From an uncultured virus (IMG/VR IMGVR_UViG_3300035208_001228) (lineage: Duplodnaviria; Heunggongvirae; Uroviricota; Caudoviricetes), in the IMG/VR virus record IMGVR_UViG_3300035208_001228: a stretch of DNA of 64,000 nt; one strand, written 5' to 3'. Positions 1 to 64,000 of this stretch are shown one piece after another. A model generated the notes under the pieces. That model did not search any database, had not been told where the DNA came from, and was given only the letters and a program-made list of their open reading frames with translations. Position 1 is the first letter of the stretch. Every line of letters starts with the position of its first letter. The translations under genes were made by a program, and so were the position numbers.

Positions 1-518
1 CTGCGCTTGACCGGATGGCCGGCGGGCTCTGCGCCTTGACCGGATGGCCGGCGGGCTCTGCGCTTGACCGGATGGCCGGCGGGCTCTGCGCCTTGACCGA
101 TGGTCGGCGGGCTCTGGCCGGCGGGCTCTGCGCCTTGACCGATGGTCGGCGGGCTCTGGCCGGCGGGCTCTGCCGATGGTCGGCGGGCTCTGCGCCTTGA
201 CCGATGGTCGGCGGGCTCTGCCGATGGCCGGCGGGCTCTGCGCCTTGACCGATGGTCGGCGGGCTCTGGCCGGCGGGCTCTGCCGATGGCCGGCGGGCTC
301 TGCGCCTTGACCGATGGTCGGCGGGCTCTGGCCGGCGGGCTCTGCGCCTTGACCGATGGCCGGCGGGCTCTGCCGATGGTCGGCGGGCTCTGCGCCTTGA
401 CCGATGGTCGGCGGGCTCTGCGCCTTGACCGATCGTCCGGCGGGCTCTGCCGATGGTCGGCGGGCTCTGCCGATGGTCGGCGGGCTCTGCGCCTTGACCG
501 ATCGTCCGGCGGGCTCTG
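1..518. repeat. Composite GC-rich tandem repeat, ~22 copies of CGGCGGGCTCTG with linkers of ~2, 8 or 16-17 nt; runs off the window start
   Basis: Read directly; long linker contains the palindrome GACCGATGGTC; ORFs over it are repeat translations. Confidence 0.95.
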
Positions 519-637
519 GTCGATCGGCGCAACCCGCAGAGCCGGCGCAACCAGCCGAAAGACTGAGCGACGGCCATCCACCATAACCGGGACGAAAATT
601 CGACTCAGGACAAAAATCAGAATTTCCGGTTTCCAAT

Positions 638-666
638 TTGACTAACCGTTCACAGTGGTGTATACT
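638..666 (+). promoter_or_regulatory. sigma70-type promoter, family member 1
   Basis: TTGACT-aaccgttcacagtggtg(17)-TATACT, then AGGAG SD before ATG 685. Confidence 0.85.
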
Positions 667-684
667 TGAAGTTAGGAGATACTC

Positions 685-1476
685 ATGCCGAATTTGCATC
701 AATGCTTGACCTGGAAAGACAACCACGATTGGGGCGGAAAAGTCGATACGCCCGATGGGCCTTACTACCATCACAAGCATGGTAGCAAGGTGCTCGGCGT
801 CGCCCATCTTGATACCGTGATGAGCGCGCGGCCGATCAAAGACGGCAAGTTTGTCTGCTGCCCGCAGCTTGACGACAGACTCGGCGTCTATTGCTTGCTG
901 GATTGGTTGCCCCGTATGGGCATTCAACTTGACGTGTTGTTGACGACGGGCGAGGAGCACTGCCGCAGCACGGCCGCGCACTTCCAGGGTGAATACAACT
1001 GGATTGCCGAATTCGATCGCGCCGGCAACGACGTAGTATTCTACCAATATCACGACGATTTCGCGCCGTGGTGGTCGGGCCGAATCGGACATGGCAGCTA
1101 TTCCGACATCGTAGATATGGAAGCACTAGGAGTCTGCGCCGTTAATATCGGGATCGGCTATCAGTTTCAGCATACGATGGAATGCTATGCCGATCTGCGA
1201 GAAACAGAAAAGCAACTGAAGCGATTCGGGAAATTCTTTGACCGCTACTGTGAAACCCGGTTCCCGTTCACGCCGCCGGTCTACGTGGACGATTGGAAAC
1301 CGCGCCGAAAGCACAAGCGAAAGCACAAGCGCGCTCTTGTCGAGTTGCCGCCGCGCAGTGAATCCGGCCATTGGTGGAATGAGCGCGACGAGTTCGAGTA
1401 CGACCCGTGGCGCAAGTCTAACGAAGAGTGGCAGAACTGGGACGAACTTGCCAAGCTGCACAACGAGTTTAACTAA
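685..1476 (+). CDS. Zn-dependent exopeptidase (M28/M20-like)
   Basis: AHLDTV, LDDRLG, GEE, EFDR and late His metal ligands. Confidence 0.7.
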   Translation: MPNLHQCLTWKDNHDWGGKVDTPDGPYYHHKHGSKVLGVAHLDTVMSARPIKDGKFVCCPQLDDRLGVYCLLDWLPRMGIQLDVLLTTGEEHCRSTAAHFQGEYNWIAEFDRAGNDVVFYQYHDDFAPWWSGRIGHGSYSDIVDMEALGVCAVNIGIGYQFQHTMECYADLRETEKQLKRFGKFFDRYCETRFPFTPPVYVDDWKPRRKHKRKHKRALVELPPRSESGHWWNERDEFEYDPWRKSNEEWQNWDELAKLHNEFN

Positions 1477-1653
1477 TCATGGACATCAAACGATATGCTT
1501 CACGTGGAATGGCCGAACGAATGGGCGCAATGCGGCAGAGCGCGGCGAGTGCTCACAAGTCGCAATGGTGCGACCGGTTGACGGTGGCATGTATGGTCCA
1601 GTGGTCGGCGGGCTACCGCGTCTAACAGGACACAAATTCGGCTCAGGTGAAAC

Positions 1654-1857
1654 ATGCCCAACAACCCCGTATGCCAATGCTGCAAGGGCGACCGGTTTGT
1701 AGAGGTCACGCTGCGCGACTTGTCAGGCAAACAGCGCGACGGCTGCGGGGTGCAGTACGCTGTAGCTTGCGAGATGTGCAACGGCAAGGGATACACCACG
1801 CAAGAGGACCACGATCGGTATCTTCGCAGTGTCGGCTGGTTGGACGGCGAGCGATAA
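1654..1857 (+). CDS. Small Zn-finger protein (CxxCxG x2)
   Basis: CQCCKGD...CEMCNGKG; bounded exactly by two intergenic elements. Confidence 0.7.
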   Translation: MPNNPVCQCCKGDRFVEVTLRDLSGKQRDGCGVQYAVACEMCNGKGYTTQEDHDRYLRSVGWLDGER

Positions 1858-1885
1858 CAAGACAAGAATTCGGCTCAGGTGAAAC

Positions 1886-2095
1886 ATGGCGTGCCCTAAA
1901 TGCGACTTGACGAATCGACCACTGGCCAGCGCCGGTCTAATGAGCTATCGTTGACGCAGTCCGTCCGGCGGGTGGACAATGATCGGCGCGCATGACCCTG
2001 CCGAAGCGTACAAAGAGGCGTTGCGCAGCGACTCAGGCGCGCAACAAGATGATTTAGAAGTTTGGAATGGGCGCCAGTATGTAAGTTGCAGGTAA
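1886..2095 (+). pseudogene. Small phage protein with in-frame TGA at 1952
   Basis: MACPKC...MSYR*RSPSGGWTMIGA...WNGRQYVSCR; frame runs on to the TAA of the next element. Confidence 0.6.
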
Positions 2096-2124
2096 CACAG
2101 AGCAAATTCGGCTCAGGAGAAATC

Positions 2125-2413
2125 ATGGCCCGACCACGCGAAGCAACCGCCGCGCGTGACTGATAGCAGACGACGCCGAAGGGCTTGCTATTCGCCACGT
2201 GACCATTGCATCAAGTTACCACGGCACTACCAGCACAAGATCGGTATTTGCCACGAGATGGCCCACGCAATCGTGCCGAGCGCGTTCGCATGGCATAGCC
2301 CGCGGTTCGCTACGCTGGTTGCGGAACTGTAGGACCGTTACGCCGGCGTGCCTAGCAAAGACAGCCGAATTCTCGGTGCCAATCTTGCACCTCGCCGCGT
2401 TCGATTCGTGTAA
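2125..2413 (+). pseudogene. Decayed zincin (HExxH, SprT-like) protein
   Basis: ICHEMAHAIVPSAFAWHSPRF..EL*DRY; TAG at 2330, 5' frameshifts; ends at element TAA. Confidence 0.55.
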
Positions 2414-2530
2414 CAAGACAAGAATTCGGCTCAGGTGAAACATGGAGCAGTTGCTTGCCAAGCACCCGAAAGCATTTTGTGACAAAAAAGGAAACGGCGT
2501 TTGGCCATGCTTAACACCTCAGGAGCAATC

Positions 2531-3055
2531 ATGCTGACATTCAAGAAAACAACCCGTGGCATGCACGAAGTGGATGACGGCTCCAAGTGGCTGGTAAGAG
2601 AAGCGCCCGTCTCTCTGCCCTGTACGCTGATCGGGCATAATTGCCACATCAAGGGCAAGACGGTCGATGTGCCTTGCGCTGAGTTGACCTTGCTACGTGC
2701 CTACGATTGCGGGATACGTGACGCGGGAAGCCATAGCAGGTGGTCAAGCAACGTGCGATATATCGTCTACGAATGGAAACCGACCTACGGGTGGCCGTCT
2801 ATCGTGATTGTCACCGACTGCGGAGGCGGCCCGTGTTATTGGACGGTTGACCAACTCGACTTCTACAACACGTGGGTTGCTCTGGCTGGCGTCATCGACG
2901 ACGCGACGGCGTGGGACTTGCTATCTGCCCTCACTGGCACGTATGACAAGGGATTCGGTGAAGGAAGTAAGAAGATGAGCACGTTGTTCCTGCAAGGCCG
3001 GTTGAAGCGGCGGAAGCGGCAGGGCGCGCACCACTTGGAAATTCTTCCTTCGTGA
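2531..3055 (+). CDS. Hypothetical protein
   Basis: AGGAG SD before ATG 2531; 174 aa ORF. Confidence 0.65.
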   Translation: MLTFKKTTRGMHEVDDGSKWLVREAPVSLPCTLIGHNCHIKGKTVDVPCAELTLLRAYDCGIRDAGSHSRWSSNVRYIVYEWKPTYGWPSIVIVTDCGGGPCYWTVDQLDFYNTWVALAGVIDDATAWDLLSALTGTYDKGFGEGSKKMSTLFLQGRLKRRKRQGAHHLEILPS

Positions 3056-3058
3056 AAC

Positions 3059-3086
3059 TTGACAACCATCCACAGTGGTGTATAAT
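3059..3086 (+). promoter_or_regulatory. sigma70-type promoter, family member 2
   Basis: TTGACA-accatccacagtggtg(16)-TATAAT. Confidence 0.85.
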
Positions 3087-3441
3087 TGAGTATTGGCACA
3101 TGAGGAGGAATTGCGTAGCACCTTCGGGGCTTGTTTGTGTGAAGTCAAAACAATTCTCAGGAGCAACAATGTCTTGTCTTGAAAAATGGTTGAGTCTGCC
3201 ACCGGGTGCGCTTGTCTCTTTCGACCGAGTGGCAGCCGTGAAGTTGGCCGATTGCGGCGTAGGAGAAGAAACATGATACGTGGTCCGCCTTAGCCGCAAC
3301 CCGCAAGCAAACGCGGATTGACTCAGAGAGAAAGACAGCCAGAGAGAACATAGCTTCCTATACCGCTGACCACGAAAGGGCGGCACCATGACACGCAAGT
3401 AAAACCTTGCAACCGGGCCACCGACTACCACCGCGATCTGA

Positions 3442-3470
3442 TTTCAGAACCGTTCGCAGTGGTGTATCAC
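3442..3470 (+). promoter_or_regulatory. Degenerate member 3 of the promoter family
   Basis: tttcag-aaccgttcgcagtggtg-tatcac; core conserved, -35/-10 weak. Confidence 0.55.
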
Positions 3471-3878
3471 AACAGCGGGAGACAACAATGACAGCGGCAA
3501 CACTTTAGAGCGCTTGCGGAGGAGATTGCCAAGATTGGCAGCCACGCCGCGAGGAGGAAAGCGGCTGCCGCTGTCATTGCCGCGTGTGCGCGATTCAACC
3601 GGAACTTCAACACCGTTCAGTTCTGGAGGGCTTGCAACCTATGAATGATAAACAACGATTGAGACTTCGCTTTCTCGCCATCGCCGACCAGTTGCAGGCG
3701 TGTATCCGGGACGGCCGCGAGTTTGGCGAGGGCTACAAACAACTCGTCAAACTAGGCCGCGATCTGCGCCTCATTAACAAGGCGGGAAGATGACCTATCG
3801 CGCAGTCTATTGGACGCCGGCGTCGTGCTATGGCGTGGAGGAAATACCCGGATGACCATTCCCGAACGAGGTGACAGT

Positions 3879-4166
3879 ATGAATCATGTGAAAGCCGCCT
3901 ATGAAAATGGGCGTTGTCCCGACTGCGGGGAAGACATTCCCGAGGATGTCATGCACGGTCAAGCGTGTTCCAATTGCGAACACGTCTTCTTCGACGCTTG
4001 CGCCCGTTGCGGCAACGTATTGCAAGACAACGGCTTGTGTTCTGACGAAGCGTGTCCCTTCTCTGACCATTTTCAGGGCTGCCCGGCCGGATGGGCCGGC
4101 CACCCGGAACTGGGAGCCGGGCCATGCACTTGTCTAGCCGAACTCGTCTCGGGAGGGGTCCAATGA
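3879..4166 (+). CDS. Cys-rich Zn-ribbon protein
   Basis: CPDCG, CSNC, CARCG; GAGGTG SD. Confidence 0.6.
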   Translation: MNHVKAAYENGRCPDCGEDIPEDVMHGQACSNCEHVFFDACARCGNVLQDNGLCSDEACPFSDHFQGCPAGWAGHPELGAGPCTCLAELVSGGVQ

Positions 4167-4456
4167 AACCGACACCCCACGACGAATTCATCCAGTGCGG
4201 AATCCTGCCCAATGTTGTGGCCAGCACCTGTCTAAACTCGCGTGGCCACACTTTGACAGCGGGCCAAGCTGATTGGTTTATTAAACACGTCGATACGCGG
4301 GTTCGATGGTTGCACGCTAACAATGTGCGATGGCGGCGGTCGTTGGACCGTGGCGACCGCGATCAACTTTACGTGTGGGTCCACCACTGGCTTGAGGCGT
4401 ATTTGCGCGGCCCGGTCACATACCAAGAGCGACACCCAATGGAGGCAATGCAATGA
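4163..4456 (+). CDS. Hypothetical protein
   Basis: GGAGG SD, ATGA overlap. Confidence 0.6.
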   Translation: MKPTPHDEFIQCGILPNVVASTCLNSRGHTLTAGQADWFIKHVDTRVRWLHANNVRWRRSLDRGDRDQLYVWVHHWLEAYLRGPVTYQERHPMEAMQ

Positions 4457-4707
4457 TCGAATGCCTGGAAGACTTTGCGGCACAATGGGGCGCAGACCCG
4501 TGCTACGTGCGAGAACCGAACCTGCCCGGCGACGGGTATCTGTTCTACAACTTCGCTGCCGAACAAGACGACCCGGAGTTCCGGCGGACGTTCATTCCTG
4601 CAATCGAACGGACCATCGAATTCGCCAAGCTGAAGTGCGAGCCCGCAGACGTGGACGACTTGCAAGAGTTTCTCGGCCGCGTCAGAGAAATGGAGCAAAC
4701 ATCGTGA
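4453..4707 (+). CDS. Acidic hypothetical protein
   Basis: GGAGG SD, ATGA overlap. Confidence 0.6.
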   Translation: MIECLEDFAAQWGADPCYVREPNLPGDGYLFYNFAAEQDDPEFRRTFIPAIERTIEFAKLKCEPADVDDLQEFLGRVREMEQTS

Positions 4708-4874
4708 GCAAGACAAAGACAAACCTTTGACTATTGAAATCCAGTATGGCGTGCGCGATGGACCGACTCACGGGAACCGCGTTGTCGATTGACGACCACG
4801 GCGAATACGGCAAGCCAAAGGTGGGCAAGTTCTTTGCCCTGAAACAACAGCAGAATTTGGCTAAGGAGAAATCT

Positions 4875-5114
4875 ATGGACATTGAAACATTGGTCAACAA
4901 GTTATGCGACCCAGTTGACTTTGCTGAGACGTATTGCGGGTGGGACTCTTCAGACTATTACGAGGAGTGTTTGCCGGACAGTGCCGGCGGTTGGATACCC
5001 GCCGACGGGTCCGACCGGTCAATTCACGACGCTGCAATGGACGCGGTACGGGAATGGGCGTCGGAAACAGCGGCCAATCTGGAAACACTTCGTGACGCCG
5101 TACAAGCATTCTAA
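4875..5114 (+). CDS. Very acidic small protein
   Basis: Bounded by two intergenic elements; D/E-rich. Confidence 0.65.
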   Translation: MDIETLVNKLCDPVDFAETYCGWDSSDYYEECLPDSAGGWIPADGSDRSIHDAAMDAVREWASETAANLETLRDAVQAF

Positions 5115-5296
5115 CAACGGCAGCATTCGGCTAAGGAGAAAACGCGATGAAACTCGACATCAGAATTGACTTAGCCAATGTGGCGTTCGGTGACGTGTCC
5201 GGCGTCGAGACAGCACGAATCCCGCGGCGGCAACGAAAGAAGCGGGTGCGGGTCGAGCGGCGTAACAACGACGGAAATTGACTCAGGAGAAACCAC

Positions 5297-5824
5297 GTGA
5301 GCGACAAACCCGACAACGAGCAATTGACCGAGATTCTCAAGCATCTGCCCGGCTGGCGCAACAATGAGCGGTACGCCTACTCCCATTGGTGCAGCGGGAT
5401 CACTGATGACGCCGGCCACGACGTGTCGGTCGAGTTGTATCTAGGACGGTTGCGATTCGTCGGACACTTTCCCGGACAAGGGGACGAATCGCAGACCATC
5501 TCCGTCAGCGCGAGCCGCTCGGCCGAGGAGATTACCGCAGATTTCCGGCGTCGGTTCCTGCCCGGATACCTGGAACAATGGACCGTAGCAAGGGCCCGCG
5601 CGGACAAGCAACAAGAATTCAAGATCGGCACGGAGACGACTTGGCGGAAGCTGTCGCAACTGCCCGGCATGAGGGCGTTGCAGCACGACAAGACGCTATA
5701 TGGTCCGAACTGTAGTTACATCAATGTCCAGGGACCGGACAGCGTGCGGGTCGAACTACGCGGGAATCTGAATGTTCGCCAAGTCAAACGGCTCATTGCG
5801 ATGCTCAACAGGGCAACAAAATGA
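5297..5824 (+). CDS. Hypothetical protein
   Basis: GTG after element SD; 175 aa. Confidence 0.65.
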   Translation: MSDKPDNEQLTEILKHLPGWRNNERYAYSHWCSGITDDAGHDVSVELYLGRLRFVGHFPGQGDESQTISVSASRSAEEITADFRRRFLPGYLEQWTVARARADKQQEFKIGTETTWRKLSQLPGMRALQHDKTLYGPNCSYINVQGPDSVRVELRGNLNVRQVKRLIAMLNRATK

Positions 5825-6511
5825 CTCAGGTGAAATTGCCGCGCCAGGACGTTGCGTATGCCGCCGCGATGGACGCCGCCAATCGACGTATGCGAGCCGA
5901 GGGTAGAACAACGTGGAATCAAGAAGACTACGCCGCAGCAGTAGCGGCCTACAACACAATAATCGAAGAAGCCAAAGGGGACTGTTGAATGACTCACACT
6001 ACTCAAGAAAGCATCACAATGAATCCTGCCGAGTTACCGTTTAACGAGATTATCGAGCACCAACAAGGCGACCGCGTGGTATGCCGAATTATGCGGGACG
6101 GCTGGGAAGTCGGCACGTGGGCCGAAGCTGGGTGGGACGGTGCGGGGCCAATCGCGCGGAAAATCCTGGCGGTGAATGACCTATTCGAGTGCCTGGATAA
6201 CACGGCGGCAGCACTTGAAACAATGCTGGCCCATCACACCATGCCGGAGGGAGACCGCGTTTCACGGCAACGAGTGCTTGACGCTGCCCGCCAATTTCAA
6301 CTCTTACAAGAAGAAAGCACAATGACAAAAGCAAGCCTCATACGACGCTTGAGGGCGATCGAACGAAACGTCGTACAGGCACAGTGCGATCTCGCTGGCG
6401 GGCGTGCAAAGCGATGCTTGAAACAGGCACATTTGCAGACGTTGCGGACAATCGCCGCTGCAAGAAGGTCACACCAGGAGAAACACCAGGAGAAACACCA
6501 GGAGAAACACC

Positions 6512-6894
6512 ATGCAGGCATTGAACAAGACATCAGAAGCTGTCTTTTACAGGTTGACTGAGGGCTGATGAGGGTCGGCGACCATCGGAAGCACGACAAC
6601 AACAGCGCCTTCATGGCGGTTTGCGTGGAAATTGTCGGGCAGACTGATCGTGGTCTGCTAATCAGTGTCGCGCATTACTACGCGCAGAATGGCGACATGA
6701 TGCGTGACCCCGACGTGGTCTTCCTCGTTGACGAGCACGCCTACCCGATTTCCTATCGGCAGGATGGTCTGGGAGTCAACCGGGAAGCGGCGTGCATTGA
6801 AGACGGGGTGTGGAAAGTCTACCCAAAGATGCAGGCGGACATTTGTCGGTTCTGCAACCAATGGATGCGGAACATCAAGGCGCAGCAGTTCTAA
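6512..6894 (+). pseudogene. DUF6908-like protein, frameshift near 6562
   Basis: SVAHYYAQNGDMMRDPDVVF...WMRNIKAQ; N-terminus MQALNK in another frame. Confidence 0.6.
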
Positions 6895-7248
6895 CAAGAC
6901 GCAAATTTGGCTCGGGAGAAATCAATGATTCAAGTGCGAGTAGGCGACGCCGGTGAACTGGAAACGCCGTGTCTGCTGTGGCGGCGTTGTTCTACGCAGC
7001 TACTCACAGTTCGGAAACCTTGACTAACCTGGCGTCATCCACGCTGACTGGCGTAGGCATGGCGATCGGTGGCTGCCTTGGAAGTGCATTGATTCTGCGC
7101 TTCAAGTCTGCTCGCCAGTACATTCGTGCTGTTCTCAAAGATTTGCAATAACTGACGGCGATCGGGCCTGCTTTGCAGGGAACTCGTACCCCGTCTGGTA
7201 ATCGCCGTCAGTCTTATCCTTTTCCTTTAGCGCCCGAGGTATGCGCCC

Positions 7249-8334
7249 ATGTCTACCGTTTTCGTTGAATTGACTGTTGTTGACGACGTAAGGCCACATC
7301 CGAACGCCGACAAGCTGGAAATTGTTGTCATCCGTGGGGTCACAACGATTGCCGGCAAGGGCGAGTTCTCTAAGGGCCAGCGCGTTGTCTATTTCCCGCC
7401 TGACATCCTTCTTCCCCCAGATATGAGTTTGATGCTTGGAGTACAGAAGTACCTCAAGCACGCGGAATGGCCTGGTGATTCCAGTCATCCTGTTGGCAAG
7501 TGCCAATGCCGGGTGGCCGGATGCCGATTACGTGGTGAACCCAGTTATGGATTCATCATTCCTGCGCCATCCATTTTGGATAACCATGCCATTGGGTCTG
7601 ACGTATCCGTGATGTGGGCAGCCCAGAAATACGAGCCTCCGGTTCGCTATTTCTATGGTGATCTCGCTCCCGAGGACAATCGGTTCCACAAGTACACGGA
7701 CATTGAGCACTACTGGCGTTTCAACGAAGCCATTGCTGAGGGCACGCTGGTTCGGATCACTGAGAAGATTCACGGCACCAATTCGCGCGTGGGCCTGGTA
7801 ATGAAGAACGGCGGGTTCGAGTTCATGGCCGGAAGCCATCGGACAAGACGGAAAAAGCCAGAGGGTGAAAGCACTTCAATCTACTGGCGTCCGCTCGAAG
7901 ACGAAGGCATCCTGAACCTGTTATCGCATTTGTGCGACGAACAGAACTCCGTCATCGTCTTTGGAGAAATCTACGGTGCCGGAATCCAAGACATGGATTA
8001 CGGTGCAAAGGATGGCTACCGAGTTTTCGACATCAGCGTCAACGGCAAGTACCTGGATTGGGACGCCGTGAAGGACTCCTGCCGAATGTTCGATGTCGAG
8101 ATGGTGCCAGTCCTCTATGAGGGTCCATTCACCAACGATTTGGTGAAACAGTTCACTTACGGCCCAACCACCTTGGCCGAACCTGGTCAAATCAAGAGCA
8201 GTTTCAAGGACCGCGAAGGTTGTGTTATCACTCCTCAGATCGAGCAGCCCTACGCACCGACAGGCGGACGCCTGATCCTCAAGAGCGTGTCGGCTGACTA
8301 TCTCGATCGGAAAGGTGCTCAGGACAACGAATGA
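7249..8334 (+). CDS. RNA ligase, DRB0094/Rnl5-like
   Basis: HPNADKLE OB domain, TEKIHGTN, FGEIYG, REGCVI, ILKSVS. Confidence 0.88.
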   Translation: MSTVFVELTVVDDVRPHPNADKLEIVVIRGVTTIAGKGEFSKGQRVVYFPPDILLPPDMSLMLGVQKYLKHAEWPGDSSHPVGKCQCRVAGCRLRGEPSYGFIIPAPSILDNHAIGSDVSVMWAAQKYEPPVRYFYGDLAPEDNRFHKYTDIEHYWRFNEAIAEGTLVRITEKIHGTNSRVGLVMKNGGFEFMAGSHRTRRKKPEGESTSIYWRPLEDEGILNLLSHLCDEQNSVIVFGEIYGAGIQDMDYGAKDGYRVFDISVNGKYLDWDAVKDSCRMFDVEMVPVLYEGPFTNDLVKQFTYGPTTLAEPGQIKSSFKDREGCVITPQIEQPYAPTGGRLILKSVSADYLDRKGAQDNE

Positions 8335-8639
8335 CGCTTGATCTGATCCTTGATGCCATTGTCAACGAGAGGCAATATCAGGCCCGCCGTTGGGGAACCC
8401 GTCATGGCCTCAATCGCTTTGAGGAAACTCAGCGATCGGTCCCCGACTTTCTCGTCTACATGAAGACTTACCTGGATGACGCATTTCGGAGCGCTACTAC
8501 CGAGGTTGGCGATGACAAGGCTCTTGAGGCTTTGCGGAAGGTCGTCGCCCTCGGGGTAGCCTGCTTCGAGCAGCATGGTATGCCCGTGCGTGATCCGAAC
8601 ACACGTTGCGTCAACGCACGAGATGGGATGGTTGCATGA
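8331..8639 (+). CDS. Small MazG-like all-alpha protein
   Basis: ERQYQ...LRKVVALGVACFEQHG. Confidence 0.45.
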   Translation: MTLDLILDAIVNERQYQARRWGTRHGLNRFEETQRSVPDFLVYMKTYLDDAFRSATTEVGDDKALEALRKVVALGVACFEQHGMPVRDPNTRCVNARDGMVA

Positions 8640-9150
8640 ACAAACTGATCTTTCTGGATATGGATGGGGTGATTGTCAATTTGCAGGACGCTGTGCAACA
8701 GATGCACGGATTCGATGTCAACAGCGCCTTCCATCGCCACGAATTGGGGATGACCCAAGAACAACTCTGGGGCCAGACGGACGCCAACTGGTGGGCCGGT
8801 CTGCCGTGGATGGAGGATGGTCGGGCGATCCTAGCTCTTTGCGAGGACACTGTGGGAGTCGAAAACGTCATCATCTGTACGACGCCGGCCGAGTGGCCAG
8901 GCGCTGCGGAAGGGAAATTGCGATGGATCGAGCAGCAGATGCCAAACTATGCCCGTCGCTTCGTGCTGACGCCGGATAAGTCATGGTGTGCCAATGGGCG
9001 AACCTTGTTGATTGATGACAGTGCCCATGTGATTGATGCCTTTCATTCAGCAGGCGGGGCGACACTACTTTGCCCCGGCCGTGGAATGCAATGCACTTCC
9101 ATGAGGCCGTGAACTTTTTGCGATTTGGGATCGCGGAGATGCTTATATGA
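8636..9150 (+). pseudogene. HAD 5'(3')-deoxyribonucleotidase-like, frameshift near 9072
   Basis: FLDMDGV, GKLRWI, LLIDD; expected PRPWN tail is in another frame. Confidence 0.7.
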
Positions 9151-9659
9151 ACTACGTCATCTGCTATGCCCATCCTCATTGGGAGGTTTACCCCACTGAT
9201 ATTCTCTTGATTCGGAAGAACAGACCGGATTGGCAGGCTGGCAGATACAACCTACCTGGCGGCAAGATCGAGGATGGCGAGACGATCCACGAAGCCGCTT
9301 CCCGCGAACTGTTTGAGGAAACGAACATCAAGGCCCATCATGTCCGAATCATAGGCACGATTGAGGCTGACAACTGCATCGTTTACGTCTGCGAATGTAC
9401 GTTTGACGCAAACGAAGAAGCAGCCACGATGACTGATGAGATGGTGTTCTGGATGGACGTAGGTGATGCTCTACGCGATCCCTTACTCCTAGACAGTCTT
9501 CGTGTCGCAATTCCATTCTGCTTCACACAATTGTCTTGCTGGCACATTCGCCAGCAGACGGAACGATTCTCTACTGCTACCAGTTCACAAATCACTTTTG
9601 AGGAAGTCCATGCGAAAATCGACGTACCTAAGTCATTCTTCTTTGGCCCTGTGGGCTAA
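9147..9659 (+). CDS. NUDIX hydrolase
   Basis: GGKIEDGETIHEAASRELFEET Nudix box. Confidence 0.9.
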   Translation: MNYVICYAHPHWEVYPTDILLIRKNRPDWQAGRYNLPGGKIEDGETIHEAASRELFEETNIKAHHVRIIGTIEADNCIVYVCECTFDANEEAATMTDEMVFWMDVGDALRDPLLLDSLRVAIPFCFTQLSCWHIRQQTERFSTATSSQITFEEVHAKIDVPKSFFFGPVG

Positions 9660-10120
9660 AGACAAAGAGGAGTTCTACATCAAGCACCTGGCCGAAACTC
9701 GCGCCGAGAATCGCCCAGGAAGTCTATATGTCTGTGAGTGGTAGTTTTGACGCCTACGTTAAGGCAGCCCTGCATGAACGCCTCTTTGGTAAGGGTGCTG
9801 ATCCCCAATTCGAGTTCAACACGATCTTCGAGAAGCAGGTTGAACCCCAGAACCGTGACTTCGCCTTGGAAGCCGGCAAGTACATCATGGCTTGCTACGT
9901 GATGACGGGTGCCTTCGAGGAACTTCTGGCCATGCTGGAAAAGTCCAAGGAGACGCCTCGATTCGAGTTCGAGGTTCATGGGGACATCATGGGTGTGCCG
10001 TTCGTGGGCAAGCCTGATTGCCGCTTCGTACACGAATGCGGACCCCATGTGATTCTCGATTGGAAGGTCAAGGGCTTCTGCTCGAAGTACGGAGCAAGTC
10101 CGTCGAAGAATTACCGGCTC
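9610..10120 (+). pseudogene. Truncated, frameshifted PD-(D/E)XK nuclease, paralog of 31563-32549
   Basis: LSHSSL..EFYIK..FDAYVK..QVEPQNRD..GKPD..DWKV; cut off at the element at 10116. Confidence 0.8.
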
Positions 10121-10131
10121 GGGAGAAATCC

Positions 10132-10932
10132 ATGTACATCCAACTGACCACCCGCTGCAACATGGAATGCCAGCACTGTGCCATTGACTGTGGTCCCGTG
10201 GGCGAGGACATGCCGGAGGACATCTTCGACAAGGCGCTTGTGCTTGGGCAGATTTACGACGGCACGGTTACTCTTGGTGGCGGTGAGCCGACCATCCATC
10301 CCGTGTTCCCGATGTTTTTGCTCAAGGCGATAATTAAATGCTCCGGCAGGCTGTGCGTCACCACTAACGGCAAGGATGAAGGTCCAGTACGGTTCCTACT
10401 AAAGTATGCTGAACGGAGACAGGTCTTTGCCCGGCTATCACTCGATTCGTTCCATGACCCTATCAACCCGGACATCGTGGCGGCGTTCAAGGCGTTGCCG
10501 CCGATGTTCAAGTTTCGTGAAGGCGACCAGCACATTACCCCGCCTCCAGACACGATAGCCAACTACTCCCCGATCGGCCGCGAGCTACGCCGCCGTGGTC
10601 TGACGGAAACTCCGGCGAACGCGCATTGCGTCTGCCCCGGCCCGTTCATTGCACCGAATGGTGACATACGGCAGTGCGGTTGTACGGACCACGTTGTTGG
10701 GCACGTTGTTGGGCACGTTGTTGGGCACGTTGACGATGTTCTCGGCATCGTCGGCACGCTGCCCTGGCCTTGCTCGCGTCGAAGTCCGATCAGGATGATA
10801 ACAAGACCGAATTTTGGCTCACGAGAAATTGAAGAAACCAAGAGTCGCTGGTACACTGAGGGCTATGCAACGACTGATCGAAAGTATCGTTGCCATCGAA
10901 ATCAACGAGTGGCGGCTGACCGCCGTGCATAG
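10132..10932 (+). CDS. Radical SAM protein (3' end probably frameshifted near 10799)
   Basis: CNMECQHC, LGGGEPTIHP, VTTNG, SLD. Confidence 0.85.
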   Translation: MYIQLTTRCNMECQHCAIDCGPVGEDMPEDIFDKALVLGQIYDGTVTLGGGEPTIHPVFPMFLLKAIIKCSGRLCVTTNGKDEGPVRFLLKYAERRQVFARLSLDSFHDPINPDIVAAFKALPPMFKFREGDQHITPPPDTIANYSPIGRELRRRGLTETPANAHCVCPGPFIAPNGDIRQCGCTDHVVGHVVGHVVGHVDDVLGIVGTLPWPCSRRSPIRMITRPNFGSREIEETKSRWYTEGYATTDRKYRCHRNQRVAADRRA

Positions 10933-10941
10933 GAGAATGCT

Positions 10942-11178
10942 ATGAAGTTCAAATTGCTTGTAGACTGCAAGGATCGTGCCACGCTCGATGCGGCGCTTTC
11001 AAAGTGTGTAAAGCATTGTTTCAAGACAGCTACTGTCATCGAGCGTGTCGCGGTGGGTGACTTTACGACACAAGAGTATAGGCAAGCACCGGCCGGCGTC
11101 GGGCCGTTGGCGGCGGTGTGGGATGCTACTCCGCGCAAACTGATCTTCGATCTTTGCGACCGATTGGAGGAGAGGTGA
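10942..11178 (+). CDS. Hypothetical protein
   Basis: AGGAG SD. Confidence 0.5.
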   Translation: MKFKLLVDCKDRATLDAALSKCVKHCFKTATVIERVAVGDFTTQEYRQAPAGVGPLAAVWDATPRKLIFDLCDRLEER

Positions 11179-11355
11179 AGGTTGTTCATCGAGACGATGG
11201 TTGGTGGGTCACGGAGATTCATCCTGAATCTAATGACATCGGCCCCTACACCAAGGATGAGGCGGAAAGCCACCGTCGTTGCTTACAGAAGACACTTGCC
11301 AATTTGGAGAATAGGGCATTCTTCACTTGTGAGAAAATAATCTCGCCGTCCCCGC

Positions 11356-11383
11356 TTGACAACCGTCCGCAGTGATGTATGAT
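11356..11383 (+). promoter_or_regulatory. sigma70-type promoter of the cas12 gene, family member 4
   Basis: TTGACA-accgtccgcagtgatg(16)-TATGAT, GGAG SD, GTG 11409. Confidence 0.85.
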
Positions 11384-11408
11384 TGAGTAGCACCATTGGA
11401 GACACAAC

Positions 11409-13280
11409 GTGACAATTAAGGTCTACAACTACTACATTGTTGGCCAGCCGTCGAATCTGGACGCCTTGAACAAGGTCTTGGCTACGGGCAGCGCGATGTG
11501 GGACGCTCTGGTAACTGCGTTGGATGACTATCGACGGGGATTGTGCGATTTCGCCTGGTCCGTAAACGAAGAGGGTCTCCAAGCTGCAAGCAAGGCGATT
11601 GTGGACACCTACGCCCCACTATACATGGCGCGGACGGCAGCCAAGAAAGCGGCCGTCGAGCGTAAGCGTCGGGCTGCAACATCCGACGCGCCTGCCATCA
11701 AGAGGTTGGAAACAGCGTACGACGCAGCGATTAAGCGGTTCTGGCAACTTCGGAAACAGGCCGTTAGTAGCCAACGCAAGAACGACAAAGACGTATTACA
11801 GGCGGACCCGGAATGGAACACGCTCACCGACCTATTGAGTCGGCGACCAAAGAATGAGAGCAACAACAACCGGGTGAAGAAACAACTGCGTGCAAGCATC
11901 GCCGAACGCGAGCGAGCACTGTTGGCCAAGACGCCTGCAATCCTCGACTTGGACTATGTCGCGCAGAAGAAAGCGGCAAGCAGCCGATACCGGACGCAAC
12001 TTCGGTCAGGTTTCCGTGGGGAGATCATCAAGAACTTCGACACAGCGTCGAAGGCGGGCAAGGTCTACACGAAGGACGGCGAGGGAATCGACTTCTATTA
12101 CGAGAGGACGCAAGATGGGGTGTCCAATGCCCAGTTCAGCGTGTCCGCCTTCGACGTGCCTGTTGATCTTTGCGAACAGTTTACCAACAAGAAGCGGACT
12201 ATCAAAGCGCAGATGCGTCTCGGTCCCGGCAATGTCACGGAGTTTGTCTTCAAACAGCACCGCCCGCTCCCGGCGGATGCGAAGATCGCGGGCATCCGAC
12301 TGTGCCGTGACCGCGTCGGGCATCGCATCAATTGGTCAATTCAGTTCACCATACACACGGCAGACTGCTATGAACCAGCCCAGAATACAGACGAAGTCGG
12401 CTTCGACTTTGGCTGGCGTCGCAAACCCGACGGTAGCCTGCGTGTTGCGTATTGGTCCAGCCGAATTGACGCAGGTGAGATCGCCATCCCCGCGCACGTC
12501 CTTTCCAAGCGTGCTCATCTTCAGGACATCAAGTCTGTGAGCGACAAGTGCTTCAACGAGATGCTTGCCAGCGTCCGTTCCTTTGCGGCAGCAAACGCAG
12601 TCCCAGAGTGGCTAGTGGAGGAGTTGAAGATGAGCGCGGCATGGCACAGCCACGTACGCTTAACCCAGCTTGCCGAGTTATGGGAGACACGTCGATTCGA
12701 GGGTGACTCGGACATCTACTATCGACTGAATGGGGACAGCAAGAAACATGCGATCACGAAGACGGCCGCTGGAAAGACAACGACGCATCATGGCTATGTT
12801 GGCTGGGTCGCTCGTGATCGGCATTTTCAGACATGGTTCGCCGAGGGGACGCGCAAGCTGATTCGTTGGCGAAAGCAGTTCTACGCTGGGACGGCGAAGA
12901 CGTTCTGCGACCGTTTTGGCGTCGTGAAGTTCGAGGATACCGAGATTCCTGATCTCTGCCGACGTGCCCCGGTCGAGGATCGCAGTAATGAGGGGATACT
13001 GAAGATGTGGGCTTTCGCCTCGCCCGGCGAGTTGCGTGACGCATTCCAATCACGTGCCAACGTCTTCCAGAGGGTCTCGGCACCGTACACAACGCAAGTC
13101 TGTCAGCATTGCCAGGCCATCGTCAAGTTCGGTGCGCCTTTGGTGGCGACGTGCCCCGGATGCGGCGAAGTCCTGGACCAGGACCAGAACGCATCCGTTA
13201 ATGTTCGTGACTCCAAAAACATCACTGCAACCTTCGTTCGTGGGTCAGGTCAGAAACAGAAAAAGAAGCGGTTTGACTAG
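11409..13280 (+). CDS. cas12: Type V CRISPR effector, Cas12m(V-U1)-like / TnpB-derived, 623 aa
   Basis: HRPLPADAKI..RVG, RuvC-I VGFDFGWR, RuvC-II KFED, CQHC/CPGC Zn finger, RuvC-III DQDQNAS; array adjacent. Subtype assigned from remembered motifs only. Confidence 0.85.
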   Translation: MTIKVYNYYIVGQPSNLDALNKVLATGSAMWDALVTALDDYRRGLCDFAWSVNEEGLQAASKAIVDTYAPLYMARTAAKKAAVERKRRAATSDAPAIKRLETAYDAAIKRFWQLRKQAVSSQRKNDKDVLQADPEWNTLTDLLSRRPKNESNNNRVKKQLRASIAERERALLAKTPAILDLDYVAQKKAASSRYRTQLRSGFRGEIIKNFDTASKAGKVYTKDGEGIDFYYERTQDGVSNAQFSVSAFDVPVDLCEQFTNKKRTIKAQMRLGPGNVTEFVFKQHRPLPADAKIAGIRLCRDRVGHRINWSIQFTIHTADCYEPAQNTDEVGFDFGWRRKPDGSLRVAYWSSRIDAGEIAIPAHVLSKRAHLQDIKSVSDKCFNEMLASVRSFAAANAVPEWLVEELKMSAAWHSHVRLTQLAELWETRRFEGDSDIYYRLNGDSKKHAITKTAAGKTTTHHGYVGWVARDRHFQTWFAEGTRKLIRWRKQFYAGTAKTFCDRFGVVKFEDTEIPDLCRRAPVEDRSNEGILKMWAFASPGELRDAFQSRANVFQRVSAPYTTQVCQHCQAIVKFGAPLVATCPGCGEVLDQDQNASVNVRDSKNITATFVRGSGQKQKKKRFD

Positions 13281-13379
13281 AAAATGGCGGCAGAGCCGAA
13301 AGAATCGGTCGCTATTCCCCAGTTTCCAGCCGGAAGTTTGCCCCTAACGTCCGCGTGTGTAATGAGTTAGGACAGACGG

Positions 13380-13793
13380 GGTGTGAAGCAGGTGCGGCTG
13401 CTGCCGATCCGCAACAACCCTTCGCAGTGATGTAAACTTATATTGGGTGTGAAGCAGGTGCGGCTGCTGCCGATCCGCAACAACGGATTCGGTATGTCAC
13501 CCGGCGGTGTGAAGCAGGTGCGGCTGCTGCCGATCCGCAACCCATGCTTAATGACTTGGGGTGTGAAGCAGGTGCGGCTGCTGCCGATCCGCAACTCAGT
13601 GCTAGTGCTAGGCGCGGGTTGCGCCGGTGTGAAGCAGGTGCGGCTGCTGCCGATCCGCAACCCATGCTTGGATCGTTCATCGCGTCTAAGTGGTGTGAAG
13701 CAGGTGCGGCTGCTGCCGATCCGCAACTTGTTGTCGAGACGAGAAAGGTTCCATCATGGTGTGAAGCAGGTGCGGCTGCTGCCGATCCGCAAC
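13380..13793 (+). CRISPR. CRISPR array: 7 identical 36-nt repeats GGTGTGAAGCAGGTGCGGCTGCTGCCGATCCGCAAC, 6 spacers (30, 24, 18, 30, 30, 30 nt)
   Basis: Repeats start at 13380, 13446, 13506, 13560, 13626, 13692, 13758; 99-nt leader after the cas12 stop. Confidence 0.98.
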
Positions 13794-14017
13794 TGAGCGT
13801 CCGGGATGTGGCGGAACGGCTGGAGGTCAACCAGAGCAAGGTGCTGGGTTGGATCGCTTATGGCCGGTTGAAGGCGTCGAACGTGGCCAAGGGTGGCGCA
13901 TCCGCGAAGAGGCTTGCTTTGAAGGACTTTCTAACTGGTCGTGCAGGCCCCTCCCCAGCAGACGCTTCATTGAGACGCCGACAGCATCCGGCGGATCGGT
14001 TAAAATCCAAGCCCTGA
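13793..14017 (+). pseudogene. Headless excisionase-like HTH abutting the last CRISPR repeat
   Basis: LSVRDVAERLEVNQSKVLGWIAYGRLKASNVA, homologous to 17677-18042. Confidence 0.7.
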
Positions 14018-14332
14018 AATTTGAACCAGCCTAGTAGCGTTAAAATACGGTGGCAAGAATTTGAATGATGAGTGGGATAGAATTACCTGCAAGTTCTCGT
14101 AGATGCAGGGTTTGAAAGGGCCGACGATGAACCGCATTTCTCTCTTAGCGGCTGTCAAGAACGCTATCGACCGCCTGTACCTCTCAGTGCTACGTTGGAA
14201 TCATTGTCTGAGGTACGTGACCATCTCGATGTGCTAATTGACGCTGTCGAGTGTGACCTGAAAGAGGATGCCGACTAGCGTCGGTACTTACTGACAAGTC
14301 CCGACGTTTTGGCACAACATGAGAAAAGAACA

Positions 14333-14506
14333 ATGATTCCGGGCGACAAATTTGGACAATTGACTGTGCTAGCGGCTCCCTATCGCGTAGTAAATACGTG
14401 CAATTACAAGGTTAGAGTTCGTTGCGATTGCGGCACGACAGTGTTGTGTGGCTGCCACAGTCGCAGGTTGTTCATTCAACGTAACAAAGCACGCCAGATT
14501 GAATAG
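14333..14506 (+). pseudogene. N-terminal fragment of an HNH/AP2-type endonuclease
   Basis: GDKFGQLTVL...RCDCG. Confidence 0.5.
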
Positions 14507-14563
14507 TCTAGTGGACCGGCGGCAGCAGTCTCGGCGTGTTAAGCACAATCGACGCTGCTGCGA

Positions 14564-15460
14564 TTAGGCAGATCGACGCGATGTATCAACCGCCTGTTCC
14601 ACTGCTTTCTGAAGATGTGCCGCGCGTCGCTGCAAATGGGCGTAGCATTGATGCACCATTTTAAGGCTAGAATGCCCGAGCAGGGTGCAAAGCGTGATCG
14701 GATCGACGCCTCTTTCAAGCGCGTTCGTCGTAAAAGTGTGCCTCAATGAATACGCCGTGACCGGAAAGCCGACCCGTTTCGCCAGCCGCTCAAAGCGGCC
14801 GACCAAAGCAGCGGTGCTCCACCCTTTGCCACGAGAATTTCGGAATAGTGGTCCCTCGGGTCTTTTCAGAGCGAGTCTTCTGCAAATCTCGTAGACTCGA
14901 CTGGATAGATGCACCACACGCGGCACCCCACCCTTCCCGCGGGCGAACGACCAACACATCCCGTCCAGGTTCTTGGCCGTGACCAGTCTTGCCTCTTGGG
15001 GCCGGCAGCCAGTCTCATGTAGGGCAACGAGCAGGTCGAGGAGATCAGCCGGACAATAATCCATCAACCGAGTAATCTGCTCGGTTGTTAGGTAGACATC
15101 GTCGCCCCGCCTTGTGGCGGCAGGCAGCTTCAGGTTGCGCAGGGGCGAGACGTTGATGTAGCCTTGCTCCTCGCACCACTTGAAGCAGGTCTTGGCCGCT
15201 CGCATTGCGTTGCGACAGCCCGTGGCGTGGAAGGGCCGGAGATCGCTGATGGGCATGTCGGGCAGCCCCTTGAGAGACTGCGTGTAGAAGCTGAGATTCC
15301 CTGGGCTCATGGGGCGGGCGAGGAATTGTTGGACAGCTTGCCCAACAGTTTGCAGGGTGCCCCCGAGGGCAGCCTGGGCCTTCGTCTCGGTCGTTCCGAG
15401 GCGGACGGCCTTCCCGTGCCGATTGACGTACCAAGCATGATGTGATTTCTTGTAGTACAT
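14564..15460 (-). CDS. int: Tyrosine recombinase/integrase 1 (probably leaderless)
   Basis: TGCRPQE, K, YSLRHTF, LLGH, Y; ATG 7 nt after the -10 box. Confidence 0.92.
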   Translation of the reverse strand: MYYKKSHHAWYVNRHGKAVRLGTTETKAQAALGGTLQTVGQAVQQFLARPMSPGNLSFYTQSLKGLPDMPISDLRPFHATGCRNAMRAAKTCFKWCEEQGYINVSPLRNLKLPAATRRGDDVYLTTEQITRLMDYCPADLLDLLVALHETGCRPQEARLVTAKNLDGMCWSFARGKGGVPRVVHLSSRVYEICRRLALKRPEGPLFRNSRGKGWSTAALVGRFERLAKRVGFPVTAYSLRHTFTTNALERGVDPITLCTLLGHSSLKMVHQCYAHLQRRAAHLQKAVEQAVDTSRRSA

Positions 15461-15466
15461 ACTACA

Positions 15467-15495
15467 ATCATACATCACTGCGAACGGTTTGTCAA
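15467..15495 (-). promoter_or_regulatory. sigma70-type promoter of integrase 1, family member 5
   Basis: TTGACA-aaccgttcgcagtgatg(17)-TATGAT on the - strand. Confidence 0.85.
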
Positions 15496-15998
15496 GCCGA
15501 TTCTTTAAGGGATTGTCTCATTTTCAATACGGCCCGATGGGCGCGACTTTGCAGCGCCGCGTATGACATCCCCAGTTTAGCCGCAGCAGTGTCGAGACCA
15601 AGATCGTCGAGGTACACCGCTTCGATCGCCTCACGTTCCTTGTCGTTAAGCACGCGCATCCCGCGTGCGAGCAGCGTGGCTTGGTCGAGACGCGAGAGGA
15701 CGTTACAGTCAACAAGACCGTACTCATCCACACGATCTGTTGGCCCATCGCCATTCGAGCCGAGCGAGTGGGTTCCTCGGCCAGCTTCCATCTTGTTCAC
15801 GTTGCGGTGAAGGTTGACTGCCGCCGTGTACAGGAACGCACGGACATCACGGATCGGGTTCGGGTAGTCGATCAGTTTCACGAAGACTTCTTGGACGATG
15901 TCCTCGGCGCAGTGGCAGTTGCGATTCACGAGGAAGGCCACCAGCATGTCGTAATACTCAGCGTACATGGCGCGCAGATCGAGCGTAGACGTAGCCAT
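15492..15998 (-). CDS. ECF-type sigma factor
   Basis: AEDIVQEVFVKL..AFLYTAAVN (region 2); LNDKEREAI..AAKLGMS..QSRAHRA (region 4). Confidence 0.88.
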   Translation of the reverse strand: MATSTLDLRAMYAEYYDMLVAFLVNRNCHCAEDIVQEVFVKLIDYPNPIRDVRAFLYTAAVNLHRNVNKMEAGRGTHSLGSNGDGPTDRVDEYGLVDCNVLSRLDQATLLARGMRVLNDKEREAIEAVYLDDLGLDTAAAKLGMSYAALQSRAHRAVLKMRQSLKESA

Positions 15999-16215
15999 TG
16001 ATTCGATTCGCCCTTTCCCAGAGGAGGGTAGTTACGAAGAGGTAAGACGTTTACCGTCCCTGTAAACTCTACCTTGTGGGTGGCCGATGTCCACCGAATA
16101 CGATGGATTCTCTGCAATTTCGATTGTTATTACGTCACTTGAAGGGTTCATGCCGGTGCGTCCAAATTGGACGGATTTGCGGGGGTAAAATTCAGTGGCA
16201 AAGAAACTCGATGCG

Positions 16216-16502
16216 CGGGCGTCACTGACGCCCGACTAACGTTGAAGAGGGAGCCTTGCGGATTCTTGCGAGCTTCAGCCGTACACGTGATAAGTCGTGT
16301 GGCAGCAAGGAATTGCCACCATTCCTCGGGAAACTAAGACGTTTCCCAAATTGACCATTTTCACTTTAAGAGTCAGATGCTCTAACCAATTGAGCTAAGG
16401 AGGCCGGGCATCGTAAGTCCTTTGAAGCGCTTGACTTCCGTCTCACGTCTGGCTAGGCTAGGAAAGTGTCGAATTCCGAGTGACGCCCGGTTTGACGCCC
16501 GG
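16216..16502. other. attP-like site with TGACGCCCG arm repeats flanking a tRNA-derived core
   Basis: Inverted pair 16216-16234; direct pair TGACGCCCGG at 16481 and 16493; next to integrase 2. Confidence 0.7.
16366..16404 (-). tRNA. 5' half of tRNA-Lys(CTT), broken after the anticodon loop
   Basis: GCCTCCTTAGCTCAATTGGTTAGAGCATCTGACTCTTAA; no T-arm or 3' half seen. Confidence 0.85.
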
Positions 16503-16553
16503 CAAGGCGACAGACCGACCACGTGACCTAGACTTACCAGAGGGAGACTTACG

Positions 16554-17771
16554 ATGTCCATGACTGTTGATTCTACCGCATCTTTGAAACCTGCCAAGCC
16601 CTACCCCGAGTTTCCGCTGTACGCCCACGCCTCCGGGCGCTGGGCTAAGAAGATTCGCGGTAAGACGTGTTTCTTCGGCCCCTGGTCTGACCCACACGCC
16701 GCCTTGAAGAGGTATCTCGCCGAGAAGGACGACCTCGAAGCCGGCCGGCGGCCGGTCGTGGTGGCTGCCGACGCGCTCACGGTCAAAGAAATGGTGGATG
16801 CCTTCCTCAACGCCCGTTGTCTGGACGTGGAGAGCGGCAACCTCGATCGGCGCACGTGGAAAGAGTACGAAGACTTTGGGCACCGCATGGTCCGCGTATT
16901 TGGCGGGCAGGCGACGGTACAGGCCCTTGGTCCGGCCGACTTCCTGACACTCAAGGCCGATCTTCAGAAGACTCATAAGAGCCTGGTCTCGTTGAAGGGG
17001 GACATCCGCAAGATCAAGGTGTTCTTCAACTGGGCAGGTCCGGGCGACAGAGGGCAGAATCTCTATGAACGACCGCTGCGATTCGGACCTGGCTTTCAGA
17101 GCCCGAGCACCAAGTCGATTAAGCGGCAACTCGATAAGCAGCCACTGAAGGTCTTTCAGCGTAAGCAGGTCCGACGAATGTTGGCCAAGGCCGGACCTCG
17201 TTTGAGAGCCATGATCCTGCTGGGGATTAACTGCGGCCTTGGCAATACCGATTGCGCCCGGCTGACGCGGAAGTGGGTGAGTCTGAAGACCGGTTGGCTG
17301 CATTATCCTCGGCCGAAGACCGGGGTCGAGCGACACTGCCCGCTATGGCCTGAGACCATTGCGGCGATCAAGAAAGTCTGGGCCACGCGGAAGGCCCCGA
17401 AGAACCCAGCGCACGACGAGCATCTTTTCCTCACCGTGCGCGGGTCGCCATTCGACGGTACGGACATCAGCCACGAGTTCCGCAAGCTGGCTGACGACCT
17501 GGGATTGGTGTGCCCTGGCTTCTACGCCTTTCGACACACGTGCGCCACGATCGGGAGCCGCGCCAATCTTCAGAAGGCGATCGACACGATCATGGGTGAC
17601 TTGCCGCCAGCCAATTACATGGTCCGTAGCGTCTACGACCATAGCCAAGCGTCGAAGAAAGACTTACAAGCGGTCGTTAGTCTCGTACGCGCTTGGTTGT
17701 ATCCGGCTGCCGATGCGACGTTTCCATCTTTGGTCGTCTCCCTGCCGGCCGACCACCCGGCTGCGGTTTGA
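16554..17771 (+). CDS. int: Tyrosine integrase 2
   Basis: N-terminal arm domain WAKKIRGK..FGPW; RPKTG, FYAFRHT, late Y; MGD where MGH is usual. Confidence 0.88.
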   Translation: MSMTVDSTASLKPAKPYPEFPLYAHASGRWAKKIRGKTCFFGPWSDPHAALKRYLAEKDDLEAGRRPVVVAADALTVKEMVDAFLNARCLDVESGNLDRRTWKEYEDFGHRMVRVFGGQATVQALGPADFLTLKADLQKTHKSLVSLKGDIRKIKVFFNWAGPGDRGQNLYERPLRFGPGFQSPSTKSIKRQLDKQPLKVFQRKQVRRMLAKAGPRLRAMILLGINCGLGNTDCARLTRKWVSLKTGWLHYPRPKTGVERHCPLWPETIAAIKKVWATRKAPKNPAHDEHLFLTVRGSPFDGTDISHEFRKLADDLGLVCPGFYAFRHTCATIGSRANLQKAIDTIMGDLPPANYMVRSVYDHSQASKKDLQAVVSLVRAWLYPAADATFPSLVVSLPADHPAAV

Positions 17772-18042
17772 GCGGGGTCTGCACCTGAGCGAAGGTTTCG
17801 AGGTCGGCGCGATTGACGCGATACTTCGGACGCCCAGTAGTGGCGACGTTGTAGCCGCGTAGTTGGCCAGATCGAATCCAGGTCAACACCTTATTGCGGC
17901 TAACTCGCAGAAATGTGGCGACCTCGGGGACTGTCATTGGCTGTTCGACGGTCGAGGTGATCTCGGCCAGCGTCAGGCAGGCGGCAGCCGACATGTCCTT
18001 GGTCTGTTCGAGGTAGCGTTGATAGGTGGCTAAGATGGTCAT
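17677..18042 (-). CDS. Excisionase-like HTH protein
   Basis: MTVPEVATFLRVSRNKVLTWIRSGQLRG..KYRV. Confidence 0.8.
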   Translation of the reverse strand: MTILATYQRYLEQTKDMSAAACLTLAEITSTVEQPMTVPEVATFLRVSRNKVLTWIRSGQLRGYNVATTGRPKYRVNRADLETFAQVQTPLKPQPGGRPAGRRPKMETSHRQPDTTKRVRD

Positions 18043-18512
18043 TCTATTACAGCGTTGTGTTTCTTTAGCACCACCTGAACCCACTCTTCGCCTTCGCAGT
18101 GCCAAGCACCGCAACTACACGGTCCACAAAGCATGTCGCACGGCTCGTTGCAGGCGTTGTAGTGGCGGTCATTCCAGTCTGCCGGCCAGGGGACAATCCC
18201 CGACGTGCCACGTTTCAAGACACGCTTCGGGGCTGTCTTAACGAACATCCCGATGATGCTATGGGCAGCGTCGCGGGCCTCAAGCCTGACCTTGCGGAGA
18301 TCGGCCAGGCTTGCGTCGCCAGCGTTTACGAGCCCTTCCATCAACAATTCGCTGCGACTGATGTCGCGGAAACCGGCCAAGACCTGGATGACCGACCGCG
18401 TTAGATTGAATCCATCACCCGGTGTGTCGAGGAGTTCGGTCTCGTCGCAAAACCAGCCGCAGGCGTTGCAGCACCCGTCCGAGGGGGACCAGCATTTAGG
18501 GCAGAATTTCAT
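18039..18512 (-). CDS. Cys-rich hypothetical protein
   Basis: CPKC..CNACG; CNEPCDMLCGPCSCGAWH. Confidence 0.6.
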   Translation of the reverse strand: MKFCPKCWSPSDGCCNACGWFCDETELLDTPGDGFNLTRSVIQVLAGFRDISRSELLMEGLVNAGDASLADLRKVRLEARDAAHSIIGMFVKTAPKRVLKRGTSGIVPWPADWNDRHYNACNEPCDMLCGPCSCGAWHCEGEEWVQVVLKKHNAVIE

Positions 18513-18527
18513 GTGCTAGACTTGGGT

Positions 18528-18677
18528 ATGCGAACAGTTGTGATTCTTGTTCTGTTGGTTCCGTTGTGGTGGCTTTCTATCAAGGTCGCCGAGGCAATCG
18601 GTCGGCATGAGGCAGTTCAAGCCGCGATCCGGGACTGTCCTGATTACCACGATTTGATTAAGGAATACGACTGGTGA
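18528..18677 (+). CDS. 49-aa single-TM protein (not in ORF track)
   Basis: MRTVVILVLLVPLWWLSIKVAEAIG... Confidence 0.5.
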   Translation: MRTVVILVLLVPLWWLSIKVAEAIGRHEAVQAAIRDCPDYHDLIKEYDW

Positions 18678-18832
18678 AACTTTGGCTCGCGCTGGCCATT
18701 CTCTGGGTCGTTCATGTCGCCTACACGGAAGTCAGCACGTACCGTGCAACCAAGGCGGCAATCGACAAGCGGGCCAGCGCGGTGATCTGGACCAAGTTCA
18801 AGGCGGACATCAATCGAATACTGCGGCAGTGA
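18674..18832 (+). CDS. 52-aa single-TM protein (not in ORF track)
   Basis: GTGA overlap; MKLWLALAILWVVHVAY... Confidence 0.5.
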   Translation: MKLWLALAILWVVHVAYTEVSTYRATKAAIDKRASAVIWTKFKADINRILRQ

Positions 18833-19629
18833 CTACCGCTTCACCTTCTCCCAAACCGTAGTCACGCCGAACTGCTTGAGGATGTTGCTCGTGTGCCGGT
18901 CTCAGGCAGGTTGCTTGGGTATCCCACGATCACGACATCGAAGACCGCGAATGTCTTTGGTGCCAAGGCCGTCGTGGCAATGAAATTGCCATCACCGTTC
19001 TTCGTCCAAGGGCCGATGTATGTGACTTCGCCCATGATGAACCGATGACAAGGACAGTCCGGTTGACAGTTAGGCACATGCGGCTTAGGGCTTGGCTTCG
19101 GCGGGTCGAGATTGGGGCATCCTCGAATGGGTGTCATAATGTTCCAAGGCCGCCAGCACGTCAGGGCACGATTCCTTGTGTGCTGGTGTGGTTTCGCATT
19201 CCTTCAGTATCTTCACGGCCGCATCGCGTACTGCTTCAAACAGCGTCTTGCCCCAGCCGCAAATGACGGGTTCATACTTCGTAACGACGGCTACTTGGTC
19301 ACAGGTGGCGGCGATCTCAATTCCGCCCGGTGCGTGTACCAACGCATCGAAGATTTCGGTGGTTCTCCTTTCGCCCTCAGTTCATTGGGGTCAACCGTCG
19401 TCCGCTCGCCGAAGCGCGTCTCGACCAGAGCCTCATGGGCCGTCAGTTCCAGAAGTTTGACGATGTTGCTGGGGTAGCGGTACTCACGGCCGACGACAAG
19501 TTCAGGCTTAAAGATCGTAGTGTGGTTGCGGGCGTAGTGCTCGTGGCGCACCTGGCACGCCCGCCGCTTGCTTCCTTTTCCGTTCACTGCTCCTCCACGG
19601 CACGATGTTCCGGCATCTCGATGATCCTC

Positions 19630-20010
19630 TCAAGGTCGGCCGTGTCCAACGAAGTCAGGAACGCCCGGTTGATCGCCGCATGCCGGACGGCATTGCCCGC
19701 AATTGTCGTTCTGCCCACAGTCGTCGCTACTCGGGCGTCGGAACGGTTTCGGACCACCTGCGAATACCCGCTCGTCAGAGATCACACGGAGCGTATGCCC
19801 GACGAAACGACGTGCCGCCTTGAAGCGAAGGATGAGGGCCGAGCCAAGGCAGCCGCCGATGGCGATGCCAATGCCCGATAGCGTGCTGTTGGCCAGGTTG
19901 GAAAGCGTCGCCATACCGTGCGTGACGGCATAGACCAAGGCAGCAATGATTGACAGGCCGACGATGAGGAGCGCAACGGCTCCGGTGAGGTACGAGACGA
20001 GTGTCTTCAT
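19630..20010 (-). CDS. Membrane protein, paralog of the fragment at 6969-7151
   Basis: TLSNLANSTLSGIGIAIGGCLGSALILRFK shared. Confidence 0.65.
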   Translation of the reverse strand: MKTLVSYLTGAVALLIVGLSIIAALVYAVTHGMATLSNLANSTLSGIGIAIGGCLGSALILRFKAARRFVGHTLRVISDERVFAGGPKPFRRPSSDDCGQNDNCGQCRPACGDQPGVPDFVGHGRP

Positions 20011-20720
20011 GGTTTCTCCATAGGGTCTAGTTGTCTGTTAGTATGCGGTTCTGATACGCTGTCGCGCCTTTCGCCTTGCGCGGCTCTATTGTACGCACGT
20101 GCTGCATCGGTAACGCTGTCAAAACAGCCGAGGTAGGTGGTGTGGCCGTCGATTTTGATCGTTGCCATCCAACGTCCGGCACTGCTACGCCATGACACAC
20201 CTCTATACCCACTCGTATTCGATTGCCACATGCCACGCGGGTCACTGAACTCACAAGACACGTCGTTGAGGTGCGCGAACACACCAAATAGTCGTGTGGC
20301 CGCAGCATTGTATGCGGCGGCAGCAGTTTCTTTTGAATCAAAGCGGCCGAGGTAATACGTCCTACCGTCACACTTGACTCGGGCTTCCCACTTGCCACCG
20401 GCTGCTCTACTGACACCAATGTAGCCAGACGTGTTACTGCGAAGTCGGGGTCTGTTGGCCTGGTTCTGGCTTCTCGTGGCGATTCGCAGATTCTTGCGTC
20501 TGTTGTCTAACCCGTTTCGATTCCTGTGGTCAACCTCCTTCTGGCGTGTGTCAAGGCCCATTCGATCCGCAACGACGCTGTGCATGTGGATGGTTCTACC
20601 TCTGGCAGTTCGCATAGCATACGTGCCGGATACACACCACTTCCATTTCATCAGATAGGCGTAATCGCGGGTCTCAACGAGCGCGAATTTACCTTGTGTC
20701 AGCGGGATGCGTTTCATCAT
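20007..20720 (-). CDS. HNH endonuclease with two AP2 domains
   Basis: VDHRNRNGLDNRRKNLR; NTSGYxGV..YLG.F twice. Confidence 0.9.
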   Translation of the reverse strand: MMKRIPLTQGKFALVETRDYAYLMKWKWCVSGTYAMRTARGRTIHMHSVVADRMGLDTRQKEVDHRNRNGLDNRRKNLRIATRSQNQANRPRLRSNTSGYIGVSRAAGGKWEARVKCDGRTYYLGRFDSKETAAAAYNAAATRLFGVFAHLNDVSCEFSDPRGMWQSNTSGYRGVSWRSSAGRWMATIKIDGHTTYLGCFDSVTDAARAYNRAAQGERRDSVSEPHTNRQLDPMEKP

Positions 20721-21382
20721 CGGCTTTGAAGAAAGGTTCTCAGCGCCAGAAGCGATTCCAATTCCTGGATGCTCCGTTCCGTCGCCCGGCTCAGTGGGCC
20801 GGGGTCACGGTCCTTGTAATGGACTGCATCGTGCTCGGCGATGACAACTTCTCCACCTGACCTGAGGACGGCGTCCTTGCCATCTTCCAGCTTGGCGAGC
20901 AGAGTCAACAGGTTGCGACGGCTGAGGGTCATGTGGCCTCTCGGATGTAGTGTTGCAGGGCGGTGCGCTCGCCCGTCCTTGGACATTGGGAAGTCGGAAA
21001 GGACGTTTAGCGCTCCGTCAAGGTCTTCCCAGTCTTGTACCCAGTCACCGGTCGGGAAGTGACCACCGTCGTACAGCGCGCCACTGCCGTCGCCGAAGAG
21101 GACAATAAAGCAGTTGTCAGGGATACGTTTCAGGAGTCTGACCATTTTCCGACCCATACGCTATCAAAGGCTAAGTAGGCTTGTTCCGGGCAGTTGCCCT
21201 CGGCTTCGACTCCGTTGTACGACGCGATCCACTTGTCACCGTCTTGACGTAATTCAGCGCCAAAGAAGATGGACGGCCGGTTCCAGTTACGCGAATGTTG
21301 AAGTCGGGCTTGCGCGGCAAGAAAGTCTTGCCCAGCCGTTGCTGATTTGTACGAGCATTCTTGGAGCCAGAGTTGTTCAATC

Positions 21383-21754
21383 TCAGTCATAGTGGGTTGC
21401 CAGTAGCTCGTGAACCTTGCGGGTCAATTTTGCCCCCACAGGGATGCCGAAGGGCACACGTCCGAAGATGTCCTCGATCATGCGGATGCCGGTCGCATCT
21501 GTGGCTCGTTGCCACAGTTTTGCGTGCTTCTCAGCGGCCTCGGCCGCTTTGTGGAACGTTTTGTGCGTGCCACGCCTGCCGACGAAGTCCCACATTACCC
21601 TGCCGTCCGGCAGCGTGACCTGGACACAAGAAAAGTAGTGCCCCGGCACACGCACCCCTTTGACTTCACACGTCCAGGTGATGCGGTACGGTTTCGCACG
21701 CCATTCCTTGTAGCGGCGTCGGGACCGTTTCGTCTTGCGGAGTTTGAACTCCAC
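21383..21754 (-). CDS. Basic hypothetical protein
   Basis: ORF coupled to neighbours. Confidence 0.55.
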   Translation of the reverse strand: MEFKLRKTKRSRRRYKEWRAKPYRITWTCEVKGVRVPGHYFSCVQVTLPDGRVMWDFVGRRGTHKTFHKAAEAAEKHAKLWQRATDATGIRMIEDIFGRVPFGIPVGAKLTRKVHELLATHYD

Positions 21755-22221
21755 TACACCCCGCCTGTCATCACGGTGGAGCGGATGTCGATGAGGATGC
21801 GGGTGCCGGGCAGTGGTTGTCGCTTGGCCACACGCCCGATTGCGACTCGTCTGGCGATGGTCTTCCTCACTTGCTGGTTTGACAGGGCGGTCCCCGCTGC
21901 ATTCACGTCGGCGCAGATCAGGTCGCCCAACTCGAACACATCACGCGAGCAGTCGAACTCGAATACGCCGGTGGTAGCGACGCGGATCGGTGCAGTGTCG
22001 CCCTTGCGACTCCGCTGCATTGCCACACCCAGAAAGGCTTGCTTGAACTGCGACGGACCTGGTTCGCCGTCAGAGTGGAGGTGCAGGTGGGCTACGCAGG
22101 CCGGTTTCGCATTATCAACGTCCTGCAAGAGCAGGTCGCCGATCTCAATTTCGGTGTCCGCATCAACGGCTGCGACCACGGGATTCGTGTCACCGTATCG
22201 CCATCGCATTTTGTCGCTCAT
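21754..22221 (-). CDS. DUF2190/capsid-cement-like protein
   Basis: IEIGDLL..FLGVA..IRVATTGVFEF..AIGRV pattern. Confidence 0.5.
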   Translation of the reverse strand: MSDKMRWRYGDTNPVVAAVDADTEIEIGDLLLQDVDNAKPACVAHLHLHSDGEPGPSQFKQAFLGVAMQRSRKGDTAPIRVATTGVFEFDCSRDVFELGDLICADVNAAGTALSNQQVRKTIARRVAIGRVAKRQPLPGTRILIDIRSTVMTGGV

Positions 22222-23304
22222 TTCAGGTTCTCCAAATAGGGTTACTTGCCTCGAACAATCTTGACAGCCCGGCCGCAGACCGAGGTCATGGCCAACTCGG
22301 CGTGCCGGTCACAGAGTCGGACGCTGTTGAGCGTCGGAAACCGCATCGTGGCACCGGTCGGACACTTGCGGTGCTTGGTGGCGGGGTCGAGGCCAAGGTC
22401 AAAGTCGCACTGGCCAGTAGCCGGGCGAATCGGGCATTCGTTTTCGTTCATCTAATCACCACGCAGTTCTGGGGGTTTCGGGTGTAGGAATATCGCCCCG
22501 TTGTTGGCGAGAATCCTCTTAGGCACACGCCGCCTGGTCCTTGGACGATTTCCATGACGTTCAATTGGGAGAGCCACATCCTAGCGCCACGACGCATGGC
22601 GTAGGCCACCTTGCATCCGACAACGATCTCTTTCCCGGCGAAGTCGTGGATCATCAAACAACCTTGGATTGGATTGGATCGCAAAGCCGTGCAACGCAAC
22701 ACGCAGCAAAGCCACGCCAGGATAGTGAATTAAAGTCCCGCGCTCAAAACTTCCATGACTTGAATACATGCTTGTTCATAGTTTTGGCAGGTACACAAGC
22801 GAGTGCCGAACTCGTCGTGGTCGATTCGGCCGTCGTTGGCCAACTTGAGAAACTCTTTGCGGTGCGCCGGGCTGATTCCATGCTCTTTGCCGATCCGGTC
22901 CATCGTGCGTTTGTCGATCTTCATGGTGTCACCTCACGTTTCAGTTCTTCGGTTGTCACCACGTCGTTCATCGCAGCAGATGCGGTACTCCTGGCCAGCA
23001 TCCAGATGTGCCCGATGTAGGCACGCCGCGTGCAAATCCAAGGGCGCTCCTCCTCGGGTATTTTGGCCCCGGTGAGTAGCCAGGTGCCAATCACCGACAA
23101 GGCCCAGCCGGCGTACCACGGCTTCCAACGGAGCCAGCAGCAGTACCGGATATACCAGGGCTGTTGTCTGTAACGGCGGCGCCGTTTGGACAACTGACGG
23201 TTGTACTGAGCGTCATTGGACGTGGACATGGCGTTCCTCACGGAGCAGGGCGGCAACGTCGCCGAGAAGCTGGACAACTTGTTCGAGAATCGCTTCCATA
23301 CCAG

Positions 23305-23334
23305 TAGGACAACTGACACGGGGTCGCGCAGGCA
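23305..23334 (-). promoter_or_regulatory. Putative phage-sigma promoter, copy 1
   Basis: TGCCTGCG-N12-AGTTGTCCTA. Confidence 0.65.
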
Positions 23335-23538
23335 GGAATTCCGGGATTATTTACCCAGCATGGCCGACCGTTGCCGGATTTCACGTTCCACCTCTTTTGT
23401 GGCAAGAGTCTCGGCCTCACCGAGCGAGAGACGGATCGTCTGGCCCTCACGAGTACGCATTGCACGCTGGAAGAGGGATTTCTTCTTGTTTGGCCAGAGG
23501 TCTTGCTCGAAGCGGGCTTTGTTGATTGGGTCCATTGT

Positions 23539-24267
23539 CTACTCCTGGTACAGAATGTCAGGGTGCTCCTCTTTGATCTTGGCGCAGTAGAGTGCATCCA
23601 ATTCGATGAGCGTGCAGGACAATCCGAGCCGCTTGGATACACGGAGTGTCGTGCCCGTGCCACCGAACGGATCAATCACAGTGCCGCCCGGCGGTGTCGT
23701 GAGTTTCAGACATCGCTCGACGAGGTCTTCGTTGAGTTGCGTCGGGTGCCAAGACCGACGTTGCTTGCTATTGCCGGTGACTCTGGTGAAGTCGAATACG
23801 TCGCCGGGGACACGCCCGCGCGGGTCCGCCCGCTTGTCGCCGTGTTCCTGCCGCCAAGACGGCACACGGATGGCGTCCGGGAAGAGAGGCGCGTCGTCGC
23901 AGCGAATTCGGATCAGCGGGCGATGATTGTTGCCAAGGTCGTGGTGGTTGTGCTGCCCGAAGGTGAATGTCTGAACGCAAGGCTTCGCTTCGATCTTGCT
24001 GCCGAATGTGTTTTCGATCTCTGTCACGATCCGTCCGACCTGGAATGTCCACTTGGCGTTGTACGAGAACCAGACAGTTTTGGCTCGGAGGATGAAGTCC
24101 TTGAGCCATGCGCGGAGCATCCCGATGTAATCGTTCTCCGTCAGCCGATCACGATCGCCAGCGTAGCCGAGTCCAATGTTGTCCGGCGGATCAGCGAAGA
24201 GAGTGTCAACATGATCCAAGTCCTTGAGAACGTCGAGGCAGTTGCCGTTAATCAGTTGATGTTTCAT
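23539..24267 (-). CDS. N6-adenine/N4-cytosine DNA methyltransferase (beta class)
   Basis: FADPPDN, HPTQ, VIDPFGGTGTT. Confidence 0.85.
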   Translation of the reverse strand: MKHQLINGNCLDVLKDLDHVDTLFADPPDNIGLGYAGDRDRLTENDYIGMLRAWLKDFILRAKTVWFSYNAKWTFQVGRIVTEIENTFGSKIEAKPCVQTFTFGQHNHHDLGNNHRPLIRIRCDDAPLFPDAIRVPSWRQEHGDKRADPRGRVPGDVFDFTRVTGNSKQRRSWHPTQLNEDLVERCLKLTTPPGGTVIDPFGGTGTTLRVSKRLGLSCTLIELDALYCAKIKEEHPDILYQE

Positions 24268-24741
24268 CGTCGCTCCTGGAAGTCGTCACACATTCCTTGG
24301 AACATGCGCCGTTGCTTGTGCTGATCGGGAATCTTCAAGCCTTGTGCGAGGCACCACTCCTCGGCGTCGTAGACGAACGATCCAACCTCGGCTCGGTTCG
24401 GGCTCTCATGGCATAGCTCTGAAGTCCAGCCACAGTCGAAACACCGATAACGGTGGAAATAGGTGTCGTATTCGACGCGGTACTTTCCACACTGTGTGCA
24501 TTGCGTCATTTCACCCACCATCTAATTGCGACGTAGGTGCCGATCCAATTGCCAGCCACAAAGCTGAGGATCGCGGGGATATTCTGGTCAACGATCAGTA
24601 GTGTCGAGATCAGCGAACAGGCGTAGAGGAGTACGGACAAGTGGGCCGCGAACGCAGGTCGGCGGTGCGACACTGCCGCTACGGTCTTCGCCCATAGGAA
24701 GTCCATGCAGAAACCGCAAAGGAACGCGAGCGCAACCATTG

Positions 24742-25437
24742 CTAGACCTTTCGTATCTCATCCCACGTGCGGAAAGGCGGACGACCAAAGACACCGTCCA
24801 TGAAGCCTAAATCGACGGCCTCATCAGGCGTCATGTACCACTCACGTTTCTCGTTCATCGTGTTCCATAGGTACTGGCGGACCTTTTCGCGTGACATCTT
24901 CTTGCGGCGAAAGAATGGGCCACGGGAACATTTGACGGCGTAAATCTCGACCATGCGACGGTTCAACCGCTCGGACCACTTGCCTTCAGCCTCGAAACTA
25001 CGCGCATCGCCTTCATAGGCTTGCGTGCCGAAGTGAATGAGGAAGTCCGTATTTGGCATGATGACGCGACGCTTGGCAGCTTGCGGTATGACGCTCGACA
25101 TGGATCGAGAGTGTGCGTAAGCGACCAGGATGGTCGGTGCCCGGCTGGCAACGATGGCATCGTAGATCGCCATGCCGTAGTTCCACTCGCCACCGCACGT
25201 GATTTGGTGGACGAGGATGGGCAAGTGGTTCAGGCTGTTTAGGAGAAGAAGATTCTTGATGAATGTGTTTGCGCAGCAATAATCAATTCCCTCTTCAGGA
25301 TTGTTGGGGTCGCTCATTAAAACAATCTCTCGCGTATCCGGGTTGATGCCGTGTGCGTGGAAGTCGGCAATCAACTCTGAACGTTGGGAAATTGTGCGTC
25401 GGATCGGTCTGCGTTGTGATGTTTTTGGCTGCTTCAT
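24742..25437 (-). CDS. ClpP-like protease
   Basis: GGEWNYGMAIYD, RSMSS (Ser), FLIHFG (His), YMTPDEAVDLGFMD. Confidence 0.85.
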   Translation of the reverse strand: MKQPKTSQRRPIRRTISQRSELIADFHAHGINPDTREIVLMSDPNNPEEGIDYCCANTFIKNLLLLNSLNHLPILVHQITCGGEWNYGMAIYDAIVASRAPTILVAYAHSRSMSSVIPQAAKRRVIMPNTDFLIHFGTQAYEGDARSFEAEGKWSERLNRRMVEIYAVKCSRGPFFRRKKMSREKVRQYLWNTMNEKREWYMTPDEAVDLGFMDGVFGRPPFRTWDEIRKV

Positions 25438-25919
25438 GGTGTGTTGAGGCATGCAAAGGCTCCGAAGTGGTAAATTGCGGCGTTGTCATAGGCTATCACG
25501 GCGGCTTTGGCAGAACTAAAATAGCCCAAACTAATGAATAGACCGCTTACGTGGATGTACGCCCGCCACCTTAACTCTCGGCGACACCAACTCACACCTT
25601 TGTAGCCGGATGAATTATCTTTTCTATGTTTGGCGTTTGCTTTATTGTCCGAAGGCGACGCTAGTCGCAGATTACTCCGTGTGTTATTCAATCCGTTGAG
25701 AGCGCGGTGATCGACTTGGAGCCGCGCACATTGCAATCCCATTCGTCGCACAATGACACGGTGCATACGAACCGTGCGTGGTACACCGCTTGATTGCGAA
25801 CGCTCGGCGTAGTGGGAACCACCCTGCCGGCTAGAGTGCCATTTCCATTGCAGCAGCCAGGTGTAGTCACAATCATCTACGTTGGCGTACTTGCCTTGTG
25901 TGAGTGTGATGCGTTTCAT
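25434..25919 (-). CDS. HNH-AP2 endonuclease
   Basis: LTQGKYA, VDH..NNTRSNLR, SSGYKGV. Confidence 0.88.
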   Translation of the reverse strand: MKRITLTQGKYANVDDCDYTWLLQWKWHSSRQGGSHYAERSQSSGVPRTVRMHRVIVRRMGLQCARLQVDHRALNGLNNTRSNLRLASPSDNKANAKHRKDNSSGYKGVSWCRRELRWRAYIHVSGLFISLGYFSSAKAAVIAYDNAAIYHFGAFACLNTP

Positions 25920-26129
25920 ATCGAGTTGACGCCGTTCGCGTGTACAAGATTTGCCATGTCATTACGTTGCGACAATGCGCGACGTGCGTTTTGTTCCATG
26001 GCTACCTTCTGTTGGGCACTGGTATACTTGGCTCACCGAGGTTAAATTGCTTATTTTAAGCCGGATTCCCCTGAAATACCCTCTGTTGCGGATATTTTCG
26101 GGAGCCCGAGCGAAAACCCTGTTAGGTCG

Positions 26130-26157
26130 TTGACTCATCGGCCGAACCTTGTATACT
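26130..26157 (+). promoter_or_regulatory. sigma70-type promoter of a counter-oriented island
   Basis: TTGACT-16-TATACT. Confidence 0.6.
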
Positions 26158-26230
26158 AGAGGTAGACCAAGCGAATGACTTGATCGGCCGGCGGGCCGAA
26201 ACGCAGCAGTCGGTTGACCCCGGCAGGAGA

Positions 26231-26464
26231 ATGAAAATGAGAACCTACTGGAAAGCGGAAGCGTACACGAGCGGCGAACTGGATTCGATCGGCTTCCCCG
26301 AGCGTGACACACAGGCTGAAGCTGCACACGATGCGGCGGAGTTTCTGAGCGGCCTCGGCGCGTACGACGCTCGCCACAGTACCGCTGGCGTCGCGGAATG
26401 GGAATGGGAACCGGATGGCGAAACCGTAACCAACACGGGCCGTTACGCCGACGTAACGCTCTAA
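26231..26464 (+). CDS. Acidic hypothetical protein
   Basis: AGGAG SD; downstream hairpins. Confidence 0.6.
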   Translation: MKMRTYWKAEAYTSGELDSIGFPERDTQAEAAHDAAEFLSGLGAYDARHSTAGVAEWEWEPDGETVTNTGRYADVTL

Positions 26465-26548
26465 CTCGACTCCTCGCCCGCGCGGCGGCCGGTTAGTCGC
26501 CGGCCACAGATACACAGCCGCGCGGGCGGCTTTCTTGGAGCCAACACC

Positions 26549-26722
26549 ATGAACGAAACACCAGAAACCTTGCTTGCCGCCGTCTGCCCCGCGTGTGGAT
26601 CGGCTGAAATCGGAGAAATCAAGAGCCACCACATGCTCCAGTGCCGCAACGGGATCAGCAGTCACGAATTGGCCCGCGCGATCGGCGTAACACAGAAATC
26701 GGCCTGGCGATGGAATGTTTGA
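26549..26722 (+). mobile_element. Internally deleted IS1595-family transposase remnant
   Basis: PETLLAA|VCPACGS..QCR|NGISSHELARAIGVTQKSAW. Confidence 0.7.
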
Positions 26723-27051
26723 GCTAGGAGCTATCGTATGCCGGCACGAGCCGGAAGCGGTGGCATCAAAAGCGATTGTAAGCACCGTGCTCCCTGCGGG
26801 ACACGTAGCCTCGACCGATGCAAAATGTACGGAGCCACTCACGGCTGCCGCGAGTGTTGCCAATTTTATACAAGGAAGTCCGAGCATGACAAAAAGCAAG
26901 AGGCCGGGAGGCGAAGCGTAAGAAGCGTGGTAGGTGAAAATACGGCAGTTCATCGCAAACAATACCGTGCCGATGGGCCCATTTGTTTTAGTTGTCTGAG
27001 CGAACTGAACCAAAGCGCTTCCCAGTAGAGTTGGCTGTCAGTGCCCTTGTA

Positions 27052-27789
27052 CTACGGTGCGCGGATTCCGAACACCTCCTGCGTCCAGTGCGGGCCGTAG
27101 GTATCCCGTAGCTTCGCACGCAACCCAGTGGCGTCTTGTGACTGTTGAAGGGTGTGCAGGTACGTGTCTTGGATGCCGGCGAGCCGGTAGAGTTGCATTG
27201 TCCGCTCAGCTTGCCACTTGTAGAACGCCTTAGTCTGCTTGTCCTGTGGAACGTAGGCCGAGTAGACGCAAAACTCCAAGGCGTACCGCGCAGTCTCCGA
27301 GCGGTCGTGGATTCCGAGTTCTTGTCGTGCTTCGGCCCCGTTCGTGTACGCGGTCCACTCGTCGAAGATATATGTAGGTGTGTCGTTCCAGTACGATTGC
27401 ATCTGGATGAGGTATAGTCGATACACAGCCCCACGCAGTGATGCAGGAATCTGTTTAGCGATCGCGGCCAGCGTCGTTCGCGGCTCGTTTAGCCGAACTG
27501 CTCTGTTGTGCAGAATGTAGAAGACTGGTTGTCCGTACCGCTGGCGCAATAGCGAATTGATCCCGTGCGTACCTTCGTGGACCATTGTGACACGATCAGG
27601 GTCGCCGTATACATGGCCGGCTGGGAGATGTGATTCCACATCGGCAATCACCGACGGCAACTGCCCTACGTTGCGGATCGGTTTAACGTCGATGAACTTC
27701 GGCAACGGGCCTGATTTGCTGTCCGGCACGCGAACTGGCGTAACCGCACAGCTCGACAAGAGGATTACGAGGACAAGTAGACGGCACAT
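27052..27789 (-). CDS. Lipoprotein with HExxH motif
   Basis: LLSSC lipobox; VHEGTHG; FDEW. Confidence 0.6.
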   Translation of the reverse strand: MCRLLVLVILLSSCAVTPVRVPDSKSGPLPKFIDVKPIRNVGQLPSVIADVESHLPAGHVYGDPDRVTMVHEGTHGINSLLRQRYGQPVFYILHNRAVRLNEPRTTLAAIAKQIPASLRGAVYRLYLIQMQSYWNDTPTYIFDEWTAYTNGAEARQELGIHDRSETARYALEFCVYSAYVPQDKQTKAFYKWQAERTMQLYRLAGIQDTYLHTLQQSQDATGLRAKLRDTYGPHWTQEVFGIRAP

Positions 27790-27791
27790 AA

Positions 27792-28238
27792 TTATTTCCT
27801 TGTAAGGAACCAAGCGGACGGGAAGCCCGGCCCGCACTTCTTCAAGCAACGCGATAGCGCGAGCCCGTCGCCATTGATGCACGTGAGAACACCGCGGTAG
27901 TCACGGACTAATAGGCATGTGTGGCCTGCGCTAGTATGACGGAGACGATACGACAGGATCACGGCCGTGTTCCGTCCGTGGAGAAACACGCGGATTGACT
28001 CAGCCGTGGCTGTGCGCGGATGGTGACATTGGAAGCAGTGCTGAAAACCACGAAGCACACGAGCAAGGTTGCGGTGAGGAGTGCCGTATTTTAACGACCA
28101 GCCACACGCGGCTTTGATGAGAGCGTAGTCATCACGCATATTTATTCTTTTGCCAAACCATCGGAATAGGTTCAGCACCGCTACAGGCGCGCAGTCGGTG
28201 GCATGTTGTTGTGACCAGAAGCGTATGCGTGCTTTCAT
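27792..28238 (-). CDS. C39-like cysteine peptidase
   Basis: QQHATDCAPVA...GH. Confidence 0.6.
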   Translation of the reverse strand: MKARIRFWSQQHATDCAPVAVLNLFRWFGKRINMRDDYALIKAACGWSLKYGTPHRNLARVLRGFQHCFQCHHPRTATAESIRVFLHGRNTAVILSYRLRHTSAGHTCLLVRDYRGVLTCINGDGLALSRCLKKCGPGFPSAWFLTRK

Positions 28239-29014
28239 CCTAGTTCCTTTTCAATCTTGCGGGGACGCTCGCCATCCCAGACGTACAAGGACGGGACACC
28301 GTCGTCCATGCGGACGAACGTGTCAGTGTCACGGCACCAGCAGCCGGAGTTGACCAGAGTCCCTGTGTGCGTCGGTGTGTGCGTGTGGCCATAGACCAGC
28401 ACGTCAGCACCGACTGCCTTTCGGTACACCTCGGCATTGCCGAGCATTTCCGCGTCGCGGTTCTTCTGCCACGTGACGTTCCGCCAGAGGTTCAGTGGAG
28501 CCTCCAAGGAACCAATGAAGAAATCCTCCACTGCACGTCCATACTTGTTCGGGCTCTTGTTACGGTCTTCCAGCATCCCACTAATGATCGCTGTGAGTTC
28601 GCCGAGACCTGGATTGACACTGTTGCACGTTGGGTCGCACTCGTGACCGTGCGCGAATGCAACCCGCCGGCCACCAAGTGTGGTTTCAAATGGACCGGAC
28701 ATGTCAGGTAGAAACGCATTGACCAGTTGGATGTTTGTCCCAAGGAACTCCGCTAGAAGCCCGTCATGGTTGCCGATTACCCAGCGTGACGGCACACAGC
28801 AAATGGCCCGCAGCAGTTTTTGATACGACATGATCGACGCGCTGAAATTGCATTGCCAGCAGTCTAAAAGGTCGCCGAGGACGAGCAAGGTGCCTCGCTC
28901 GTGGTCAACGTAGTCGAGGAATCGGAGGAACCGATCTTCGCCACGAGCATTGAAATTGTCCCTGGCCCCGCGATCGCAAAGATGCAGGTCAGATATAGCG
29001 AAGATGGTGGTCAT
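28235..29014 (-). CDS. Calcineurin-like metallophosphoesterase (LpxH-like)
   Basis: SDLH, GD, GNHD, HGH, GHTH, NSG. Confidence 0.88.
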   Translation of the reverse strand: MTTIFAISDLHLCDRGARDNFNARGEDRFLRFLDYVDHERGTLLVLGDLLDCWQCNFSASIMSYQKLLRAICCVPSRWVIGNHDGLLAEFLGTNIQLVNAFLPDMSGPFETTLGGRRVAFAHGHECDPTCNSVNPGLGELTAIISGMLEDRNKSPNKYGRAVEDFFIGSLEAPLNLWRNVTWQKNRDAEMLGNAEVYRKAVGADVLVYGHTHTPTHTGTLVNSGCWCRDTDTFVRMDDGVPSLYVWDGERPRKIEKELG

Positions 29015-29583
29015 TGGTAGATGTCCTTGATCTTGTTGAAAAGGGAGCCGGGGGACTCGCGGAAACTGCTTGACTTGATCCGGCCATTCTTTTCCAAGAT
29101 GTCGGCGACCAGTTCTGAGCAAAAGACGCCGCGTGTAATCCGCTTACCGTAGCCGCGAAGCATGTATGGACGACCGAGTTGCGACTCGGCGTACTTCGTC
29201 ATTGCCGAAACCTCCGTAGTGCCGTAAGATTCTTTCGGTTGAACAATGAAATAGGTGAAGCCATGCCGCGATCGCTTGGTTTTCGTGGCCATCTCTTTGA
29301 CATAGTCTTCGAGCAGGACTTTATGAACGCGCGGGGGTGTAGCCTCGTAAACGTATCCGTCCAGGATGATAGCGGCATGGGTGATGTCGCTGCCGGTGTG
29401 CTTGATGATCGGCTTGACGAGCAGACTGTCCTTCCAAAACAGCACACTGCCATCCTTAATTCCAACAGCAGCCTGGACGGTCTGTGGACGCGGTCGCTGG
29501 GCTATGTACGCAGCGAGGGTTACGAGGCAAACCGTCCAGTAAACTGCGGCCAAGCCGAGGATTACGCTACCAACGAATCGCAT
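29011..29583 (-). CDS. YiiX/YebB-like permuted papain (NlpC/P60) protein
   Basis: THAAI..VYEA, LGRPY, FCSELV; N-terminal TM. Confidence 0.8.
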   Translation of the reverse strand: MRFVGSVILGLAAVYWTVCLVTLAAYIAQRPRPQTVQAAVGIKDGSVLFWKDSLLVKPIIKHTGSDITHAAIILDGYVYEATPPRVHKVLLEDYVKEMATKTKRSRHGFTYFIVQPKESYGTTEVSAMTKYAESQLGRPYMLRGYGKRITRGVFCSELVADILEKNGRIKSSSFRESPGSLFNKIKDIYQ

Positions 29584-29593
29584 AATGTTCCTT

Positions 29594-29740
29594 TCAAAGG
29601 GGATTTAGCCATGCGAACGCACCGAAATACTTCACGGCAGCATCGTTGTAGGCTCGCGCTGCATCGAGTTTGAAATCAAATCGACCCAAGTGATACTTGT
29701 GTTTTTGACACTTGATTTCCGCACACCACTTGCAACGCGG
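29594..29740 (-). pseudogene. Orphan AP2 domain fragment
   Basis: HLGRFD..AARAYN.AAVKYFGAFA. Confidence 0.7.
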
Positions 29741-30062
29741 CGCGTCTGTTGCGCCGCCTAGTCCACACCTTGTAGAACTTCTTGATCGCAGTCCCGGATA
29801 ACATCTTCCCCACACGCCGCCAACCATTCGCGGTACTCCTCAAGGCCCTCCGTTATCTGGTGTTTCTCAGCGGCCGTTAGCAGCCATCGCACCTGCTTCA
29901 ACCACTCGTCCATGATCGGAGAGGAGTAGAAGGGGGCCTTCCTCAATTACCGACGTAGGGAGCCAAGATGGGTCATCCCACTGCTCGGTTGAGAACTCGA
30001 CGATCTGCGGCTGTCGGCAATCGCAATCGTCGTCGCCACACCGCCATACCGTTGCAATGCGA

Positions 30063-31346
30063 TTACGCACGCTTCGCCTCCCAGTAGTGATTGAGAGCCA
30101 GTTGAGTGAGCCGCTCTTGGAACTGAGCGCCTGTCTCGCCGACACCGACTGTGACGACCTCGTCCCACAACCCAGGCCATTCTTTCAGAATTCGCTTGCA
30201 GAGTTTGTACCGACCTGCTTGATCCAAGGGACCGAGTGTTAGCATGTGGTCAATCCGGCCTGGCCGCTCGCCGAGTGCAGGGTCCAGCTTGTCCGGGCAG
30301 TTGGTTGTCACCACAAGCAGTACACCATCGGCACGTTCGACTCCGTCCATGCAATTTAAGAGGCAGTCAAAGGTCAGCGGACCCGACTTGTTGGTCCGGC
30401 CATCAAATACGCCGTCGATGTCTTCTATCAGCGCGATGCAAGGCACACACGTCAACATCTTCTGCCACGCCTCCTGCAACTCGTTGTTGTGGAGGGTTGA
30501 TAGATGGTATGCGTAGACCGGCAGATCGAAGTCCTCGCCGACAGCGCGAATCAGGCTTGTCTTGCCCGTCCCAGGCAATCCAGATAGCCCCCAGCCACGT
30601 CTCCACGGAATCCCCCGTTCCTTGTACCAATTCTCGGATTCCTTCCAGCATCCGATTTCAGTGGCCATTGCAACTGCTTCAGGAGGCAGTGCAAGTTGAT
30701 CGAGGGCGCGCCCGTGATTGGTGCGTGATGTCCCAATGTCAATGGTCTTCCACCGCAGGAGTCGGTTCTGCGCGGCGACCATCACTTCACTGTCTGAACT
30801 GGCGGTACTCGTCAGCGATTCGTGCGATAGGGTGGCGGGCTTGCCGGCTGTGCCGAAGACGTGGCAAACGCGGTAACGGCTCTGCGTGTCTGTGCTGACG
30901 TAGGCGTGGTTGTAGCTGTCAACTGCGTCGGAGACGAGCGTGTCGGAATCAAAGGTGCCACGTAGGAACGTGAGCCGCATCCCGGCGGGAACGTACTCAC
31001 CATTCATGCGGAAGCCGTTCTTGTCCTCGTTTGCCATTCGAGTTACCCAGATCGGCCTCCAGCCCTTCCAATAGAGTTTAGCGCTCTGACCCACAGTCTC
31101 AATGGCAACCAACTGAACTCGTTTGACGGGCCGGACGAATGTGTGCCAGCCGTAATAAGCACGAAAACCGAAGCGAGAGCATTTGAAGTTCTTCCAGCAG
31201 TGCAGCGTCACAGCGTCGGCTGTACGCCCACGAGTGTCACACGTGACGATCACATGGCTAGCCGCCTGCTGCCAAAGGCTACGGATGTAGCCCCAGACCA
31301 TTGTGATGCCTGTAACCAGGCCGCCTGCTAGAAGCCAACTTGTCAT
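30063..31346 (-). CDS. BCS1-like AAA+ ATPase
   Basis: WYKERGIPWRRG, GLPGTGKTS, IEDID, LLNCMDG, RPGRID. Confidence 0.85.
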   Translation of the reverse strand: MTSWLLAGGLVTGITMVWGYIRSLWQQAASHVIVTCDTRGRTADAVTLHCWKNFKCSRFGFRAYYGWHTFVRPVKRVQLVAIETVGQSAKLYWKGWRPIWVTRMANEDKNGFRMNGEYVPAGMRLTFLRGTFDSDTLVSDAVDSYNHAYVSTDTQSRYRVCHVFGTAGKPATLSHESLTSTASSDSEVMVAAQNRLLRWKTIDIGTSRTNHGRALDQLALPPEAVAMATEIGCWKESENWYKERGIPWRRGWGLSGLPGTGKTSLIRAVGEDFDLPVYAYHLSTLHNNELQEAWQKMLTCVPCIALIEDIDGVFDGRTNKSGPLTFDCLLNCMDGVERADGVLLVVTTNCPDKLDPALGERPGRIDHMLTLGPLDQAGRYKLCKRILKEWPGLWDEVVTVGVGETGAQFQERLTQLALNHYWEAKRA

Positions 31347-31562
31347 GTGCGTATCCCTAGGTGAACGACGATGTGACCCATGACAACACCGAATGTGGCG
31401 ACTGCGGCAAGCACAATAAGCATGACGCCGAGACAACCAGGCACCATGCTGGAATCGCCCAGTAGGCCACCGTGGATTTCGAGACCGGCGATGAGTAAGG
31501 CCATCGCCAGGAACACAATGAGGACCACTGCAAATGCAATTTCCATACTTTTCTCCTGTTCA

Positions 31563-32549
31563 TTAGCCCATGTACCGAATACGCGCACATTCGTTGAAGT
31601 AATCCTCGGCACTCGACCCATCCGTTTGCAGCCCCACGGCGGCACCATCCAAGGTAGCACAGCGTGCATCAGAATCCTCCCGGCTGAGGTCAAGGAACAC
31701 ATGGCCGCTCGTGATCGCATCCCAGCATCGGCGGATTCGTTCGGCGAGTTTCAGTTGGTAGTCATTGGCGACTAAGGCTCGAAACGCTGAGACTCGTAAC
31801 TGCGGACGCGACTCTGGGATCGTTTTGGCAGTGATTTGGTGGATCGACAAGACCGTCTCGCCGCCCACGGGTTCGCCCATCGCCCAGGCGTAGAGCGAGA
31901 GTTGGTCGGCCCAGGCCGGGTTGGCGGCTTCGAGGAAGCTGGTATTGACCGTGATGTCACCGTGCAGCCGGCCCAGGAAGGCGTTGTGTTCGGTTCCGTG
32001 GCTCTTGGACTGCTTCCCAATCCAACCGTCTTTGCAGAGCATGTAGCTCTTGTGGGGGCTGGTTGTACCCTTCCCACAGTAACCATTTACTTTCCAGTCG
32101 TGGACGACATGGATCAGGCCAGGCGTGACCCAGCCTGCGTCAGGCTTGCCGGTGAAGGGCACGCCGTTCAAGACCGCCTCCACGGTGAACTCGAAGCGTG
32201 GCGGCGCACTCGATGCACGCAACTGGCTGAGCAGATCGTCGTAGAAGCCGGAGACCTGATAGGCAGCGAAGACGTGTTGCCCCTCGGGCATCGCCCAATC
32301 GCGGTTTTGCGGTTCAACCTGTGCCTCGTACAGGGCGGCCAGTTCGTACTTGGGATCGGAGTCAGGTCCGTACAAAGCAGCGTGCAGATTGGATTTGACG
32401 ATGGCGTCGAAGGCCGAGCCCACCGCAGCCGGATGCTCTTGAGGGACGCGGGGCGACCGGCGCTCGCACAGGTACTTGAGGTAGAACTCATCCGGTCGGC
32501 CTTCCCACGTGGAAAATCCAGAGTAGCTGAGTCGTTCGAGTGTTCTCAT
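31563..32549 (-). CDS. PD-(D/E)XK nuclease superfamily protein
   Basis: LSYS, GSAFD, GKPD, HDWK, QLSLY. Confidence 0.7.
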   Translation of the reverse strand: MRTLERLSYSGFSTWEGRPDEFYLKYLCERRSPRVPQEHPAAVGSAFDAIVKSNLHAALYGPDSDPKYELAALYEAQVEPQNRDWAMPEGQHVFAAYQVSGFYDDLLSQLRASSAPPRFEFTVEAVLNGVPFTGKPDAGWVTPGLIHVVHDWKVNGYCGKGTTSPHKSYMLCKDGWIGKQSKSHGTEHNAFLGRLHGDITVNTSFLEAANPAWADQLSLYAWAMGEPVGGETVLSIHQITAKTIPESRPQLRVSAFRALVANDYQLKLAERIRRCWDAITSGHVFLDLSREDSDARCATLDGAAVGLQTDGSSAEDYFNECARIRYMG

Positions 32550-32570
32550 TGCCGCTTCTTTCTAGTGGTG

Positions 32571-33050
32571 CTAAATTGGATTTTGGTATGCGAACACGCC
32601 GAAGTATTTTCGCGCCGCTTGGTTGTAGGCTTTTGCGGCTGCTTTCTTGTCCTGGTCGTAGCCCAATGAAATCTGGCGTCGGTTGACCACAATGCAGGCA
32701 CGCCAGGCTTTATCGCGTCTGTCCCAGCACACTCCTCTGTACCCCGACTTGTTGGTGCTACGCAATCCTTCGTTAGCCTTGCTCTGGGAAGTCGTCGCCG
32801 CCCTGAGATTTGACCTTCGATTGTCGAGTTTGTTTCGATTACAGTGGTCAACCTGGCCCGTGATAGGCGGACGCTTTTTAGCTGCAACAAGTTTGTGCAT
32901 CAGAATGAGGGCACGGTGCGGCCTCGACGCATCACGCACAGCGTAATTTCCACGCCCTGTGTTACGTCTCCAACGCCACTGCATTAAGTAGGTGTAGTCT
33001 CGGTCGCTGACCAATGCCACTCCACCAGTTGACAGCGGGATGTGTTTCAT
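32571..33050 (-). CDS. HNH-AP2 endonuclease
   Basis: VDHCNRNKLDNRRSNLR, SGYRGV. Confidence 0.88.
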   Translation of the reverse strand: MKHIPLSTGGVALVSDRDYTYLMQWRWRRNTGRGNYAVRDASRPHRALILMHKLVAAKKRPPITGQVDHCNRNKLDNRRSNLRAATTSQSKANEGLRSTNKSGYRGVCWDRRDKAWRACIVVNRRQISLGYDQDKKAAAKAYNQAARKYFGVFAYQNPI

Positions 33051-33240
33051 TGCCCGTCCCAGATTCTTTCATTCACATAGAAGATGTACGTCTTAGCGAC
33101 GAAACAAATGAGTCCGAAGACGATACAGCCGCCGATGTTGCCAAACATGATCCACGCCAGACCGAGGGATGCGAGATTCGAGATTGCTTGGTAACTTATG
33201 TCCTTGGCTATGAGCCGCTGACGAGTGAGGGGTCGTTTCA

Positions 33241-33777
33241 TTAGTTACCTGTGAAGTCGAAGAAGTACCAACGGCCAAGTGTGTCTATGACCTCGTCATG
33301 GGCAATGTGCCGCAGGTATTGATGCACTTCCGCCCAGGTCGAAAAGACGAGTTCGTGCGGTATCTCGCCGAGGAGCCAAAGCGGGGTGTTTTCTTTACCC
33401 GTAACGATGCGCGCGATGACGGGCTTCTTTTGGCGGTTCGCGTTGGCGATCTCTTCCGGCGTGCCCCATGTTGGGACTCTTGGATCAATGTTGACCACCA
33501 AGAAGTCGCTGATGTCCGTCATTCTCAGATCAACGCAACGGATGAGTCGCATGTCACGTCGCACCGAGTCGTAGTCGCCGGCTTGACGGGCCTCGACCAT
33601 CTTTCGCATCGTGTCCGGCGTCTCTCGGGCGGTCTGAATCGGCTTGTTCGTTGGGTCAAGCCAGTTCACTCGGAGGTCGGCCAATTCGCTCTTGATGGAC
33701 TCACGCCAACTGATGTTGTCGGCGTCGTTCTCCATCGCACCGGCGAGGTAGCAGCGCGTGTTGGAAAGTCGATTCAA
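33241..33777 (-). CDS. Nucleoside 2-deoxyribosyltransferase-like protein
   Basis: YLAGAM..WR..LDP..DL..SD..GTPEE. Confidence 0.7.
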   Translation of the reverse strand: MNRLSNTRCYLAGAMENDADNISWRESIKSELADLRVNWLDPTNKPIQTARETPDTMRKMVEARQAGDYDSVRRDMRLIRCVDLRMTDISDFLVVNIDPRVPTWGTPEEIANANRQKKPVIARIVTGKENTPLWLLGEIPHELVFSTWAEVHQYLRHIAHDEVIDTLGRWYFFDFTGN

Positions 33778-34415
33778 GGAAGTATCTCCAAGTATTTGGA
33801 CGAGCCCAGGCGAGTGCAACCCATGTCCAGGTACATGGCCGCCTTCGCGTAGTTGTCAATTCCTCCACTGGCCTTGACGCCACACCGGCCGTTGACAGCC
33901 GTGAGCATGATCTCGACAGCCTTCGTGGATGCTCCACCGTGGGCGAAGCCGGTCGAGGTCTTTACGAAGTCCACGCCGCACTCGACACAGAGTTCGCATA
34001 CCGTGCGCAGCGACTTCACGTCATGGTAACACGCCTCGACAATTGCTTTGACCAGCGCGTGACGACGATGGGCAAGCAACACGATGGGACGCAGTTCGTC
34101 GATCACAACGTGTCGGTCGCCATCGAGGAACCGGCCGTAGTTGATGACAACGTCTAGTTCCTTCGCACCATCTTCCAAGGCGCGGTACGCTTCGCATTCT
34201 TTGGCATTCCCATTCCCGTGTGGAAAGCCGATGACTGTTGAGGTGTTCCCAAACCGACTTGCGGCCAGTGGCACGTTGCACGGGGCGACGCATACAGACT
34301 TGATGTTGTGCGTGTAGGCCACAGCGCACGCGCACTTAATGTCTTCGCGCGTGGCCCTTGGGCTGAGCACGGCTAGATCAAGTGCAGCGGCAATTTGTTC
34401 AGGGGTGTAGTTCAT
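33774..34415 (-). CDS. deoC: Deoxyribose-phosphate aldolase
   Basis: VIGFPHG, GAKELDVV, FVKTSTGF, VKASGGI, RLGSS. Confidence 0.93.
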   Translation of the reverse strand: MNYTPEQIAAALDLAVLSPRATREDIKCACAVAYTHNIKSVCVAPCNVPLAASRFGNTSTVIGFPHGNGNAKECEAYRALEDGAKELDVVINYGRFLDGDRHVVIDELRPIVLLAHRRHALVKAIVEACYHDVKSLRTVCELCVECGVDFVKTSTGFAHGGASTKAVEIMLTAVNGRCGVKASGGIDNYAKAAMYLDMGCTRLGSSKYLEILP

Positions 34416-34967
34416 TTGTTGAGGAACCTGCAAGGCAAGATTTTGTAACAACGCCAACAGTAGCACTGTCGGTACTCGATCTTCGCCCATTCGAGCCATC
34501 GCGTTTCACCGCCAAGCGTGAGAGGGAACAGCAGAAACCGCCACTTGACGTAGGTTGTTCGAGTAGGTTGAAGTCTCATCTTCAGGTCCAAAGGTGTCCA
34601 AAGGTGTCCAAAGGTGTCCACGGATGTCGATCAATTGGTGAAGGCGCATGTTGTCCTCAGCGTAGTCGTCGTCAAAGCAATGCTTACGCTGGTTCCACCA
34701 GGCGTACAGTTCGCGGATCGTGTTCCATTCGGCCTCACGCTCGCGTGCCATCTCCGGGCCGCAGTCCTCGACGTAGAGGGCGTATACGTCCTCGTAGAAG
34801 TTGCCGCGTTCCTTCTGCACGAAGTCTTCGAGAATCTGAAAGGCCGCGTACAAGAGAAGGAAGTCACGGTCGATCCACGTTGGCGGGATGGAACGACAGA
34901 CAACGACGTTGTATTTGTGCCATACGCGGCATCTCAGTTTATACCACCAGTTCATTGTGCCGCCTAC

Positions 34968-35405
34968 TCAGGCCAGCGCGTGTCTCACTGTCAGCTTATG
35001 CTTACGAAGTTGGCCGCAAATCTCGTGATAGAGCAACCCAGTCACCCTGGCGACTAACTCGTCTCTCACTCGGGCCTTCAATCCGAAGTAATGGTCGATG
35101 TACGACGCGAGATATAAGGCCGCGTGAGTCGATTCATGCGCAATGATTTCGTCTGTCAAGTTGTCGGACGAGAAACAGATCAATCCGATGTACTCTGAAC
35201 GCCTTGACCAATGGTACTGAACCGCGTACGCAGCGATTGGCGTGTATTTCGGCGCACGGCCGTGGGGTGTGCGTTGCCGATACCAACGTTGCAGTTGACG
35301 ATGGTTCTTGTGAACGACTACGTCGAATGCGTAGTTTTCAGCGTCGTTACGACCTAAACCTATGGCGAATCGGTGTGTCACTTCACTCCTTTTCGAGTTC
35401 ATCTG
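34968..35405 (-). CDS. HExxH-containing hypothetical protein
   Basis: IIAHESTHAA; start uncertain. Confidence 0.45.
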   Translation of the reverse strand, partial: QMNSKRSEVTHRFAIGLGRNDAENYAFDVVVHKNHRQLQRWYRQRTPHGRAPKYTPIAAYAVQYHWSRRSEYIGLICFSSDNLTDEIIAHESTHAALYLASYIDHYFGLKARVRDELVARVTGLLYHEICGQLRKHKLTVRHALA

Positions 35406-36369
35406 CCACCTCAATGAGTCGTTTTCCAAGGCGTCGAATGGCGTCTGGATCAGCCGGCCACATGTCGAGCGTGCAATCACCAATCTCCATCATCCAGTGC
35501 GGACCAGACGCACTCTTCGCAATGCGTGCCGGGTAATAGCCGCTTCCGACTTGAATGTTGATGTCAGCCATTACCACGGGTATCCTGACCAAGTGAGCAG
35601 GAGGCGTCGCCACCAACGGGCCGAGCGGAGCCAACGCTTGCCGGCGGTGGCGCGTGCGTTCAGCTTGCGATGGCCGGCCACCAACCTCAGTGCCGCTTTA
35701 ACTACCCCGATCACTGGCGGCTGGTGCGTGTAGATCGAGTTGGCGTATGCAAGCACCGACTCTTCGTCGGGAAGCAGCATAGAAAATGGTGACACCTCGC
35801 CTGCCACTGGCAGAGTGTCCAGGCACTCGTCGCAGAGGCAAATTAGGAACCGCGTACAGTCGTGACGCGACCCGTACCAAGCGGTGATGCCGTCTACGAG
35901 ACCACTGTCCCAGTTGCCATGCTCAAGTTCAGGAACGTCGCGTCCGCAAAGAATGCACTTCATGTCTTCTCCAAGTAGCCAAGGCCAACGTTGTCATCTA
36001 GCCAGAACGCGAGGCCACCGTCCTTGCCAGCCCATCCCGCAACCGTCTTAGTCCCTTGCCAGACCCCATTTGCGCGTAGTCGCCGGCTGACCTCCGTTAC
36101 GGCTCGATAAGTCAATTGCGTGAAGCGAGCAATTCGGCGAATGTTGGGACCGACTTCCAACGCGGCCAACATTATCACGGCCACGTCATAGGCTTCGTCT
36201 GTCGTTTCCAACTCAGGATCGAGCCGATGCACAAGGTTCTTGATGCGTTGAAGGGTCATCATTGCGGTTTCTCGCTCGGGCAATGCTTTTGACAAGCCGC
36301 CAGAAACAGGAAGATGCTGTTTGCGTGGCCGAGGTATGTGCCCTTCTTTGTCTTGGGCAGTGCGTTGAA

Positions 36370-36451
36370 CACCGACGACTTCTAGTCGGTCTGCGTTCGG
36401 ATGCGGCTCGACAGCGTCAATTCGTTCGACAGTGATCTTTATGTCGCTCAT
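36370..36451 (-). pseudogene. N-terminal fragment of RNA ligase
   Basis: MSDIKITVERIDAVEPHPNADRLEVV matches the N-terminus of 7249-8334. Confidence 0.65.
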
Positions 36452-37000
36452 TTGTTCCCCAGGTAAGCAATGCCAAGCAGGATCAGCACCACAAGAATCA
36501 CCGGACCATACGCACACAGGAACTTCCCGAGCAGGATAAGGACGAGCCACGTCTCGAAACTCATCAGAAATCCTCCGGGCCGGGTATGTTGGTCGGCTCG
36601 TCCCGTCTGATCCGGGCCGCCATAAGAATGGCCGCTACCAAGCTGTTGGCGTGCCCGGCGTCCCACCAGTCTCTATGCGGCCGGTCCCAGTAGGCGTAGT
36701 CGTCGTCGTCGGACGACTCAAAGAACGCAGCATAGAACCCGCCACGATCCAGGTGCCGGCCGCAGGACAGTTCGCAGCCGTCGTTGAACATCTCCGCGAT
36801 GACTTCCATCACGTCAGGGGCCGGCGGGCAGAGCACCGAAACAACGAAGAGGATGCCGGAACAGACGGCGATGAGGGCGAGCATGGCCAGTGCGAGGATC
36901 ATTATTGAAGCACCTTTCTGGGTACGAACATCAAGCCGGTGGCGAACCCAACGCCGAGCGGAACCATTGACAGTGTTACGAGGATACGAAGGGCATTGAT

Positions 37001-37767
37001 TTACTGTGATTTACAGGCTAAAAATGAAGTTATGAACGTGGCGGCGACTTCTGGGACTATGGCATTTCCAACACTGCGATTGAGTTCCACCATGCTTCTG
37101 GATAGCCCATGAGCCACAGGCTCCACGCTGGGTTTACATTTCCACCAGGACCATAGAGAAGTGCCAGGGCGTCCTCTAGTCTGCTGGGGCGGGATCGGTT
37201 CCCTTTGGCCATAGTTCGCATTACACCCTCCCGTGTCCGCAATGGGTGGCGCATTCCATCTGCGGCCCGTGGCGTCGGCAACCCAGTACAATCGCTGTCT
37301 GATGTGGGGAGCGCCGACGCTGTGTGCGCCCAAAACACACGCCCAACGGCGTAACCTTCTCTTTCCAGGTCTGCCGATATTCCGTCGAGCCAACCCTTGC
37401 CAATAGCGCTTTCAACTTGTTCGCCAAAGACATACTGAGGGTGACACTCGGCGATAAGGCGGTGGAAGTCTGGCCACAGGTGTCGTGGGTCTTTCTCTCC
37501 TTTGCCCTTCCCGGCACGCGAGAACGGCTGGCAGGGACAGGAACCAGTCCAGACGGGTCTATCTGCTGGCCACCCAGCAAGCTGTAAGGCATACTCCCAT
37601 CCTCCGATCCCGGCAAAGAAGTGACAGCGGGTGAATCCAGCAAGGTTATTTGACTTGACATCCTTAATACTCCGACCATCAATCGTTCCGGGGCCTATTG
37701 CCCCAACCTGTTTCAATGCTTCCAGCCACTTGATGCTCTTTGGATCGTTGTCGTTGTAATATCTCAC
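37001..37767 (-). pseudogene. C5-cytosine methyltransferase, dual-coding, frameshift near 37343
   Basis: FFAGIGG, CPCQPFS, GEQV; PHIRQR and GNAIVP in a shifted frame; overlapping frame carries NPAWSLWLMGYP. Confidence 0.8.
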
Positions 37768-37887
37768 CCGCCGACCCTCCGGTTGAGACTTATTTTGAGA
37801 ATCCACGGAGCCAAGTGAACTGACATAAGTACGCATAGTCTTGCTTGCTCACCATCGCAACAGCGCTTTGGTTTGTTACTACGGTTT

Positions 37888-38982
37888 TCACTCAACGCCT
37901 CTCTGGCGAAAGTACCTGGCCTCTTTGGGAATCTTGTCGTCAGACAACTCACGGTAGCGGAACGTGACGGTGTCACCGACCTTGAAATGCTTGCCACGTG
38001 CGTCCGGCGGCATGTCCCTGCCCGGATTGTGGGAAGCCCATTGGCTGTCGGCGAAGGACGAGAACTCCCGCTCCTCATCCGTCAGGCCAGACAATTCCAG
38101 ACGCTTGCCGTCGTAGTCGAGGATCAAGGCACCGATCTTGCCCAGGTGCTTGCTGCCCTTGTCGGTCTCGCGGCCCGACGTAAAGCCGGTGATGGTGCCC
38201 TCGGCGTCGGAGAAAGGCTTCCACTTGAGGATGCCCTTGTGGCGCTTGGGTTCCCACTCGGCCGCCGGATCACGGAGCACGATGCCTTCGCCGCTCTGTT
38301 CCAAGACGTAGCCAAGGAACTCGGCGACTCGCACATGAGCCGAGCCCTCGTCCAGGGGCAACTTCTCCTGCTTGAGCAGGTAGCATTGCTGCGCCTGGGC
38401 CTCGAACACGCGGCCGAGAAACTCCAGTTCCCCCTGAAACGATTGTGCCACGCAGAACTGGAAGTCACCTTCAAAGTCTTCCAGTTGTGACCGGACGAAC
38501 GCCATACATTCGTCGTAGTTGATCTCCCGCAGTATGTTGGCGTTCTTGATGAGGCCCGATTGGAAGACGTTCTCGGCCGGTGGTGCCGAATAAATCGCGT
38601 ACCTGATCCGGTCAAAACGTGGATCGGGCGTGTCGCCGCCGCAGATCGACCGGGTCAACTGGAACTTGCCACGGCCGGCGGTCAGTTCACCGTCGAGGAA
38701 GCAAGCCGGCAACGTGTTCAGGAACCAATCGGGCGCCATGATCGGGTTTCCGTACCTCGACCACAGGCCGGAGGCGATCGGTTTGATCTTGTCCTTGCGC
38801 ACGCCCGTCTTTGGAGCGACCAGCGACGCCCAGGGCACGTCTTCTGTCCGCACACCCCGACTAATGCCGCCATCCCAGAAGCAACGGGTGCCGTCCAGTT
38901 TCTCGGAAAGGTAATGACCACCGATGCGGTGCTTGGCCACGTTCAACGGGGTCGCTAGTTGCAGGAGTTCACGCCTTGACAT
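37888..38982 (-). CDS. lig: ATP-dependent DNA ligase
   Basis: SEKLDG, LDGEL, EGIVLR, LKWK, OB domain. Confidence 0.92.
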   Translation of the reverse strand: MSRRELLQLATPLNVAKHRIGGHYLSEKLDGTRCFWDGGISRGVRTEDVPWASLVAPKTGVRKDKIKPIASGLWSRYGNPIMAPDWFLNTLPACFLDGELTAGRGKFQLTRSICGGDTPDPRFDRIRYAIYSAPPAENVFQSGLIKNANILREINYDECMAFVRSQLEDFEGDFQFCVAQSFQGELEFLGRVFEAQAQQCYLLKQEKLPLDEGSAHVRVAEFLGYVLEQSGEGIVLRDPAAEWEPKRHKGILKWKPFSDAEGTITGFTSGRETDKGSKHLGKIGALILDYDGKRLELSGLTDEEREFSSFADSQWASHNPGRDMPPDARGKHFKVGDTVTFRYRELSDDKIPKEARYFRQRGVE

Positions 38983-39144
38983 GGAAAGCCTCTCGGAGAA
39001 GTTGCTCCACTGCGGAGGGTTGCTCCACTGCGGAGGGTTGCCGACGTTCAACAAGGAACGGCCTGGAATAGGCAACCAAGCCGATGTTGGCTGCGGCTCG
39101 CTCTACCCACTCAGCCGGAATGATCTCGATGTAGTGCATACAAG

Positions 39145-39174
39145 TAGGACAACTAACTAGCCCTTCCGCAGGCA
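39145..39174 (-). promoter_or_regulatory. Putative phage-sigma promoter, copy 2
   Basis: TGCCTGCG-N12-AGTTGTCCTA. Confidence 0.65.
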
Positions 39175-39210
39175 TGAATTCTCAGGATTTCCGAAAGATA
39201 TTCCTGCGGG

Positions 39211-39560
39211 TCATCGGACACCTTGTTCCAGGGGGCGCGGACACGGGACGGCAACCCCGCCATGACTGCTAAAAGCCTCAAGATTGACAGGATCATCATC
39301 AATCAGGAGAACGTTTGGACGGGCCAAAAGATATTTGCGTGGAGTGACGACCAACCAGCCGCTGGCACTCTTCCAGGAGCCAGGGGAGAATGGCGACTGC
39401 GGAACATTAGCCCACACGTCTCGGTCAAGCGTGTCCCATTGCATTTGCAACAGCCACCATGTCTCGTTCGCCGCTTGGGTATTCGCTATAGTCCGTCTGA
39501 CTGACCCTGTACCCAAGCCAGTTGAGAACGTACATCGTGAACGTGTTGCATACGTCATCC
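39211..39560 (-). pseudogene. Decayed 5'-nucleotidase paralog
   Basis: KYLLARPNVLLIDD..GGVAVPCPRP; DxD motif lost. Confidence 0.6.
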
Positions 39561-39564
39561 AAGT

Positions 39565-40206
39565 CTAGGAAGATTCTTTCAAGCATTGGTACACCTTGTC
39601 TCGGACGGCGTGTACGTGGTTGATAACAGTTCGACGCGGAACCCGTGTGAGACTGGCAATCTCGGAATACGTGTGACCGGCTTCGCGCAACGCCGTAAAC
39701 TCACGGTCGTGATCGGTCTCGCAACACGTGTCGATTACGTCGCGGAGATCAGAACAGTCAACAGCGGGATCAGCGACTGCAACTGCGGCGTCATCTATCG
39801 AGACGGTCACAGGAATGTTTTGCTGCGTCGCGTGCTTGTGCGATCGGATCACCGGAGCAGCAAGAACAGTAGCCTTAATGCTGTTGCGTACTGTCCGTGA
39901 CACGTAGTTTGTGGGATTGATTGCCTTGCCGATGGGCAGCGTCTTCAACTGCTCGACGGCGGTCACAAGCGCCAGGAAGCTGTCACCGATGAGGTCGTCT
40001 CGAAGATAAGTGTACTGCGGAGTGGCTCGCAGGAACGCGCTGACAAGCGATACAGCAAGCGGTAGGTTACGTAGTGCCAGTTCCTCTTGCGCCGTCACGT
40101 CGCCTAACAGCATCTGGCGTTGCAACTCGACGTTGATCTCTGGTGTTGATGGCTGTGTGCGTATGCAGGCGACGAGTTCAGTGTCGTACTTCAAGTGATG
40201 CTCCAT
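39565..40206 (-). CDS. sigma70-family sigma factor
   Basis: AQEELALRNLPL..DDLIG..LALVTAV; GHTYSEIA..PRRTV. Confidence 0.8.
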   Translation of the reverse strand: MEHHLKYDTELVACIRTQPSTPEINVELQRQMLLGDVTAQEELALRNLPLAVSLVSAFLRATPQYTYLRDDLIGDSFLALVTAVEQLKTLPIGKAINPTNYVSRTVRNSIKATVLAAPVIRSHKHATQQNIPVTVSIDDAAVAVADPAVDCSDLRDVIDTCCETDHDREFTALREAGHTYSEIASLTRVPRRTVINHVHAVRDKVYQCLKESS

Positions 40207-40649
40207 GCACAGATGGGGGTGAAGCCGTACTTCTCGCAAAGACGGTAGGGATAAACAGGACCACGCGGGTCGAAGATCGTTCCGCGTTCGTAAGCCACAG
40301 CGTGTCCGGCCGCGTTTGTGTGTCCGGTAATGACGCCGCGTGTGCGTTCAACAATCCGCCGGAACCTCGCCATTGCCGCTTCCTCGCTCCCACCGTACAC
40401 AATGGTGTACGATGGAACGGTGAAGGCAGGGGCGTGGCGAGGGAACATCTCGAATGGCGTCACCGCACAGCCGCCCCGGCTCGCCGCATCAATGCACTCT
40501 TGGACGTGGAAACCTCGGCGTCGCATCGGGTCTTTCAGCGTTGGCCAGATGATTTCACTGCCGTCGTGGCCAATGTGTTTGATGAAGTCAGCGACATCTA
40601 TGCCAAGAACTATTGCAAAGGCAGTAGGTAAGCACGACCAATTGTTCAT
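40191..40649 (-). CDS. Papain-like/C39-like peptidase
   Basis: WSCLPTAFA, GHAVAY, IFDP. Confidence 0.5.
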   Translation of the reverse strand: MNNWSCLPTAFAIVLGIDVADFIKHIGHDGSEIIWPTLKDPMRRRGFHVQECIDAASRGGCAVTPFEMFPRHAPAFTVPSYTIVYGGSEEAAMARFRRIVERTRGVITGHTNAAGHAVAYERGTIFDPRGPVYPYRLCEKYGFTPICAWSIT

Positions 40650-41023
40650 TCAATTTCCTCAAGTAGTTTGTCGATGTCTGCTCGCGTTGGCAGTTTCCAG
40701 CTTTCCTTCACAAAGCTGCGCCAATTAGGCGGTGCGAATAGTTTGTCGTACTCTTCCTGAGTTGCTGCCGTGAGAATCCAAACGCCCAATCCAAACGACT
40801 CCCAGCGGGGCCACTTCCACTTCTGCGCCGTTGTGAAGGAGTACCGACCGGGGTTCTTCACGTCGATCCAGCGGCTGCCCCATTTCGGATGGTGTATGAA
40901 GATGTCCGGCAGACCCTGCTGGTACGCGTTGCCAATTAGGCGCTCGACGAGCCAGCCACGGGCGCGAAGGAACTCGATGAGGGCTGTCTGTATTTTGAAC
41001 TCTGGTCCGTGCTTACTTCGCAT
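40646..41023 (-). CDS. VRR-NUC-like nuclease
   Basis: EFKIQ, GLPD, WIDVK, Q. Confidence 0.75.
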   Translation of the reverse strand: MRSKHGPEFKIQTALIEFLRARGWLVERLIGNAYQQGLPDIFIHHPKWGSRWIDVKNPGRYSFTTAQKWKWPRWESFGLGVWILTAATQEEYDKLFAPPNWRSFVKESWKLPTRADIDKLLEEIE

Positions 41024-42924
41024 TTAGTGTTCGATCGGATAGAAGCCCAAAGAGAGCAGAACGCATAAGCTGCTTGAAGCGGGACCACTCCGTTTCCAAG
41101 CAGCCGGAACCACTCGGTTCGGGCCAGCCCATTAACCAGCCCATTAACCAGCCCACAAACACCGGGTTCAATCGCAGGCCAGAGGTGTCTTGGGACTTGG
41201 CCCCAGTCTCCATCTGGTCCAGGCGGGAAGAGACGGACACGGCCACGGCACCCAGCGGCTTCTGAATCTTCCGGCCTCTTGGCGTGTAGCCGCGCTGAAG
41301 GTTGGCTTCCGCTACTCGGCGGCCGCCGTTGGGCACGTTCGCCGTCAGCCAGAGTTTGACGACTCGCTGAACCTGGAGACTTAACGCCTCGTATTTGTCT
41401 CGGCTGTTGTACTGACACCGTTCCTCGGCCCGTGGAGTCGCCCACCGCGAGAATGAAGAGTCGTTCTCGCCTGTGACTAGCGCCGACTTCCTCCGCAGTA
41501 AAGAGTCCCGCCGCAACTTCGTAACCCATTGCTTGAAGATCACTGGCGACCTGATCGAACCCGAGGCTGAGGTGGCCGGGCACGTTTTCGAGAAATACGA
41601 TTGCCGGTTCAACTTCGCTAATGATTCGATTGACGTGCGGCCAAAGGTGCCGAGGATCGCTTGATCCACCTCGCTTGCCAGCGAGTGAGAAGGGCTGACA
41701 GTTATGGACGATGGCCCCGTCTGCAATGTAGGATTCGTCCTCATCAACTGAGATGTTGTACACGGTGCCAGTGCCGCAAGGCACATTTGATCGCACTCGC
41801 TTCCATCCATACTGTCCATCAATATGGGCCGAACAGTTCCTATCAGGGATGCTGGCAGTCCAGTAGGATCGTTGATTAACAGTTCTGCCTTCAATAATGT
41901 AGGTGGCTGGTCGTTGGACAAATCGCACTCCAGCCACGACTCCGTGGCCTCTTTGGGCAAGTAGAGCAACACTGAGGGCAAGAGATTTGCTTGTTGTGAT
42001 TGCTCGGGTGAAACTTCCTCTTCCACGGGCGTTTGGTTGTCGGCAACCGTCCCCAGCAAGGTAGCCGTCAAGTAAGGCTCTGATCTTTTCTCGCGGGAGT
42101 GCAAAGACCCAACCGGGGATACATTTTCCGTAAGCAAGGCGACCGAATTGTTGGAGGAACCGGTACAGGTTTGACCTTGTAATGTGGTATTTGTTTGTGG
42201 TCCGACCTGCGTCCTTAAAAGCGTGAAATCCGGCAGCGGTGATCCCTTGTTCGAGTTCTGGTGATTTATTGGCGTTGGCGCAAATAACAACTCTTCCGCC
42301 GTTGGGTCGTCCTTTTCTGTCAACAAGCCATCCGCAGGCAAGGTATCTTCCAACAAGCCACCAGAAGGAGACGGTATGTTGGTCCTCGTCAGTTGTCTCT
42401 GGCAAGACTTGAGATAGAAAGCACCCACTGAGGTCTTTGGCAGCGACCCATTCGGGTTTGCTATCTCCTCGCTTAACATAAAACGGATGCTCATCTGTTG
42501 TGATGATGCCAGGGACTCCACCAGCTTTGACTTGTCGAAGGGAGACATTCTCTCGCCGTTTTGTGTCTGTGACAGGTCGCCACCGACCGAGGTGTGTAAG
42601 GACTTGATCTCCAACAGCCACGGACTCAATCGGGATGTATCCACGCCCGGTGAGAATGTAGGTTCCTGCTGCGAAGCACGGGTAGCCCGCAGTGATGCAA
42701 TCCACTGCTCCACGCCACGGGTGGCCATTAAAGGTTCGCAAGTCCGTCCAAATAGGCGCTTGACCCAGGCAACCCGCTTCCATCGCCTCAACCAAGTAGT
42801 TGATGGCGAAGGCTTCCCACTCCACCCAACAGACTGTGCGAATCGGGATGATAAGTTGGAGACCCAGGTCGAGTCCTGCACCGCCGGAGCATAAGCTAAT
42901 GGAACATATACCCCCATTTAACAC
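40936..42924 (-). CDS. C5-cytosine methyltransferase (main frame) with intein
   Basis: LCSGGAG, GYP|CQPFS, ENV, RRER, GNGVVP; start probably GTG 42924. Confidence 0.9.
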   Translation of the reverse strand: MLNGGICSISLCSGGAGLDLGLQLIIPIRTVCWVEWEAFAINYLVEAMEAGCLGQAPIWTDLRTFNGHPWRGAVDCITAGYPCFAAGTYILTGRGYIPIESVAVGDQVLTHLGRWRPVTDTKRRENVSLRQVKAGGVPGIITTDEHPFYVKRGDSKPEWVAAKDLSGCFLSQVLPETTDEDQHTVSFWWLVGRYLACGWLVDRKGRPNGGRVVICANANKSPELEQGITAAGFHAFKDAGRTTNKYHITRSNLYRFLQQFGRLAYGKCIPGWVFALPREKIRALLDGYLAGDGCRQPNARGRGSFTRAITTSKSLALSVALLAQRGHGVVAGVRFVQRPATYIIEGRTVNQRSYWTASIPDRNCSAHIDGQYGWKRVRSNVPCGTGTVYNISVDEDESYIADGAIVHNCQPFSLAGKRGGSSDPRHLWPHVNRIISEVEPAIVFLENVPGHLSLGFDQVASDLQAMGYEVAAGLFTAEEVGASHRRERLFILAVGDSTGRGTVSVQQPRQIRGVKSPGSASRQTLADGERAQRRPPSSGSQPSARLHAKRPEDSEAAGCRGRVRLFPPGPDGDWGQVPRHLWPAIEPGVCGLVNGLVNGLARTEWFRLLGNGVVPLQAAYAFCSLWASIRSNTKCEVSTDQSSKYRQPSSSSFAPVAGSSSA
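41013..42917 (-). CDS. Fully overlapping +1-frame ORF, putative second MTase polypeptide
   Basis: AGGAG SD 6 nt before ATG; WATP; LNPVFVGWLMGW motif IX-like; 634 codons without a stop. Confidence 0.7.
   Translation of the reverse strand: MGVYVPLAYAPAVQDSTWVSNLSSRFAQSVGWSGKPSPSTTWLRRWKRVAWVKRLFGRTCEPLMATRGVEQWIASLRATRASQQEPTFSPGVDTSRLSPWLLEIKSLHTSVGGDLSQTQNGERMSPFDKSKLVESLASSQQMSIRFMLSEEIANPNGSLPKTSVGAFYLKSCQRQLTRTNIPSPSGGLLEDTLPADGLLTEKDDPTAEELLFAPTPINHQNSNKGSPLPDFTLLRTQVGPQTNTTLQGQTCTGSSNNSVALLTENVSPVGSLHSREKRSEPYLTATLLGTVADNQTPVEEEVSPEQSQQANLLPSVLLYLPKEATESWLECDLSNDQPPTLLKAELLINDPTGLPASLIGTVRPILMDSMDGSECDQMCLAALAPCTTSQLMRTNPTLQTGPSSITVSPSHSLASEVDQAILGTFGRTSIESLAKLNRQSYFSKTCPATSASGSIRSPVIFKQWVTKLRRDSLLRRKSALVTGENDSSFSRWATPRAEERCQYNSRDKYEALSLQVQRVVKLWLTANVPNGGRRVAEANLQRGYTPRGRKIQKPLGAVAVSVSSRLDQMETGAKSQDTSGLRLNPVFVGWLMGWLMGWPEPSGSGCLETEWSRFKQLMRSALFGLLSDRTLNAK
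41701..42678 (-). mobile_element. 326-aa intein with LAGLIDADG-type endonuclease, inserted before the catalytic Cys
   Basis: CFAAGT..TDEHPF..LLDGYLAGDG..VYNISV..IVHN|C. Confidence 0.95.
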
Positions 42925-42926
42925 TC

Positions 42927-45233
42927 CTACTTTTCGGCCCAACTGCCAGCGTTTTGGAGCCAATCCATACCGATCAATGGCACCTTGTCCCGGAACGACT
43001 CGACGCCTTCCTTGACAGTGTCTCTGACACGGTCGCTGAGTGTAGGCTGGTGGACGGTCAGCAACTCGTCGTGGACCTGCATGATCGCCACTTGCCAGTC
43101 ATTGACACCAGCCGGCTGCAAGTCCCACACGCGGCGCTGTACGGCCTTGGTAATCGCGGCACCGAAGCCCTGAATCACATGGTTGCCGGCCGACCGCATG
43201 GAGGCTGCCTGAATGGCGAACGCGGCCCCGTAAAGTGCGCTGGCGACCGCGCCACCGGCCGTCTGCACGCGATCACGTCGCATGACCTTGACCGGGCAGT
43301 CCTTCCACTCGCGCGGCGGTCTTCGAGCTAACTCGAAGAGTGCTGCACAGATTTTATTCTCAAGGGTGTAGTAACGGCGGAACCCGAGGGCGGTCTCGAT
43401 GTACTCGGCCGGCTCGCTCCAGACAACCTGGCTGCCGATGCCGCCAGGCTGGGACATGGAGCAGAACATCTTGAAGATTTTCTGCCGACAGGCTTCGACG
43501 ACTGGGTATCGTTTGGCGAAGTCCGCATAGGCCGCCTTGGCACGCTCCTCGGTCACGCCAAGTTTGGCGACCAACGTCTGCCAGTTGCCGCCATACAGCA
43601 TAGCGAAGATGCCACGCTTTCCCTTGTCGTACCAATCGTCTTTCGACTTGGCCGAGGCAAGCACCTGCTCGTAGGTCAGACCGGACAGCTTTGCTCCAAA
43701 TTGGGCGTGAATCTTCCAGCCGGATTCAAGGTCGCGTCGAAGATTAGGATCGTTGTAGACCGCGTCCGCGAGTGTCACCTCGAACGAGGAAAAGTCGCCA
43801 AGACTAAGCTGTTTCCCTTCCCACGCCAGGGGGAACTGTCGGCGTACTTCTTGCGACCGCTTGACACCCATCGCGTTCAAGCCGTCAGCCCCGGCCATGC
43901 GGCCGGACAGTGAACCAATGACCACGAAACTGGCGTGGAACTTGCCCGCCCGCCGCAGCTTGCGGTACAACTCCACTTCCTTGGCGGCGAACTTGACATC
44001 CAGCACCTCTTGGGCTCGCTTGGCCGCCGGATGCTTCCCCGGCGTGCTGCACCGCAGGCAGCCGGCCCCGTCGCATTTCGAGCACACCTCGTCGCCGATC
44101 TGCCAGTCGGCGACGGCCAGCAGGTTGGCCTTCTTGGTGCTCTCTTCTAAGACAAGACGCTCCATGTCATCCATGCACTCGTAGATGTATGAGCGCACAT
44201 TAGATGGCTTGTTGATGTTGACCGGCGAGGCGGCGACCACAGCCTTCGCCTGTGTTTCAAGTTGCTCGACACCTGGAAGATCAATCTTGAAGCCGTGCCA
44301 CCGGACGGCGGCGACCATGCACGCCAGGACCGAGTCGTCGTCATCTGGCTCAGGCTTGCCGAAGTATTCGTCGAGTTCGCGGGTGTAGACAATGTCGTCG
44401 CGCGCGTACTCGCGCGCAGGTCCATTCGAGTGCCAATGGTCAATGTGGTGCTGAACAACGCCGGGCCAGGTCTTGCCGACTTCCTTGCCGTCCTTATGAA
44501 CACCCCAATCAGGCCCGTGCGAAATGGCCAAGGCGGTCGGAGCATACCCCAATTCCTTGGGCAGATATTTCCGGTCAAGTTCGACATCCTCGAAGTGGTA
44601 CTTCGGCTTGTGGCCAAGAACATACTCGGCCAGGAACTTGAGACCGGACGCTGCACTGAACCGCAGCACTACGTCCTTGAAGTTCGTGTCGAACTCGCCG
44701 TCGTGGTTCTTCCTATCAAATACCTGCCAATGAGGCGCATCCCTATCGGCGCGCTTGGCGAAGTAGATGCCGTCGATCTGGATGCGGCTCTCTAGCTCAT
44801 GTGCGAGCACGTACGCCAACGCGGTCGGCACACGCTTAATCCTGATGTCGTCGCGCGCCATCAACGATTGGAACGGCCCCTTACGGGCATGAAGCATCAG
44901 GTCGAGACAACTACGTGGACGCAGACAAGGGCCGTTTTGCGCCTCTGGCTCAAGGGCGGCAATCTCATCAATGTGCTGCTCGGGAATCCAATCACGCGGG
45001 CACAGCCGAAACGTCGTATAGCATTTGCACAACATGAACATGTCGAACGCGGCATTGAAGAACACAACCGTGTGCTTCAGAAACCACTCGATCAGGTCCA
45101 GTGTATCGCCTATCGGCCGCTTCCAAGGTTCATACAGAACAATGTCACCGCCTTCCACCACGTACTGGAATAGTACCGGCATCCCGTGAAGACCGCAGGT
45201 TTCTGTATCCAGTATGAGCCTGGGGGGCGCCAT
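42927..45233 (-). CDS. polA: Family A DNA polymerase with 3'-5' exonuclease
   Basis: DTET, FNAAFD, YARDD, DFSSFE, K...F..LYG, QVHDE. Confidence 0.92.
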   Translation of the reverse strand: MAPPRLILDTETCGLHGMPVLFQYVVEGGDIVLYEPWKRPIGDTLDLIEWFLKHTVVFFNAAFDMFMLCKCYTTFRLCPRDWIPEQHIDEIAALEPEAQNGPCLRPRSCLDLMLHARKGPFQSLMARDDIRIKRVPTALAYVLAHELESRIQIDGIYFAKRADRDAPHWQVFDRKNHDGEFDTNFKDVVLRFSAASGLKFLAEYVLGHKPKYHFEDVELDRKYLPKELGYAPTALAISHGPDWGVHKDGKEVGKTWPGVVQHHIDHWHSNGPAREYARDDIVYTRELDEYFGKPEPDDDDSVLACMVAAVRWHGFKIDLPGVEQLETQAKAVVAASPVNINKPSNVRSYIYECMDDMERLVLEESTKKANLLAVADWQIGDEVCSKCDGAGCLRCSTPGKHPAAKRAQEVLDVKFAAKEVELYRKLRRAGKFHASFVVIGSLSGRMAGADGLNAMGVKRSQEVRRQFPLAWEGKQLSLGDFSSFEVTLADAVYNDPNLRRDLESGWKIHAQFGAKLSGLTYEQVLASAKSKDDWYDKGKRGIFAMLYGGNWQTLVAKLGVTEERAKAAYADFAKRYPVVEACRQKIFKMFCSMSQPGGIGSQVVWSEPAEYIETALGFRRYYTLENKICAALFELARRPPREWKDCPVKVMRRDRVQTAGGAVASALYGAAFAIQAASMRSAGNHVIQGFGAAITKAVQRRVWDLQPAGVNDWQVAIMQVHDELLTVHQPTLSDRVRDTVKEGVESFRDKVPLIGMDWLQNAGSWAEK

Positions 45234-46605
45234 ATTCACAGCCACCTCCAAATACGACAGTGTCGGATGGCGGAAATCGTAACCTCAGACACTTGACAAT
45301 TCTGACAATTACTGTCTATGAATCGTATCCTCGTCTCAACAGGCTTTCCGGCGAGTTGGCAAACGACAATGGCGAAGTATCTGCGTTTCCGTATCTGGAA
45401 CGCGACACCCATCGCAACTAGTGCGTCGTAAAACTGGTCATCGACGATCGCGTACTTGCCCTGCGTCAGCCGTACACAGCCCATCGACGGGAGGACTATC
45501 TCGGCTCCCATCACACGTCGCAGTGTCGTGCATGGCACGACCACTCCGCTGAAGTCCAACACCCCTATCTCACCGCGTCGCCGATATGCGCGATACATAG
45601 CAACATGACTCTCGAAGGCCGGCACCTCGGGATAGAGTGGGCATGTTGGGTCATGCCACCGGCCTGGATGAACGCGGAACTTAATCGCCATCAACTACCC
45701 TCAGCAGTTCCTCGACCTCACGGCAGGCTTCATTCCATCGAATGCTCTGGCTGGATGTCATCAGTTCAGTGTTCTTCGCAAGCCCGTAGTCGTTCAACGT
45801 GCGGAGCACCTTCAATGCTCGCTGCCCTGGCCCGAACGCCCTGAGGAGTTCCATGCAGAAGGCGATTGCCATCTTTCCTTGCTCGGACTCGGGATCGAAT
45901 GGAGCAAGTCGCGTGCTAGGGTCCACACGCTTGACGATGTCTTCGCAGACTTTGACAAGTTCAAGTGGCGTCATTGCTTCCTCTTGGTGAAGGTGCAGAT
46001 GATCTCCTCGCCCTCGGCCACAGGGCCGAGATGTTCGAGAATGCGATGCTCGATGGCATGGAGCGGGTCAAGGGTGCAAAAGTTCTCCCGCGTGAAGCAA
46101 AGACAGCAGGCAGGGTCAGCCCCCACGAGGAAGGTGATCCGCGTGTTCTCCTGCAATTCGAGATGGCTGATGTAGCCCTCCATCAGCCTGCAACAGAGCG
46201 AGGCACTGACACGCCGATACCAGAGTGCTGTCCAGAGAGCAGCGGCCTTGCGCGCGATAACCTCGGTCGTGTGGCCAATATCAATGTAACCATACGTGTC
46301 CGAGAAGCCCCAACCATAGAGACCGGCCATCATGGCGTCAGTGACAGGCCCCGCACCGTCCGCAAGTTTGTCACCCTGCGTTACAGTGACCCCGTACTTC
46401 TTGAGGACCGCTTCATAGTCCCAGGCGTCAGGAATACCGTCCTTCCAATCGTCGAGAAGGCTGATGCCAAGCGCATCCCCGACAAACTCGCGTCCCCTCT
46501 GGCTTTCCAGAAAAGTCTCCAACCGCGTCTCCACTTCCCAGCAGTTGTTGCACCGCTTGGTGCCGAGATAAGGTGTCGGCTTGCCGCAGATTTCGCAGGG
46601 GATGG

Positions 46606-46794
46606 TCATCGGTTGGGTGGTAAACATTCTTCAACGCCTCCGATGGTGTTGTAGAGATCGAAGAGGGCCTGTTCCAACGCGATAACCCTTCCGGCACGTA
46701 CCTTGATCTTGTCACGGCAGCATTTCTTGACCTTCTTGCCGCTGCCGCATGGGCACTGCGCATTTCGGCCGGGTGTCTTTTCCTTACGGATCAT
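46606..46794 (-). CDS. SEC-C motif protein
   Basis: GRNAQCPCGSGKKVKKCC. Confidence 0.8.
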   Translation of the reverse strand: MIRKEKTPGRNAQCPCGSGKKVKKCCRDKIKVRAGRVIALEQALFDLYNTIGGVEECLPPNR

Positions 46795-47105
46795 TCTTCT
46801 CGCTCTCCTAAAGTGACAAGAGTGTCGAACGCGGTCCAACGTGCGCTGATCGCGTTCTCCAAGTGGCGTGCAATCTGATTCAGCCGCCTTGCACGGGTGC
46901 CGCACCCCTCGCCCGGCACCTCGACATAGTCCTCGTAGCACTCAAGTTCCACCTCAAGCGCGAGGGCGTAGGACTTCCAGGCTTCGCGGCAGGCGTCCAC
47001 GGATGTCGTGGCCAACGTAGCGATCCAATAAAGAACAACGATGAGAATGCCGAAAATGACAGTCATTAGGCGGTCCTACAGTAGTGTGATGGGTTGTTCT
47101 ACTAC

Positions 47106-47135
47106 TAGGACAACTGAACCGGCAATGCGCAGGCA
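47106..47135 (-). promoter_or_regulatory. Putative phage-sigma promoter, copy 3
   Basis: TGCCTGCG-N12-AGTTGTCCTA. Confidence 0.65.
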
Positions 47136-48435
47136 TTATTCCGATGGAATTCTGTCCAATTCGGGATTCTGGGCTTCAGATACGACGGTCAACGCCTCGC
47201 GTTTGACTTGATCCATCGTTAATTCCCATCCCTCAAACCGGCCAGCGACGGCCTTGGTGAGCGCCTCCACGAGGCGTTGTGCGGTGAGCAGCATCGCGGA
47301 CTTGCACAGCAGCTCCCCACGCTTGTATTTTGCAGTCTCAATGGACGCGTTGATCTTGGCGATGCGAGTCATGCACTCGGCCGCAAATAGCCCCTGATTG
47401 TTGTTCAAGGCTTCGCCGGCTAACATTCGCAATGCCGCGATCTCGTATTCCAGCCCGTTGGGATTCTCCATCGACACCAGTTCTTCCAGGCGTCGGGCAC
47501 GTTCCGCATCGAGCAATTCGTAGGGATTCTTAATCATAGAACCACGTGCGTCCTTGTCTGTCCGTTCCACACCAACTTGCCATCCTGCACGTATCAGGAA
47601 CCGCAGGTGCTTTGCTCATGCTAGGAAAACGTTCTACGACAGAGTTCTTCACGAACCCAAGAGGTCGTGTCTGTGGCGGTTTCCCTCCGGCCGGAAGCAC
47701 GTAGTAATACGGGCCTGCCGGATAGTGCAACAGCCACAGCGGGACGACTGTCGGGCTGCCTGTATGCAAACGATTCAGTTGCTCAATCCGCGTCTTGACA
47801 CACTTGAGACCAAACGGCTGCGACACAGGCAGTATCCGGCCAATCGACCATTCGACACGCTCGATGGGCTCCAAACTCAGCGCAGCCAATTCACACAACC
47901 ACGCTGCCCAAGGTGCGCGGCTGATCTCTCTCAAGTCGAGGAAGGGCTTCCACACAGGCTTGTTCGTGATTAGACCCAGCGAAATCAATCGCGGGACGGC
48001 AGGGGTCCGAGGATCAGCCAACTCGAACACCTGATACTGTGCAGTCTCCAACACCAGCTTCTGCTTGCGCAGACGCGCGCGCTCGCGCTTCTTCAGGCGG
48101 TAGTCGGGATGCCGTTCGTAGAATCGTTTTGCTTTCGCGCGATTGCTTTCAACTGACATGCTGCAAACCGCAATTCGTCGTCGGTGGCGATCTCGATCAG
48201 CCCGGGTGGAAACTTTACGGAGACGCTGCCATCGGTGTGGCGCCGCACCATGTCTTTCGTAATCTTGATGACCTCGAACAACTCGCCTTCACGCCAGTGC
48301 TCAATTTCGATCATAGCAATGGATAGCCTTGTTGGCTTGTGATACACCGCGTGCCAATAACGATTACGGCACGTAGGTGAACAGAGTCGATGGTTCGACT
48401 GCAACGAGATGAACTCCGCCCGCAATGAATACATT

Positions 48436-49719
48436 TCATAGTGGCCCGACTTCCCGCCCACGGTCAATCTTGTAGCGGTGTGGACCTTTCTTCTCGTCTG
48501 GCGTCTTCAACTTGATCGGCAGCCGCCAACTAACACCGTACTTGTTGTGCATTCCCATGAGGAGTTGGCACGGTTCCCGATACCCAGATAACTGGTTGTA
48601 GGCGAACTGATCTGTGCCGGGCCATGCCCCGTTGTAAATGGCTTCACCGTCCATGTCAGAGAGTGATGCGCTGACATGGTGGTGTCCGCGCAAGTAGTAC
48701 CGGAGCCGTTGACCACCCTGGATGCTGTTAATGGCGATTAGGTTCTTCTGCTTCCGTTGCATAGCGTAGAAAGGCATCCCGCCATTTGATCCCACGTCGT
48801 CGCCGTGGCTCACATTGACACCAATGCCGTTGATGTCGAGGTTGACAGACCAGGAATTTGGGATGAACCAGCTTACGTTGCGGATATTCCGGCATTGAAC
48901 CCGCGCGATTTCCGCGATCAAATAGTCGAAGTTCTCTTGGCTGCCATGAAAATCCTTCTTCGGTGTCGTGCGTCCGTGATTTCCCGACACGCACACCACA
49001 TTGACTTGTCCGAAATGAGGAGCCAAATCACGCACCATGAAGCTGAACAACGTACCGATCGCCGATGAGTTCTGAAACTGATTGCGATAGTAGGACCGTT
49101 CTGCGGCTCCATGAATCGTGCCGCTGCTCAAGTCCCCGTACACAAGCATCCAGAGCACAGGGAAGTCGAAGCTATGTGCGAGCGTATTCTGCGTCCAGTC
49201 AATCGTGGATTCAATCAGATGCTCCGCACGCCTACAAGCAATCGGGAAATTGAACTCCTCGATTCCGCCGACTTCCTCGGGGCGCACTACTGCATCAGCG
49301 TGCCAATCACTCAGATTCAGAACACAATGCTCCGTGATCCGGCTCCGCCTGCCCGGTCGATAGGCAGTGGGCAATGCGGTTATTGGCTGTACCCGGCTAT
49401 CCATCTCTTTAACGATGGCACGGAACAGACCGCCGACCTTCGCCCCCGCTTTAACACGTGCGTTGGAGCGGTTGCGCTCGTCGGTCAGATGGACGATCTC
49501 CTCCTCCAACTCCACTATGCGGGCGTTGGTAGGGTCGTGCTTAGCCTCTTTCACCTTCTTGCGTCCGATCGTCAGACCCACAGTCGCATGGACGCGCCCG
49601 GTGGCAATATCCGAAATCAGCGAGCGGCTCACACCATGATCCGCAGCAATTTGGCACTGCGTACGCACGTGGTGGCTCAAAGCGTCCTTGATGTCGCGCA
49701 CCTCAGAATCTGACAGCAT
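48436..49719 (-). CDS. HTH plus metallophosphoesterase protein
   Basis: QIAADHGVSRSLISDI; SDWH, GD, GNHG, HGD, GHHH. Confidence 0.8.
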   Translation of the reverse strand: MLSDSEVRDIKDALSHHVRTQCQIAADHGVSRSLISDIATGRVHATVGLTIGRKKVKEAKHDPTNARIVELEEEIVHLTDERNRSNARVKAGAKVGGLFRAIVKEMDSRVQPITALPTAYRPGRRSRITEHCVLNLSDWHADAVVRPEEVGGIEEFNFPIACRRAEHLIESTIDWTQNTLAHSFDFPVLWMLVYGDLSSGTIHGAAERSYYRNQFQNSSAIGTLFSFMVRDLAPHFGQVNVVCVSGNHGRTTPKKDFHGSQENFDYLIAEIARVQCRNIRNVSWFIPNSWSVNLDINGIGVNVSHGDDVGSNGGMPFYAMQRKQKNLIAINSIQGGQRLRYYLRGHHHVSASLSDMDGEAIYNGAWPGTDQFAYNQLSGYREPCQLLMGMHNKYGVSWRLPIKLKTPDEKKGPHRYKIDRGREVGPL

Positions 49720-50588
49720 TATTTTGAGCCTCCGGGGGACAGCGGGGTCAGCGGAACGGTTCCCGCGTCGTTCTCAGGTGGGGTATCAGTCAATTTTACT
49801 GGGAGCCGGACCACAGCCGTAGGAACAGGAACAGCAGGGTCGATCGCCCACAAGACACCCATCTTTGCTGCCCATGCGCGCAAACGACGCATGGGCACAA
49901 TCATGTTCAGGCCAGGCCCAGCCCCACGAACTAGCAGTCCTATACACCGGCCGTCATAACTGTAGACGCCGCCGCCACTGCTCCCTGGGTAGCCCATGCA
50001 CGATGTCTGTTCAAACGACTTTGGCAAACCCGTTAAGAAGCGGTCGGTCTGTGATACTATGCCGAGGCTGGTGCTGTTATACAGACCTAGTGTGCAACCG
50101 ACATGGATCAACGGCGTCCCAACAGGTAGCACCGCCGTGGCACCGAAGACGGCTGACACGCTGGTCCAATTCGGTACGTTAATCTCAAGAAGGGCCAGGT
50201 CGTCGCCGCGCTCAGGGTCGGAGTAGGAAATTACTGTCGCCGATACTGTCCGCGTGCCTGTAAGCAACCCACCCTGTCGTAACTCTTGGATAACCGTAAC
50301 ATCGCGGAATGTTCCATTAGGTTTTTGGCCCCGTTTAACGACGTGTCCTGCGGTCCAAACATACGTGTGCAGCTCCTTGCCTAGACGGCGTGTCACAAGG
50401 ACACCTGTACCTCGACCGCCGCCGGTATCCACTAGCACGGTGATGCTTTGCAGCACGCTGAAAGTCTCTTGCGTGACACCGCACGGCGACTTCAAGGTGA
50501 CACCGACGTTCACGCCAGTGGACAGGACAAATACCAACATTGCTGCGACAATCACTGACGCTAGCACAGATCGAAGCATCGTTTTCAT
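49719..50588 (-). CDS. Secreted trypsin-like serine protease
   Basis: TAGHV, DLALL, PGSSGGG. Confidence 0.88.
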   Translation of the reverse strand: MKTMLRSVLASVIVAAMLVFVLSTGVNVGVTLKSPCGVTQETFSVLQSITVLVDTGGGRGTGVLVTRRLGKELHTYVWTAGHVVKRGQKPNGTFRDVTVIQELRQGGLLTGTRTVSATVISYSDPERGDDLALLEINVPNWTSVSAVFGATAVLPVGTPLIHVGCTLGLYNSTSLGIVSQTDRFLTGLPKSFEQTSCMGYPGSSGGGVYSYDGRCIGLLVRGAGPGLNMIVPMRRLRAWAAKMGVLWAIDPAVPVPTAVVRLPVKLTDTPPENDAGTVPLTPLSPGGSK

Positions 50589-50836
50589 CCCCGTCTCCTA
50601 GTAGATCAGAATCCTCAAGGTGTACGTCCCGTTCCGATTTTGGAGCCGTAGGTGCGTTTCCCCGGTTCCTATGGTCTGCCACTGAAATACCTGACGTTCG
50701 CCTTCACGCGATTGCCCGGACAACATCAAGTACCCAATGGCGCTATCTTGAATGAGCCATTCACCGGTCAGTTTGGCGATCAGCCGCTCGCCGATCCGCA
50801 GTCGAATCATGCGCCCGTTGTCCCAGTCGTAGACCG

Positions 50837-52753
50837 TCATACGCGAGCCTCCTCGACGACCGGCGCGCCTTCAGAGGCCATCCATTCGACGTTGCCCAGG
50901 GCCTCACCCATCGTCATCAATTCCAACCGGCGATCTTCGCGGATCACATCACGCACACGTCGGTCGCTCGGCAAGTGGAAGATGTCCACAATCAGCAAGC
51001 CGGGATTGTCCTTGCCGATTGTCTGAATGCGTGCCTCAGCTTGCACGCGGTACTCAGGCTTGAACGTGTTTGAATAGAAGACGACCATTCGGCTTTCACG
51101 CAGGGTGAGGCTCATGCCGCCTGACTCAGGATGAGCGACAAAAGCCACGCGAGGATGTTTCTCAAGGTCGGCCCAATAGTCGAGGGGCTCCTCGTCTGTC
51201 ACGATGGTCGTGCCGTGCGTGACGTGCCAGCCACGCCCGTCGCACCGCACAACGTCCCACCCTTCTTTGCGGCAGAGGTTGGCGACACGATCCACGCTGC
51301 CAGTGAATCCGGCGAAGATAACGATGCGGCCAGTCTCCTCGCATTCCTCCAACAGACCGCGAACGATCTGATCCTTGGGGCAAGAAACTTCCTTCGTCAC
51401 GCGAATCTTACGCGGCATCTCGCCCTTGCCCTCACACTTCGGACAAGAAACGCGACGCTTCTGTAGCGTGGCGAGTACCTCCGGGCTCAGCATATCGACC
51501 GCTTCGTAGGCGCGATCTTCGCCGAACCACTCCTCAACTTCCTTCGTCCCCTTACAATGCGTGCATGGAATGGTGCCGTCCACTGCATCGCGGTACAGGA
51601 ATCCGTCGCTCAGTTCTCGAAGCCACGTCATTCCTGTGATCGTGTTCGGAGCAGCGGCGGCGAGCGATTGTGCGACCCGTATCGTGCTTGCACTCGGTGG
51701 GCAAGTGACTGTGCGGTAGGTCTTCTCAGGTAGCTCGACGCAGTCTTTCAGCTGCTTAACAATGACGAGCCCTTTTAGGCGGTCGTTCAGGTAGGCAACT
51801 TCATTGACGCTCGGCTCATAGAGGTGGTCTGTCGCATCGTGTGCGAGTTGGCCGCAATGTTTGCACTTGTGCTCGTCGTCCTTCCAACCGATCCGGGCCT
51901 TGAAGACCCCTGCGTCGTATTCCTTATCAGCGAGGAATGCCAGTCGGGACTCCATTGCCTTCGGCGAACCTTCCTTGAGAAAACCAGGCCAGGCGATCTC
52001 GCACGGAGCCCACCAATCGACGGGCGACTTCGGTGCCGGGGTGCCGGACATCTCGATGACGTAACCCTCGAACCCGTACAACTCGCGGACCTTGTCGGCA
52101 ATCGCCATCATGGCCTGCGTGCGTTGCGATGTTGCGCCTTTGCAACGGCTAATCTCGTCACCAACGACGCCCTGGGGAACCGGTGTATTCGGCTCCCACT
52201 CCTCCATGATGCGGACGAGGGCTTCGTAGGTCATCATCTCGATATTGATAGACGGGTCCATGTTCCAGATTCGGAACTCGCGTCGCATGTTGGGAAGCGA
52301 TGTTTTTGGGCCGATCCACCACCACGTCTTGATGCCGGAACGTTCCATGACCTCTTGCGCGGCCAATGTTTTGCCACTTCGCATTTCGGCGGCCATGATG
52401 CCGTAGTGATAGGTCAAGAAGTGGTCGGCCAAGTCCTTCTGGTGCTGCATCAACGGCCTAGTGTACTCATGCTTCTCAACCTCGCGGTCGAACCACGCAT
52501 ACACGTCCTCGCCCATCAGGTAGGCCAGTTGGAATCGGTTCCGCTGACAATCGGCGACGGACCAAATCTTGCGCGGATTATCAGTGTCGAAACCTAGCCA
52601 TTTCGAGCCCGTCATCGCCTTGATTTCGTCCTTCAAAGCGAACGGGGACTTCAGAAAATAGATGCGACCGTCTTTGTACTCCAACGTGGCCGCCGAACGC
52701 ACGAGTGTTCCGCCTGATGTGCGATGAATCAGCTTGACTTCTTGAACGCTCAT
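50837..52753 (-). CDS. SNF2-like SF2 helicase with Zn-finger insertion
   Basis: EMRSGKT, DEIS, SGTP, SGGMSLTL, QAEAR; CTHCKG..CPKCEG. Confidence 0.85.
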   Translation of the reverse strand: MSVQEVKLIHRTSGGTLVRSAATLEYKDGRIYFLKSPFALKDEIKAMTGSKWLGFDTDNPRKIWSVADCQRNRFQLAYLMGEDVYAWFDREVEKHEYTRPLMQHQKDLADHFLTYHYGIMAAEMRSGKTLAAQEVMERSGIKTWWWIGPKTSLPNMRREFRIWNMDPSINIEMMTYEALVRIMEEWEPNTPVPQGVVGDEISRCKGATSQRTQAMMAIADKVRELYGFEGYVIEMSGTPAPKSPVDWWAPCEIAWPGFLKEGSPKAMESRLAFLADKEYDAGVFKARIGWKDDEHKCKHCGQLAHDATDHLYEPSVNEVAYLNDRLKGLVIVKQLKDCVELPEKTYRTVTCPPSASTIRVAQSLAAAAPNTITGMTWLRELSDGFLYRDAVDGTIPCTHCKGTKEVEEWFGEDRAYEAVDMLSPEVLATLQKRRVSCPKCEGKGEMPRKIRVTKEVSCPKDQIVRGLLEECEETGRIVIFAGFTGSVDRVANLCRKEGWDVVRCDGRGWHVTHGTTIVTDEEPLDYWADLEKHPRVAFVAHPESGGMSLTLRESRMVVFYSNTFKPEYRVQAEARIQTIGKDNPGLLIVDIFHLPSDRRVRDVIREDRRLELMTMGEALGNVEWMASEGAPVVEEARV

Positions 52754-53220
52754 ACATGCCTCCACGTTCGCCGTGTTCGGACACCTTCGATCGTGCGCCT
52801 CGCAACACCGAACCAATTAGCGACCTCCACATCTGACAAGCTGGACGCACGTATGGCACGCGCATCTTTAACCGTCAAACGGGCACGGCCGTTCTTTTCA
52901 CCGACGAAGGCACGCCCTTCCCTCACTGCCTGCTGCAAATTATCGCTGCACGTGCCAGCGTACAGATGCGATGGGTTGCAACAACGCGGATTGTTGCACC
53001 GGTGGCACGCTAACAACTCACCGGGGTCTGCCCCTGTGGCCAGAAACAGCGCGACTCGCGCCGCCTTGTACCTATGTCCGCGCAACCGAAACGGTGGGTA
53101 TCCGTCCTTATCAACATGCTCCAACCAGCACCAGCAGTCCTTCGGTCCACGCACTGACACTTTCGACCAGAACTTTGCAAAATCGCGGGCTGTGAACGCA
53201 GGGAGCGGAATGTGCTTCAT
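52750..53220 (-). CDS. HNH endonuclease with C-terminal HTH
   Basis: FWSKV, CHRCNNPRCCNPSHL. Confidence 0.88.
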   Translation of the reverse strand: MKHIPLPAFTARDFAKFWSKVSVRGPKDCWCWLEHVDKDGYPPFRLRGHRYKAARVALFLATGADPGELLACHRCNNPRCCNPSHLYAGTCSDNLQQAVREGRAFVGEKNGRARLTVKDARAIRASSLSDVEVANWFGVARRTIEGVRTRRTWRHV

Positions 53221-53711
53221 CGCTTATACGTGAGATAACGTGTCTTGTCAGGTAGTGTGTGACTGTCGTAGTCTTTGCACATGCTCGCGTCGAATAGACT
53301 CATCAGGTGGTTGAAGAACGCGCGAACAGTGTGTGCGCGTTCTCTCGCCGACCCTGATTTCACAGCATCCCGCCACTGCTGTTGCGTGCCTGTAATAACA
53401 GCTAACTGCACGCCACGTTCCGTCGTGTCTTGCGCAACGAATGGCATCCCGCACACCGATAAGATGTCGAGCATGTCGTGGTCGTCTGCGATCACCAACA
53501 CGCTGTACGACACATGGGCCGTGAGATTCGGCGTCACGTTCTCATGCTTCATCTCAGCCAGGCACGCAAGAAACCGCTCGGCGTCTGACCGCTCGACGGG
53601 GCAGGCGTCGATCTTCGCGCTCGGCGAGAACCCCAAGGCTTGTTGCGCCAATGCCAAGAACGTGCCAAAATCAACGCTCGGCTGCTGAATAATCAGGCCA
53701 TTCGCACTCAT
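53217..53711 (-). CDS. Hypothetical protein
   Basis: 164-aa ORF in operon. Confidence 0.55.
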   Translation of the reverse strand: MSANGLIIQQPSVDFGTFLALAQQALGFSPSAKIDACPVERSDAERFLACLAEMKHENVTPNLTAHVSYSVLVIADDHDMLDILSVCGMPFVAQDTTERGVQLAVITGTQQQWRDAVKSGSARERAHTVRAFFNHLMSLFDASMCKDYDSHTLPDKTRYLTYKR

Positions 53712-54068
53712 TCAACGACCTCAACGCAGATGGGATTGGTGCGTGAGATCGGTGTCTGTTCGGCATCCGCGAGCATGCACGCATGGACCTTCGCCTGGTC
53801 ACTAATTGCAGTTCCCTGCGAACGCAGATACTCCAAGAGATGCTCTTGGCGCAGCAAGAATGTTCGGCGCTTCATCCGCGCGGTCATGCTCGGGATTGTC
53901 GGCATCAACGTCTCCAAGAAAAGCGCGCCGGCAGGGTTGCGATTCCTGGCCCAAAGGGCGTGAGGCACACCCGGCGCTATGCTCTGTCACCAGAGGTAAT
54001 GCCCAACCAACGCTGGGCGGTTACTTTTTACGCAGTGAGACCGCTGCTGTCCGCACGTCACCGGGGTC

Positions 54069-54809
54069 TTACCGGGCCCGCTTGGTCTTCGGTTCCTCGA
54101 CTTTTTCCACCCCTTCCGACTTGATAGTAAGAAATCGCTGGATTTCCTTCACGACGACATCAGTCGCAGGCATCTTGATCGGAGCCGAGCACTCCAGGAC
54201 GGCCGGCACGTGCCAAGTCTGTCCTTTGGTGTTCTCGGCAACGCGGACCTTGAGCGTCAGCGGCGCAGGTCCATGTGGTACGAGGCCGGTAACGTCCTGG
54301 TCGTTGGCAGCACGCCGGTCGATGTCCGCCTGCGTCAAATTCATAAAGGGGACAACATTCTTGGCTTCCGGGCGACTCGACTTGTTGCCAAACCAGATTT
54401 CGAGGAACTGTCGCGTGGAACGTTCGTAGGTGAGGTAGCTTATTCCATGCTGGCAGCCGCTGTCCTTCTCCAACGACTTCGCCTGAATCTGTTTGAAGGC
54501 GCTGCTCGTCTCATCGTAGGACACGATGACGGCCGACTTGTCGCTCGAGTCCATCGCCTTCGGGCGCCGTGCCAAGGGGATAACGTCGATAGCCTCACCG
54601 AGATCGGTGATGTCGTCGTCCTTGCTAGCACCGGGGATGCCCCAGTGGCCGGGACGAATCTTGCCGCGATCAATGTCCGGTCCCTTGGTGTACAGTTTTG
54701 CAAACTTCAAGAAGTCGGCACCCTTGGCCAACTCGTCGAAAGCGGCGTCGCTGCCCAGTTGACACGAAGGGAGTTGCGTGAGATCAAGTACAGCCATTTC
54801 GTTTGTCAT
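54069..54809 (-). CDS. Hypothetical replication protein (possible ssDNA-binding)
   Basis: Position divergent from primase; function is inference. Confidence 0.4.
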   Translation of the reverse strand: MTNEMAVLDLTQLPSCQLGSDAAFDELAKGADFLKFAKLYTKGPDIDRGKIRPGHWGIPGASKDDDITDLGEAIDVIPLARRPKAMDSSDKSAVIVSYDETSSAFKQIQAKSLEKDSGCQHGISYLTYERSTRQFLEIWFGNKSSRPEAKNVVPFMNLTQADIDRRAANDQDVTGLVPHGPAPLTLKVRVAENTKGQTWHVPAVLECSAPIKMPATDVVVKEIQRFLTIKSEGVEKVEEPKTKRAR

Positions 54810-54846
54810 GTGATGTGTTCCTCAGTTGAAATGTGTTTGAACCCAT

Positions 54847-54921
54847 CAATACCATAGGGAAAAACACGCCATTTAGGCCAAGCAACATGGCCTAAAAGTG
54901 ACAATTTTCCCTATGGTATTG
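54847..54921. promoter_or_regulatory. Nested inverted repeat at the divergence point
   Basis: 17-bp arms 54847-54863/54905-54921; 9-bp arms 54872-54880/54888-54896. Confidence 0.8.
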
Positions 54922-54951
54922 GTGACGCTTCACCTGTGGACGTGCGCTACC

Positions 54952-57600
54952 ATGCCAAAACTGTCAACTTCTCTTGCTGCCTTTCTGGGTGCGCGCAGAA
55001 CGGTGGCCAACGCCGACCTAATTGACCGCTGGTCCATCAGCATGGAGACACAGATCAATGTGTCTTCCGAAGGTGGCACGTCGGTCGATGGAAAGCGTGG
55101 AACCTACACGGACGGCATCAATGAATGGTTCCAGATACGTATTCCTCACGGGGCCAACAGCGAACCAGAGTGGAAAGACTTTGAACTAAGATGGCCTCTT
55201 GACCTCCATGTGGAGGGCATAGGCGTCACAGGCTGGAACTGGACGGAACGAAGGTCCATATTTGTTGGATTTGACGTTGATAGCATCACCGGCCACGCGG
55301 CAGGGGTCGGTATAACTGATGCAGACCTTACGGCTGTCAAAAACGCTGTTCAATCGCTCCCCTACGTGGAAGTTCGACGCAGCACGAGCGGGGCCGGGCT
55401 CCATCTCTATTGCCACTTAGATGGCGTCCCGACCGCCAACCACACCGAACACGCCGCCCTGGCTCGCTGCATCCTTGGCATGATGAGCAGCGACTGCAAC
55501 TTCGACTTTGCCAGCCGGATCGACGCCTGCGGCGGCAACATGTGGATACACCACACCAAAGCTACGGGCACATCGGGCTTTGAGCTTATCAAGGCTGCCA
55601 CAAAGACGCTTACGGCCAGTGATCTGCCTACGAATTGGCGTGACCATATTGCTGTCGTCACACGGCAACGCACCCGCATCAAGATTGACGGCATCGCCGA
55701 CAACGACCCGTTCGATGCCCTCGCATCGAGTCGAAGGCGTGTGCCGCTCGACGCCACACACAAGGCGATTATTGATGAACTCAGCCGCAGCGGCTTCTCT
55801 ACAGTGTGGATTCCTGAGCATCACCTTCTGCAAACGCACACCAAAGCGCTCGCCGACCTGTCGGGATACAAGGGTGTCTTCCAGACCAGTTCCGAAGGTC
55901 GGAATCCTGGAACCTGCAACTGTTTCGCCTTCCCGCTCGACAACGGCGCGTGGCGCGTCTATCGGTTCTCGCCCGGAACAGCCGAGGCTGAGACGTGGGA
56001 GCAAGACGGCAACGGCTGGACGAATTGCTGCTTCAACAAAGCCCCTGATCTTCACATAGCTGCCCGAGCGGCAGGTGGCATTGAAGCGTCGAACAATGGC
56101 GGCTTTGTGTTCAAAACCGCGATTGAGGCCGTCGAAGCGGTGCGCACCCTCGGACAGGAATTGCAGATTCCCGAACAATTGCAGGACCGTGAGGTCAAAC
56201 TCAAAGCACAGAAAGACGGCCGAGTTGTCCTGAGTGTGCCAAAAGAGAAAGACGAAGCCGTCCCGGAAGGCTGGCTGCATGAGAGAGGCCGTCTTACTCG
56301 CGTCCTGAGCATCCAAGCTGAGATTCGGGCGCAAGTCAGCGAAGAGAGCTACTCCGAATACGACAAGATCGTTCGGTCACTCGTCTCCACGGCCAACAAG
56401 CACATCGGCTTTGTCGTCCGCGATGTGAACGGAACCTGGGTCGAGCATCCGAAAGACAACGCCAAGCACGTCTTGATGAAGCTGGGCAACACCAAGCCGG
56501 ACGCGGAAGTCATCCTCGGCGGAGCGTGCTACGAGTCATGGAAACTTGTCAACCTGCCCTTCCAACCCGAGTATCCAGGCAACCGCCAGTGGAACCGAGA
56601 TTCCGCTCAGTATAGCTGTGCGCCCTCCGCTGAGCCGGGCGACCACCCACACTGGGACATGATCCTAAAACACTGCTTCGGCGATCTCGACGAATCCCTC
56701 GAAAAGTTACCGTGGGCTGCGCGAAACAATGTCAGAACGGGAGCCGAGTACGGGCTCTTATGGATGGCGTGCCTTTTGCGTGAACCGTTCCATCCGCTGC
56801 CATATCTGTTCTTCTACGGTGACGAGAACTGCGGCAAGAGCACGTTCCACGAATGCTTCGTGTTCCTGATGACGCGGGGCGTCACGTGCGCGAATTGTGC
56901 CTTGACCAGCCAGGGCAACTTCAACGGCGAATTGGCGGGAATGATCCTGGCCTACGTCGAAGAACTGGACATCTCCAAGACACCTGGCGCAATGGCGAAG
57001 ATCAAGGACTGGGTTCTGAGTCCCACGCTGTTGCTCCGCAAGATGCGGACTGACGCCTTCACACTCCCTAACACGCTGCACTTCGTTCAAGTAGCCAACA
57101 ATCCAACCTTTTGCCCAATCTTCCCTGGCGACACCCGGATCACGATGATCTTTGTCCCGCCGTTGGTGGAAGGTGAAGAGATTCCCCGCGACGATCTGCA
57201 CGCCTTTCTACGCCAAGAAGCATCGTACTTCTTGCGGACTCTGTTGGAGTTGCCGCTGCCAAGTACAGACGGACGCTTGCGCATTCCTATCGTCACCACG
57301 GCGAACAAGACCCGAGTGCAGGAGACACGACGGGACATGTTGGCCCAATTCGTTTCAACGGTCTGCTATTCAGTGAACGGTTCTTCGATCCCGTTCGTGG
57401 AGTTCTCCGAGAAGTTTATGAAATGGCTTCCGGGTGAAGAACACGGCCTTTGGAGTGCTAGTCGGCTGGGGCGTGAGTTGCCGTTGTTGTACCCGTTCGG
57501 ACTGGATGAGAAGGGCACACGCGCAGTGGGCAATCTCTCCTGGAAGCCGTCGCAATCATCTGCACACCCCGTGGTGGCCATCAATGGGAGACTGCAATGA
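54952..57600 (+). CDS. Primase-helicase (prim-pol-like N-terminus, D5/SF3-like C-terminus)
   Basis: FDVD, STSGAGLHLY; GDENCGKST, VEE. Confidence 0.82.
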   Translation: MPKLSTSLAAFLGARRTVANADLIDRWSISMETQINVSSEGGTSVDGKRGTYTDGINEWFQIRIPHGANSEPEWKDFELRWPLDLHVEGIGVTGWNWTERRSIFVGFDVDSITGHAAGVGITDADLTAVKNAVQSLPYVEVRRSTSGAGLHLYCHLDGVPTANHTEHAALARCILGMMSSDCNFDFASRIDACGGNMWIHHTKATGTSGFELIKAATKTLTASDLPTNWRDHIAVVTRQRTRIKIDGIADNDPFDALASSRRRVPLDATHKAIIDELSRSGFSTVWIPEHHLLQTHTKALADLSGYKGVFQTSSEGRNPGTCNCFAFPLDNGAWRVYRFSPGTAEAETWEQDGNGWTNCCFNKAPDLHIAARAAGGIEASNNGGFVFKTAIEAVEAVRTLGQELQIPEQLQDREVKLKAQKDGRVVLSVPKEKDEAVPEGWLHERGRLTRVLSIQAEIRAQVSEESYSEYDKIVRSLVSTANKHIGFVVRDVNGTWVEHPKDNAKHVLMKLGNTKPDAEVILGGACYESWKLVNLPFQPEYPGNRQWNRDSAQYSCAPSAEPGDHPHWDMILKHCFGDLDESLEKLPWAARNNVRTGAEYGLLWMACLLREPFHPLPYLFFYGDENCGKSTFHECFVFLMTRGVTCANCALTSQGNFNGELAGMILAYVEELDISKTPGAMAKIKDWVLSPTLLLRKMRTDAFTLPNTLHFVQVANNPTFCPIFPGDTRITMIFVPPLVEGEEIPRDDLHAFLRQEASYFLRTLLELPLPSTDGRLRIPIVTTANKTRVQETRRDMLAQFVSTVCYSVNGSSIPFVEFSEKFMKWLPGEEHGLWSASRLGRELPLLYPFGLDEKGTRAVGNLSWKPSQSSAHPVVAINGRLQ

Positions 57601-57786
57601 CCGGCTTCAGACCATTAGCTGACGCCGACCTACGGATGCTTGCGGCGTATCTTGTTGGAACTAACATGGCCCTCTGGATCGGGCTAAGCGAATGTGGCTT
57701 CTGGCCGTGCCGTTATGGCAAGCACTGGCTATTAAATCGGCTGCGAGACGGGACACATTTGATCCGCGACGGCCGAAGGTGGCGGT

Positions 57787-58308
57787 ATGAAAGCGATTGA
57801 ACTGACCCAAGGCAAGTACGCACTCGTCGATGACCTCGACTACGAGTACCTGATGCAATGGAAGTGGCGTTACCTGCAAAGCCGCCATGTAAATGGCTAC
57901 GCGGCAAGATATTACTACATCGGGAGCGGACACGCGACGCGAATTCATAAAGTAGTCCTAATGCACCGCGTCATTGCCACGCGCATGGGCTTGGATATTA
58001 CGGGCCAGCAAATTGACCACAAGAATGCCAACGACCCGGATAACAAACTCAACAACCAACGCAGCAACCTACGAGTGGCCACAAACGGACAAAATGGTGC
58101 CAACCAAACTCTCCGACGCCACAACACCACAGGGTACAAAGGTGTGTATCAACACGACGCCCGATGGCAAGCACGCATCCGCGCCGCTGGCCAGTACCAT
58201 TATCTCGGAACGTACGGCACACCCGAAGAAGCAGCCCGAGCGTATGACATGGCCGCAACGGCATTCTTCTGCACCTTCGCGCACACTAACTTTCCAGTTG
58301 GACTTTGA
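57787..58308 (+). CDS. HNH-AP2 endonuclease
   Basis: LTQGKYA, IDH, NQRSNLR, TGYKGV. Confidence 0.88.
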
Positions 58309-58328
58309 ATTCATAGAGGAGGCATCCA

Positions 58329-58808
58329 ATGAGCAAGTTTGATATGGCTGACGGTGGCACGAAACAATCCTTCGGAGACGGCCGTGCTATACGAGATACA
58401 GCCGAAGACAAGCCCCGCCCCGACCTGATCTCGCCCTTTGCTGAAGATCGCCAGGGACACTGGCTTCGCATGGGTGCGGCCAAGTACGCCGAGCGGAATT
58501 GGGAGAAGGGTATGCCATTCTCGCGTTGCGTAGCGTCACTCAGACGGCACGTGATGAAGTATCAACAGGGCCTACGCGACGAAGATCATCTGGCTGCGAT
58601 CATGTTCAACGCGATGGCGCTGATCCATTACGAAGAAATGATCGAACGTGGCGTGCTGCCGGCCGAGTTGAACGACATGCCAAACTACCAGCGTGTCGCC
58701 AAAGCCGCCCTGCAACTCGTGCGGAAACCCCGCGTCAAGACGACGAAGAAGGGCAAGAAGAAACCGGCCCGGAAACTTGCCCGGAAACTGACGAAGGTCC
58801 GACAATGA
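58329..58808 (+). CDS. dATP/dGTP diphosphohydrolase-like (DUF5664)
   Basis: KPRPDLI, GAAKYAERNWEKG, EDHLAAIMFN. Confidence 0.85.
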   Translation: MSKFDMADGGTKQSFGDGRAIRDTAEDKPRPDLISPFAEDRQGHWLRMGAAKYAERNWEKGMPFSRCVASLRRHVMKYQQGLRDEDHLAAIMFNAMALIHYEEMIERGVLPAELNDMPNYQRVAKAALQLVRKPRVKTTKKGKKKPARKLARKLTKVRQ

Positions 58809-59392
58809 AACACCTGTACGGCAACATACTCGCCTCAATTGACGTGGAGACGACAGGTACACTGCCACGCACCCACGAAATGGTGCAGCTTGCGGTTGTC
58901 CTCTTGGACAGCACGTTACGCCCGAACGGACTCGCTTTCAGTGCCTACATCCGCCCGGAGCACACCGAACGGCTTGACCCGAAAGCGTTCGAGATAAACG
59001 GCCTGACGCTGGAAATGCTGGCCGATGCGCCGTCTGCGTGCCGTGCTATTGATCTGTTCGACGAGTGGTTCTCGACGCTGCCGCTGCCGACAGGCGGTAA
59101 ACTGGTTCCCCTCTCGCACAATTGGACCTTCGAGTACGGGTTCCTTACTGCGTGGCTTGGTGACGCGGGGCGCGACCACTATTTCCATTACCACGCGCGC
59201 GACGCCATGATCCTTGCGTTATCAATCAAGGATCAGTTGGCCCTGCGCGGACAGGAGGCCCCATTCGAGAGCGTCGCGCTAACGAATCTCTGCAAGGTCT
59301 ACGGCGTCGTGAACACGATGCCCCACGACGCGCTGGCGGATGCGCTAGCCGAAGCAGAACTTTACCGAAGAATGCTCAATGGAAACACCTAG
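58805..59392 (+). CDS. DEDDh 3'-5' exonuclease
   Basis: IDVETTG, HNWTFE, HDALADA. Confidence 0.88.
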   Translation: MKHLYGNILASIDVETTGTLPRTHEMVQLAVVLLDSTLRPNGLAFSAYIRPEHTERLDPKAFEINGLTLEMLADAPSACRAIDLFDEWFSTLPLPTGGKLVPLSHNWTFEYGFLTAWLGDAGRDHYFHYHARDAMILALSIKDQLALRGQEAPFESVALTNLCKVYGVVNTMPHDALADALAEAELYRRMLNGNT

Positions 59393-59633
59393 CAACCCTC
59401 GCCGAATATTCACGTGGGCCGAGGCCGTCGCTGATTGGGTCGAGAAGGGGCGACCTGTACGAACCGACCTCGTTGTTGGCCAAATCTTCCGCACCTATTG
59501 CAGCAAATGCAGTTGGCATGACCCAAAGCGAAAACTTTGCAAAGGCTGCGGCTGCAAAGTCGGTCAGTCAGCTTGGGCGGTACTGAACAAGATCAAGATG
59601 GCGACGCAGCACTGTCCTCGCCGCAAGTGGTAG
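59379..59633 (+). CDS. Cys-rich protein
   Basis: CSKC, CKGCGC, KMATQHCP..KW. Confidence 0.65.
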   Translation: METPSNPRRIFTWAEAVADWVEKGRPVRTDLVVGQIFRTYCSKCSWHDPKRKLCKGCGCKVGQSAWAVLNKIKMATQHCPRRKW

Positions 59634-59678
59634 GTCGGCGATTCTATCCCGCACCGGCTTGAGTCAGGAGTGATGGTA

Positions 59679-60419
59679 ATGGCGTTCACGTTGGGCGATT
59701 GGAATGACATCCTGAATAGGATCAATGCGTTAATCGCCAATAATGGCCTAAGTGCTACACCTTTGCCGCTTGTCGTAGGCCAGCACCGTTGGAGTGTCAC
59801 CGATATTGTCGCAGCGCGCAACAAGCTGACTGAGATCGGCAGCACTCTGATCTTCGTCGCACCGTTGGTCAAATGGACACAGGTCATAATCGACGAGTTG
59901 AACGAGGCTATCGACGGCTTCTATCTGCTGCAAGCATTTGTACTCAGCTTTACACACCGATTTGATGTTGTGGTCAACATTAACTTTAAGTACCCTGGCT
60001 GGGGTGGAGGCTATGGCGTACCCGGCACCACGTACGCTGCCACGTGTTCGTCTGTTGTCGGCGTGGCTGACTTCCTTGTCAATTTGACTGCCCCGAATCC
60101 TTATCCTGGATACTACACCCCAATCGGGAGCGTTTCTATTCTCGAAACACTCCAACCCATCCCGCCAGGCATTATTGCGCCCGTCGGCCGGACAAATCTC
60201 GTCTACCGGGGGACGGTTGACACGCGGGATTTTCCAATCACGGTGCAAGGCACGATTGACATGGATGCTCGACCAACGTACTCCCGGTATTGGTATGGGT
60301 ATGGCGACATTGGCTACGATTGGGCCTACTACATCAACCAATACGCCAGTTCACTATTTGCTACATACACTCCAGCCTGGTGGGGTACACCGCTCACCTA
60401 CAGCATCCGGCACGTCTAG
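59679..60419 (+). CDS. Hypothetical protein, possibly virion-associated
   Basis: AGGAG SD; aromatic/Gly-rich C-terminus. Confidence 0.55.
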   Translation: MAFTLGDWNDILNRINALIANNGLSATPLPLVVGQHRWSVTDIVAARNKLTEIGSTLIFVAPLVKWTQVIIDELNEAIDGFYLLQAFVLSFTHRFDVVVNINFKYPGWGGGYGVPGTTYAATCSSVVGVADFLVNLTAPNPYPGYYTPIGSVSILETLQPIPPGIIAPVGRTNLVYRGTVDTRDFPITVQGTIDMDARPTYSRYWYGYGDIGYDWAYYINQYASSLFATYTPAWWGTPLTYSIRHV

Positions 60420-60755
60420 GCGACCGTCAGATTGGCGGTGGCTGCAAGAACGCCGTCCCGGCACCAAACTTCTCGGTCTCCTCATCATACTTGAAGTCGA
60501 ACGGCGCAACCTGAGTTCCGTCTGATACTTCCACGTCAGATGCAAGCGTCAGCTTGTGTTCCTCTGTGACCGACTTGATGAGGCTCCCCAATGTCGCGGT
60601 TCGCTCACCATCGGTCACGCGCGTTGACAACGTCAGTATCGGATCGGTCAACTCCGAAGTGGCGAATGTCGAGGCCAGATCAACGAAGGGCGTCTTCAAC
60701 GGCGTGATTGGCGGCGTGCAGAGTGTTCTAAGGTTTAGCACTGGTTTGTCCATGT

Positions 60756-63503
60756 TTACCCCTCCCCCCAGAAGAAAGCGCACTCCACGTCCGTGCCCGC
60801 AAGTACGGGCACCAGGCACTCGAAATGGATGCAGTTATTCGCGGAATCGTAACGTGCTGTCTCGACCAGTGCGAGGACAGGCGTTGATGCGACGTATGGC
60901 TGTTGGAAGTCCAACGTTACTGCATCAAACGTCTCCAAATTCAACTTGTTAAGCGGTGTCGTGAACTTCACCCGCTTCCACGTATTGGACATCCGATTAA
61001 GCCGGAACCGGGCGCACGCCTCAACCGCTGCATCTGTATTGAAGATGTAGAAATTGTACCCCGACGCATGGTAGCCATAGCGGTCTACGTTGTTTCGCAA
61101 GAGAAGTGAGTACGCAGGATGGTTCAATGTGCCTGGATCATTGCCCGTGACCCACTGATCGACGTAGGTGACGCCATTCCACACCTTCTCATAGACACGC
61201 TCCAAGTCCGGTTTCGGCAACCGGGACCATGTGACCTTCATCTTCGTGACCAATGATTCAGTCTCCGTCACCTCCACGATGATTCCGGGCTCCGCAAGAA
61301 TGTCACTCTCCGTGATAGTATCGACCGATGTCGGGCGTTGCGGCAAGTACGTGATGTAGACCACCCGATTCTTGACTGTCAACTGGCAGCACGCTTGGAA
61401 GGCGATGTCACGCAGCACATCCAGGACACCTCGCGTGGAGTTAAGCGCGAAATTGGCCGGGTACGGAACCGTACACGCCGCGAAGCTCGCGGCATCGACA
61501 GCCAAGTCGCTATAGTTCTCGATGATCCACTGTAGGATGCTCGTTACGGACGGGCCGATCGTTGACGTGAACGACACGTACAGGTCGTCACTCCAATGTT
61601 CACCGGATAATGTACTGAGCAACACTGGAATCGTCACCAACGTCGCTGTTACCGGGCCGGCTTGGCAGGTTGACACTTGGTAGCTCGGTACATCACGCAA
61701 AACTGGTATCCCGTCTACAGTACACATGGCTTTGACTGCTGTGACGACGCCAGGAGTCAACGACACGGCATAGACAGGTGGCGTGGCACTTGTGATCTGC
61801 GCGCTAGCGCCAGCCGCTATCCACAGATGCTGCAAAATCGGCTCGTAGTTGCTTGTCGTCGGGTTTCCGGTAACAACGGTAGTCTGGCGTTGTGTTGTTA
61901 ATGTGGTCCAAAGCCGCCCGTCGTGGCTTGCGGGGACTCGCGCCGACCAAGACCACGTATCCCACACCTGATTCCTTTTTCCGCCGGGGATTGTCGCTTG
62001 GATGTAATCACCTGCGCCCTCGATCAGGTCGGATGTTGCGTTCAAAGAAGTAGGTGCCGGCGTCAGTACACGCAAGACGGTCCAAGTCCGATTAGGGTAG
62101 GTTACAGGCGCGTCCGTTCTCCATTGGCCGTAAGTCAAGATGTCCTGAAGCGCCGTCCCATACACAGGATCGGCATACATAGTATCCGTCGTAAACTCGT
62201 ACCCAAGTTCCCCGTTCATCACTGTGCCGTCAAGCATTTTCTCGGCGGCGATGCGTAGGTTAGTGGGGTCAATCGAATGGAAAGAATCCTTCGGAGCTAG
62301 CCGCCAGTACGTGATGTCCTGCGGATGCACCGTTCGATTATTCGTCAACTCGTTATACTTTCCTTGGGCGACTTCCTCAAGGTAGCTACTTTGCCGTGAG
62401 TCAATATGCAGCCAGTCACCGACCATACGCCCATAGAAGATGCAGCCATTGATGTTGGCGACAACGCTTCCCTGCGGAAACGCCTCGCCGCCGTGAATCT
62501 GCACCGGATTTGTGCCGTACCCCAACCGATGTGCCTCATCGAGTTGAATCTGGCGGTTGGCCAGCGTCATCTTGTGGTTAGCTTCCCACTCAATTTGTGT
62601 GTTAATCAACTCTACCGCTAGGCGGGTCCACTGCTGCGTATAGGAATTGAATATCCGAGTGTAATTCGCGGCCGCCTGCTGGAACATTTGTCCCACGGCA
62701 CGCTGGGCATTGACATCTGTCGTGCCCATGTACGCTTCGAGCAAGTCGGTGTCCAACGTGACTGGAGTCGCACCAGACCATGTGTACGACATGGCCGCAC
62801 TGATGCCGGCGCTGCTGTAGGTATCGGCCAACTGTTTCAAGAAATCCATCTGCGACAGTGTTTTGTACGCACTGAGGACGAACTCGATTCCAGGTTCGTC
62901 AGGCGCCGTCAGCATCAACTCTTCGCCGCCCAGCACACCCACCGGTTGCAATATGGTTCCCGACACAGGTAGTTGAAGCCGGACAGCCTTGTTCTCGTCA
63001 ACGTGCCCGAATACCATTGGCCATGCCTCGTTCAGACCAACATCAGGCACCACCCCGACAGCCGCGTCGCCGGTGGCGAACCCGCATTCCTGGTCTTCCA
63101 ACTGTGATACAATGGTGAGCGTCACAGTCCGGTCACGCTCACTCCAGGTGATGGGTGACATTAGAACGCCGTCGAACAGCAGAAACTGCTCATCGAGCCC
63201 TGTAAACGACTGGTACACACGTGCCGGTCGATGGTGTGGGTCATGTTGATCGAGGATAGCCTTTAGTGTGCCGTCCGTGTCATCCAGCACCACCGTCAGT
63301 TGTGACGAACTAGCGTTTCCAGCGAGGCTCATGGCGTCGTCGAGATCGCTCACCTGGACGATCTTGCCTTGTATGGATTCAACAGTGCGGTCTGCATACA
63401 ACGACACTTTCCCATCCACCCAGTCAACCGCGATGATGGTTATCGGCTCGGCGCCAAGTTTCTGTGTGATTGCCGCCACGCCCGCAGCACTGATAGTTCT
63501 CAT
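60756..63503 (-). CDS. Large minor tail / tail-tip protein
   Basis: 915 aa; WPMVFG, VLRDIAFQAC hub-like segments; context. Confidence 0.6.
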   Translation of the reverse strand: MRTISAAGVAAITQKLGAEPITIIAVDWVDGKVSLYADRTVESIQGKIVQVSDLDDAMSLAGNASSSQLTVVLDDTDGTLKAILDQHDPHHRPARVYQSFTGLDEQFLLFDGVLMSPITWSERDRTVTLTIVSQLEDQECGFATGDAAVGVVPDVGLNEAWPMVFGHVDENKAVRLQLPVSGTILQPVGVLGGEELMLTAPDEPGIEFVLSAYKTLSQMDFLKQLADTYSSAGISAAMSYTWSGATPVTLDTDLLEAYMGTTDVNAQRAVGQMFQQAAANYTRIFNSYTQQWTRLAVELINTQIEWEANHKMTLANRQIQLDEAHRLGYGTNPVQIHGGEAFPQGSVVANINGCIFYGRMVGDWLHIDSRQSSYLEEVAQGKYNELTNNRTVHPQDITYWRLAPKDSFHSIDPTNLRIAAEKMLDGTVMNGELGYEFTTDTMYADPVYGTALQDILTYGQWRTDAPVTYPNRTWTVLRVLTPAPTSLNATSDLIEGAGDYIQATIPGGKRNQVWDTWSWSARVPASHDGRLWTTLTTQRQTTVVTGNPTTSNYEPILQHLWIAAGASAQITSATPPVYAVSLTPGVVTAVKAMCTVDGIPVLRDVPSYQVSTCQAGPVTATLVTIPVLLSTLSGEHWSDDLYVSFTSTIGPSVTSILQWIIENYSDLAVDAASFAACTVPYPANFALNSTRGVLDVLRDIAFQACCQLTVKNRVVYITYLPQRPTSVDTITESDILAEPGIIVEVTETESLVTKMKVTWSRLPKPDLERVYEKVWNGVTYVDQWVTGNDPGTLNHPAYSLLLRNNVDRYGYHASGYNFYIFNTDAAVEACARFRLNRMSNTWKRVKFTTPLNKLNLETFDAVTLDFQQPYVASTPVLALVETARYDSANNCIHFECLVPVLAGTDVECAFFWGEG

Positions 63504-63898
63504 TGCTCGACTCCCTCGAACTCGATCTGAATGACTTGGGACTCTCCGCGCGGCATCGGTGAAATTGCCGGGCGTGCTGCCTCTGGAGTGCTAAACTCAA
63601 AGGGATTGCTCAAGAATCGTCCTGTCCAGACCCGCCCGTGATGGTCCTCCACGCGGATCGTCGAGGCAAAATACGCCAGGATGAAGGCTCGTAGTTCAAG
63701 ACCTTTATTTCGCGTCAACTGGAACGGCCAAATCAGACGTGTCTCACCCTTGCGTTTCACATAGGTATAACGTGTCCCGTCCATTGCTCGTTTGCGTGTC
63801 ACAACAAGCATACGATTCTCCGAGTCGCTGAACTGCGGATTCGGCAACACAATCGCCGTCTGCAATGAAGGTAGGGGTGCCTGTAACGTGAACATCAT
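63500..63898 (-). CDS. Putative distal/minor tail protein
   Basis: RAMDGTRYTYVK; position upstream of the tail-tip gene. Confidence 0.5.
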   Translation of the reverse strand: MMFTLQAPLPSLQTAIVLPNPQFSDSENRMLVVTRKRAMDGTRYTYVKRKGETRLIWPFQLTRNKGLELRAFILAYFASTIRVEDHHGRVWTGRFLSNPFEFSTPEAARPAISPMPRGESQVIQIEFEGVEQ

Positions 63899-64000
63899 AA
63901 CTCCGTGTCAAGTTCGCCTTCAAACTCCAAGTTGATCGTGTAGCTACCGAATCTGTCTTCGATAGCGGGCGCATCTGGGTTGACGATGACGCCACGCCAG

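Follow-up and report, generated by a model that had tools for sequence, protein, structure and literature searches.

What joins the small genes of this phage into an array, and does the sequence between them serve to move those genes, to express them, or both? Within the window, the 64-kb stretch of DNA analysed here, an element of about 31 nt occurs in 12 copies on the same strand between 585 and 10829, and nowhere else. The phage is a large environmental one, and we propose that in its early-gene region the element works as a portable translation linker between cistrons and at the same time as a patch for recombination, a reading to which we assign a probability of roughly 0.55.

A repeated element between stop and start codons

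The core of the element, GGCTCAGGWGAAA, was matched 13 times with at most 2 mismatches, against 2.57 ± 1.50 matches in shuffled sequences, and 13 was reached by none of 100 shuffles. Twelve of these matches lie on the + strand between 602 and 10828, while the remaining one, at 42001, carries 2 mismatches and has flanks unlike those of the element copies. A profile built from the 12 copies, which recovers their own matches by construction, gave no further match below E = 2 in the window. Likeness among the copies ends sharply at the element borders, and the stretches 1855-1889 and 2411-2445 are identical at 35/35 positions with unrelated flanks. Similar copies fall into sub-groups ({2,3,5}, {6,7} and {10,11,12}); likeness was not significantly greater between adjacent than between distant copies (p 0.055-0.095).

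Read from 5' to 3', the element comprises the upstream TAA stop, an A/C-rich, ACA-bearing and structure-poor stretch (AACAAGAC..AAATTY), a strong SD core, AGGAG or AGGTG, and an A-rich spacer that leads to the start codon of the next gene; its 5' half reads TAACAAGAC..AATTC. Outside the SD, the best-conserved bases within the window are GGCTC, whose conservation is not accounted for by ribosome pairing. The 12 copies, like the ORFs that follow them, lie on the + strand in one orientation, as single-ORF units with no promoter match in any element (Table 1).

An earlier, sequence-only reading had described about 12 copies of an element that, in the best copies, begins exactly at the upstream stop and runs to the next start, each unit being one ORF with its SD. 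The number of copies was confirmed, as was the extension to a start codon, which follows the core in 11 of the 12 copies (eight ATG, one GTG, two TTG). The upstream boundary held for half of them: the stop codon of the upstream ORF opens the element in six copies (1623, 1855, 2093, 2411, 5112 and 6892), copy 585 being a doubtful seventh case, and in four others an internal TGA terminates the upstream ORF (5263 and 5806), the 5' half is lost (10099), or the element lies within the radical-SAM ORF in another frame (10799). The one-gene unit also held in part. The ORFs behind the 11 copies measure 67, 22, 12, 31, 79, 44, 175, 50, 32, 266 and 38 aa, so some units are not intact genes; four cassettes are broken or truncated, and the SD is degraded in copies 1 and 12, the copies without a credible gene behind them. 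The 175-aa ORF has relatives at 70-80% in other metagenomes.

Table 1. Coordinates of the element copies, cassettes, promoters and neighbouring genes in the window
Feature	Position	Strand	Remarks
Copy 1, relic	585..614	+	SD degraded (AGGAC), no start codon, promoter then at 638; profile E 1.3e-4
Sigma-70-type promoter	638..666	+	10/12; conserved family driving the array
Copy 2	1623..1653	+	TAA ends ORF 1479-1625; ATG 1654 opens 67-aa Cys-rich ORF
Copy 3	1855..1885	+	TAA ends ORF 1654-1857; same as copy 5 over 35/35; ATG 1886
Decayed cassette	1886..2095	+	Open from ATG 1886 to copy 4 TAA save one in-frame TGA (1952-1954)
Copy 4	2093..2124	+	TAA ends frame of preceding cassette; ATG 2125
Decayed cassette	2125..2413	+	12-aa ORF, frameshift, HExxH remnant (weakly SprT-like, E 0.009, below Pfam's cut-off) with in-frame TAG; frame stops at copy 5 TAA
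Copy 5	2411..2441	+	ATG 2442 opens 31-aa ORF overlapping start of gene 2531-3055
Sigma-70-type promoter	3059..3086	+	12/12; same family as 638 promoter
Weaker member of promoter family	3443-3467		
Copy 6	4842..4874	+	AAAC replaces TAAC; ATG 4875, 79 aa
Copy 7	5112..5146	+	TAA ends ORF 4875-5114; ATG 5147, 44 aa
Copy 8	5263..5296	+	Internal TGA 5279-5281 ends upstream ORF; GTG 5297 opens 175-aa ORF
Copy 9	5806..5835	+	CAAC; internal TGA 5822-5824 ends upstream ORF; start TTG 5836 or ATG 5821
Copy 10	6892..6924	+	TAA ends DUF6908 gene 6568-6894; ATG 6925 opens 32-aa chimeric ORF cut by block junction 6966
Acquired block	6966..10120	+	RNA ligase, NT5C-like, NUDIX; truncated gene at either end; homologous to five related phages
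Copy 11, chimera	10099..10131	+	Element is 3' half only (10116-10131); 5' half is end of truncated foreign gene; ATG 10132 opens radical-SAM gene
Copy 12, relic	10799..10828	+	SD degraded (ACGAG); within extended radical-SAM ORF, different frame
Sigma-70-type promoter	11356..11383	+	11/12; same family; array end, start of Cas12m-like unit
Tyrosine recombinase 1	14564..15478	-	Xer-like, 304 aa; context only
ECF-like sigma factor gene	15492-15998		
Tyrosine recombinase 2	16554..17771	+	405 aa; homologues in element-less relatives; context only

Translation signals and RNA structure

The variation of W within AGGWG keeps complementarity to the anti-SD in both forms. At the other gene starts examined in the window, SDs vary and are often weak, and nothing there resembles the element. 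The 5' halves, 17 nt in each of the twelve copies, together contain 17 ACA motifs where 3.3 would be expected, and none of 20000 resamplings reached 17, although the resulting p-value is optimistic because the copies are related to each other. Such motifs enhance translation in enterobacteria, according to the sections of Yang et al. (2014; PMC3879156) used here, and motif likeness suggests a putative activity of this type for the element. As in those ACA/CA-rich enhancers, the motifs stand just 5' of the SD, but the enhancers described in these sections are single host-gene leaders and not a repeated portable unit.

Folding of the element gave no sign of a conserved structure. RNAalifold found 0 consensus pairs among the 12 copies, and the z-scores of 11/11 copies against their own shuffles were positive (0.18-1.12), that is, they fold no better than shuffled sequence. 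The weak dyad reported by the sequence-only reading exists in its letters (TTC...GAA), but no fold supports it. Windows of 50 nt at the element averaged -5.75 kcal/mol, whereas the mean over 1496 windows from this region was -11.25 (Mann-Whitney p 7.5e-6, which, like the ACA statistic, overstates significance because the copies are not independent samples); the lower G+C content at the element, 47% against 55%, accounts for part of this low structure.

Transcription signals were found apart from the element. None of the ten promoter-like sites in 1-14500 lies within a copy, and the promoter family that drives the array from 638, 3059 and 3443 is a repeat distinct from the element; its members at 638, 3059 and 11356 agree with the sigma-70 consensus at 10/12, 12/12 and 11/12 positions. 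No terminator-like site falls wholly within a copy, and one minus-strand match (2138-2124) adjoins the end of copy 4. Of the alternatives that had been offered for this array, a shared RNA element for translation has the best support, which comes from the element's position, its SD core, the abundance of ACA in its 5' half and the absence of structure.

A gene-replacement junction inside copy 11

Copy 11 contains the right end of a 3.15-kb block derived from a related phage lineage. This end falls where the foreign gene (AAGAAYTACCGNCTC) and the element (AAGAATTCGGCTC) share microhomology, and nucleotide homology to five relatives stops within this copy, at 10108-10120. The genes at either end of this block share 83-87% identity with the related genome G001, as against about 49-58% for backbone genes. 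The left junction, at 6966, lies 44 nt past copy 10, outside the element and out of frame. In X1 and X4, the loose end at 10116 agrees at 30/30 positions with the continuation in L024, and DNA of the donor-like lineage is present in the same runs. The contigs of four runs, which cannot reveal rare variants, contained no rearranged form, and the recombination evidence inside the window comes from a single event.

Linkers of related phages

The nearest backbone relative, G007, has a DNA polymerase 64% identical at the amino acid level and is collinear over about 49 kb, with only about 55-73% protein identity between the two backbones; the element-bearing genomes compared are not a closely related pair. 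In G007, 13 of 14 strand-specific TAACARG matches lie inside the homologous 6.7-kb region, and six diverged copies carry TAACARG-N3-5-RAATTY and GGAG at the window's spacing. This pattern, defined after inspection of the G007 copies, occurs in 4 of 148 loci (2.13 Mb): the phage's own, two loci forming G007, and one stray match. Because a profile of the window copies alone reaches those of G007 only at E 0.84 and 0.98, the link rests on the clustered TAACARG matches and on the after-the-fact pattern. TAACA and AATT are conserved across both genomes, whereas GGCTC is not kept in G007. The two arrays show clear homology in three segments only, and their genes are almost entirely different.

Three more distant relatives (G001, G002 and G003) have stop-to-start leaders of their own, made of CA repeats and AGAGGG, and in G001 and G002 long CACAAC repeats occupy the same position, upstream of the SD. 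Lineage linkers can accordingly be listed as TAACARG..AAATTY..GGAG in the window and G007 and as CA repeats in G001 and G002. G002 also contains two extra 87-aa cassettes, bounded exactly by its leaders, for which no counterpart was found in G001 and only a 29-aa match (E 6e-4), located elsewhere, in G003.

Homology-driven shuffling, which the sequence-only reading had expected to appear among relatives as gain, loss or reordering of units at the element, is supported in part by the copy-11 junction, by the different genes around the element in G007 and by the G002 cassettes at that phage's own leaders; the left block junction, outside the element, does not fit. Exchange at the linker is seen at one junction, and comparison with relatives suggests that it may be a general process.

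Resemblance to known repeats

Cluster K mycobacteriophages carry SAS, which the portions of Pope et al. (2011; PMC3203893) used here describe as a short asymmetric repeat, present in one orientation at 11-19 copies per genome, confined to the non-structural genome half and placed a few bases 5' of the points where unrelated genes start; AGGAG is part of it, together with conserved bases unable to pair with 16S rRNA, and the upstream stop sometimes lies inside it. Its function was still unverified in 2025, as stated in the part of PMC12699233 consulted. The element is likewise asymmetric, in one orientation and restricted to a non-structural region (585-10829), stands before starts in 11/12 copies, combines AGGAG with conserved non-pairing bases and sometimes holds the upstream stop. 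It differs in that the 13-bp SAS consensus GGGATAGGAGCCC, at no more than 2 mismatches, has 1 match in the window (41036, outside the array) against 0.90 expected. Unlike SAS, it is about 31 nt instead of 13 and extends back to the stop codon, lacks an ESAS-type inverted repeat, and shows, within one copy, evidence of a junction left by gene replacement; the two also differ in host and phage lineage.

The promoter-early stem-loop (PeSL) of T4-type phages, in the sections of Arbiol et al. (2010; PMC2839356) drawn on here, is a conserved intergenic unit of about 100 bp that begins at the upstream stop and extends through the SD to the start codon of the following gene, carries its own sigma-70 promoter and a terminator stem-loop, and is concentrated in ORFan-full hyperplastic regions. 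Genes are inserted, deleted or replaced at these units by homologous recombination without a dedicated integrase, and PeSL mini-circles have been demonstrated by experiment. The element spans the same interval from stop to SD and start and has comparable surroundings, but has no internal promoter, its promoters being separate, and no fold. It resembles both SAS and PeSL and belongs to neither family.

Alternative explanations

T4 RegA and RegB are factors that regulate or process early cistrons together. The element could similarly be an RNA recognition site through which a specific trans-acting factor controls or processes the early cistrons jointly, with ribosome loading secondary. The factor might be a protein of the phage or of its host, a small RNA, or an endoribonuclease, for instance RNase E cutting at the conserved AAUU. 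Some bases with which the anti-SD cannot pair match the SD in conservation (GGCTC in the window, TAACA and AATT in the window and G007), and the linker sequence differs per lineage, as expected under co-evolution with a factor; from similar data, the SAS authors inferred likewise in the portions of PMC3203893 used here. Four genes (w685, w1479, the integrase w14564 and the ECF-like sigma w15492) accompany the element in both the window and G007, and none of them is present in G001-G004 or G006, but kinship confounds this association, since it concerns one lineage. With GGCTC not kept in G007 and the AAUU motif too short for weight, we consider a dedicated factor unlikely.

The copies might instead be passive leftovers of serial duplication or gene conversion of one intergenic region, containing just an ordinary ribosome-binding site. 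The two identical copies in unrelated flanks, the sub-groups of like copies, the restriction of GGCTC to the window's genome and the presence of several copies before dead genes are consistent with such an origin. It is nevertheless quite improbable: the 5' motif, AATT and SD are common to G007 despite the diverged backbones and different array genes, which is hard to explain without selection or continuing exchange, likeness stops at the element borders, and the decayed copies are those that lost their gene.

The sequence-only reading had also placed two tyrosine recombinases downstream, correctly, and had seen an integron-like platform in the array. As with attC cassettes, promoterless single-gene units stand in a row in one orientation, bounded by a repeat, with recombinases nearby; one of these would cut and join at the weak dyad of the element, capturing and excising single-gene cassettes. 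The integrase w14564 is found in both element-bearing phages and in 0/5 element-less relatives, an association again confounded by kinship, and the copy-11 junction falls between the dyad halves, where a tyrosine recombinase would cut, so that it could be a secondary-site event. The other evidence points away from this mechanism. Recombinase 14564-15478 scored 37.3 bits with the integron-integrase model TIGR02249 (cut-off 265), over residues 238-287 (its last 50) only, and 19.8 bits with NF011946 (435); recombinase 16554-17771 matched neither, and its homologues occur in relatives without the element. The two genes lie 3.7 and 5.7 kb past the last copy, from which the Cas12m-like gene with its repeat array separates them, and the nearer one is on the opposite strand. 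Folding with RNA parameters showed no attC-like hairpin in the element, there is no attI/Pc arrangement beside an integrase at the array head, and the left end of the acquired block is neither at an element nor in frame. An integron-like system is not supported, and recombinase action of this kind at the element copies is very unlikely.

A promoter role for the ECF-like sigma factor, giving each small gene its own transcription start, is hardly credible. A homologue of this factor is found only in the two element-carrying phages, and the element is asymmetric and directly 5' of genes on their strand. Against this role, the AAC-to-CGGC spacing is 12 nt where typical ECF promoters have 16-17, the A/T alternation in AGGWG suits an SD but not a -10 box, and transcription would begin at or past the SD. 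Consensus sigma-70 promoters are already present in the array, and no element occurs in the remaining 53 kb, although middle and late genes there would need promoters of this kind.

A proposed model for gene exchange at the linker

In the preferred reading, that of a translation linker doubling as a recombination patch, long early transcripts would arise from host-type sigma-70 promoters, and on them, as its anatomy suggests, the linker would place an accessible and efficient site for ribosome loading in front of each small, often foreign gene. Since these 20-35 bases are repeated in direct orientation, the copies may act as homology patches at which phage or host recombination machinery would replace, insert or delete genes, making a dedicated integrase unnecessary. 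The genes between copies would turn over and decay fast, while the linker would be retained.

More tentatively, it is possible that a clade of environmental phages of roughly 90-150 kb keeps platforms for capturing genes at the early genome end. On these, a lineage's own linker would both supply the signals for expression and direct recombination, and either a lineage-specific factor or the Xer-like integrase that co-occurs with it might recognise it. If true, such a gene-capture platform would be the phage counterpart of the integron, based on a translation signal instead of an attC hairpin.

The element and its units

A sequence-only reading of this DNA had described about 12 copies of an element joining small genes, and that count is confirmed: the repeated element is real and well above chance. 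With up to two mismatches allowed, the core GGCTCAGGWGAAA gives 13 matches in the window against 2.57 ± 1.50 in shuffled sequences, and none of 100 shuffles reaches 13. Twelve of the matches lie on the + strand at 602-10828, while the thirteenth, at 42001, bears no likeness to the other copies outside the core. A profile of the 12 copies found no extra copy in the other 53 kb of the window (next best E = 2). Alignment of the copies yields the consensus TAACAAGAC-N-AAATTCGGCTCAGGAGAAATC-N-ATG, with invariant columns in GGCTC and also in GG.G...AAA. The sequences at 1855-1889 and 2411-2445 are identical at 35 of 35 positions and have unrelated flanks; a Mantel test of copy similarity against neighborhood was not significant (p 0.055-0.095).

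In the best copies, the element had also been said to begin exactly at the upstream stop codon and to end at the next start. The former is true of six of the 12 copies (1623, 1855, 2093, 2411, 5112, and 6892), in which the TAA of the element is the in-frame stop of the preceding frame; at 5263 and 5806 that frame stops at a TGA within the element, created by GGCTC>GACTC, and copies 585, 10099, and 10799 are degraded, partial, or embedded. The latter is true of 11 copies, copy 585 being the exception, and the open reading frames after these starts encode 67, 22, 12, 31, 79, 44, 175, 50, 32, 266, and 38 aa. Two cassettes have decayed (table), and the remnant in the second bears a weak resemblance to SprT (E 0.009, short of the Pfam cut-off). 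Homologues of the radical-SAM protein stop near residue 216, and the last 50 residues of the window's ORF are therefore a read-through of copy 12. The same gene contains an internal tandem repeat; a 98% identical protein on a 93.9-kb contig lacks one of the units, so the phage population varies in the length of this repeat.

The array is present without differences on long contigs of four DNA runs from three studies, on landfill and groundwater samples, all of the runs being possible sources of this DNA, so the cassette breaks cannot be put down to a fault in a single assembly. No RNA run was listed as containing the sequence. These contigs break at 1860-1884 and 2416-2440, as expected from an identical 35-mer in a 31-mer graph, and the middle piece is covered at least as deeply as the flanking pieces. 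None of the six joints listed for the contigs of the four runs falls at an element, in a kind of data where rare deletions or circles are invisible.

Features of the window referred to in the text
Feature	Coordinates (strand)	Remarks
Tandem-repeat field	1-534	5' of array; dense 28-29-nt repeats (GGCGGGCTCTGCGCCTTGACCG...)
Element copy	585	Shine-Dalgarno (SD) degraded, no start codon
Promoter-family repeats	638-672, 3058-3092, 3443-3467, 11355-11389, about 15460-15499 (-)	
Decayed cassette	1886-2095	Open from ATG to TAA of next element, bar one TGA
Broken cassette	2125-2413	Frameshift and in-frame TAG; remnant with HExxH motif
Acquired block	6966-10120	
Element copy 11	10099-10131	3' half alone kept
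Repeat in radical-SAM gene	10690-10732	12-nt tandem repeat (HVVG units)
Element copy 12	10799-10828	SD degraded (ACGAG); within radical-SAM ORF, other frame
Cas12m-like gene and repeats	11409-13793	
36-nt repeats	13380-13793	Seven, identical
Spacer 1	13416-13445	
Integrase	14564-15478 (-)	Minus-strand promoter copy stands before it
HNH-AP2 endonuclease genes	20007-20720, 25434-25919, 32571-33050, 57787-58308	Four, free-standing
344-aa gene, own copy	31563-32549	Full-length, more distant
C5 cytosine DNA methylase	40936-42963 (-)	Interrupted by intein: Hint and LAGLIDADG-like domains

A replacement junction within copy 11

The block upstream of the radical-SAM gene shows 68-80% nucleotide identity to five relatives, and in all five the homology ends at 10108-10120. 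The relatives carry a full-length 344-aa gene at this end and a 154-aa gene at the other; the window has fragments of both. Genes at the ends of the block share 83-87% identity with the related phage G001, compared with about 49-58% for backbone genes, and this difference, together with the window's own distant full-length copy of the 344-aa gene, shows that the block was acquired. At the right junction, where the foreign gene reads AAGAAYTACCGNCTC and the element AAGAATTCGGCTC, the crossover lies within GGCTC of copy 11, and the radical-SAM gene therefore keeps the SD half of the element. The left junction lies 44 nt past copy 10 (6892-6924), out of frame. DNA of a donor-like lineage is present in sequencing runs X1 and X4, where a 30-letter loose end at 10116 matches the continuation of a fetched locus, L024. 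As read from these sequences, the copy-11 junction, a single event, fits homology-assisted illegitimate recombination; a secondary-site event of a site-specific enzyme is a conceivable alternative.

Conservation of the linker in G007

The closest backbone relative, G007 (DNA polymerase 64% identical), is collinear with the window over 14.5-63.5 kb. It also has a homologue (59%) of the gene that opens the array, and the stretch from there to the G007 integrase is variable. Of the 14 matches to TAACARG on that strand, 13 fall inside this 6.7-kb variable region. Six G007 copies have the form TAACAGGG..AAATTY..CTTTGGAGAAA..ATG, with order and spacing as in the window; in three of them the TAA closes ORFs of 183, 213, and 84 codons, and some precede truncated ORFs. 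The pattern TAACARG-N3-5-RAATTY, composed after the G007 copies were seen, matches five times in the window (0.01 expected) and in four of 148 fetched loci (2.13 Mb), namely the window's phage, two G007 loci, and one stray. A profile of the window copies alone did not match the G007 copies significantly (E 0.84 and 0.98), and a combined profile matches them by construction. Columns common to both genomes are TAACA, AATT, CT, GG, and AA; GGCTC is window-specific.

Only three segments are clearly homologous between the two arrays (the first gene, a 48-aa ORF, and one 37-aa domain): the cassette genes have almost completely turned over and the linker is conserved. The window genes starting at 685 and 1479, the integrase at 14564-15478, and an ECF-like sigma factor are found together with the element in just two phages, that of the window and G007, which carries little weight because the two represent a single lineage. 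On the reverse strand of G007, at 9601 and 10258, short-form junctions run from the stop straight into the SD (TAACAGGAGCTAATCATG, TAACAAGGAGAAACAGCATG), and the long linker may have grown from such a compact stop-SD-start junction.

Relatives with other leaders

The exact core AATTCGGCTCAGGWGAAA gave three single matches in viral contigs, 19 single matches in genome contigs, and 36 stretches in metagenome contigs, all of which chance can account for except the public contig L080, which belongs to the phage of the window itself (100% identity over 418-12440). None of the seven whole records reached via RNA ligase (a route yielding 49 loci) or DNA polymerase contains the exact core; one match with two mismatches occurs in G004. 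In viral contigs, no relatives turned up for w685, w5297 (the gene starting at 5297), the radical-SAM gene, or the Cas12m-like gene. Relatives of w5297 in other metagenomes (P0004, P0005) are 70-80% identical.

The left end of G001 carries small genes, each behind its own stop-to-start leader, TAG-CAGACTC-(CACAAC)n-AAGAGG-N6-ATG, with variants in G002 and G003. Unit gain or loss of the kind that the sequence-only reading had pointed to is found here, at these other leaders. G001 and G002 are collinear in the leader-bearing region save for two extra 87-aa ORFs in G002, each with its own leader, and the alignment gap falls at the single leader of G001. G001 lacks a counterpart of either ORF throughout its record, and the sole trace in G003 is a 29-aa match to one of them (E 6e-4) at a different place in that record. 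In this phage group, therefore, cassettes are gained or lost precisely at the linker. G002 (locus L121) also carries, at 113.4-114.5 kb, seven copies of a ~100-nt repeat at 100-330-nt spacing with a conserved inverted pair, AACCGCTTCG..AAGAGGCGGTTTCC, which may be a structured RNA or an iteron array.

Function of the linker

The SD core of the copies is AGGAG or AGGTG, both of which pair with the anti-SD. Inspection against the E. coli 16S 3' end, which may differ from that of the host, revealed no pairing beyond AGGAG/AGGTGA. Predicted folding of 50-nt windows at the element averages −5.75 kcal/mol, compared with a mean of −11.25 among 1496 windows from the same region (p 7.5e-6), partly owing to lower G+C (47% versus 55%), and the 5' halves contain 17 ACA motifs where 3.3 are expected; the p-values for folding and ACA are optimistic because the copies share ancestry. 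In enterobacteria, ACA motifs 5' of the SD are reported to enhance translation (PMC3879156). At the window's other printed gene starts, SDs are varied and often weak, and nothing resembles the element. Since the linker outlives genes in two phages, lies at start sites, avoids structure, and has enhancer-type motifs, a role in translation initiation is what the evidence points to first. Of the shared RNA element offered earlier as an alternative, for translation, processing, or antitermination, the translational part is thereby favored, through position, SD core, low structure, and ACA motifs.

The linker is likely also a patch for homologous or microhomology-guided exchange, a reading suggested by direct repeats of up to 35 identical bases, the copy-11 junction, the decayed cassettes, and the leader-bounded indel between G001 and G002. 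In this it resembles the promoter-early stem-loop cassettes (PeSLs) of T4-type phages, for which exchange at the units was shown by experiment (PMC2839356), whereas their promoter and hairpin are absent from the window's element. We therefore read the element best as a portable stop-to-start translation linker doubling as a recombination patch, a variant of the kind represented by PeSLs and the start-associated sequences (SAS) of Cluster K mycobacteriophages.

Conserved bases without rRNA pairing, and linker sequences that are lineage-specific, leave room for a specific trans-acting factor that recognizes the linker; the SAS authors likewise inferred such a factor (PMC3203893). SAS membership is rejected, the SAS consensus being absent from the array; the element is not a promoter, with no promoter match inside any copy; and a search of Rfam with 1-14500 gave no match up to E = 1. 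The element system, for which an integron-like platform had been one of the proposals, is not an integron: neither recombinase fits the integron-integrase model (37.3 bits against a cut-off of 265), and an attC-like hairpin is lacking (0 pairs by RNAalifold; 11 of 11 folded copies less stable than the shuffle mean, z +0.18 to +1.12).

Genomic surroundings

The window belongs to a large phage with a family-A DNA polymerase, DNA and RNA ligases, ClpP, and a primase/helicase-like protein, together with the methylase and endonuclease genes listed in the table. A near-consensus sigma-70 promoter family (638, 3059, 3443, 11356) drives the array, and no convincing terminators were found between copies. 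The −35/−10 spacer of these early promoters is conserved and nearly palindromic (CCACAGTGG), which suggests an operator for a regulator. L080 ends inside the upstream tandem-repeat field, at window position 418, and comparable fields (GCGCAGACTC) adjoin the array of G001.

The pair of tyrosine recombinases claimed downstream is present, at 14564-15478 and 16554-17771, beyond a Cas12m-like gene and its seven-repeat array. The 623-aa Cas12m-like protein matches solved Cas12m structures at E 7.6e-19 and 5.5e-13 and has a TNB domain of the Cas12f1/TnpB type; no homologue was found in G001 or G007. The spacers measure 30, 24, 18, 30, 30, and 30 nt, so every repeat-spacer unit length is a multiple of 6. 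Judged by its sequence, the locus resembles a miniature type V-M-like system carried by a phage. No spacer matches the element. Spacer 1, alone among them, resembles the phage's own early promoters (644-673 and 15460-15489 (-)); the likeness runs from the promoter spacer to the end of the −10 box and leaves 7-8 of 30 positions mismatched. G001-G004 offered no better target. Spacer 1 could act as a weak promoter of the repeat array, or it could be a guide directed at early promoters in related phages.

Significance

The ways in which phages take up new accessory genes and express them in rapidly changing early regions are only partly understood. To our knowledge, repeated stop-to-start units have been described in two cases, PeSLs and start-associated sequences. 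The element described here is a third form, without promoter or hairpin. The role of start-associated sequences is described as still untested (PMC12699233). In the present case a replacement junction caught in a copy, a linker kept across two phages, and sister lineages with different linkers in the same place are shown together. If the enhancer and patch roles are both confirmed, the linker would make a small, transferable part with which to express foreign genes from polycistronic messages, and a marker for finding arrays of phage accessory (anti-host) genes in metagenomes.

Follow-up and report, generated by a model that had tools for sequence, protein, structure and literature searches.

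The DNA analysed here, a 64,000-nucleotide stretch from an uncultured Caudoviricetes virus (the window), carries a CRISPR locus beside a tyrosine integrase gene. The cas12m-like gene (11409 to 13280, + strand) encodes 623 residues, starts with GTG behind a GGAGA and is preceded by a promoter at 11356 to 11383 (+; TTGACA, 16 nt, TATGAT). A leader (13281 to 13379, +), in which no terminator-like site was called, separates it from a co-oriented array (13380 to 13793, +) of seven identical 36-nt repeats and six spacers, and Cas12m and array are probably co-transcribed from the cas12m promoter. Spacers 1 to 3 lie at 13416-13445 (30 nt), 13482-13505 (24 nt) and 13542-13559 (18 nt), and spacers 4 to 6, of 30 nt each, at 13596-13625, 13662-13691 and 13728-13757, all on the + strand. 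Neither cas1 nor cas2 turned up in the ORF scan, and an Rfam search of the window gave no family at gathering score. Downstream, the integrase gene (14564 to 15460, - strand; likely start ATG at 15460) is served by a promoter at 15467 to 15495 (-; TTGACA, 17 nt, TATGAT); because the ATG lies only 7 nt past the -10 box, the mRNA would be nearly leaderless.

The effector had been called Cas12m-like from its sequence, and structural comparison bears this out. The protein matches PF07282 (Pfam, 2.3e-07) and, among PDB chains, Cas12m entries 23vw (7.6e-19), 23vu (5.5e-13) and a third chain (3.5e-4), whereas TnpB reached only 4.6e-3. Its AlphaFold2 model (mean pLDDT 82.7, pTM 0.80) retrieved Cas12m2 and GoCas12m as Foldseek ranks 1 to 4 (E 1.4e-24, for 8hhl, to 7.3e-18; TM 0.56-0.67), with Cas12f next at about 1e-10. 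The RuvC triad D333/E509/D592 and the CxxC...CxxC zinc ribbon (C565, C568, C582, C585) are invariant across a six-sequence alignment. The C-terminal RuvC domain with its TNB zinc ribbon, the similarity to characterised Cas12m and the Cas12m fold are those of type V-M, and at about 600 residues the protein resembles MmCas12m2, GoCas12m, MsCas12m and PmCas12m. It differs from characterised type V-M effectors in being phage-carried and at most 29% identical to the nearest relative found; tblastn matches to other Cas12m-like genes are at 23-27% identity, and identity to any characterised Cas12m is below 30%. The phage effector is a divergent Cas12m-family protein. Family members with a D-E-D triad likewise do not cut, according to the available sections of Bigelyte et al. 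(PMC11013384), and by analogy the phage protein, whose D-E-D triad is intact, would bind DNA without cutting.

The repeat aligns with same-strand repeats that follow Cas12m-like genes on an Allomeiothermus silvanus plasmid and in Virus Rctr197k, where degenerate repeats lie at the array end distal to the gene. A two-helix pseudoknot is paired in 97.9% of cells across these repeats against 76.1% in shuffles (0 of 500 reach the value); six of its eight pairs change on both sides and some pairs are G-U, although these controls are somewhat flattering because the structure was derived from the same six repeat sequences. All compared repeats end in AC, as does the A(-2)C(-1) of Cas12m2 (PMC10442227, section 7). 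An adjacent array with a 36-nt pseudoknot repeat ending in AC, no adaptation genes seen and a matching stretch equal to the family's 17-18-bp guide length are all as in type V-M systems. The first-pass annotation had allowed for expression from the opposite strand; the array is read from the + strand, so that spacer 1 is leader-adjacent and its matching end is PAM-proximal. The Cas12m-like gene on the A. silvanus (formerly Meiothermus silvanus) plasmid is presumably that of MsCas12m.

Spacer 1, whose position and sequence had been given correctly, nearly copies the phage's own promoter family, and this resemblance is real. Its first 19 nt find five sites in the window with one to four mismatches each: 15471-15489 (-) in the integrase promoter (18/19), 11361-11379 (+) in the cas12m promoter, between its -35 and -10 boxes (17/19), 3448-3466 (+; 17/19), 644-662 (16/19, also 20/24) in a promoter at 638-666 (+; TTGACT, 17 nt, TATACT), and 3064-3082 (15/19) in one at 3059-3086 (+; TTGACA, 16 nt, TATAAT; 12 of 12 consensus positions). 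With at most three mismatches allowed there are five matches, the spacer's own sequence and four genomic sites, where 100 shuffles gave 0.02 on average. These match figures agree with those first reported, as does the fall-off after about 19 nt, positions 20-30 agreeing at only 3 to 6 of 11. All five matches stand, but the claim of five promoters shrinks to four of consensus grade, since at 3448 no -35 box can be recognised and the promoter scan made no call there; the other four rank above all other sigma-70-type promoters of the first 20 kb.

Underlying the family is a 14-nt core, AACCNTYCRCAGTG, found 8 times in the window where 0.01 occurrences are expected; in each of the four strongest promoters it falls exactly in the interval from the -35 to the -10 box. 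Two tandem 18-bp copies (AACCCTCCGCAGTG..., 39001 to 39041, - strand), missed in the first pass, lie ahead of a ribosome-binding site and the in-frame ATG at 38982 of a DNA ligase gene. Spacer 1 is itself a further copy, with a -10-like TAAACT; it scores 27.8 bits on the five-site weight matrix (sites 34-40 bits, shuffle maxima 8.7-12.6), and its positions 18-30 resemble the -10 region of another family member (TAAACTT...) that is absent from the window. Conservation does not extend into the sequence immediately flanking the element, suggesting that the element is read by some factor acting in trans. By comparison, spacers 2-6 have no self-match with at most two mismatches over the first 16 nt and no significant similarity to the promoters. 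A likeness of the leader to the family was marginal (2 of 300 shuffles reach its score) and was not relied on.

At all five promoter-family sites the guide is mismatched at position 5, as rC:dC in four and rC:dT in one. In the integrase promoter this rC:dC pair is the sole mismatch, and in the cas12m promoter it is joined by an rU:dG wobble at position 7. The promoter copies vary among themselves at positions 7, 9 and 15, and at each of these the guide has a base that also occurs in the family; where it misfits at 7 or 9, the pair is a G:U/G:T wobble. Upstream of the ligase gene, both copies share the spacer's C at position 5; they pair with the guide from position 1 to 14 save for one rU:dG wobble and are mismatched at 15 and 16. 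As had been noted at the outset, four sites have a TTG 2-3 nt upstream (8-nt flanks ATTTGACT, AACTTGAC, CGCTTGAC and GCTTGACA; fifth site, GATTTCAG) and no flank is a clean TTN. None of the five has TTN or YTN at -3 to -1; the flanks ACT (644), GAC (3064), CAG (3448), GAC (cas12m) and ACA (integrase) fall into two registers, share no motif and are not T/C-rich, which sets these sites apart from the T/C-rich PAMs reported for known Cas12m, although those of this orthologue may differ. The ligase-upstream flanks are GGC and AGC. An RRC flank, present at four of the seven sites, was rejected as a PAM because the repeat end AAC would expose the array to its own guides.

A target combining a perfect seed with a known Cas12m PAM is absent from the 64 kb; the window leaves out some 15-31 kb of the phage, in which a perfect self-target may lie. 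The search for a perfect protospacer of spacer 1, proposed in the first-pass annotation, found none in the window, IMG/VR or GTDB genomes. IMG/VR also returned nothing for the Cas12m protein, the exact repeat or the first 22 nt of each of spacers 2, 4, 5 and 6, and the whole array found only chance-level matches among INPHARED phages (best E-value 0.01). The degenerate 19-nt motif hit six IMG/VR loci, none in a promoter context, and the motif with a -35 box hit an alphaproteobacterial MAG and a Gemmataceae MAG in GTDB, at chance level and with no other likeness; both sets were set aside as chance matches. A search of GTDB genomes for the nearest relative (P0002) found none. A single metagenome scan gave only one JGI contig, identical to the window, and four DNA runs from three studies, with no RNA run listed beside them, are identical to it in the listed contig pieces; these contigs break inside the array, and the listed pieces exclude spacer 1.

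The reading that we favour, at roughly even confidence, is that spacer 1 is aimed at related rival phages. Spacer 1 would most likely have been copied from the homologous early promoter of a close relative, and Cas12m under its guidance would bind the rival's DNA and block transcription, one 17-19-nt guide silencing a multi-copy early-promoter family. In this way the phage would exclude kin that co-infect or superinfect, or compete with them. Its own promoter copies would escape, since each differs from the guide at the PAM-proximal position 5, and conservation of the promoter element would have another cause, such as a protein regulator or gene conversion. That a mismatch at position 5 may prevent self-binding is suggested by PmCas12m, the only characterised orthologue for which mismatch data are published. 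According to the available text of the preprint, it lost activity when even one of the 12 nt next to the PAM was mismatched (bioRxiv 10.64898/2026.03.26.714355); it was assayed as an activator fusion in human cells, and the phage protein is less than 30% identical to it.

A point change in the carrier's own copy is also the pattern described for virus-borne kin-directed spacers, which by analogy suggests a similar role here. In the mini-CRISPR arrays of SPV1 and SPV2 (Medvedeva et al. 2019, PMC6858448), too, the spacers of a virus resemble its own genome, with a point change setting the carrier's copy apart. This phage differs from them in bringing its own, binding-only type of effector and in having as presumed target a multi-copy promoter element rather than a gene, the kin target itself having not been found. 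Type V-M systems have been described as tools of competition between mobile elements, in the accessible part of PMC11656645. The first-pass annotation had offered targeting of a competing relative's equivalent promoter as its alternative; this fits better than its main proposal, but no relative of the phage was found in IMG/VR or GTDB genomes and it stands unproven. Against it, the GAC/ACA flank would recur in any kin promoter built alike, so that the PAM problem burdens this reading equally, and a co-occurring relative in one run (X3) is indistinguishable from the window throughout the integrase-promoter site and so appears to share the carrier's own promoter version. The chance of a perfect self-target beyond the window, and the failure to recognise a CI/Cro-type repressor in the Pfam scan described below, also count against it.

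The main proposal of the first-pass annotation, a CI-like self-repressor, keeps the Cas12m effector, the + strand and the heteroduplex-length match, but loses ground on position 5, the flanks and the intolerance of PmCas12m; we regard it as possible though doubtful. In it, Cas12m with crRNA 1 would tolerate the imperfect pairing and bind both the phage's promoter family and the copies ahead of the ligase gene, giving negative feedback on cas12m and shut-off or damping of early genes and integrase, an RNA-guided counterpart of a phage repressor. It would explain why the core recurs between promoter boxes far above expectation and why conservation stops at the element, as for a site read in trans. 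The 19-nt match spans the entire 17-18-bp heteroduplex that Cas12m forms (available sections of PMC10442227 and PMC11013384), the misfits at positions 7 and 9 are wobbles, the ligase-upstream copies escape the position-5 mismatch, and for an effector that only binds, as the partly available literature indicates, self-targeting would be non-lethal. Nor was a CI/Cro-type or other Pfam-recognisable repressor found among the 77 further ORFs scanned in the window. However, a single base change in the spacer would repair position 5 at four promoters, yet it is absent. On the same tentative footing we place a variant in which the guide, tuned by this single mismatch, would bind weakly to its own 17-19-bp element, dispensing with a protein repressor for early shut-off or for lysogenic repression while also excluding perfectly matching kin; the element itself lies in five early promoters, including those of cas12m and integrase, and in the two ligase-upstream copies.

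Targeting of the own cas promoter is known from CRISPR-RNA-derived regulators, which we take to include those named tracr-L and CreR. In these regulatory mini-arrays, as here, the guide partly matches the own cas promoter (Shmakov et al., bioRxiv 10.1101/2023.03.03.530964). Their guides, however, keep the seed and PAM and lose PAM-distal pairing, the reverse of what is seen here: at the cas12m promoter the seed carries rC:dC at position 5, and GAC is no known Cas12m PAM. They are also usually degenerate stand-alone units, whereas this guide sits in a regular array with perfect repeats and resembles four further promoters.

That spacer 1 has no current function, or that some other explanation holds, is a minority prospect overall. 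In the no-function form, which we think unlikely, spacer 1 would be a relic of acquisition from kin or own DNA, or of promoter-cassette recombination, with no competent target now. The lack of a target with perfect seed and known PAM in the 64 kb agrees with this, as do the irregular spacer lengths (30, 24 and 18 nt), the absence of cas1/cas2 from the scanned ORFs and the identity of the listed contig pieces across runs, in which no turnover is visible. Yet the seven repeats are identical and the cas12m frame with its catalytic and zinc residues is intact, which argues for a maintained system, and a leader-proximal position usually marks recent acquisition. It is very improbable that spacer 1 (GCAACA, 16 nt, TAAACT) instead serves as an internal promoter starting RNA at about the first base of repeat 2 to drive crRNAs 2-6: the TAAACT at 13434-13439 does lie 6 nt ahead of repeat 2 in a recognisable family member, but the -35 position falls on the repeat end with a 3/6 match to TTGACA, the promoter scan did not call it, and the cas12m promoter, with no intervening terminator, already accounts for array transcription.

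Hardly any natural targets of Cas12m are known, and reports of phage-borne Cas12m are very recent; in this locus one guide can be compared with a defined multi-copy promoter element, and a single mismatch may be what discriminates self from kin. The locus raises the questions of how a binding-only CRISPR effector may tell self from kin and whether a phage has made such an effector part of the control of its own genes; if the self-regulatory reading were true, this would be, as far as literature searches show, the first natural CRISPR guide to replace a phage repressor. Two phage loci allow comparison: MvCas12m of myxophage MV-1 (bioRxiv 10.64898/2026.09.14.751636, available text) and Virus Rctr197k (KX853510.1) likewise have a co-oriented array directly after a Cas12m-like gene, and MvCas12m shares the D-E-D triad and has no adaptation genes, none having been seen among the scanned ORFs here either. 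For MV-1, that text reports no targets found; in the distant Rctr197k locus, none of 22 guides has a near-cognate self-site (at most two mismatches over the first 18 nt), which counts against the self-regulatory reading. Among the phage Cas12m loci compared, as far as these accounts go, the resemblance of a guide to the phage's own promoters is specific to this phage.

Spacer 1, the leader-proximal guide of the phage's CRISPR array (13416-13445), resembles the phage's own promoter family over its initial 19 nt, as the first-pass annotation had proposed: four genomic sites match these bases with at most 3 mismatches (0.02 expected), and a fifth, at 3064, has 4 mismatches. Its description of all five as promoters holds in part, since four are the four best sigma-70-type promoters of the first 20 kb (12, 11, 11 and 10 of 12 consensus positions) and the 3448 copy has no -35 box. 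The conserved element spans the -35/-10 interval and is anchored to the -10 box, and the sequence outside it is not conserved. A weight matrix built from the five sites gave 34-40 bits for the sites themselves, 27.8 bits for spacer 1 and 8.7-12.6 bits for shuffles; the next-best site (40391-40415, +; 18.9 bits) has no -35 box and lies inside minus-strand genes. The window contains 8 occurrences of a 14-nt core, AACCNTYCRCAGTG, where chance predicts 0.01. Two of these copies, which had escaped earlier notice, form a perfect 18-bp tandem of 2.3 copies at 39001-39041 (-), with C at position 5 like guide 1, between an upstream ORF and the GAGAGG ribosome-binding site and in-frame ATG (38982) of a DNA ligase gene. 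Should the long ORF from 39075 be genuine, translation through the tandem would yield NPPQWS twice. At the integrase promoter, the likely start ATG (15460) lies 7 nt past the -10 box (region 15458-15472, -), which would leave the mRNA almost without a leader, and the end of the ECF sigma factor gene falls 1 nt before the -35 box.

The array, at 13380-13793, contains seven identical 36-nt repeats and spacers of 30, 24, 18, 30, 30 and 30 nt, and no further repeat copy was found elsewhere in the 64-kb window. The phage repeat aligns, on the same strand, with the repeats behind two other Cas12m-like genes, one on a plasmid of Allomeiothermus (formerly Meiothermus) silvanus, presumably MsCas12m of Bigelyte et al., and the other in Virus Rctr197k. 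A two-helix pseudoknot is compatible with all six aligned repeats; its cells are paired at 97.9%, compared with 76.1 +/- 4.8% in shuffles, a value reached by 0 of 500, although the structure was drawn from the same six sequences used to score it and the test therefore favours it. Six of its eight pairs changed on both sides; the slid controls gave 21-50%. Some of its pairs are G-U, possible only on the plus strand. Every aligned repeat ends in AC, as does the Cas12m2 scaffold (A(-2)C(-1)), which the helix adjoining the 3' end of the phage repeat also matches (PMC10442227, section 7), and the degenerate repeats of Rctr197k stand at the gene-distal end. The array is therefore read from the plus strand, which makes the opposite-strand expression considered in the first-pass annotation unlikely; spacer 1 thus adjoins the leader, and its 5' end is PAM-proximal. 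Spacers 3 (13542-13559, 18 nt) and 5 (13662-13691, 30 nt) have the same first 8 nt, CCATGCTT, with an alignment score reached by 7 of 500 shuffles. The repeat-spacer units of 66, 60 and 54 nt are all divisible by 3, and several frames are open across the array. The frame abutting the last repeat (13794-14017, +) weakly resembles an excisionase-type HTH (HTH_17, E 0.006), lacks its own start codon ahead of the first helix and converges on the integrase gene; from its sequence, it may be a xis-like gene shortened by the array.

The ORF upstream of the array (11409-13280) encodes a 623-aa protein with a Cas12f1-like TNB zinc ribbon (PF07282, 2.3e-07). It matched solved Cas12m chains (23vw, 7.6e-19; 23vu, 5.5e-13; Cas12m2, 3.5e-4), with TnpB well behind (4.6e-3), and a full HMMER search returned 2518 relatives at E <= 0.001, the nearest just 29% identical. 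The RuvC triad D333, E509 and D592 and four zinc cysteines are invariant in an alignment of six sequences. For the AlphaFold2 model (mean pLDDT 82.7), the top four Foldseek hits were Cas12m2 and GoCas12m (E 1.4e-24 to 7.3e-18), followed by Cas12f at about 1e-10. Judged by homology and predicted fold, the phage effector belongs to the Cas12m family, in which it is divergent. Members with a D-E-D triad likewise bind without cutting, according to Bigelyte et al. (PMC11013384), and the same is predicted here for DNA binding by the phage effector.

Cas12m proteins use short guides: the Cas12m2 heteroduplex has 17 bp, with guide bases 18-20 unpaired (PMC10442227), and two other reports give 18 bp for GoCas12m (PMC11013384) and an optimal 17-nt guide for PmCas12m (bioRxiv 10.64898/2026.03.26.714355). 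The 19 matching bases therefore span the whole functional guide, and the drop in similarity beyond about 19 nt does not amount to partial pairing of the kind that the first-pass annotation had in mind. Within these bases, the sole mismatch at the integrase promoter (15471, -) is rC:dC at position 5. The cas12m promoter (11361) adds an rU:dG wobble at position 7 to the same rC:dC, the 3448 copy adds rA:dC at 15, and the 644 promoter adds a wobble at 9 and rA:dC at 15, while the 3064 promoter has rC:dT at 5, wobbles at 7 and 9 and rA:dC at 15. Position 5 is thus mismatched in all five promoter copies; positions 7, 9 and 15 vary among them, and the guide base at each occurs in the family. The 5' flanks (ACT, GAC, CAG, GAC and ACA) fall in two registers because the promoter spacing is 16 or 17 nt, and at none of the five copies is there a TTN or YTN flank, the T/C-rich PAMs reported for the family (PMC11013384; bioRxiv 10.64898/2026.03.26.714355).

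Weighing the evidence for and against self-regulation, we give about an even chance to kin-directed silencing, in which spacer 1 is aimed at the equivalent promoter of related phages and the phage's own copies are spared. At positions 18-30 the spacer resembles the -10 region of another family member (TAAACTT...) that is absent from the window, and the simplest explanation is that a close relative's homologous promoter was the source of the spacer. For an effector that only binds, an early promoter present in several copies would make an effective target, and V-M systems on mobile elements are viewed, in a review, as competition tools that silence by binding (PMC11656645). A competing relative's promoter had been offered earlier as the second choice; it fits the position-5 mismatch better, but searches of IMG/VR, INPHARED, GTDB genomes and one metagenome scan found no kin target. 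The missing PAM counts equally against a kin promoter of the same design, which leaves that objection less telling against self-regulation.

Action of Cas12m and guide 1 on the phage's own promoter family, the CI-like repression that the first-pass annotation had favoured, gives way as the main reading and now seems rather unlikely. Selection for binding to the phage's own promoters would be expected to have given the guide a G at position 5, yet this position is mismatched in every promoter copy even though the guide fits the family at 7, 9 and 15, and the flanks lie in two registers with neither TTN nor YTN. Single mismatches up to 12 nt from the PAM abolished activity in PmCas12m, one orthologue, tested as an activator fusion in human cells (bioRxiv 10.64898/2026.03.26.714355). 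Known regulatory crRNA-like guides retain an intact seed, with divergence at the distal end (Shmakov et al., bioRxiv 10.1101/2023.03.03.530964), a pattern that guide 1 reverses, and in Rctr197k, the only other phage Cas12m array tested, 0 of 22 guides had a self-match at <=2 mismatches. On the other side, the promoter element is clearly constrained and no reader was recognised; a Pfam scan of the window ORFs recognised no CI/Cro-type protein. The two copies upstream of the ligase gene have C at position 5, as does the guide, and their pairing with the guide over positions 1-14 includes one wobble; in addition, the effector is a distant orthologue whose PAM and mismatch rules may differ from those of characterised Cas12m. 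The failure to find a kin target also leaves room for self-regulation, as does a second contig in one groundwater run. This contig has the integrase-promoter region (15423-15497) in common with the window, differs at 15463 and 15464 and diverges past 15497; it shows no difference across the promoter site itself, so a co-occurring relative appears to have the phage's own version. That spacer 1 has no current function is improbable, and that it serves as an internal promoter is very improbable.

Spacers directed at kin are known, as are guides that control the promoter of their own cas gene, and our literature search found no report of a Cas12m guide resembling the promoter family of its carrier phage. 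On the best reading, kin-directed silencing, the locus offers an unusually clean, testable self-versus-kin design. A phage-borne Cas12m is called the first case in a 2026 preprint (bioRxiv 10.64898/2026.09.14.751636), and prophage V-M systems are noted in a review (PMC11656645); Virus Rctr197k (KX853510.1) contains an unannotated Cas12m-like locus. About 7 kb from that locus, Rctr197k has a second annotated CRISPR region (119281-119535) beside a gene annotated as transposase-like.

The 64-kb window (G+C, 56.5%) is of phage origin. Across 94 crude ORFs, PHROG and Pfam scans identified DNA polymerase, primase, helicase, two ligases and exonucleases, DNA methyltransferases, five HNH endonucleases, a head maturation protease, two tyrosine integrases and an ECF-type sigma factor. 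Contigs bearing the cas12m protein cluster reach 95 kb, and a 79-kb JGI contig contains a 21.9-kb stretch identical to the window; by these lengths, some 15-31 kb of the phage lies beyond the window. The locus is present in landfill and groundwater samples, in four DNA runs belonging to three studies, and the listed contig pieces from these runs show zero differences from the window over 500-13409 and 13765-15700; they lack spacer 1 because the contigs break within the array. Complex G+C-rich tandem repeats at 1-518 (periods 14, 28, 48, 62, 90 and 152; up to 16 copies) contain TTGACC and lie directly upstream of the promoter at 638. In the methyltransferase ORF at 40939-42963 (-), the matches are split (residues 20-97 and 422-649) around a ribonucleotide-reductase-like PHROG middle part, which may be an inserted element.

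Follow-up and report, generated by a model that had tools for sequence, protein, structure and literature searches.

Organisation of the locus

The window analysed here is a 64,000-nucleotide stretch of DNA from an uncultured virus of the Caudoviricetes (IMG/VR IMGVR_UViG_3300035208_001228). Its minus strand carries the ORF of a DNA cytosine-5 methyltransferase, here called frame A (40936-42963, 675 aa), in which Pfam identifies a DNA_methylase domain (E 3.1e-24) covering motifs IV-VIII. The motif numbers I-X, in this frame and in the second frame described below, follow the usual scheme. The probable start of frame A is the GTG at 42922-42924, and the TAG stop codon of polA (42927-42929) lies just upstream, with a gap of 2 nt. 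When the protein from this frame, the alpha chain, is modelled alone with AF2, residues 172-272 have pLDDT below 45 and appear unstructured, and the regions on either side of them fold. The features of the locus are collected in Table 1.

Table 1 Features of the methyltransferase locus. Positions are those of the window.
Feature	Position	Strand	Basis or remark
Alpha chain of C5-methyltransferase with intein (frame A)	40936..42924	-	ORF list, Pfam, motifs, alignment with relatives
Proposed beta chain (frame B)	41013..42917	-	ORF list, stop statistics, PHROG matches
Shine-Dalgarno AGGAG, 6 nt upstream of frame-B ATG	42924..42928	-	Sequence; overlaps frame-A GTG
Alpha N-extein, from motif I through GYP, with frame B open	42679..42924	-	
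Motif I SLCSGGAG	42874-42897	-	Frame A
Intein, 978 nt / 326 aa, Hint + LAGLIDADG-type middle	41701..42678	-	Pfam, junctions, homologues
C-extein of alpha, CQPFS (motif IV) to RRERLF (motif VIII)	41428..41700	-	
ENV	41575-41595	-	Frame A
RRERLF (motif VIII)	41455-41475	-	Frame A
LFPPGPD	41212-41232	-	Frame A
Motif IX-like LNPVFVGWLMGWLMGWP	41121..41171	-	Frame B
12-nt tandem duplication, 2.7 copies, 100% match	41124..41155	.	Tandem Repeats Finder
Motif X LLGNGVVPLQAAYAF	41059-41103	-	Frame A

A second ORF, frame B, encodes 634 aa in the +1 frame relative to frame A and lies entirely within it. Its ATG (42915-42917) is 7 nt downstream of the frame-A GTG. This agrees with a preliminary description of the same DNA, made from the sequence alone, which had placed the two starts about 7 nt apart with complete overlap, and which had also credited the +1 ORF with the better Shine-Dalgarno sequence; the AGGAG in Table 1 precedes the ATG at a spacing of 6 nt.

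The recognisable part of frame B is C-terminal, and consists of a WATP sequence (41433-41447) and the motif IX-like sequence. The whole frame has PHROG matches to phrog_27243 (E 3.8e-11) and to phrog_1008, 'DNA methyltransferase' (E 6.7e-7), which cover only aa 531-625 and 565-599 and so lie outside the intein. By BLASTP the IX stretch matches the IX region of the single-chain methylase of Propionibacterium phage B22 (E 2e-4). The motif IX-like segment that had been noticed in the +1 ORF lies in frame B. The 12-nt duplication is within it, and doubles both WLMG, as read in frame B, and LVNG, as read in frame A. From motif VIII to motif IX, frame B encodes a region of WxTP repeats, which is probably the target-recognition region; the family alignment is poor here, and this blurs the codon-position signature. 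Pfam gave no match to the frame-B ORF as a whole, and Pfam and NCBIfam searches with the C-terminal frame-B parts of the window and of three relatives (L114, L115 and L117) gave nothing meaningful at E up to 1. A profile of 17 such C-terminal parts had no match among PDB sequences at E up to 10, and AF2 gave no confident fold for the C-terminal part alone (mean pLDDT 56.8, pTM 0.23).

The window copy has three oddities. The canonical GTG start of alpha is gone, ATGGGG replacing ATGTGG; the WLMG is duplicated; and frame A is without its usual stop and extends 88 nt into the next gene. These could reflect a relaxed function.

Identification of the intein

The PCQ motif of frame A is interrupted directly before its catalytic Cys. 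The insert begins and ends CFAAG...IVHN and is followed by CQPFS, giving a Cys at position 1, a terminal His-Asn, and a Cys as the first residue of the C-extein. Its TxxH block reads TDEH (the block names are those in common use). Pfam finds Hint_2 at 35.8 bits, above the cut-off of 28.4, together with Intein_splicing (18.3 bits, cut-off 35.8) and LAGLIDADG_3 (20.1 bits, cut-off 22.5), both below threshold. Intein-less relatives have an uninterrupted GYPCQPFSLAG, so that the insertion in the window is precise and in-frame, and the exteins rejoin to give the conserved motif. On the strength of the Hint match, the junction residues and its absence from close homologues, the insert is identified as an intein, and is predicted to splice.

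Used as a single-protein query, the intein finds very little: in viral contigs a single incomplete locus, and in genome contigs three fragments, all N-terminal. Its homologues in viral contigs were found using a two-sequence alignment (A2). Members of the same intein family, with 25-36% identity over the full length, occur in mycobacteriophage Tootsieroll (gp68), Propionibacterium phage B22 (gp50), the P1-like phage Dmt, and Erwinia and E. coli jumbo phages. The junction was read in B22 and in 25 homologues from viral contigs, and in these the insertion is before the catalytic Cys, as in the window.

The +1 frame of the intein is free of stops

As the preliminary description had pointed out, the intein has no stop codon in the +1 frame; in the +2 frame there are 17. 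Synonymous shuffling of codons within the intein leads to an expectation of 3.5 +1 stops, with a probability of 0.004 of finding none (shuffling within the gene of the window yields a P of only 0.004-0.007), and over the whole 635-codon span 9.4 are expected, and zero was reached in 0 of 3000 shuffles. If synonymous codons are instead drawn according to the usage of the window's other long ORFs (29 in number, with 18-69 +1 stops per 1000 codons), then 7.9 are expected (sd 2.4, minimum 2), and zero was again obtained in 0 of 3000. The codon-shuffle check suggested at the outset therefore shows an openness beyond chance.

The codon choice that this requires can be seen directly. Leu is encoded by CTY in 17 of 22 cases, compared with 40% in the genes of the window, and there are 11 NTA or NTG codons, none of them in a stop-making context; the earlier impression of stop-avoiding codons was correct. 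It had also been remarked that the 326 residues contain no Met. This is true of the window intein but is not a general feature, as the other five stop-free inteins of its clade (see below) have 2-6, and a lack of Met was rejected as an adaptation on these grounds.

Comparison with inteins in ordinary hosts, which had been proposed as a further check, gives a clear result. Among frame-intact homologues in phage records, 16 of 17 have 2-36 stops in the +1 frame, as do 35 of the 39 full-length homologues in viral contigs (3-36 stops). The LAGLIDADG-type inteins at the PCQ motif of single-frame phage methylases, as in Tootsieroll, B22, Dmt and the jumbo phages, have 2-24, matching their synonymous shuffles, whereas the window intein has 0.

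The protein that frame B would encode across the intein has no sign of being under selection. Its composition is near that of synonymous shuffles: its net charge is -17, compared with -14.8 (sd 1.3), and its fraction of S, T, P, Q, N and G is 0.48, compared with 0.47. Frame-B amino acid identity between the window and its relative L001 is 0.37 inside the intein, with a +2 control of 0.34, and two further pairs give 0.28 and 0.22, with controls of 0.25 and 0.22. The free codon position here is the third position of frame A. A protein-coding function for the +1 frame of the intein was accordingly rejected, the identity being no different from that of the control. Frame B is thus only open inside the intein, as expected for a leader that is read through.

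A large family of two-frame methylases

A search of metagenome contigs found 558 relatives, the best 80 of which were kept. Of 82 distinct loci, 70 have motif X within the ORF of frame A, and 64 have the IX-like motif within that of frame B. All of 37 distinct N-terminal domains have no +1 stop; for 17 representatives the expected numbers add up to 19.1. The layout recurs in dozens of loci that have diverged from one another and come from unrelated samples, and also in cultured phages, two in number. One of these is Synechococcus phage Yong-M2-251, the one family member whose annotated CDS was placed on the frames: a single CDS there corresponds to frame A. A blastn search of the region against phage records gave only short patches, with at most 3% coverage. 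Judged by sequence, the two-frame layout is a property of the whole of a large phage family, and not of the window gene alone.

The pattern of conservation along the genes shows where each frame matters. The least conserved codon position is the third position of frame A over motifs I-VIII and again after motif IX, and the third position of frame B over PTFVEWLMGWPLGWT. The motif IX-like stretch (LNPxFVEWLMGWP) is the only one in the family with a clear frame-B codon-position signature, and the only one with signs of purifying selection on the frame-B protein. Over the N-terminal domain and the intein, frame-B identity is roughly that of the +2 control, with no purifying selection on the frame-B protein; over the C-extein, frame B is open but without protein conservation. 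The N-terminal part of frame B, including its 326 intein codons, is merely kept open.

A complex model was made for an intein-less relative (L002), using alpha and the C-terminal part of beta. It scores 0.80, and the best of three controls 0.00; of 157 solved complexes 116 attain this mark, and of 215 mismatched pairs 2 do so. The alignments used were prepared for this analysis, and the pass may be owed to resemblance to single-chain C5 methyltransferases of known structure. At least 65% of contacts are shared between runs, and the pLDDT of the partner is 58 or more. In the model, beta 103-118 (motif IX) contacts alpha 227-253 and 264-285 (motif X). The model thus supports the binding of beta to alpha.

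A probable two-chain methyltransferase with an intein read through in one frame

The openness of both frames exceeds chance and recurs throughout the family, homologous inteins elsewhere stand in contrast, and the codon signatures fit. On the basis of these observations, we consider it likely that the locus encodes a two-chain C5 methyltransferase from two frames, and that selection keeps the intein free of +1 stops for the sake of the beta chain. Both chains of the enzyme would be made from fully overlapping frames of a single mRNA. Frame A would encode the catalytic chain, with motifs I-VIII, an unstructured middle, the LFPPGP..W segment and motif X. Frame B would initiate a few nucleotides away, sharing the ribosome-binding site with frame A, and would run as a non-conserved leader across the whole of the catalytic part before encoding the WxTP-repeat region and a motif IX-like helix, which would pack on motif X of alpha.

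The intein, inserted in frame A just upstream of the catalytic Cys, would splice itself out of the alpha protein. For beta no such removal would be possible, and the 978 nt would instead be read through in frame B, the openness being maintained by avoidance of NTA and NTG codons and of stop-making neighbours. Only intein variants without +1 stops leave beta whole, and this is why selection would keep the intein stop-free. The outcome would be an insert of approximately 326 aa, rich in S, T, P and Q, within a dispensable leader; because the intein sits in a part of beta that is nowhere conserved as protein, such an insert could be tolerated. The suggestion of the preliminary description, that the intein has been selected to be tolerated in two frames, is supported, having survived both the comparison with other inteins and the search for a later start described below. 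That frame B is translated from its 5' ATG, that alpha and beta assemble, and that the insert is tolerated are what we infer from this.

Host or intein lineage

Among the stop-free inteins, those in clear two-frame methylases are from the window, L001/L113, L114 and L117, and two others are from L115 and L094. All six fall in one clade (93/97 support), within which the tree gives no firm branching order, and therefore do not represent six independent events. At the first LAGLIDADG motif, the window and L001 have GRYLACGW, and four other members of the clade have GRYLADGW.

This raises the alternative that openness in +1 is a trait of the intein lineage rather than imposed by the host: either a legacy of earlier hosts or an aid to invading overlapping genes or, in its strongest form, the consequence of a +1 product of the intein itself. 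The single clade speaks for it, and so does L094, a phage record marked UNVERIFIED whose methylase is frameshifted: the intein there has 0 +1 stops (5.4 expected) and the exteins have ordinary numbers (5 and 2, with 6.05 and 3.86 expected). The intein of L115 is in a different type of methylase, and its lack of +1 stops (2.7 expected, P 0.04) is weakly significant. Inteins with an out-of-frame homing endonuclease have moreover been described (bioRxiv 10.1101/2025.01.02.630785). Against the alternative, no +1 protein is conserved inside the intein in the three pairs compared above, the third position of frame A being the free one; nor does the frame-B ORF have a Pfam match, or any PHROG match within the intein. 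The open frame always runs on into both exteins. L116, counted above among the homologues with +1 stops, belongs to the same clade (50% identity), but its host is a single-frame methylase with +1 stops in its exteins, and the openness has been lost: its intein has 8 +1 stops (9.4 expected) and 32 NTA or NTG codons, compared with 8-19 in the stop-free inteins. We therefore regard a pure lineage trait as unlikely.

L094 is stop-free in a host without an evident two-frame layout, and part of the openness may therefore travel with the intein. A further possibility, which we hold tentatively and think less probable than not, is that 'transparency' in both frames has become a heritable property of the element in this clade. 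Its codon choice would avoid +1 stops, so that it could home into overlapping-gene targets and persist there (three types of host methylase are represented), and it would long keep the property after moving to a single-frame host, as in L094. If true, the clade would be a selfish element adapted to dual-coded DNA, going beyond purifying selection on the side of the host.

The start of the proposed beta chain

A second alternative is that beta begins downstream of the intein, like the short beta of M.EcoHK31I, which is an internal gene in the published description (PMC2836561), and that the upstream openness is due to chance or without function. The functional part encoded by frame B is indeed C-terminal, frame B contains GTG and TTG codons past the intein, and the +1 segment of phage B22, TWPTSGM...LLPTP, begins after +1 stops, downstream of its intein. 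The preliminary description had named such a start as a possible objection, and it was looked for. Between the intein and WATP/motif IX there is no frame-B start with a recognisable Shine-Dalgarno sequence, and the 5' ATG alone has one. Chance is a poor explanation of the upstream openness, given the 0 of 3000 simulations noted above. In the family, the 59 loci with a recognised motif I all have frame B open as far back as that motif, and 56 of 60 related loci have paired A and B starts 2 or 4 nt apart (NTGTG in 30 loci, and an A start 4 nt upstream of the B start in 26). The N-terminus of frame B, MxW[LI]..P, shows a conservation that frame A lacks there. An internal start, which could be at a GTG or TTG without a Shine-Dalgarno sequence, is consequently improbable, and initiation at the 5' ATG, as in the two-chain model, is preferred.

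The remaining alternative, a single polypeptide made by programmed frameshifts (from A to B after motif VIII, and from B to A before motif X) or else a decaying or wrongly sequenced gene, is very improbable: single-chain relatives do have IX and X in one frame (in B22, LSARFVEWMMGLPDGW...LGNGVVP), the window copy is odd in the ways described above, and L003 and L005/L006 switch frame at a (CA)n tract, but frameshifting leaves unexplained the openness of B upstream of motif VIII and of A through the B-coded middle, and errors are excluded by the recurrence of the layout in so many diverged loci from unrelated samples and in cultured phages. Sequencing error was rejected on the count of 82 distinct loci.

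Comparison with known systems

The closest parallel, likened here by its layout, is M.EcoHK31I of E. coli HK31, which by the account cited requires both an alpha and a beta polypeptide, beta being encoded in another frame inside the alpha gene and containing motif IX (PMC2836561). The window likewise has a second ORF (B in A, +1) inside the alpha gene, with motifs I-VIII and X in alpha and motif IX in beta. It differs in that the second ORF is co-extensive and starts beside the first, so that the greater part of beta would be a read-through leader lacking conservation. The same account places the target-recognition domain of M.EcoHK31I in alpha (PMC2836561), whereas the WxTP-repeat region, its probable equivalent here, is in beta. 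A further difference from M.EcoHK31I, as there described, is that the layout in the window is that of a large phage family, and that the window copy carries an intein.

In mycobacteriophage methylases, the ShiLan-type HNH insertion has been presented as a hidden out-of-frame homing endonuclease (PMC11855218), a description that can be set beside the inteins with an out-of-frame endonuclease mentioned above. They resemble the window in having a mobile element in a phage methylase that is stop-free in two frames, one of which is read through as an insert in the host protein. They differ in that the second frame there encodes the endonuclease of the element itself, whereas in the window it is that of the host gene, and has no conserved +1 protein. 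Searches of the openly accessible literature brought up no account of an intein that stays open in the second frame of its host, nor of a two-frame layout across a family of phage C5 methylases.

Inteins are considered harmless since they splice out of the protein. Escape by splicing works in one frame only, and the window intein and its host gene would therefore be bound together: 326 codons would have to stay open, and need mean nothing. If confirmed, this would provide a clean natural measure of selection on openness, apart from selection on protein sequence, and would show that the long beta leader tolerates an insert of 326 residues. It would also lend weight to the idea that the phage cytosine methylases of a very large family are made from two co-extensive overlapping genes that are annotated as one, which has a bearing on gene calling in phages and on the invasion of dual-coded DNA by mobile elements.

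It is worth adding that L001 has both kinds of arrangement: besides its intein it carries an HNH ORF, which lies in frame B and is read through in frame A.

Organisation of the methylase locus

The C5-methyltransferase (frame A, the alpha chain) and a second open frame (frame B, the proposed beta chain) lie on the same DNA. The Pfam match covers motifs IV-VIII of frame A (E 3.1e-24), whose recognisable motifs are motif I (SLCSGGAG), ENV, RRERLF, LFPPGPD and motif X (LLGNGVVPLQAAYAF). As the preliminary description had it, the two frames start about 7 nt apart, with a frame-A GTG 7 nt upstream of the frame-B ATG, and frame B has a Shine-Dalgarno sequence, AGGAG, 6 nt before its ATG.

Features of the methylase locus in the window
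Feature	Coordinates	Strand	Description
Gene neighbourhood		minus	Phage replication module
Family-A DNA polymerase (polA)	42927..45251	minus	Upstream of methylase
Frame A, C5 cytosine methyltransferase	40936..42963 listed; likely start GTG 42924	minus	Pfam DNA_methylase
Frame B	41013..42917	minus	634 codons, +1 of A
Intein	41701..42678	minus	326 codons, between GYP and CQPFS of frame A
Endonuclease-like gene	40646..41023	minus	Downstream of methylase
Sigma-factor-like gene			Downstream of methylase

The ATGTG(G) start found in the family is replaced by ATGGGG in the window (42915-42929), and the usual frame-A GTG is therefore lost, leaving GTG 42924 alone as the nearest frame-A start. This codon overlaps the Shine-Dalgarno sequence and lies 2 nt past the polA stop codon TAG, a position that suggests that translation of frame A may be coupled to polA. 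At the other end, frame A extends about 40 codons past motif X (40936-41058), overlapping the next gene (start 41023) by 88 nt, unlike that of the relatives, which ends 8-10 codons past AAYAF. The frame-B stop at 41013 overlaps the ATG region of the downstream gene. A perfect 12-nt tandem duplication (2.7 copies, 41124-41155; single copy in relatives) doubles WLMG in the motif IX-like helix of frame B (LNPVFVGWLMGWLMGWP) and LVNG in frame A.

The intein is open in the +1 frame

The intein begins with Cys and ends with His-Asn, and is followed by the catalytic Cys of the PCQ motif; in intein-less relatives GYPCQPFSLAG is uninterrupted. In Pfam, Hint_2 scores over its cut-off, and LAGLIDADG_3 and Intein_splicing under theirs. 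The first LAGLIDADG-like motif (~42330-42370) reads GRYLACGW in the window and in the related locus L001, and GRYLADGW in four other clade members. This position is normally an acidic residue, relevant to endonuclease activity, and because Cys replaces it the homing endonuclease of the window intein may be inactive.

There are no +1 stops in the intein, as had been claimed, and 17 in +2. Synonymous-codon shuffling confirmed the depletion: 3.5 +1 stops were expected within the intein (P(0) 0.004) and 9.4 over the whole 635-codon overlap, where 0/3000 shuffles were stop-free. Since the shuffled codons are already skewed, this null errs on the cautious side: CTY accounts for 17/22 Leu codons in the intein, against 40% in other window genes, which agrees with the preference described earlier. 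With codons redrawn from the 29 other long ORFs of the window, the expectation is 7.9 +1 stops for the intein, where none of 3000 draws had fewer than 2, and 13.8 for the whole span. Every one of those ORFs has +1 stops of its own, at 18-69 per 1000 codons. The absence of Met holds for the window intein but not as a rule, other stop-free inteins having 2-6 Met.

When the window intein is compared with that of L001, 64% of frame-A residues are identical, and just 47% of these share their third base. In frame B the identity is 0.37, where the +2 control gives 0.34, and two further pairs give 0.28/0.25 and 0.22/0.22. Values so close to the control indicate that there is no conserved +1 protein, and a hidden gene in this frame was rejected. 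The residues S/T/P/Q/N/G make up 48% of the +1 reading, and its charge and hydrophobicity resemble those of synonymous shuffles. Judging from these sequence comparisons, the +1 frame of the intein is constrained for openness only.

Openness probably depends largely on the host gene

A tblastn search of phage records with the intein gave 128 records, 112 at 80% coverage or more. Nineteen were fetched, and L109 and L110 were dropped for stops in the intein frame itself. Of the remaining 17, 16 have 2-36 +1 stops, near their own shuffle expectations; their hosts are C5 methylases of mycobacteriophages, B22, P1-like and jumbo phages, together with a Lactococcus phage NrdD, an Aeromonas phage thymidylate synthase and a crAss-like terminase. 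When viral contigs were searched with an alignment of two inteins, 71 loci emerged. The 39 full-length inteins among them were analysed, leaving out partial matches and four rows listed as copies of L132, and 35 of the 39 have 3-36 +1 stops; one of the 35, L125, has the same range as L102 of the phage-record set. Homologous inteins in single-coding hosts are thus not open in +1.

The stop-free inteins are those of the window, L001/L113, L114, L115, L117 and L094. They are all related, and the independent events are therefore fewer than six. L001, L114 and L117 lie in clear two-frame methylases, with motif X in frame A and a W-I-I-P type N-terminus, WPTP repeats and LNPxWVExLMG in frame B; L001 and L117 have the ATGTG start, and the starts of L114 are further apart. 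L117 has a GC content of 43%, with 6.4 +1 stops expected. The seven closest inteins group together in a single clade (support 93/97, inner order unsettled). Its seventh member, L116, has an intein 50% identical to that of the window, in a single-frame methylase whose exteins contain +1 stops. With 9.4 +1 stops expected, this intein has 8, and its NTA/NTG codons number 32, where the stop-free inteins have 8-19. Closeness of the intein alone is therefore no predictor of openness, while host layout predicts it in 5/7.

L094 and L115, which are stop-free without significantly depleted flanks, allow for +1 openness belonging in part to the lineage of the intein, whether left over from earlier two-frame hosts or as a pre-adaptation. 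In L094 (an UNVERIFIED fecal phage record, its methylase frameshifted near motif VIII) the intein has 0 +1 stops against 5.4 expected, with ordinary numbers in the exteins (5 vs 6.05 and 2 vs 3.86 expected); in L115, where the host is a different methylase type, it has 0 against 2.7 (P 0.04), and the +1 ORF begins 77 codons ahead of the intein. The stops of L116, from the same clade but in a single-frame host, argue against lineage as the explanation.

A family of two-frame methylases

The relatives read were eight viral-contig and 79 metagenome loci, the latter from the best 80 of 558 metagenome relatives, and almost without exception frames A and B stay open across roughly the full gene, with the third frame broken. 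With the metagenome part so limited to the best 80 of 558, motif X lies within the frame-A ORF in 70/82 distinct loci, an LNPxFVxWLMG-type motif within the frame-B ORF in 64/82, and both together in 62/82 (missing loci being mostly incomplete contigs or pattern misses); frame B stays free of stops as far back as motif I in 59/59 loci with a pattern-recognised motif I; 37/37 distinct N-domains have zero +1 stops; and the A and B starts are paired in 56/60 distinct loci, by an NTGTG overlap (NTG frame B, GTG frame A) in 30 and with the A start 4 nt ahead in 26. Summed over 17 representatives, 19.1 N-domain +1 stops were expected. A purine-rich stretch precedes the paired starts in the upstream strings inspected. 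Among cultured phages, Synechococcus phage Yong-M2-251 has a single CDS annotated at this gene, corresponding to frame A, and frame B open throughout, and Klebsiella virus KpV2811 has a +1 frame with WPTP and LMGFP, open from 111 nt into the methylase CDS and continuing beyond its end. By its layout, the window methylase is a member of this two-frame family.

Beta may instead start internally, at a frame-B GTG or TTG. However, no such candidate has a Shine-Dalgarno sequence, and an internal start would account neither for the openness across the family nor for the pairing of starts, so the proposal that the partner subunit does not start downstream of the intein survives. Neither programmed frameshifting nor sequencing errors account for the openness of each frame in the part coded by the other, and the recurrence of the layout across unrelated samples speaks against errors.

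Proposed division of the enzyme between two chains

In a codon alignment of the 17 representatives, the least conserved codon position is the frame-A third position over motifs I-VIII, the frame-B third position over PTFVEWLMGWPLGWT, and the frame-A third position again past PTFVEWLMGWPLGWT, in motif X. Pairwise frame-B identities in the N-domain are 0.36 and 0.39 in the two main divergence bins, against 0.31 and 0.37 for the +2 control. Frame B is therefore conserved as protein in its C-terminal part only; its first ~165 codons, on this evidence, are kept open without protein conservation. The motif IX-like segment ascribed to the +1 ORF is borne out by the B-type signature over PTFVEWLMGWPLGWT and by GLRLNPVFVGWLMGW of window frame B, whose counterpart in an alignment with the single-chain methylase of Propionibacterium phage B22 is GRRLSARFVEWMMGLPDGW; in B22, motif X comes next in the same frame.

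Consistent with this, in L002, an intein-less relative, phrog_1008 ('DNA methyltransferase') is matched at positions 41-276 by frame B and at 287-317 by frame A, and AF2 folds residues 1-170 and 273-293 of alpha, with pLDDT < 45 over 172-272. A model pairing L002 alpha with the last 149 residues of its beta chain scored 0.80 (best of 3 controls 0.00), a mark attained by 116/157 solved complexes and 2/215 mismatched pairs; at least 65% of contacts agree between runs, with partner pLDDT of at least 58. Modelled contacts join beta 103-118 (the IX-like helix) to alpha 227-253 (the LFPPGP..W segment) and 264-285 (motif X). Such a model lends support to alpha-beta binding, with the caveat that split-enzyme halves can pass through likeness to solved single-chain methyltransferases, and that our own alignments were supplied.

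The same principle is known from M.EcoHK31I, whose alpha has motifs I-VIII as well as X, and whose beta, a second polypeptide in another frame, has IX, according to PMC2836561; this agrees with the precedent cited earlier. Unlike that beta, the one in the window family is co-extensive with alpha and starts beside the alpha start.

Proposed mechanism

From the observed statistics, conservation and codon signatures we infer dual initiation, read-through, assembly and activity. One mRNA would probably be co-transcribed with polA, because no promoter- or terminator-like site was found on the minus strand in 40500-45600. The two start codons would share one ribosome-binding site. Translation of frame A would give precursor alpha, freed of the intein by splicing; in frame B a leader spanning N-extein, intein and C-extein would be translated first, followed by the WxTP region and then the IX-like helix, predicted to dock on alpha. 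Intein variants with a +1 stop would be eliminated by selection, and the insert would be tolerated in beta because it lies in the portion that serves as no more than a leader throughout the family.

Phage C5 methylases with inteins are already known (bioRxiv 10.1101/2025.01.02.630785), as is mobile-element DNA kept stop-free in two frames by the element's own out-of-frame endonuclease (bioRxiv 10.1101/2025.01.02.630785, PMC11855218). There the second frame is the element's own, whereas in the window it is the host gene's. Searches of openly accessible literature found nothing on an intein kept open in a host gene's frame, or on a family-wide co-extensive two-frame methylase.

Other overlapping arrangements

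In L001, a 105-codon HNH-type endonuclease ORF (4823-5140; matches to phrog_2340 and phrog_1271) is inserted into frame B, with LMGW before it and motif X behind. The stretch contains no frame-A stop (0 vs 3.0 expected, P 0.016), and the insertion is a mirror image of the intein case; it resembles the ShiLan-type hidden HNH described in PMC11855218.

Tracts of CA occur mid-gene in two two-frame methylases, (CA)9 in L005 (3704-3721) and (CA)n of ~30 nt in L003 (~3752-3781), with both frames shifting by one past the tract. Over the gene, L006 and L005 are identical whichever of the three reading frames is compared. In L005, loss of one repeat unit would mend both chains together; a phase-variable switch or an assembly slip is possible.

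The +1 ORF of L115 (1938-2351) covers motifs IV-VIII of a different, otherwise single-chain-looking methylase, and its end (ECSLSDILE..RFSLSPKACRGILRRAERRGRRLP) matches phrog_16143 'DNA methyltransferase' (E 1.2e-7). It may represent a second overprinted ORF family in methylase genes. In other phage C5 methylases there are +1 segments in differing layouts, of TWPTSGM...LLPTP or WPTP...LMGFP type (B22, L096, ~2900-3100; KpV2811, L089, 1068-2063); in B22 the segment begins past the intein, and IX and X are both in frame A. The sequences of B22 and KpV2811 suggest several kinds of interleaved two-frame methylase genes.

In RefSeq, the intein-bearing methylase of several mycobacteriophages (NC_028946, NC_011287, NC_051716 and others) is named 'anaerobic ribonucleoside reductase large subunit', and the GenBank versions of these genes are called DNA methylase or helicase. 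The RefSeq name was probably transferred through similarity to NrdD inteins.
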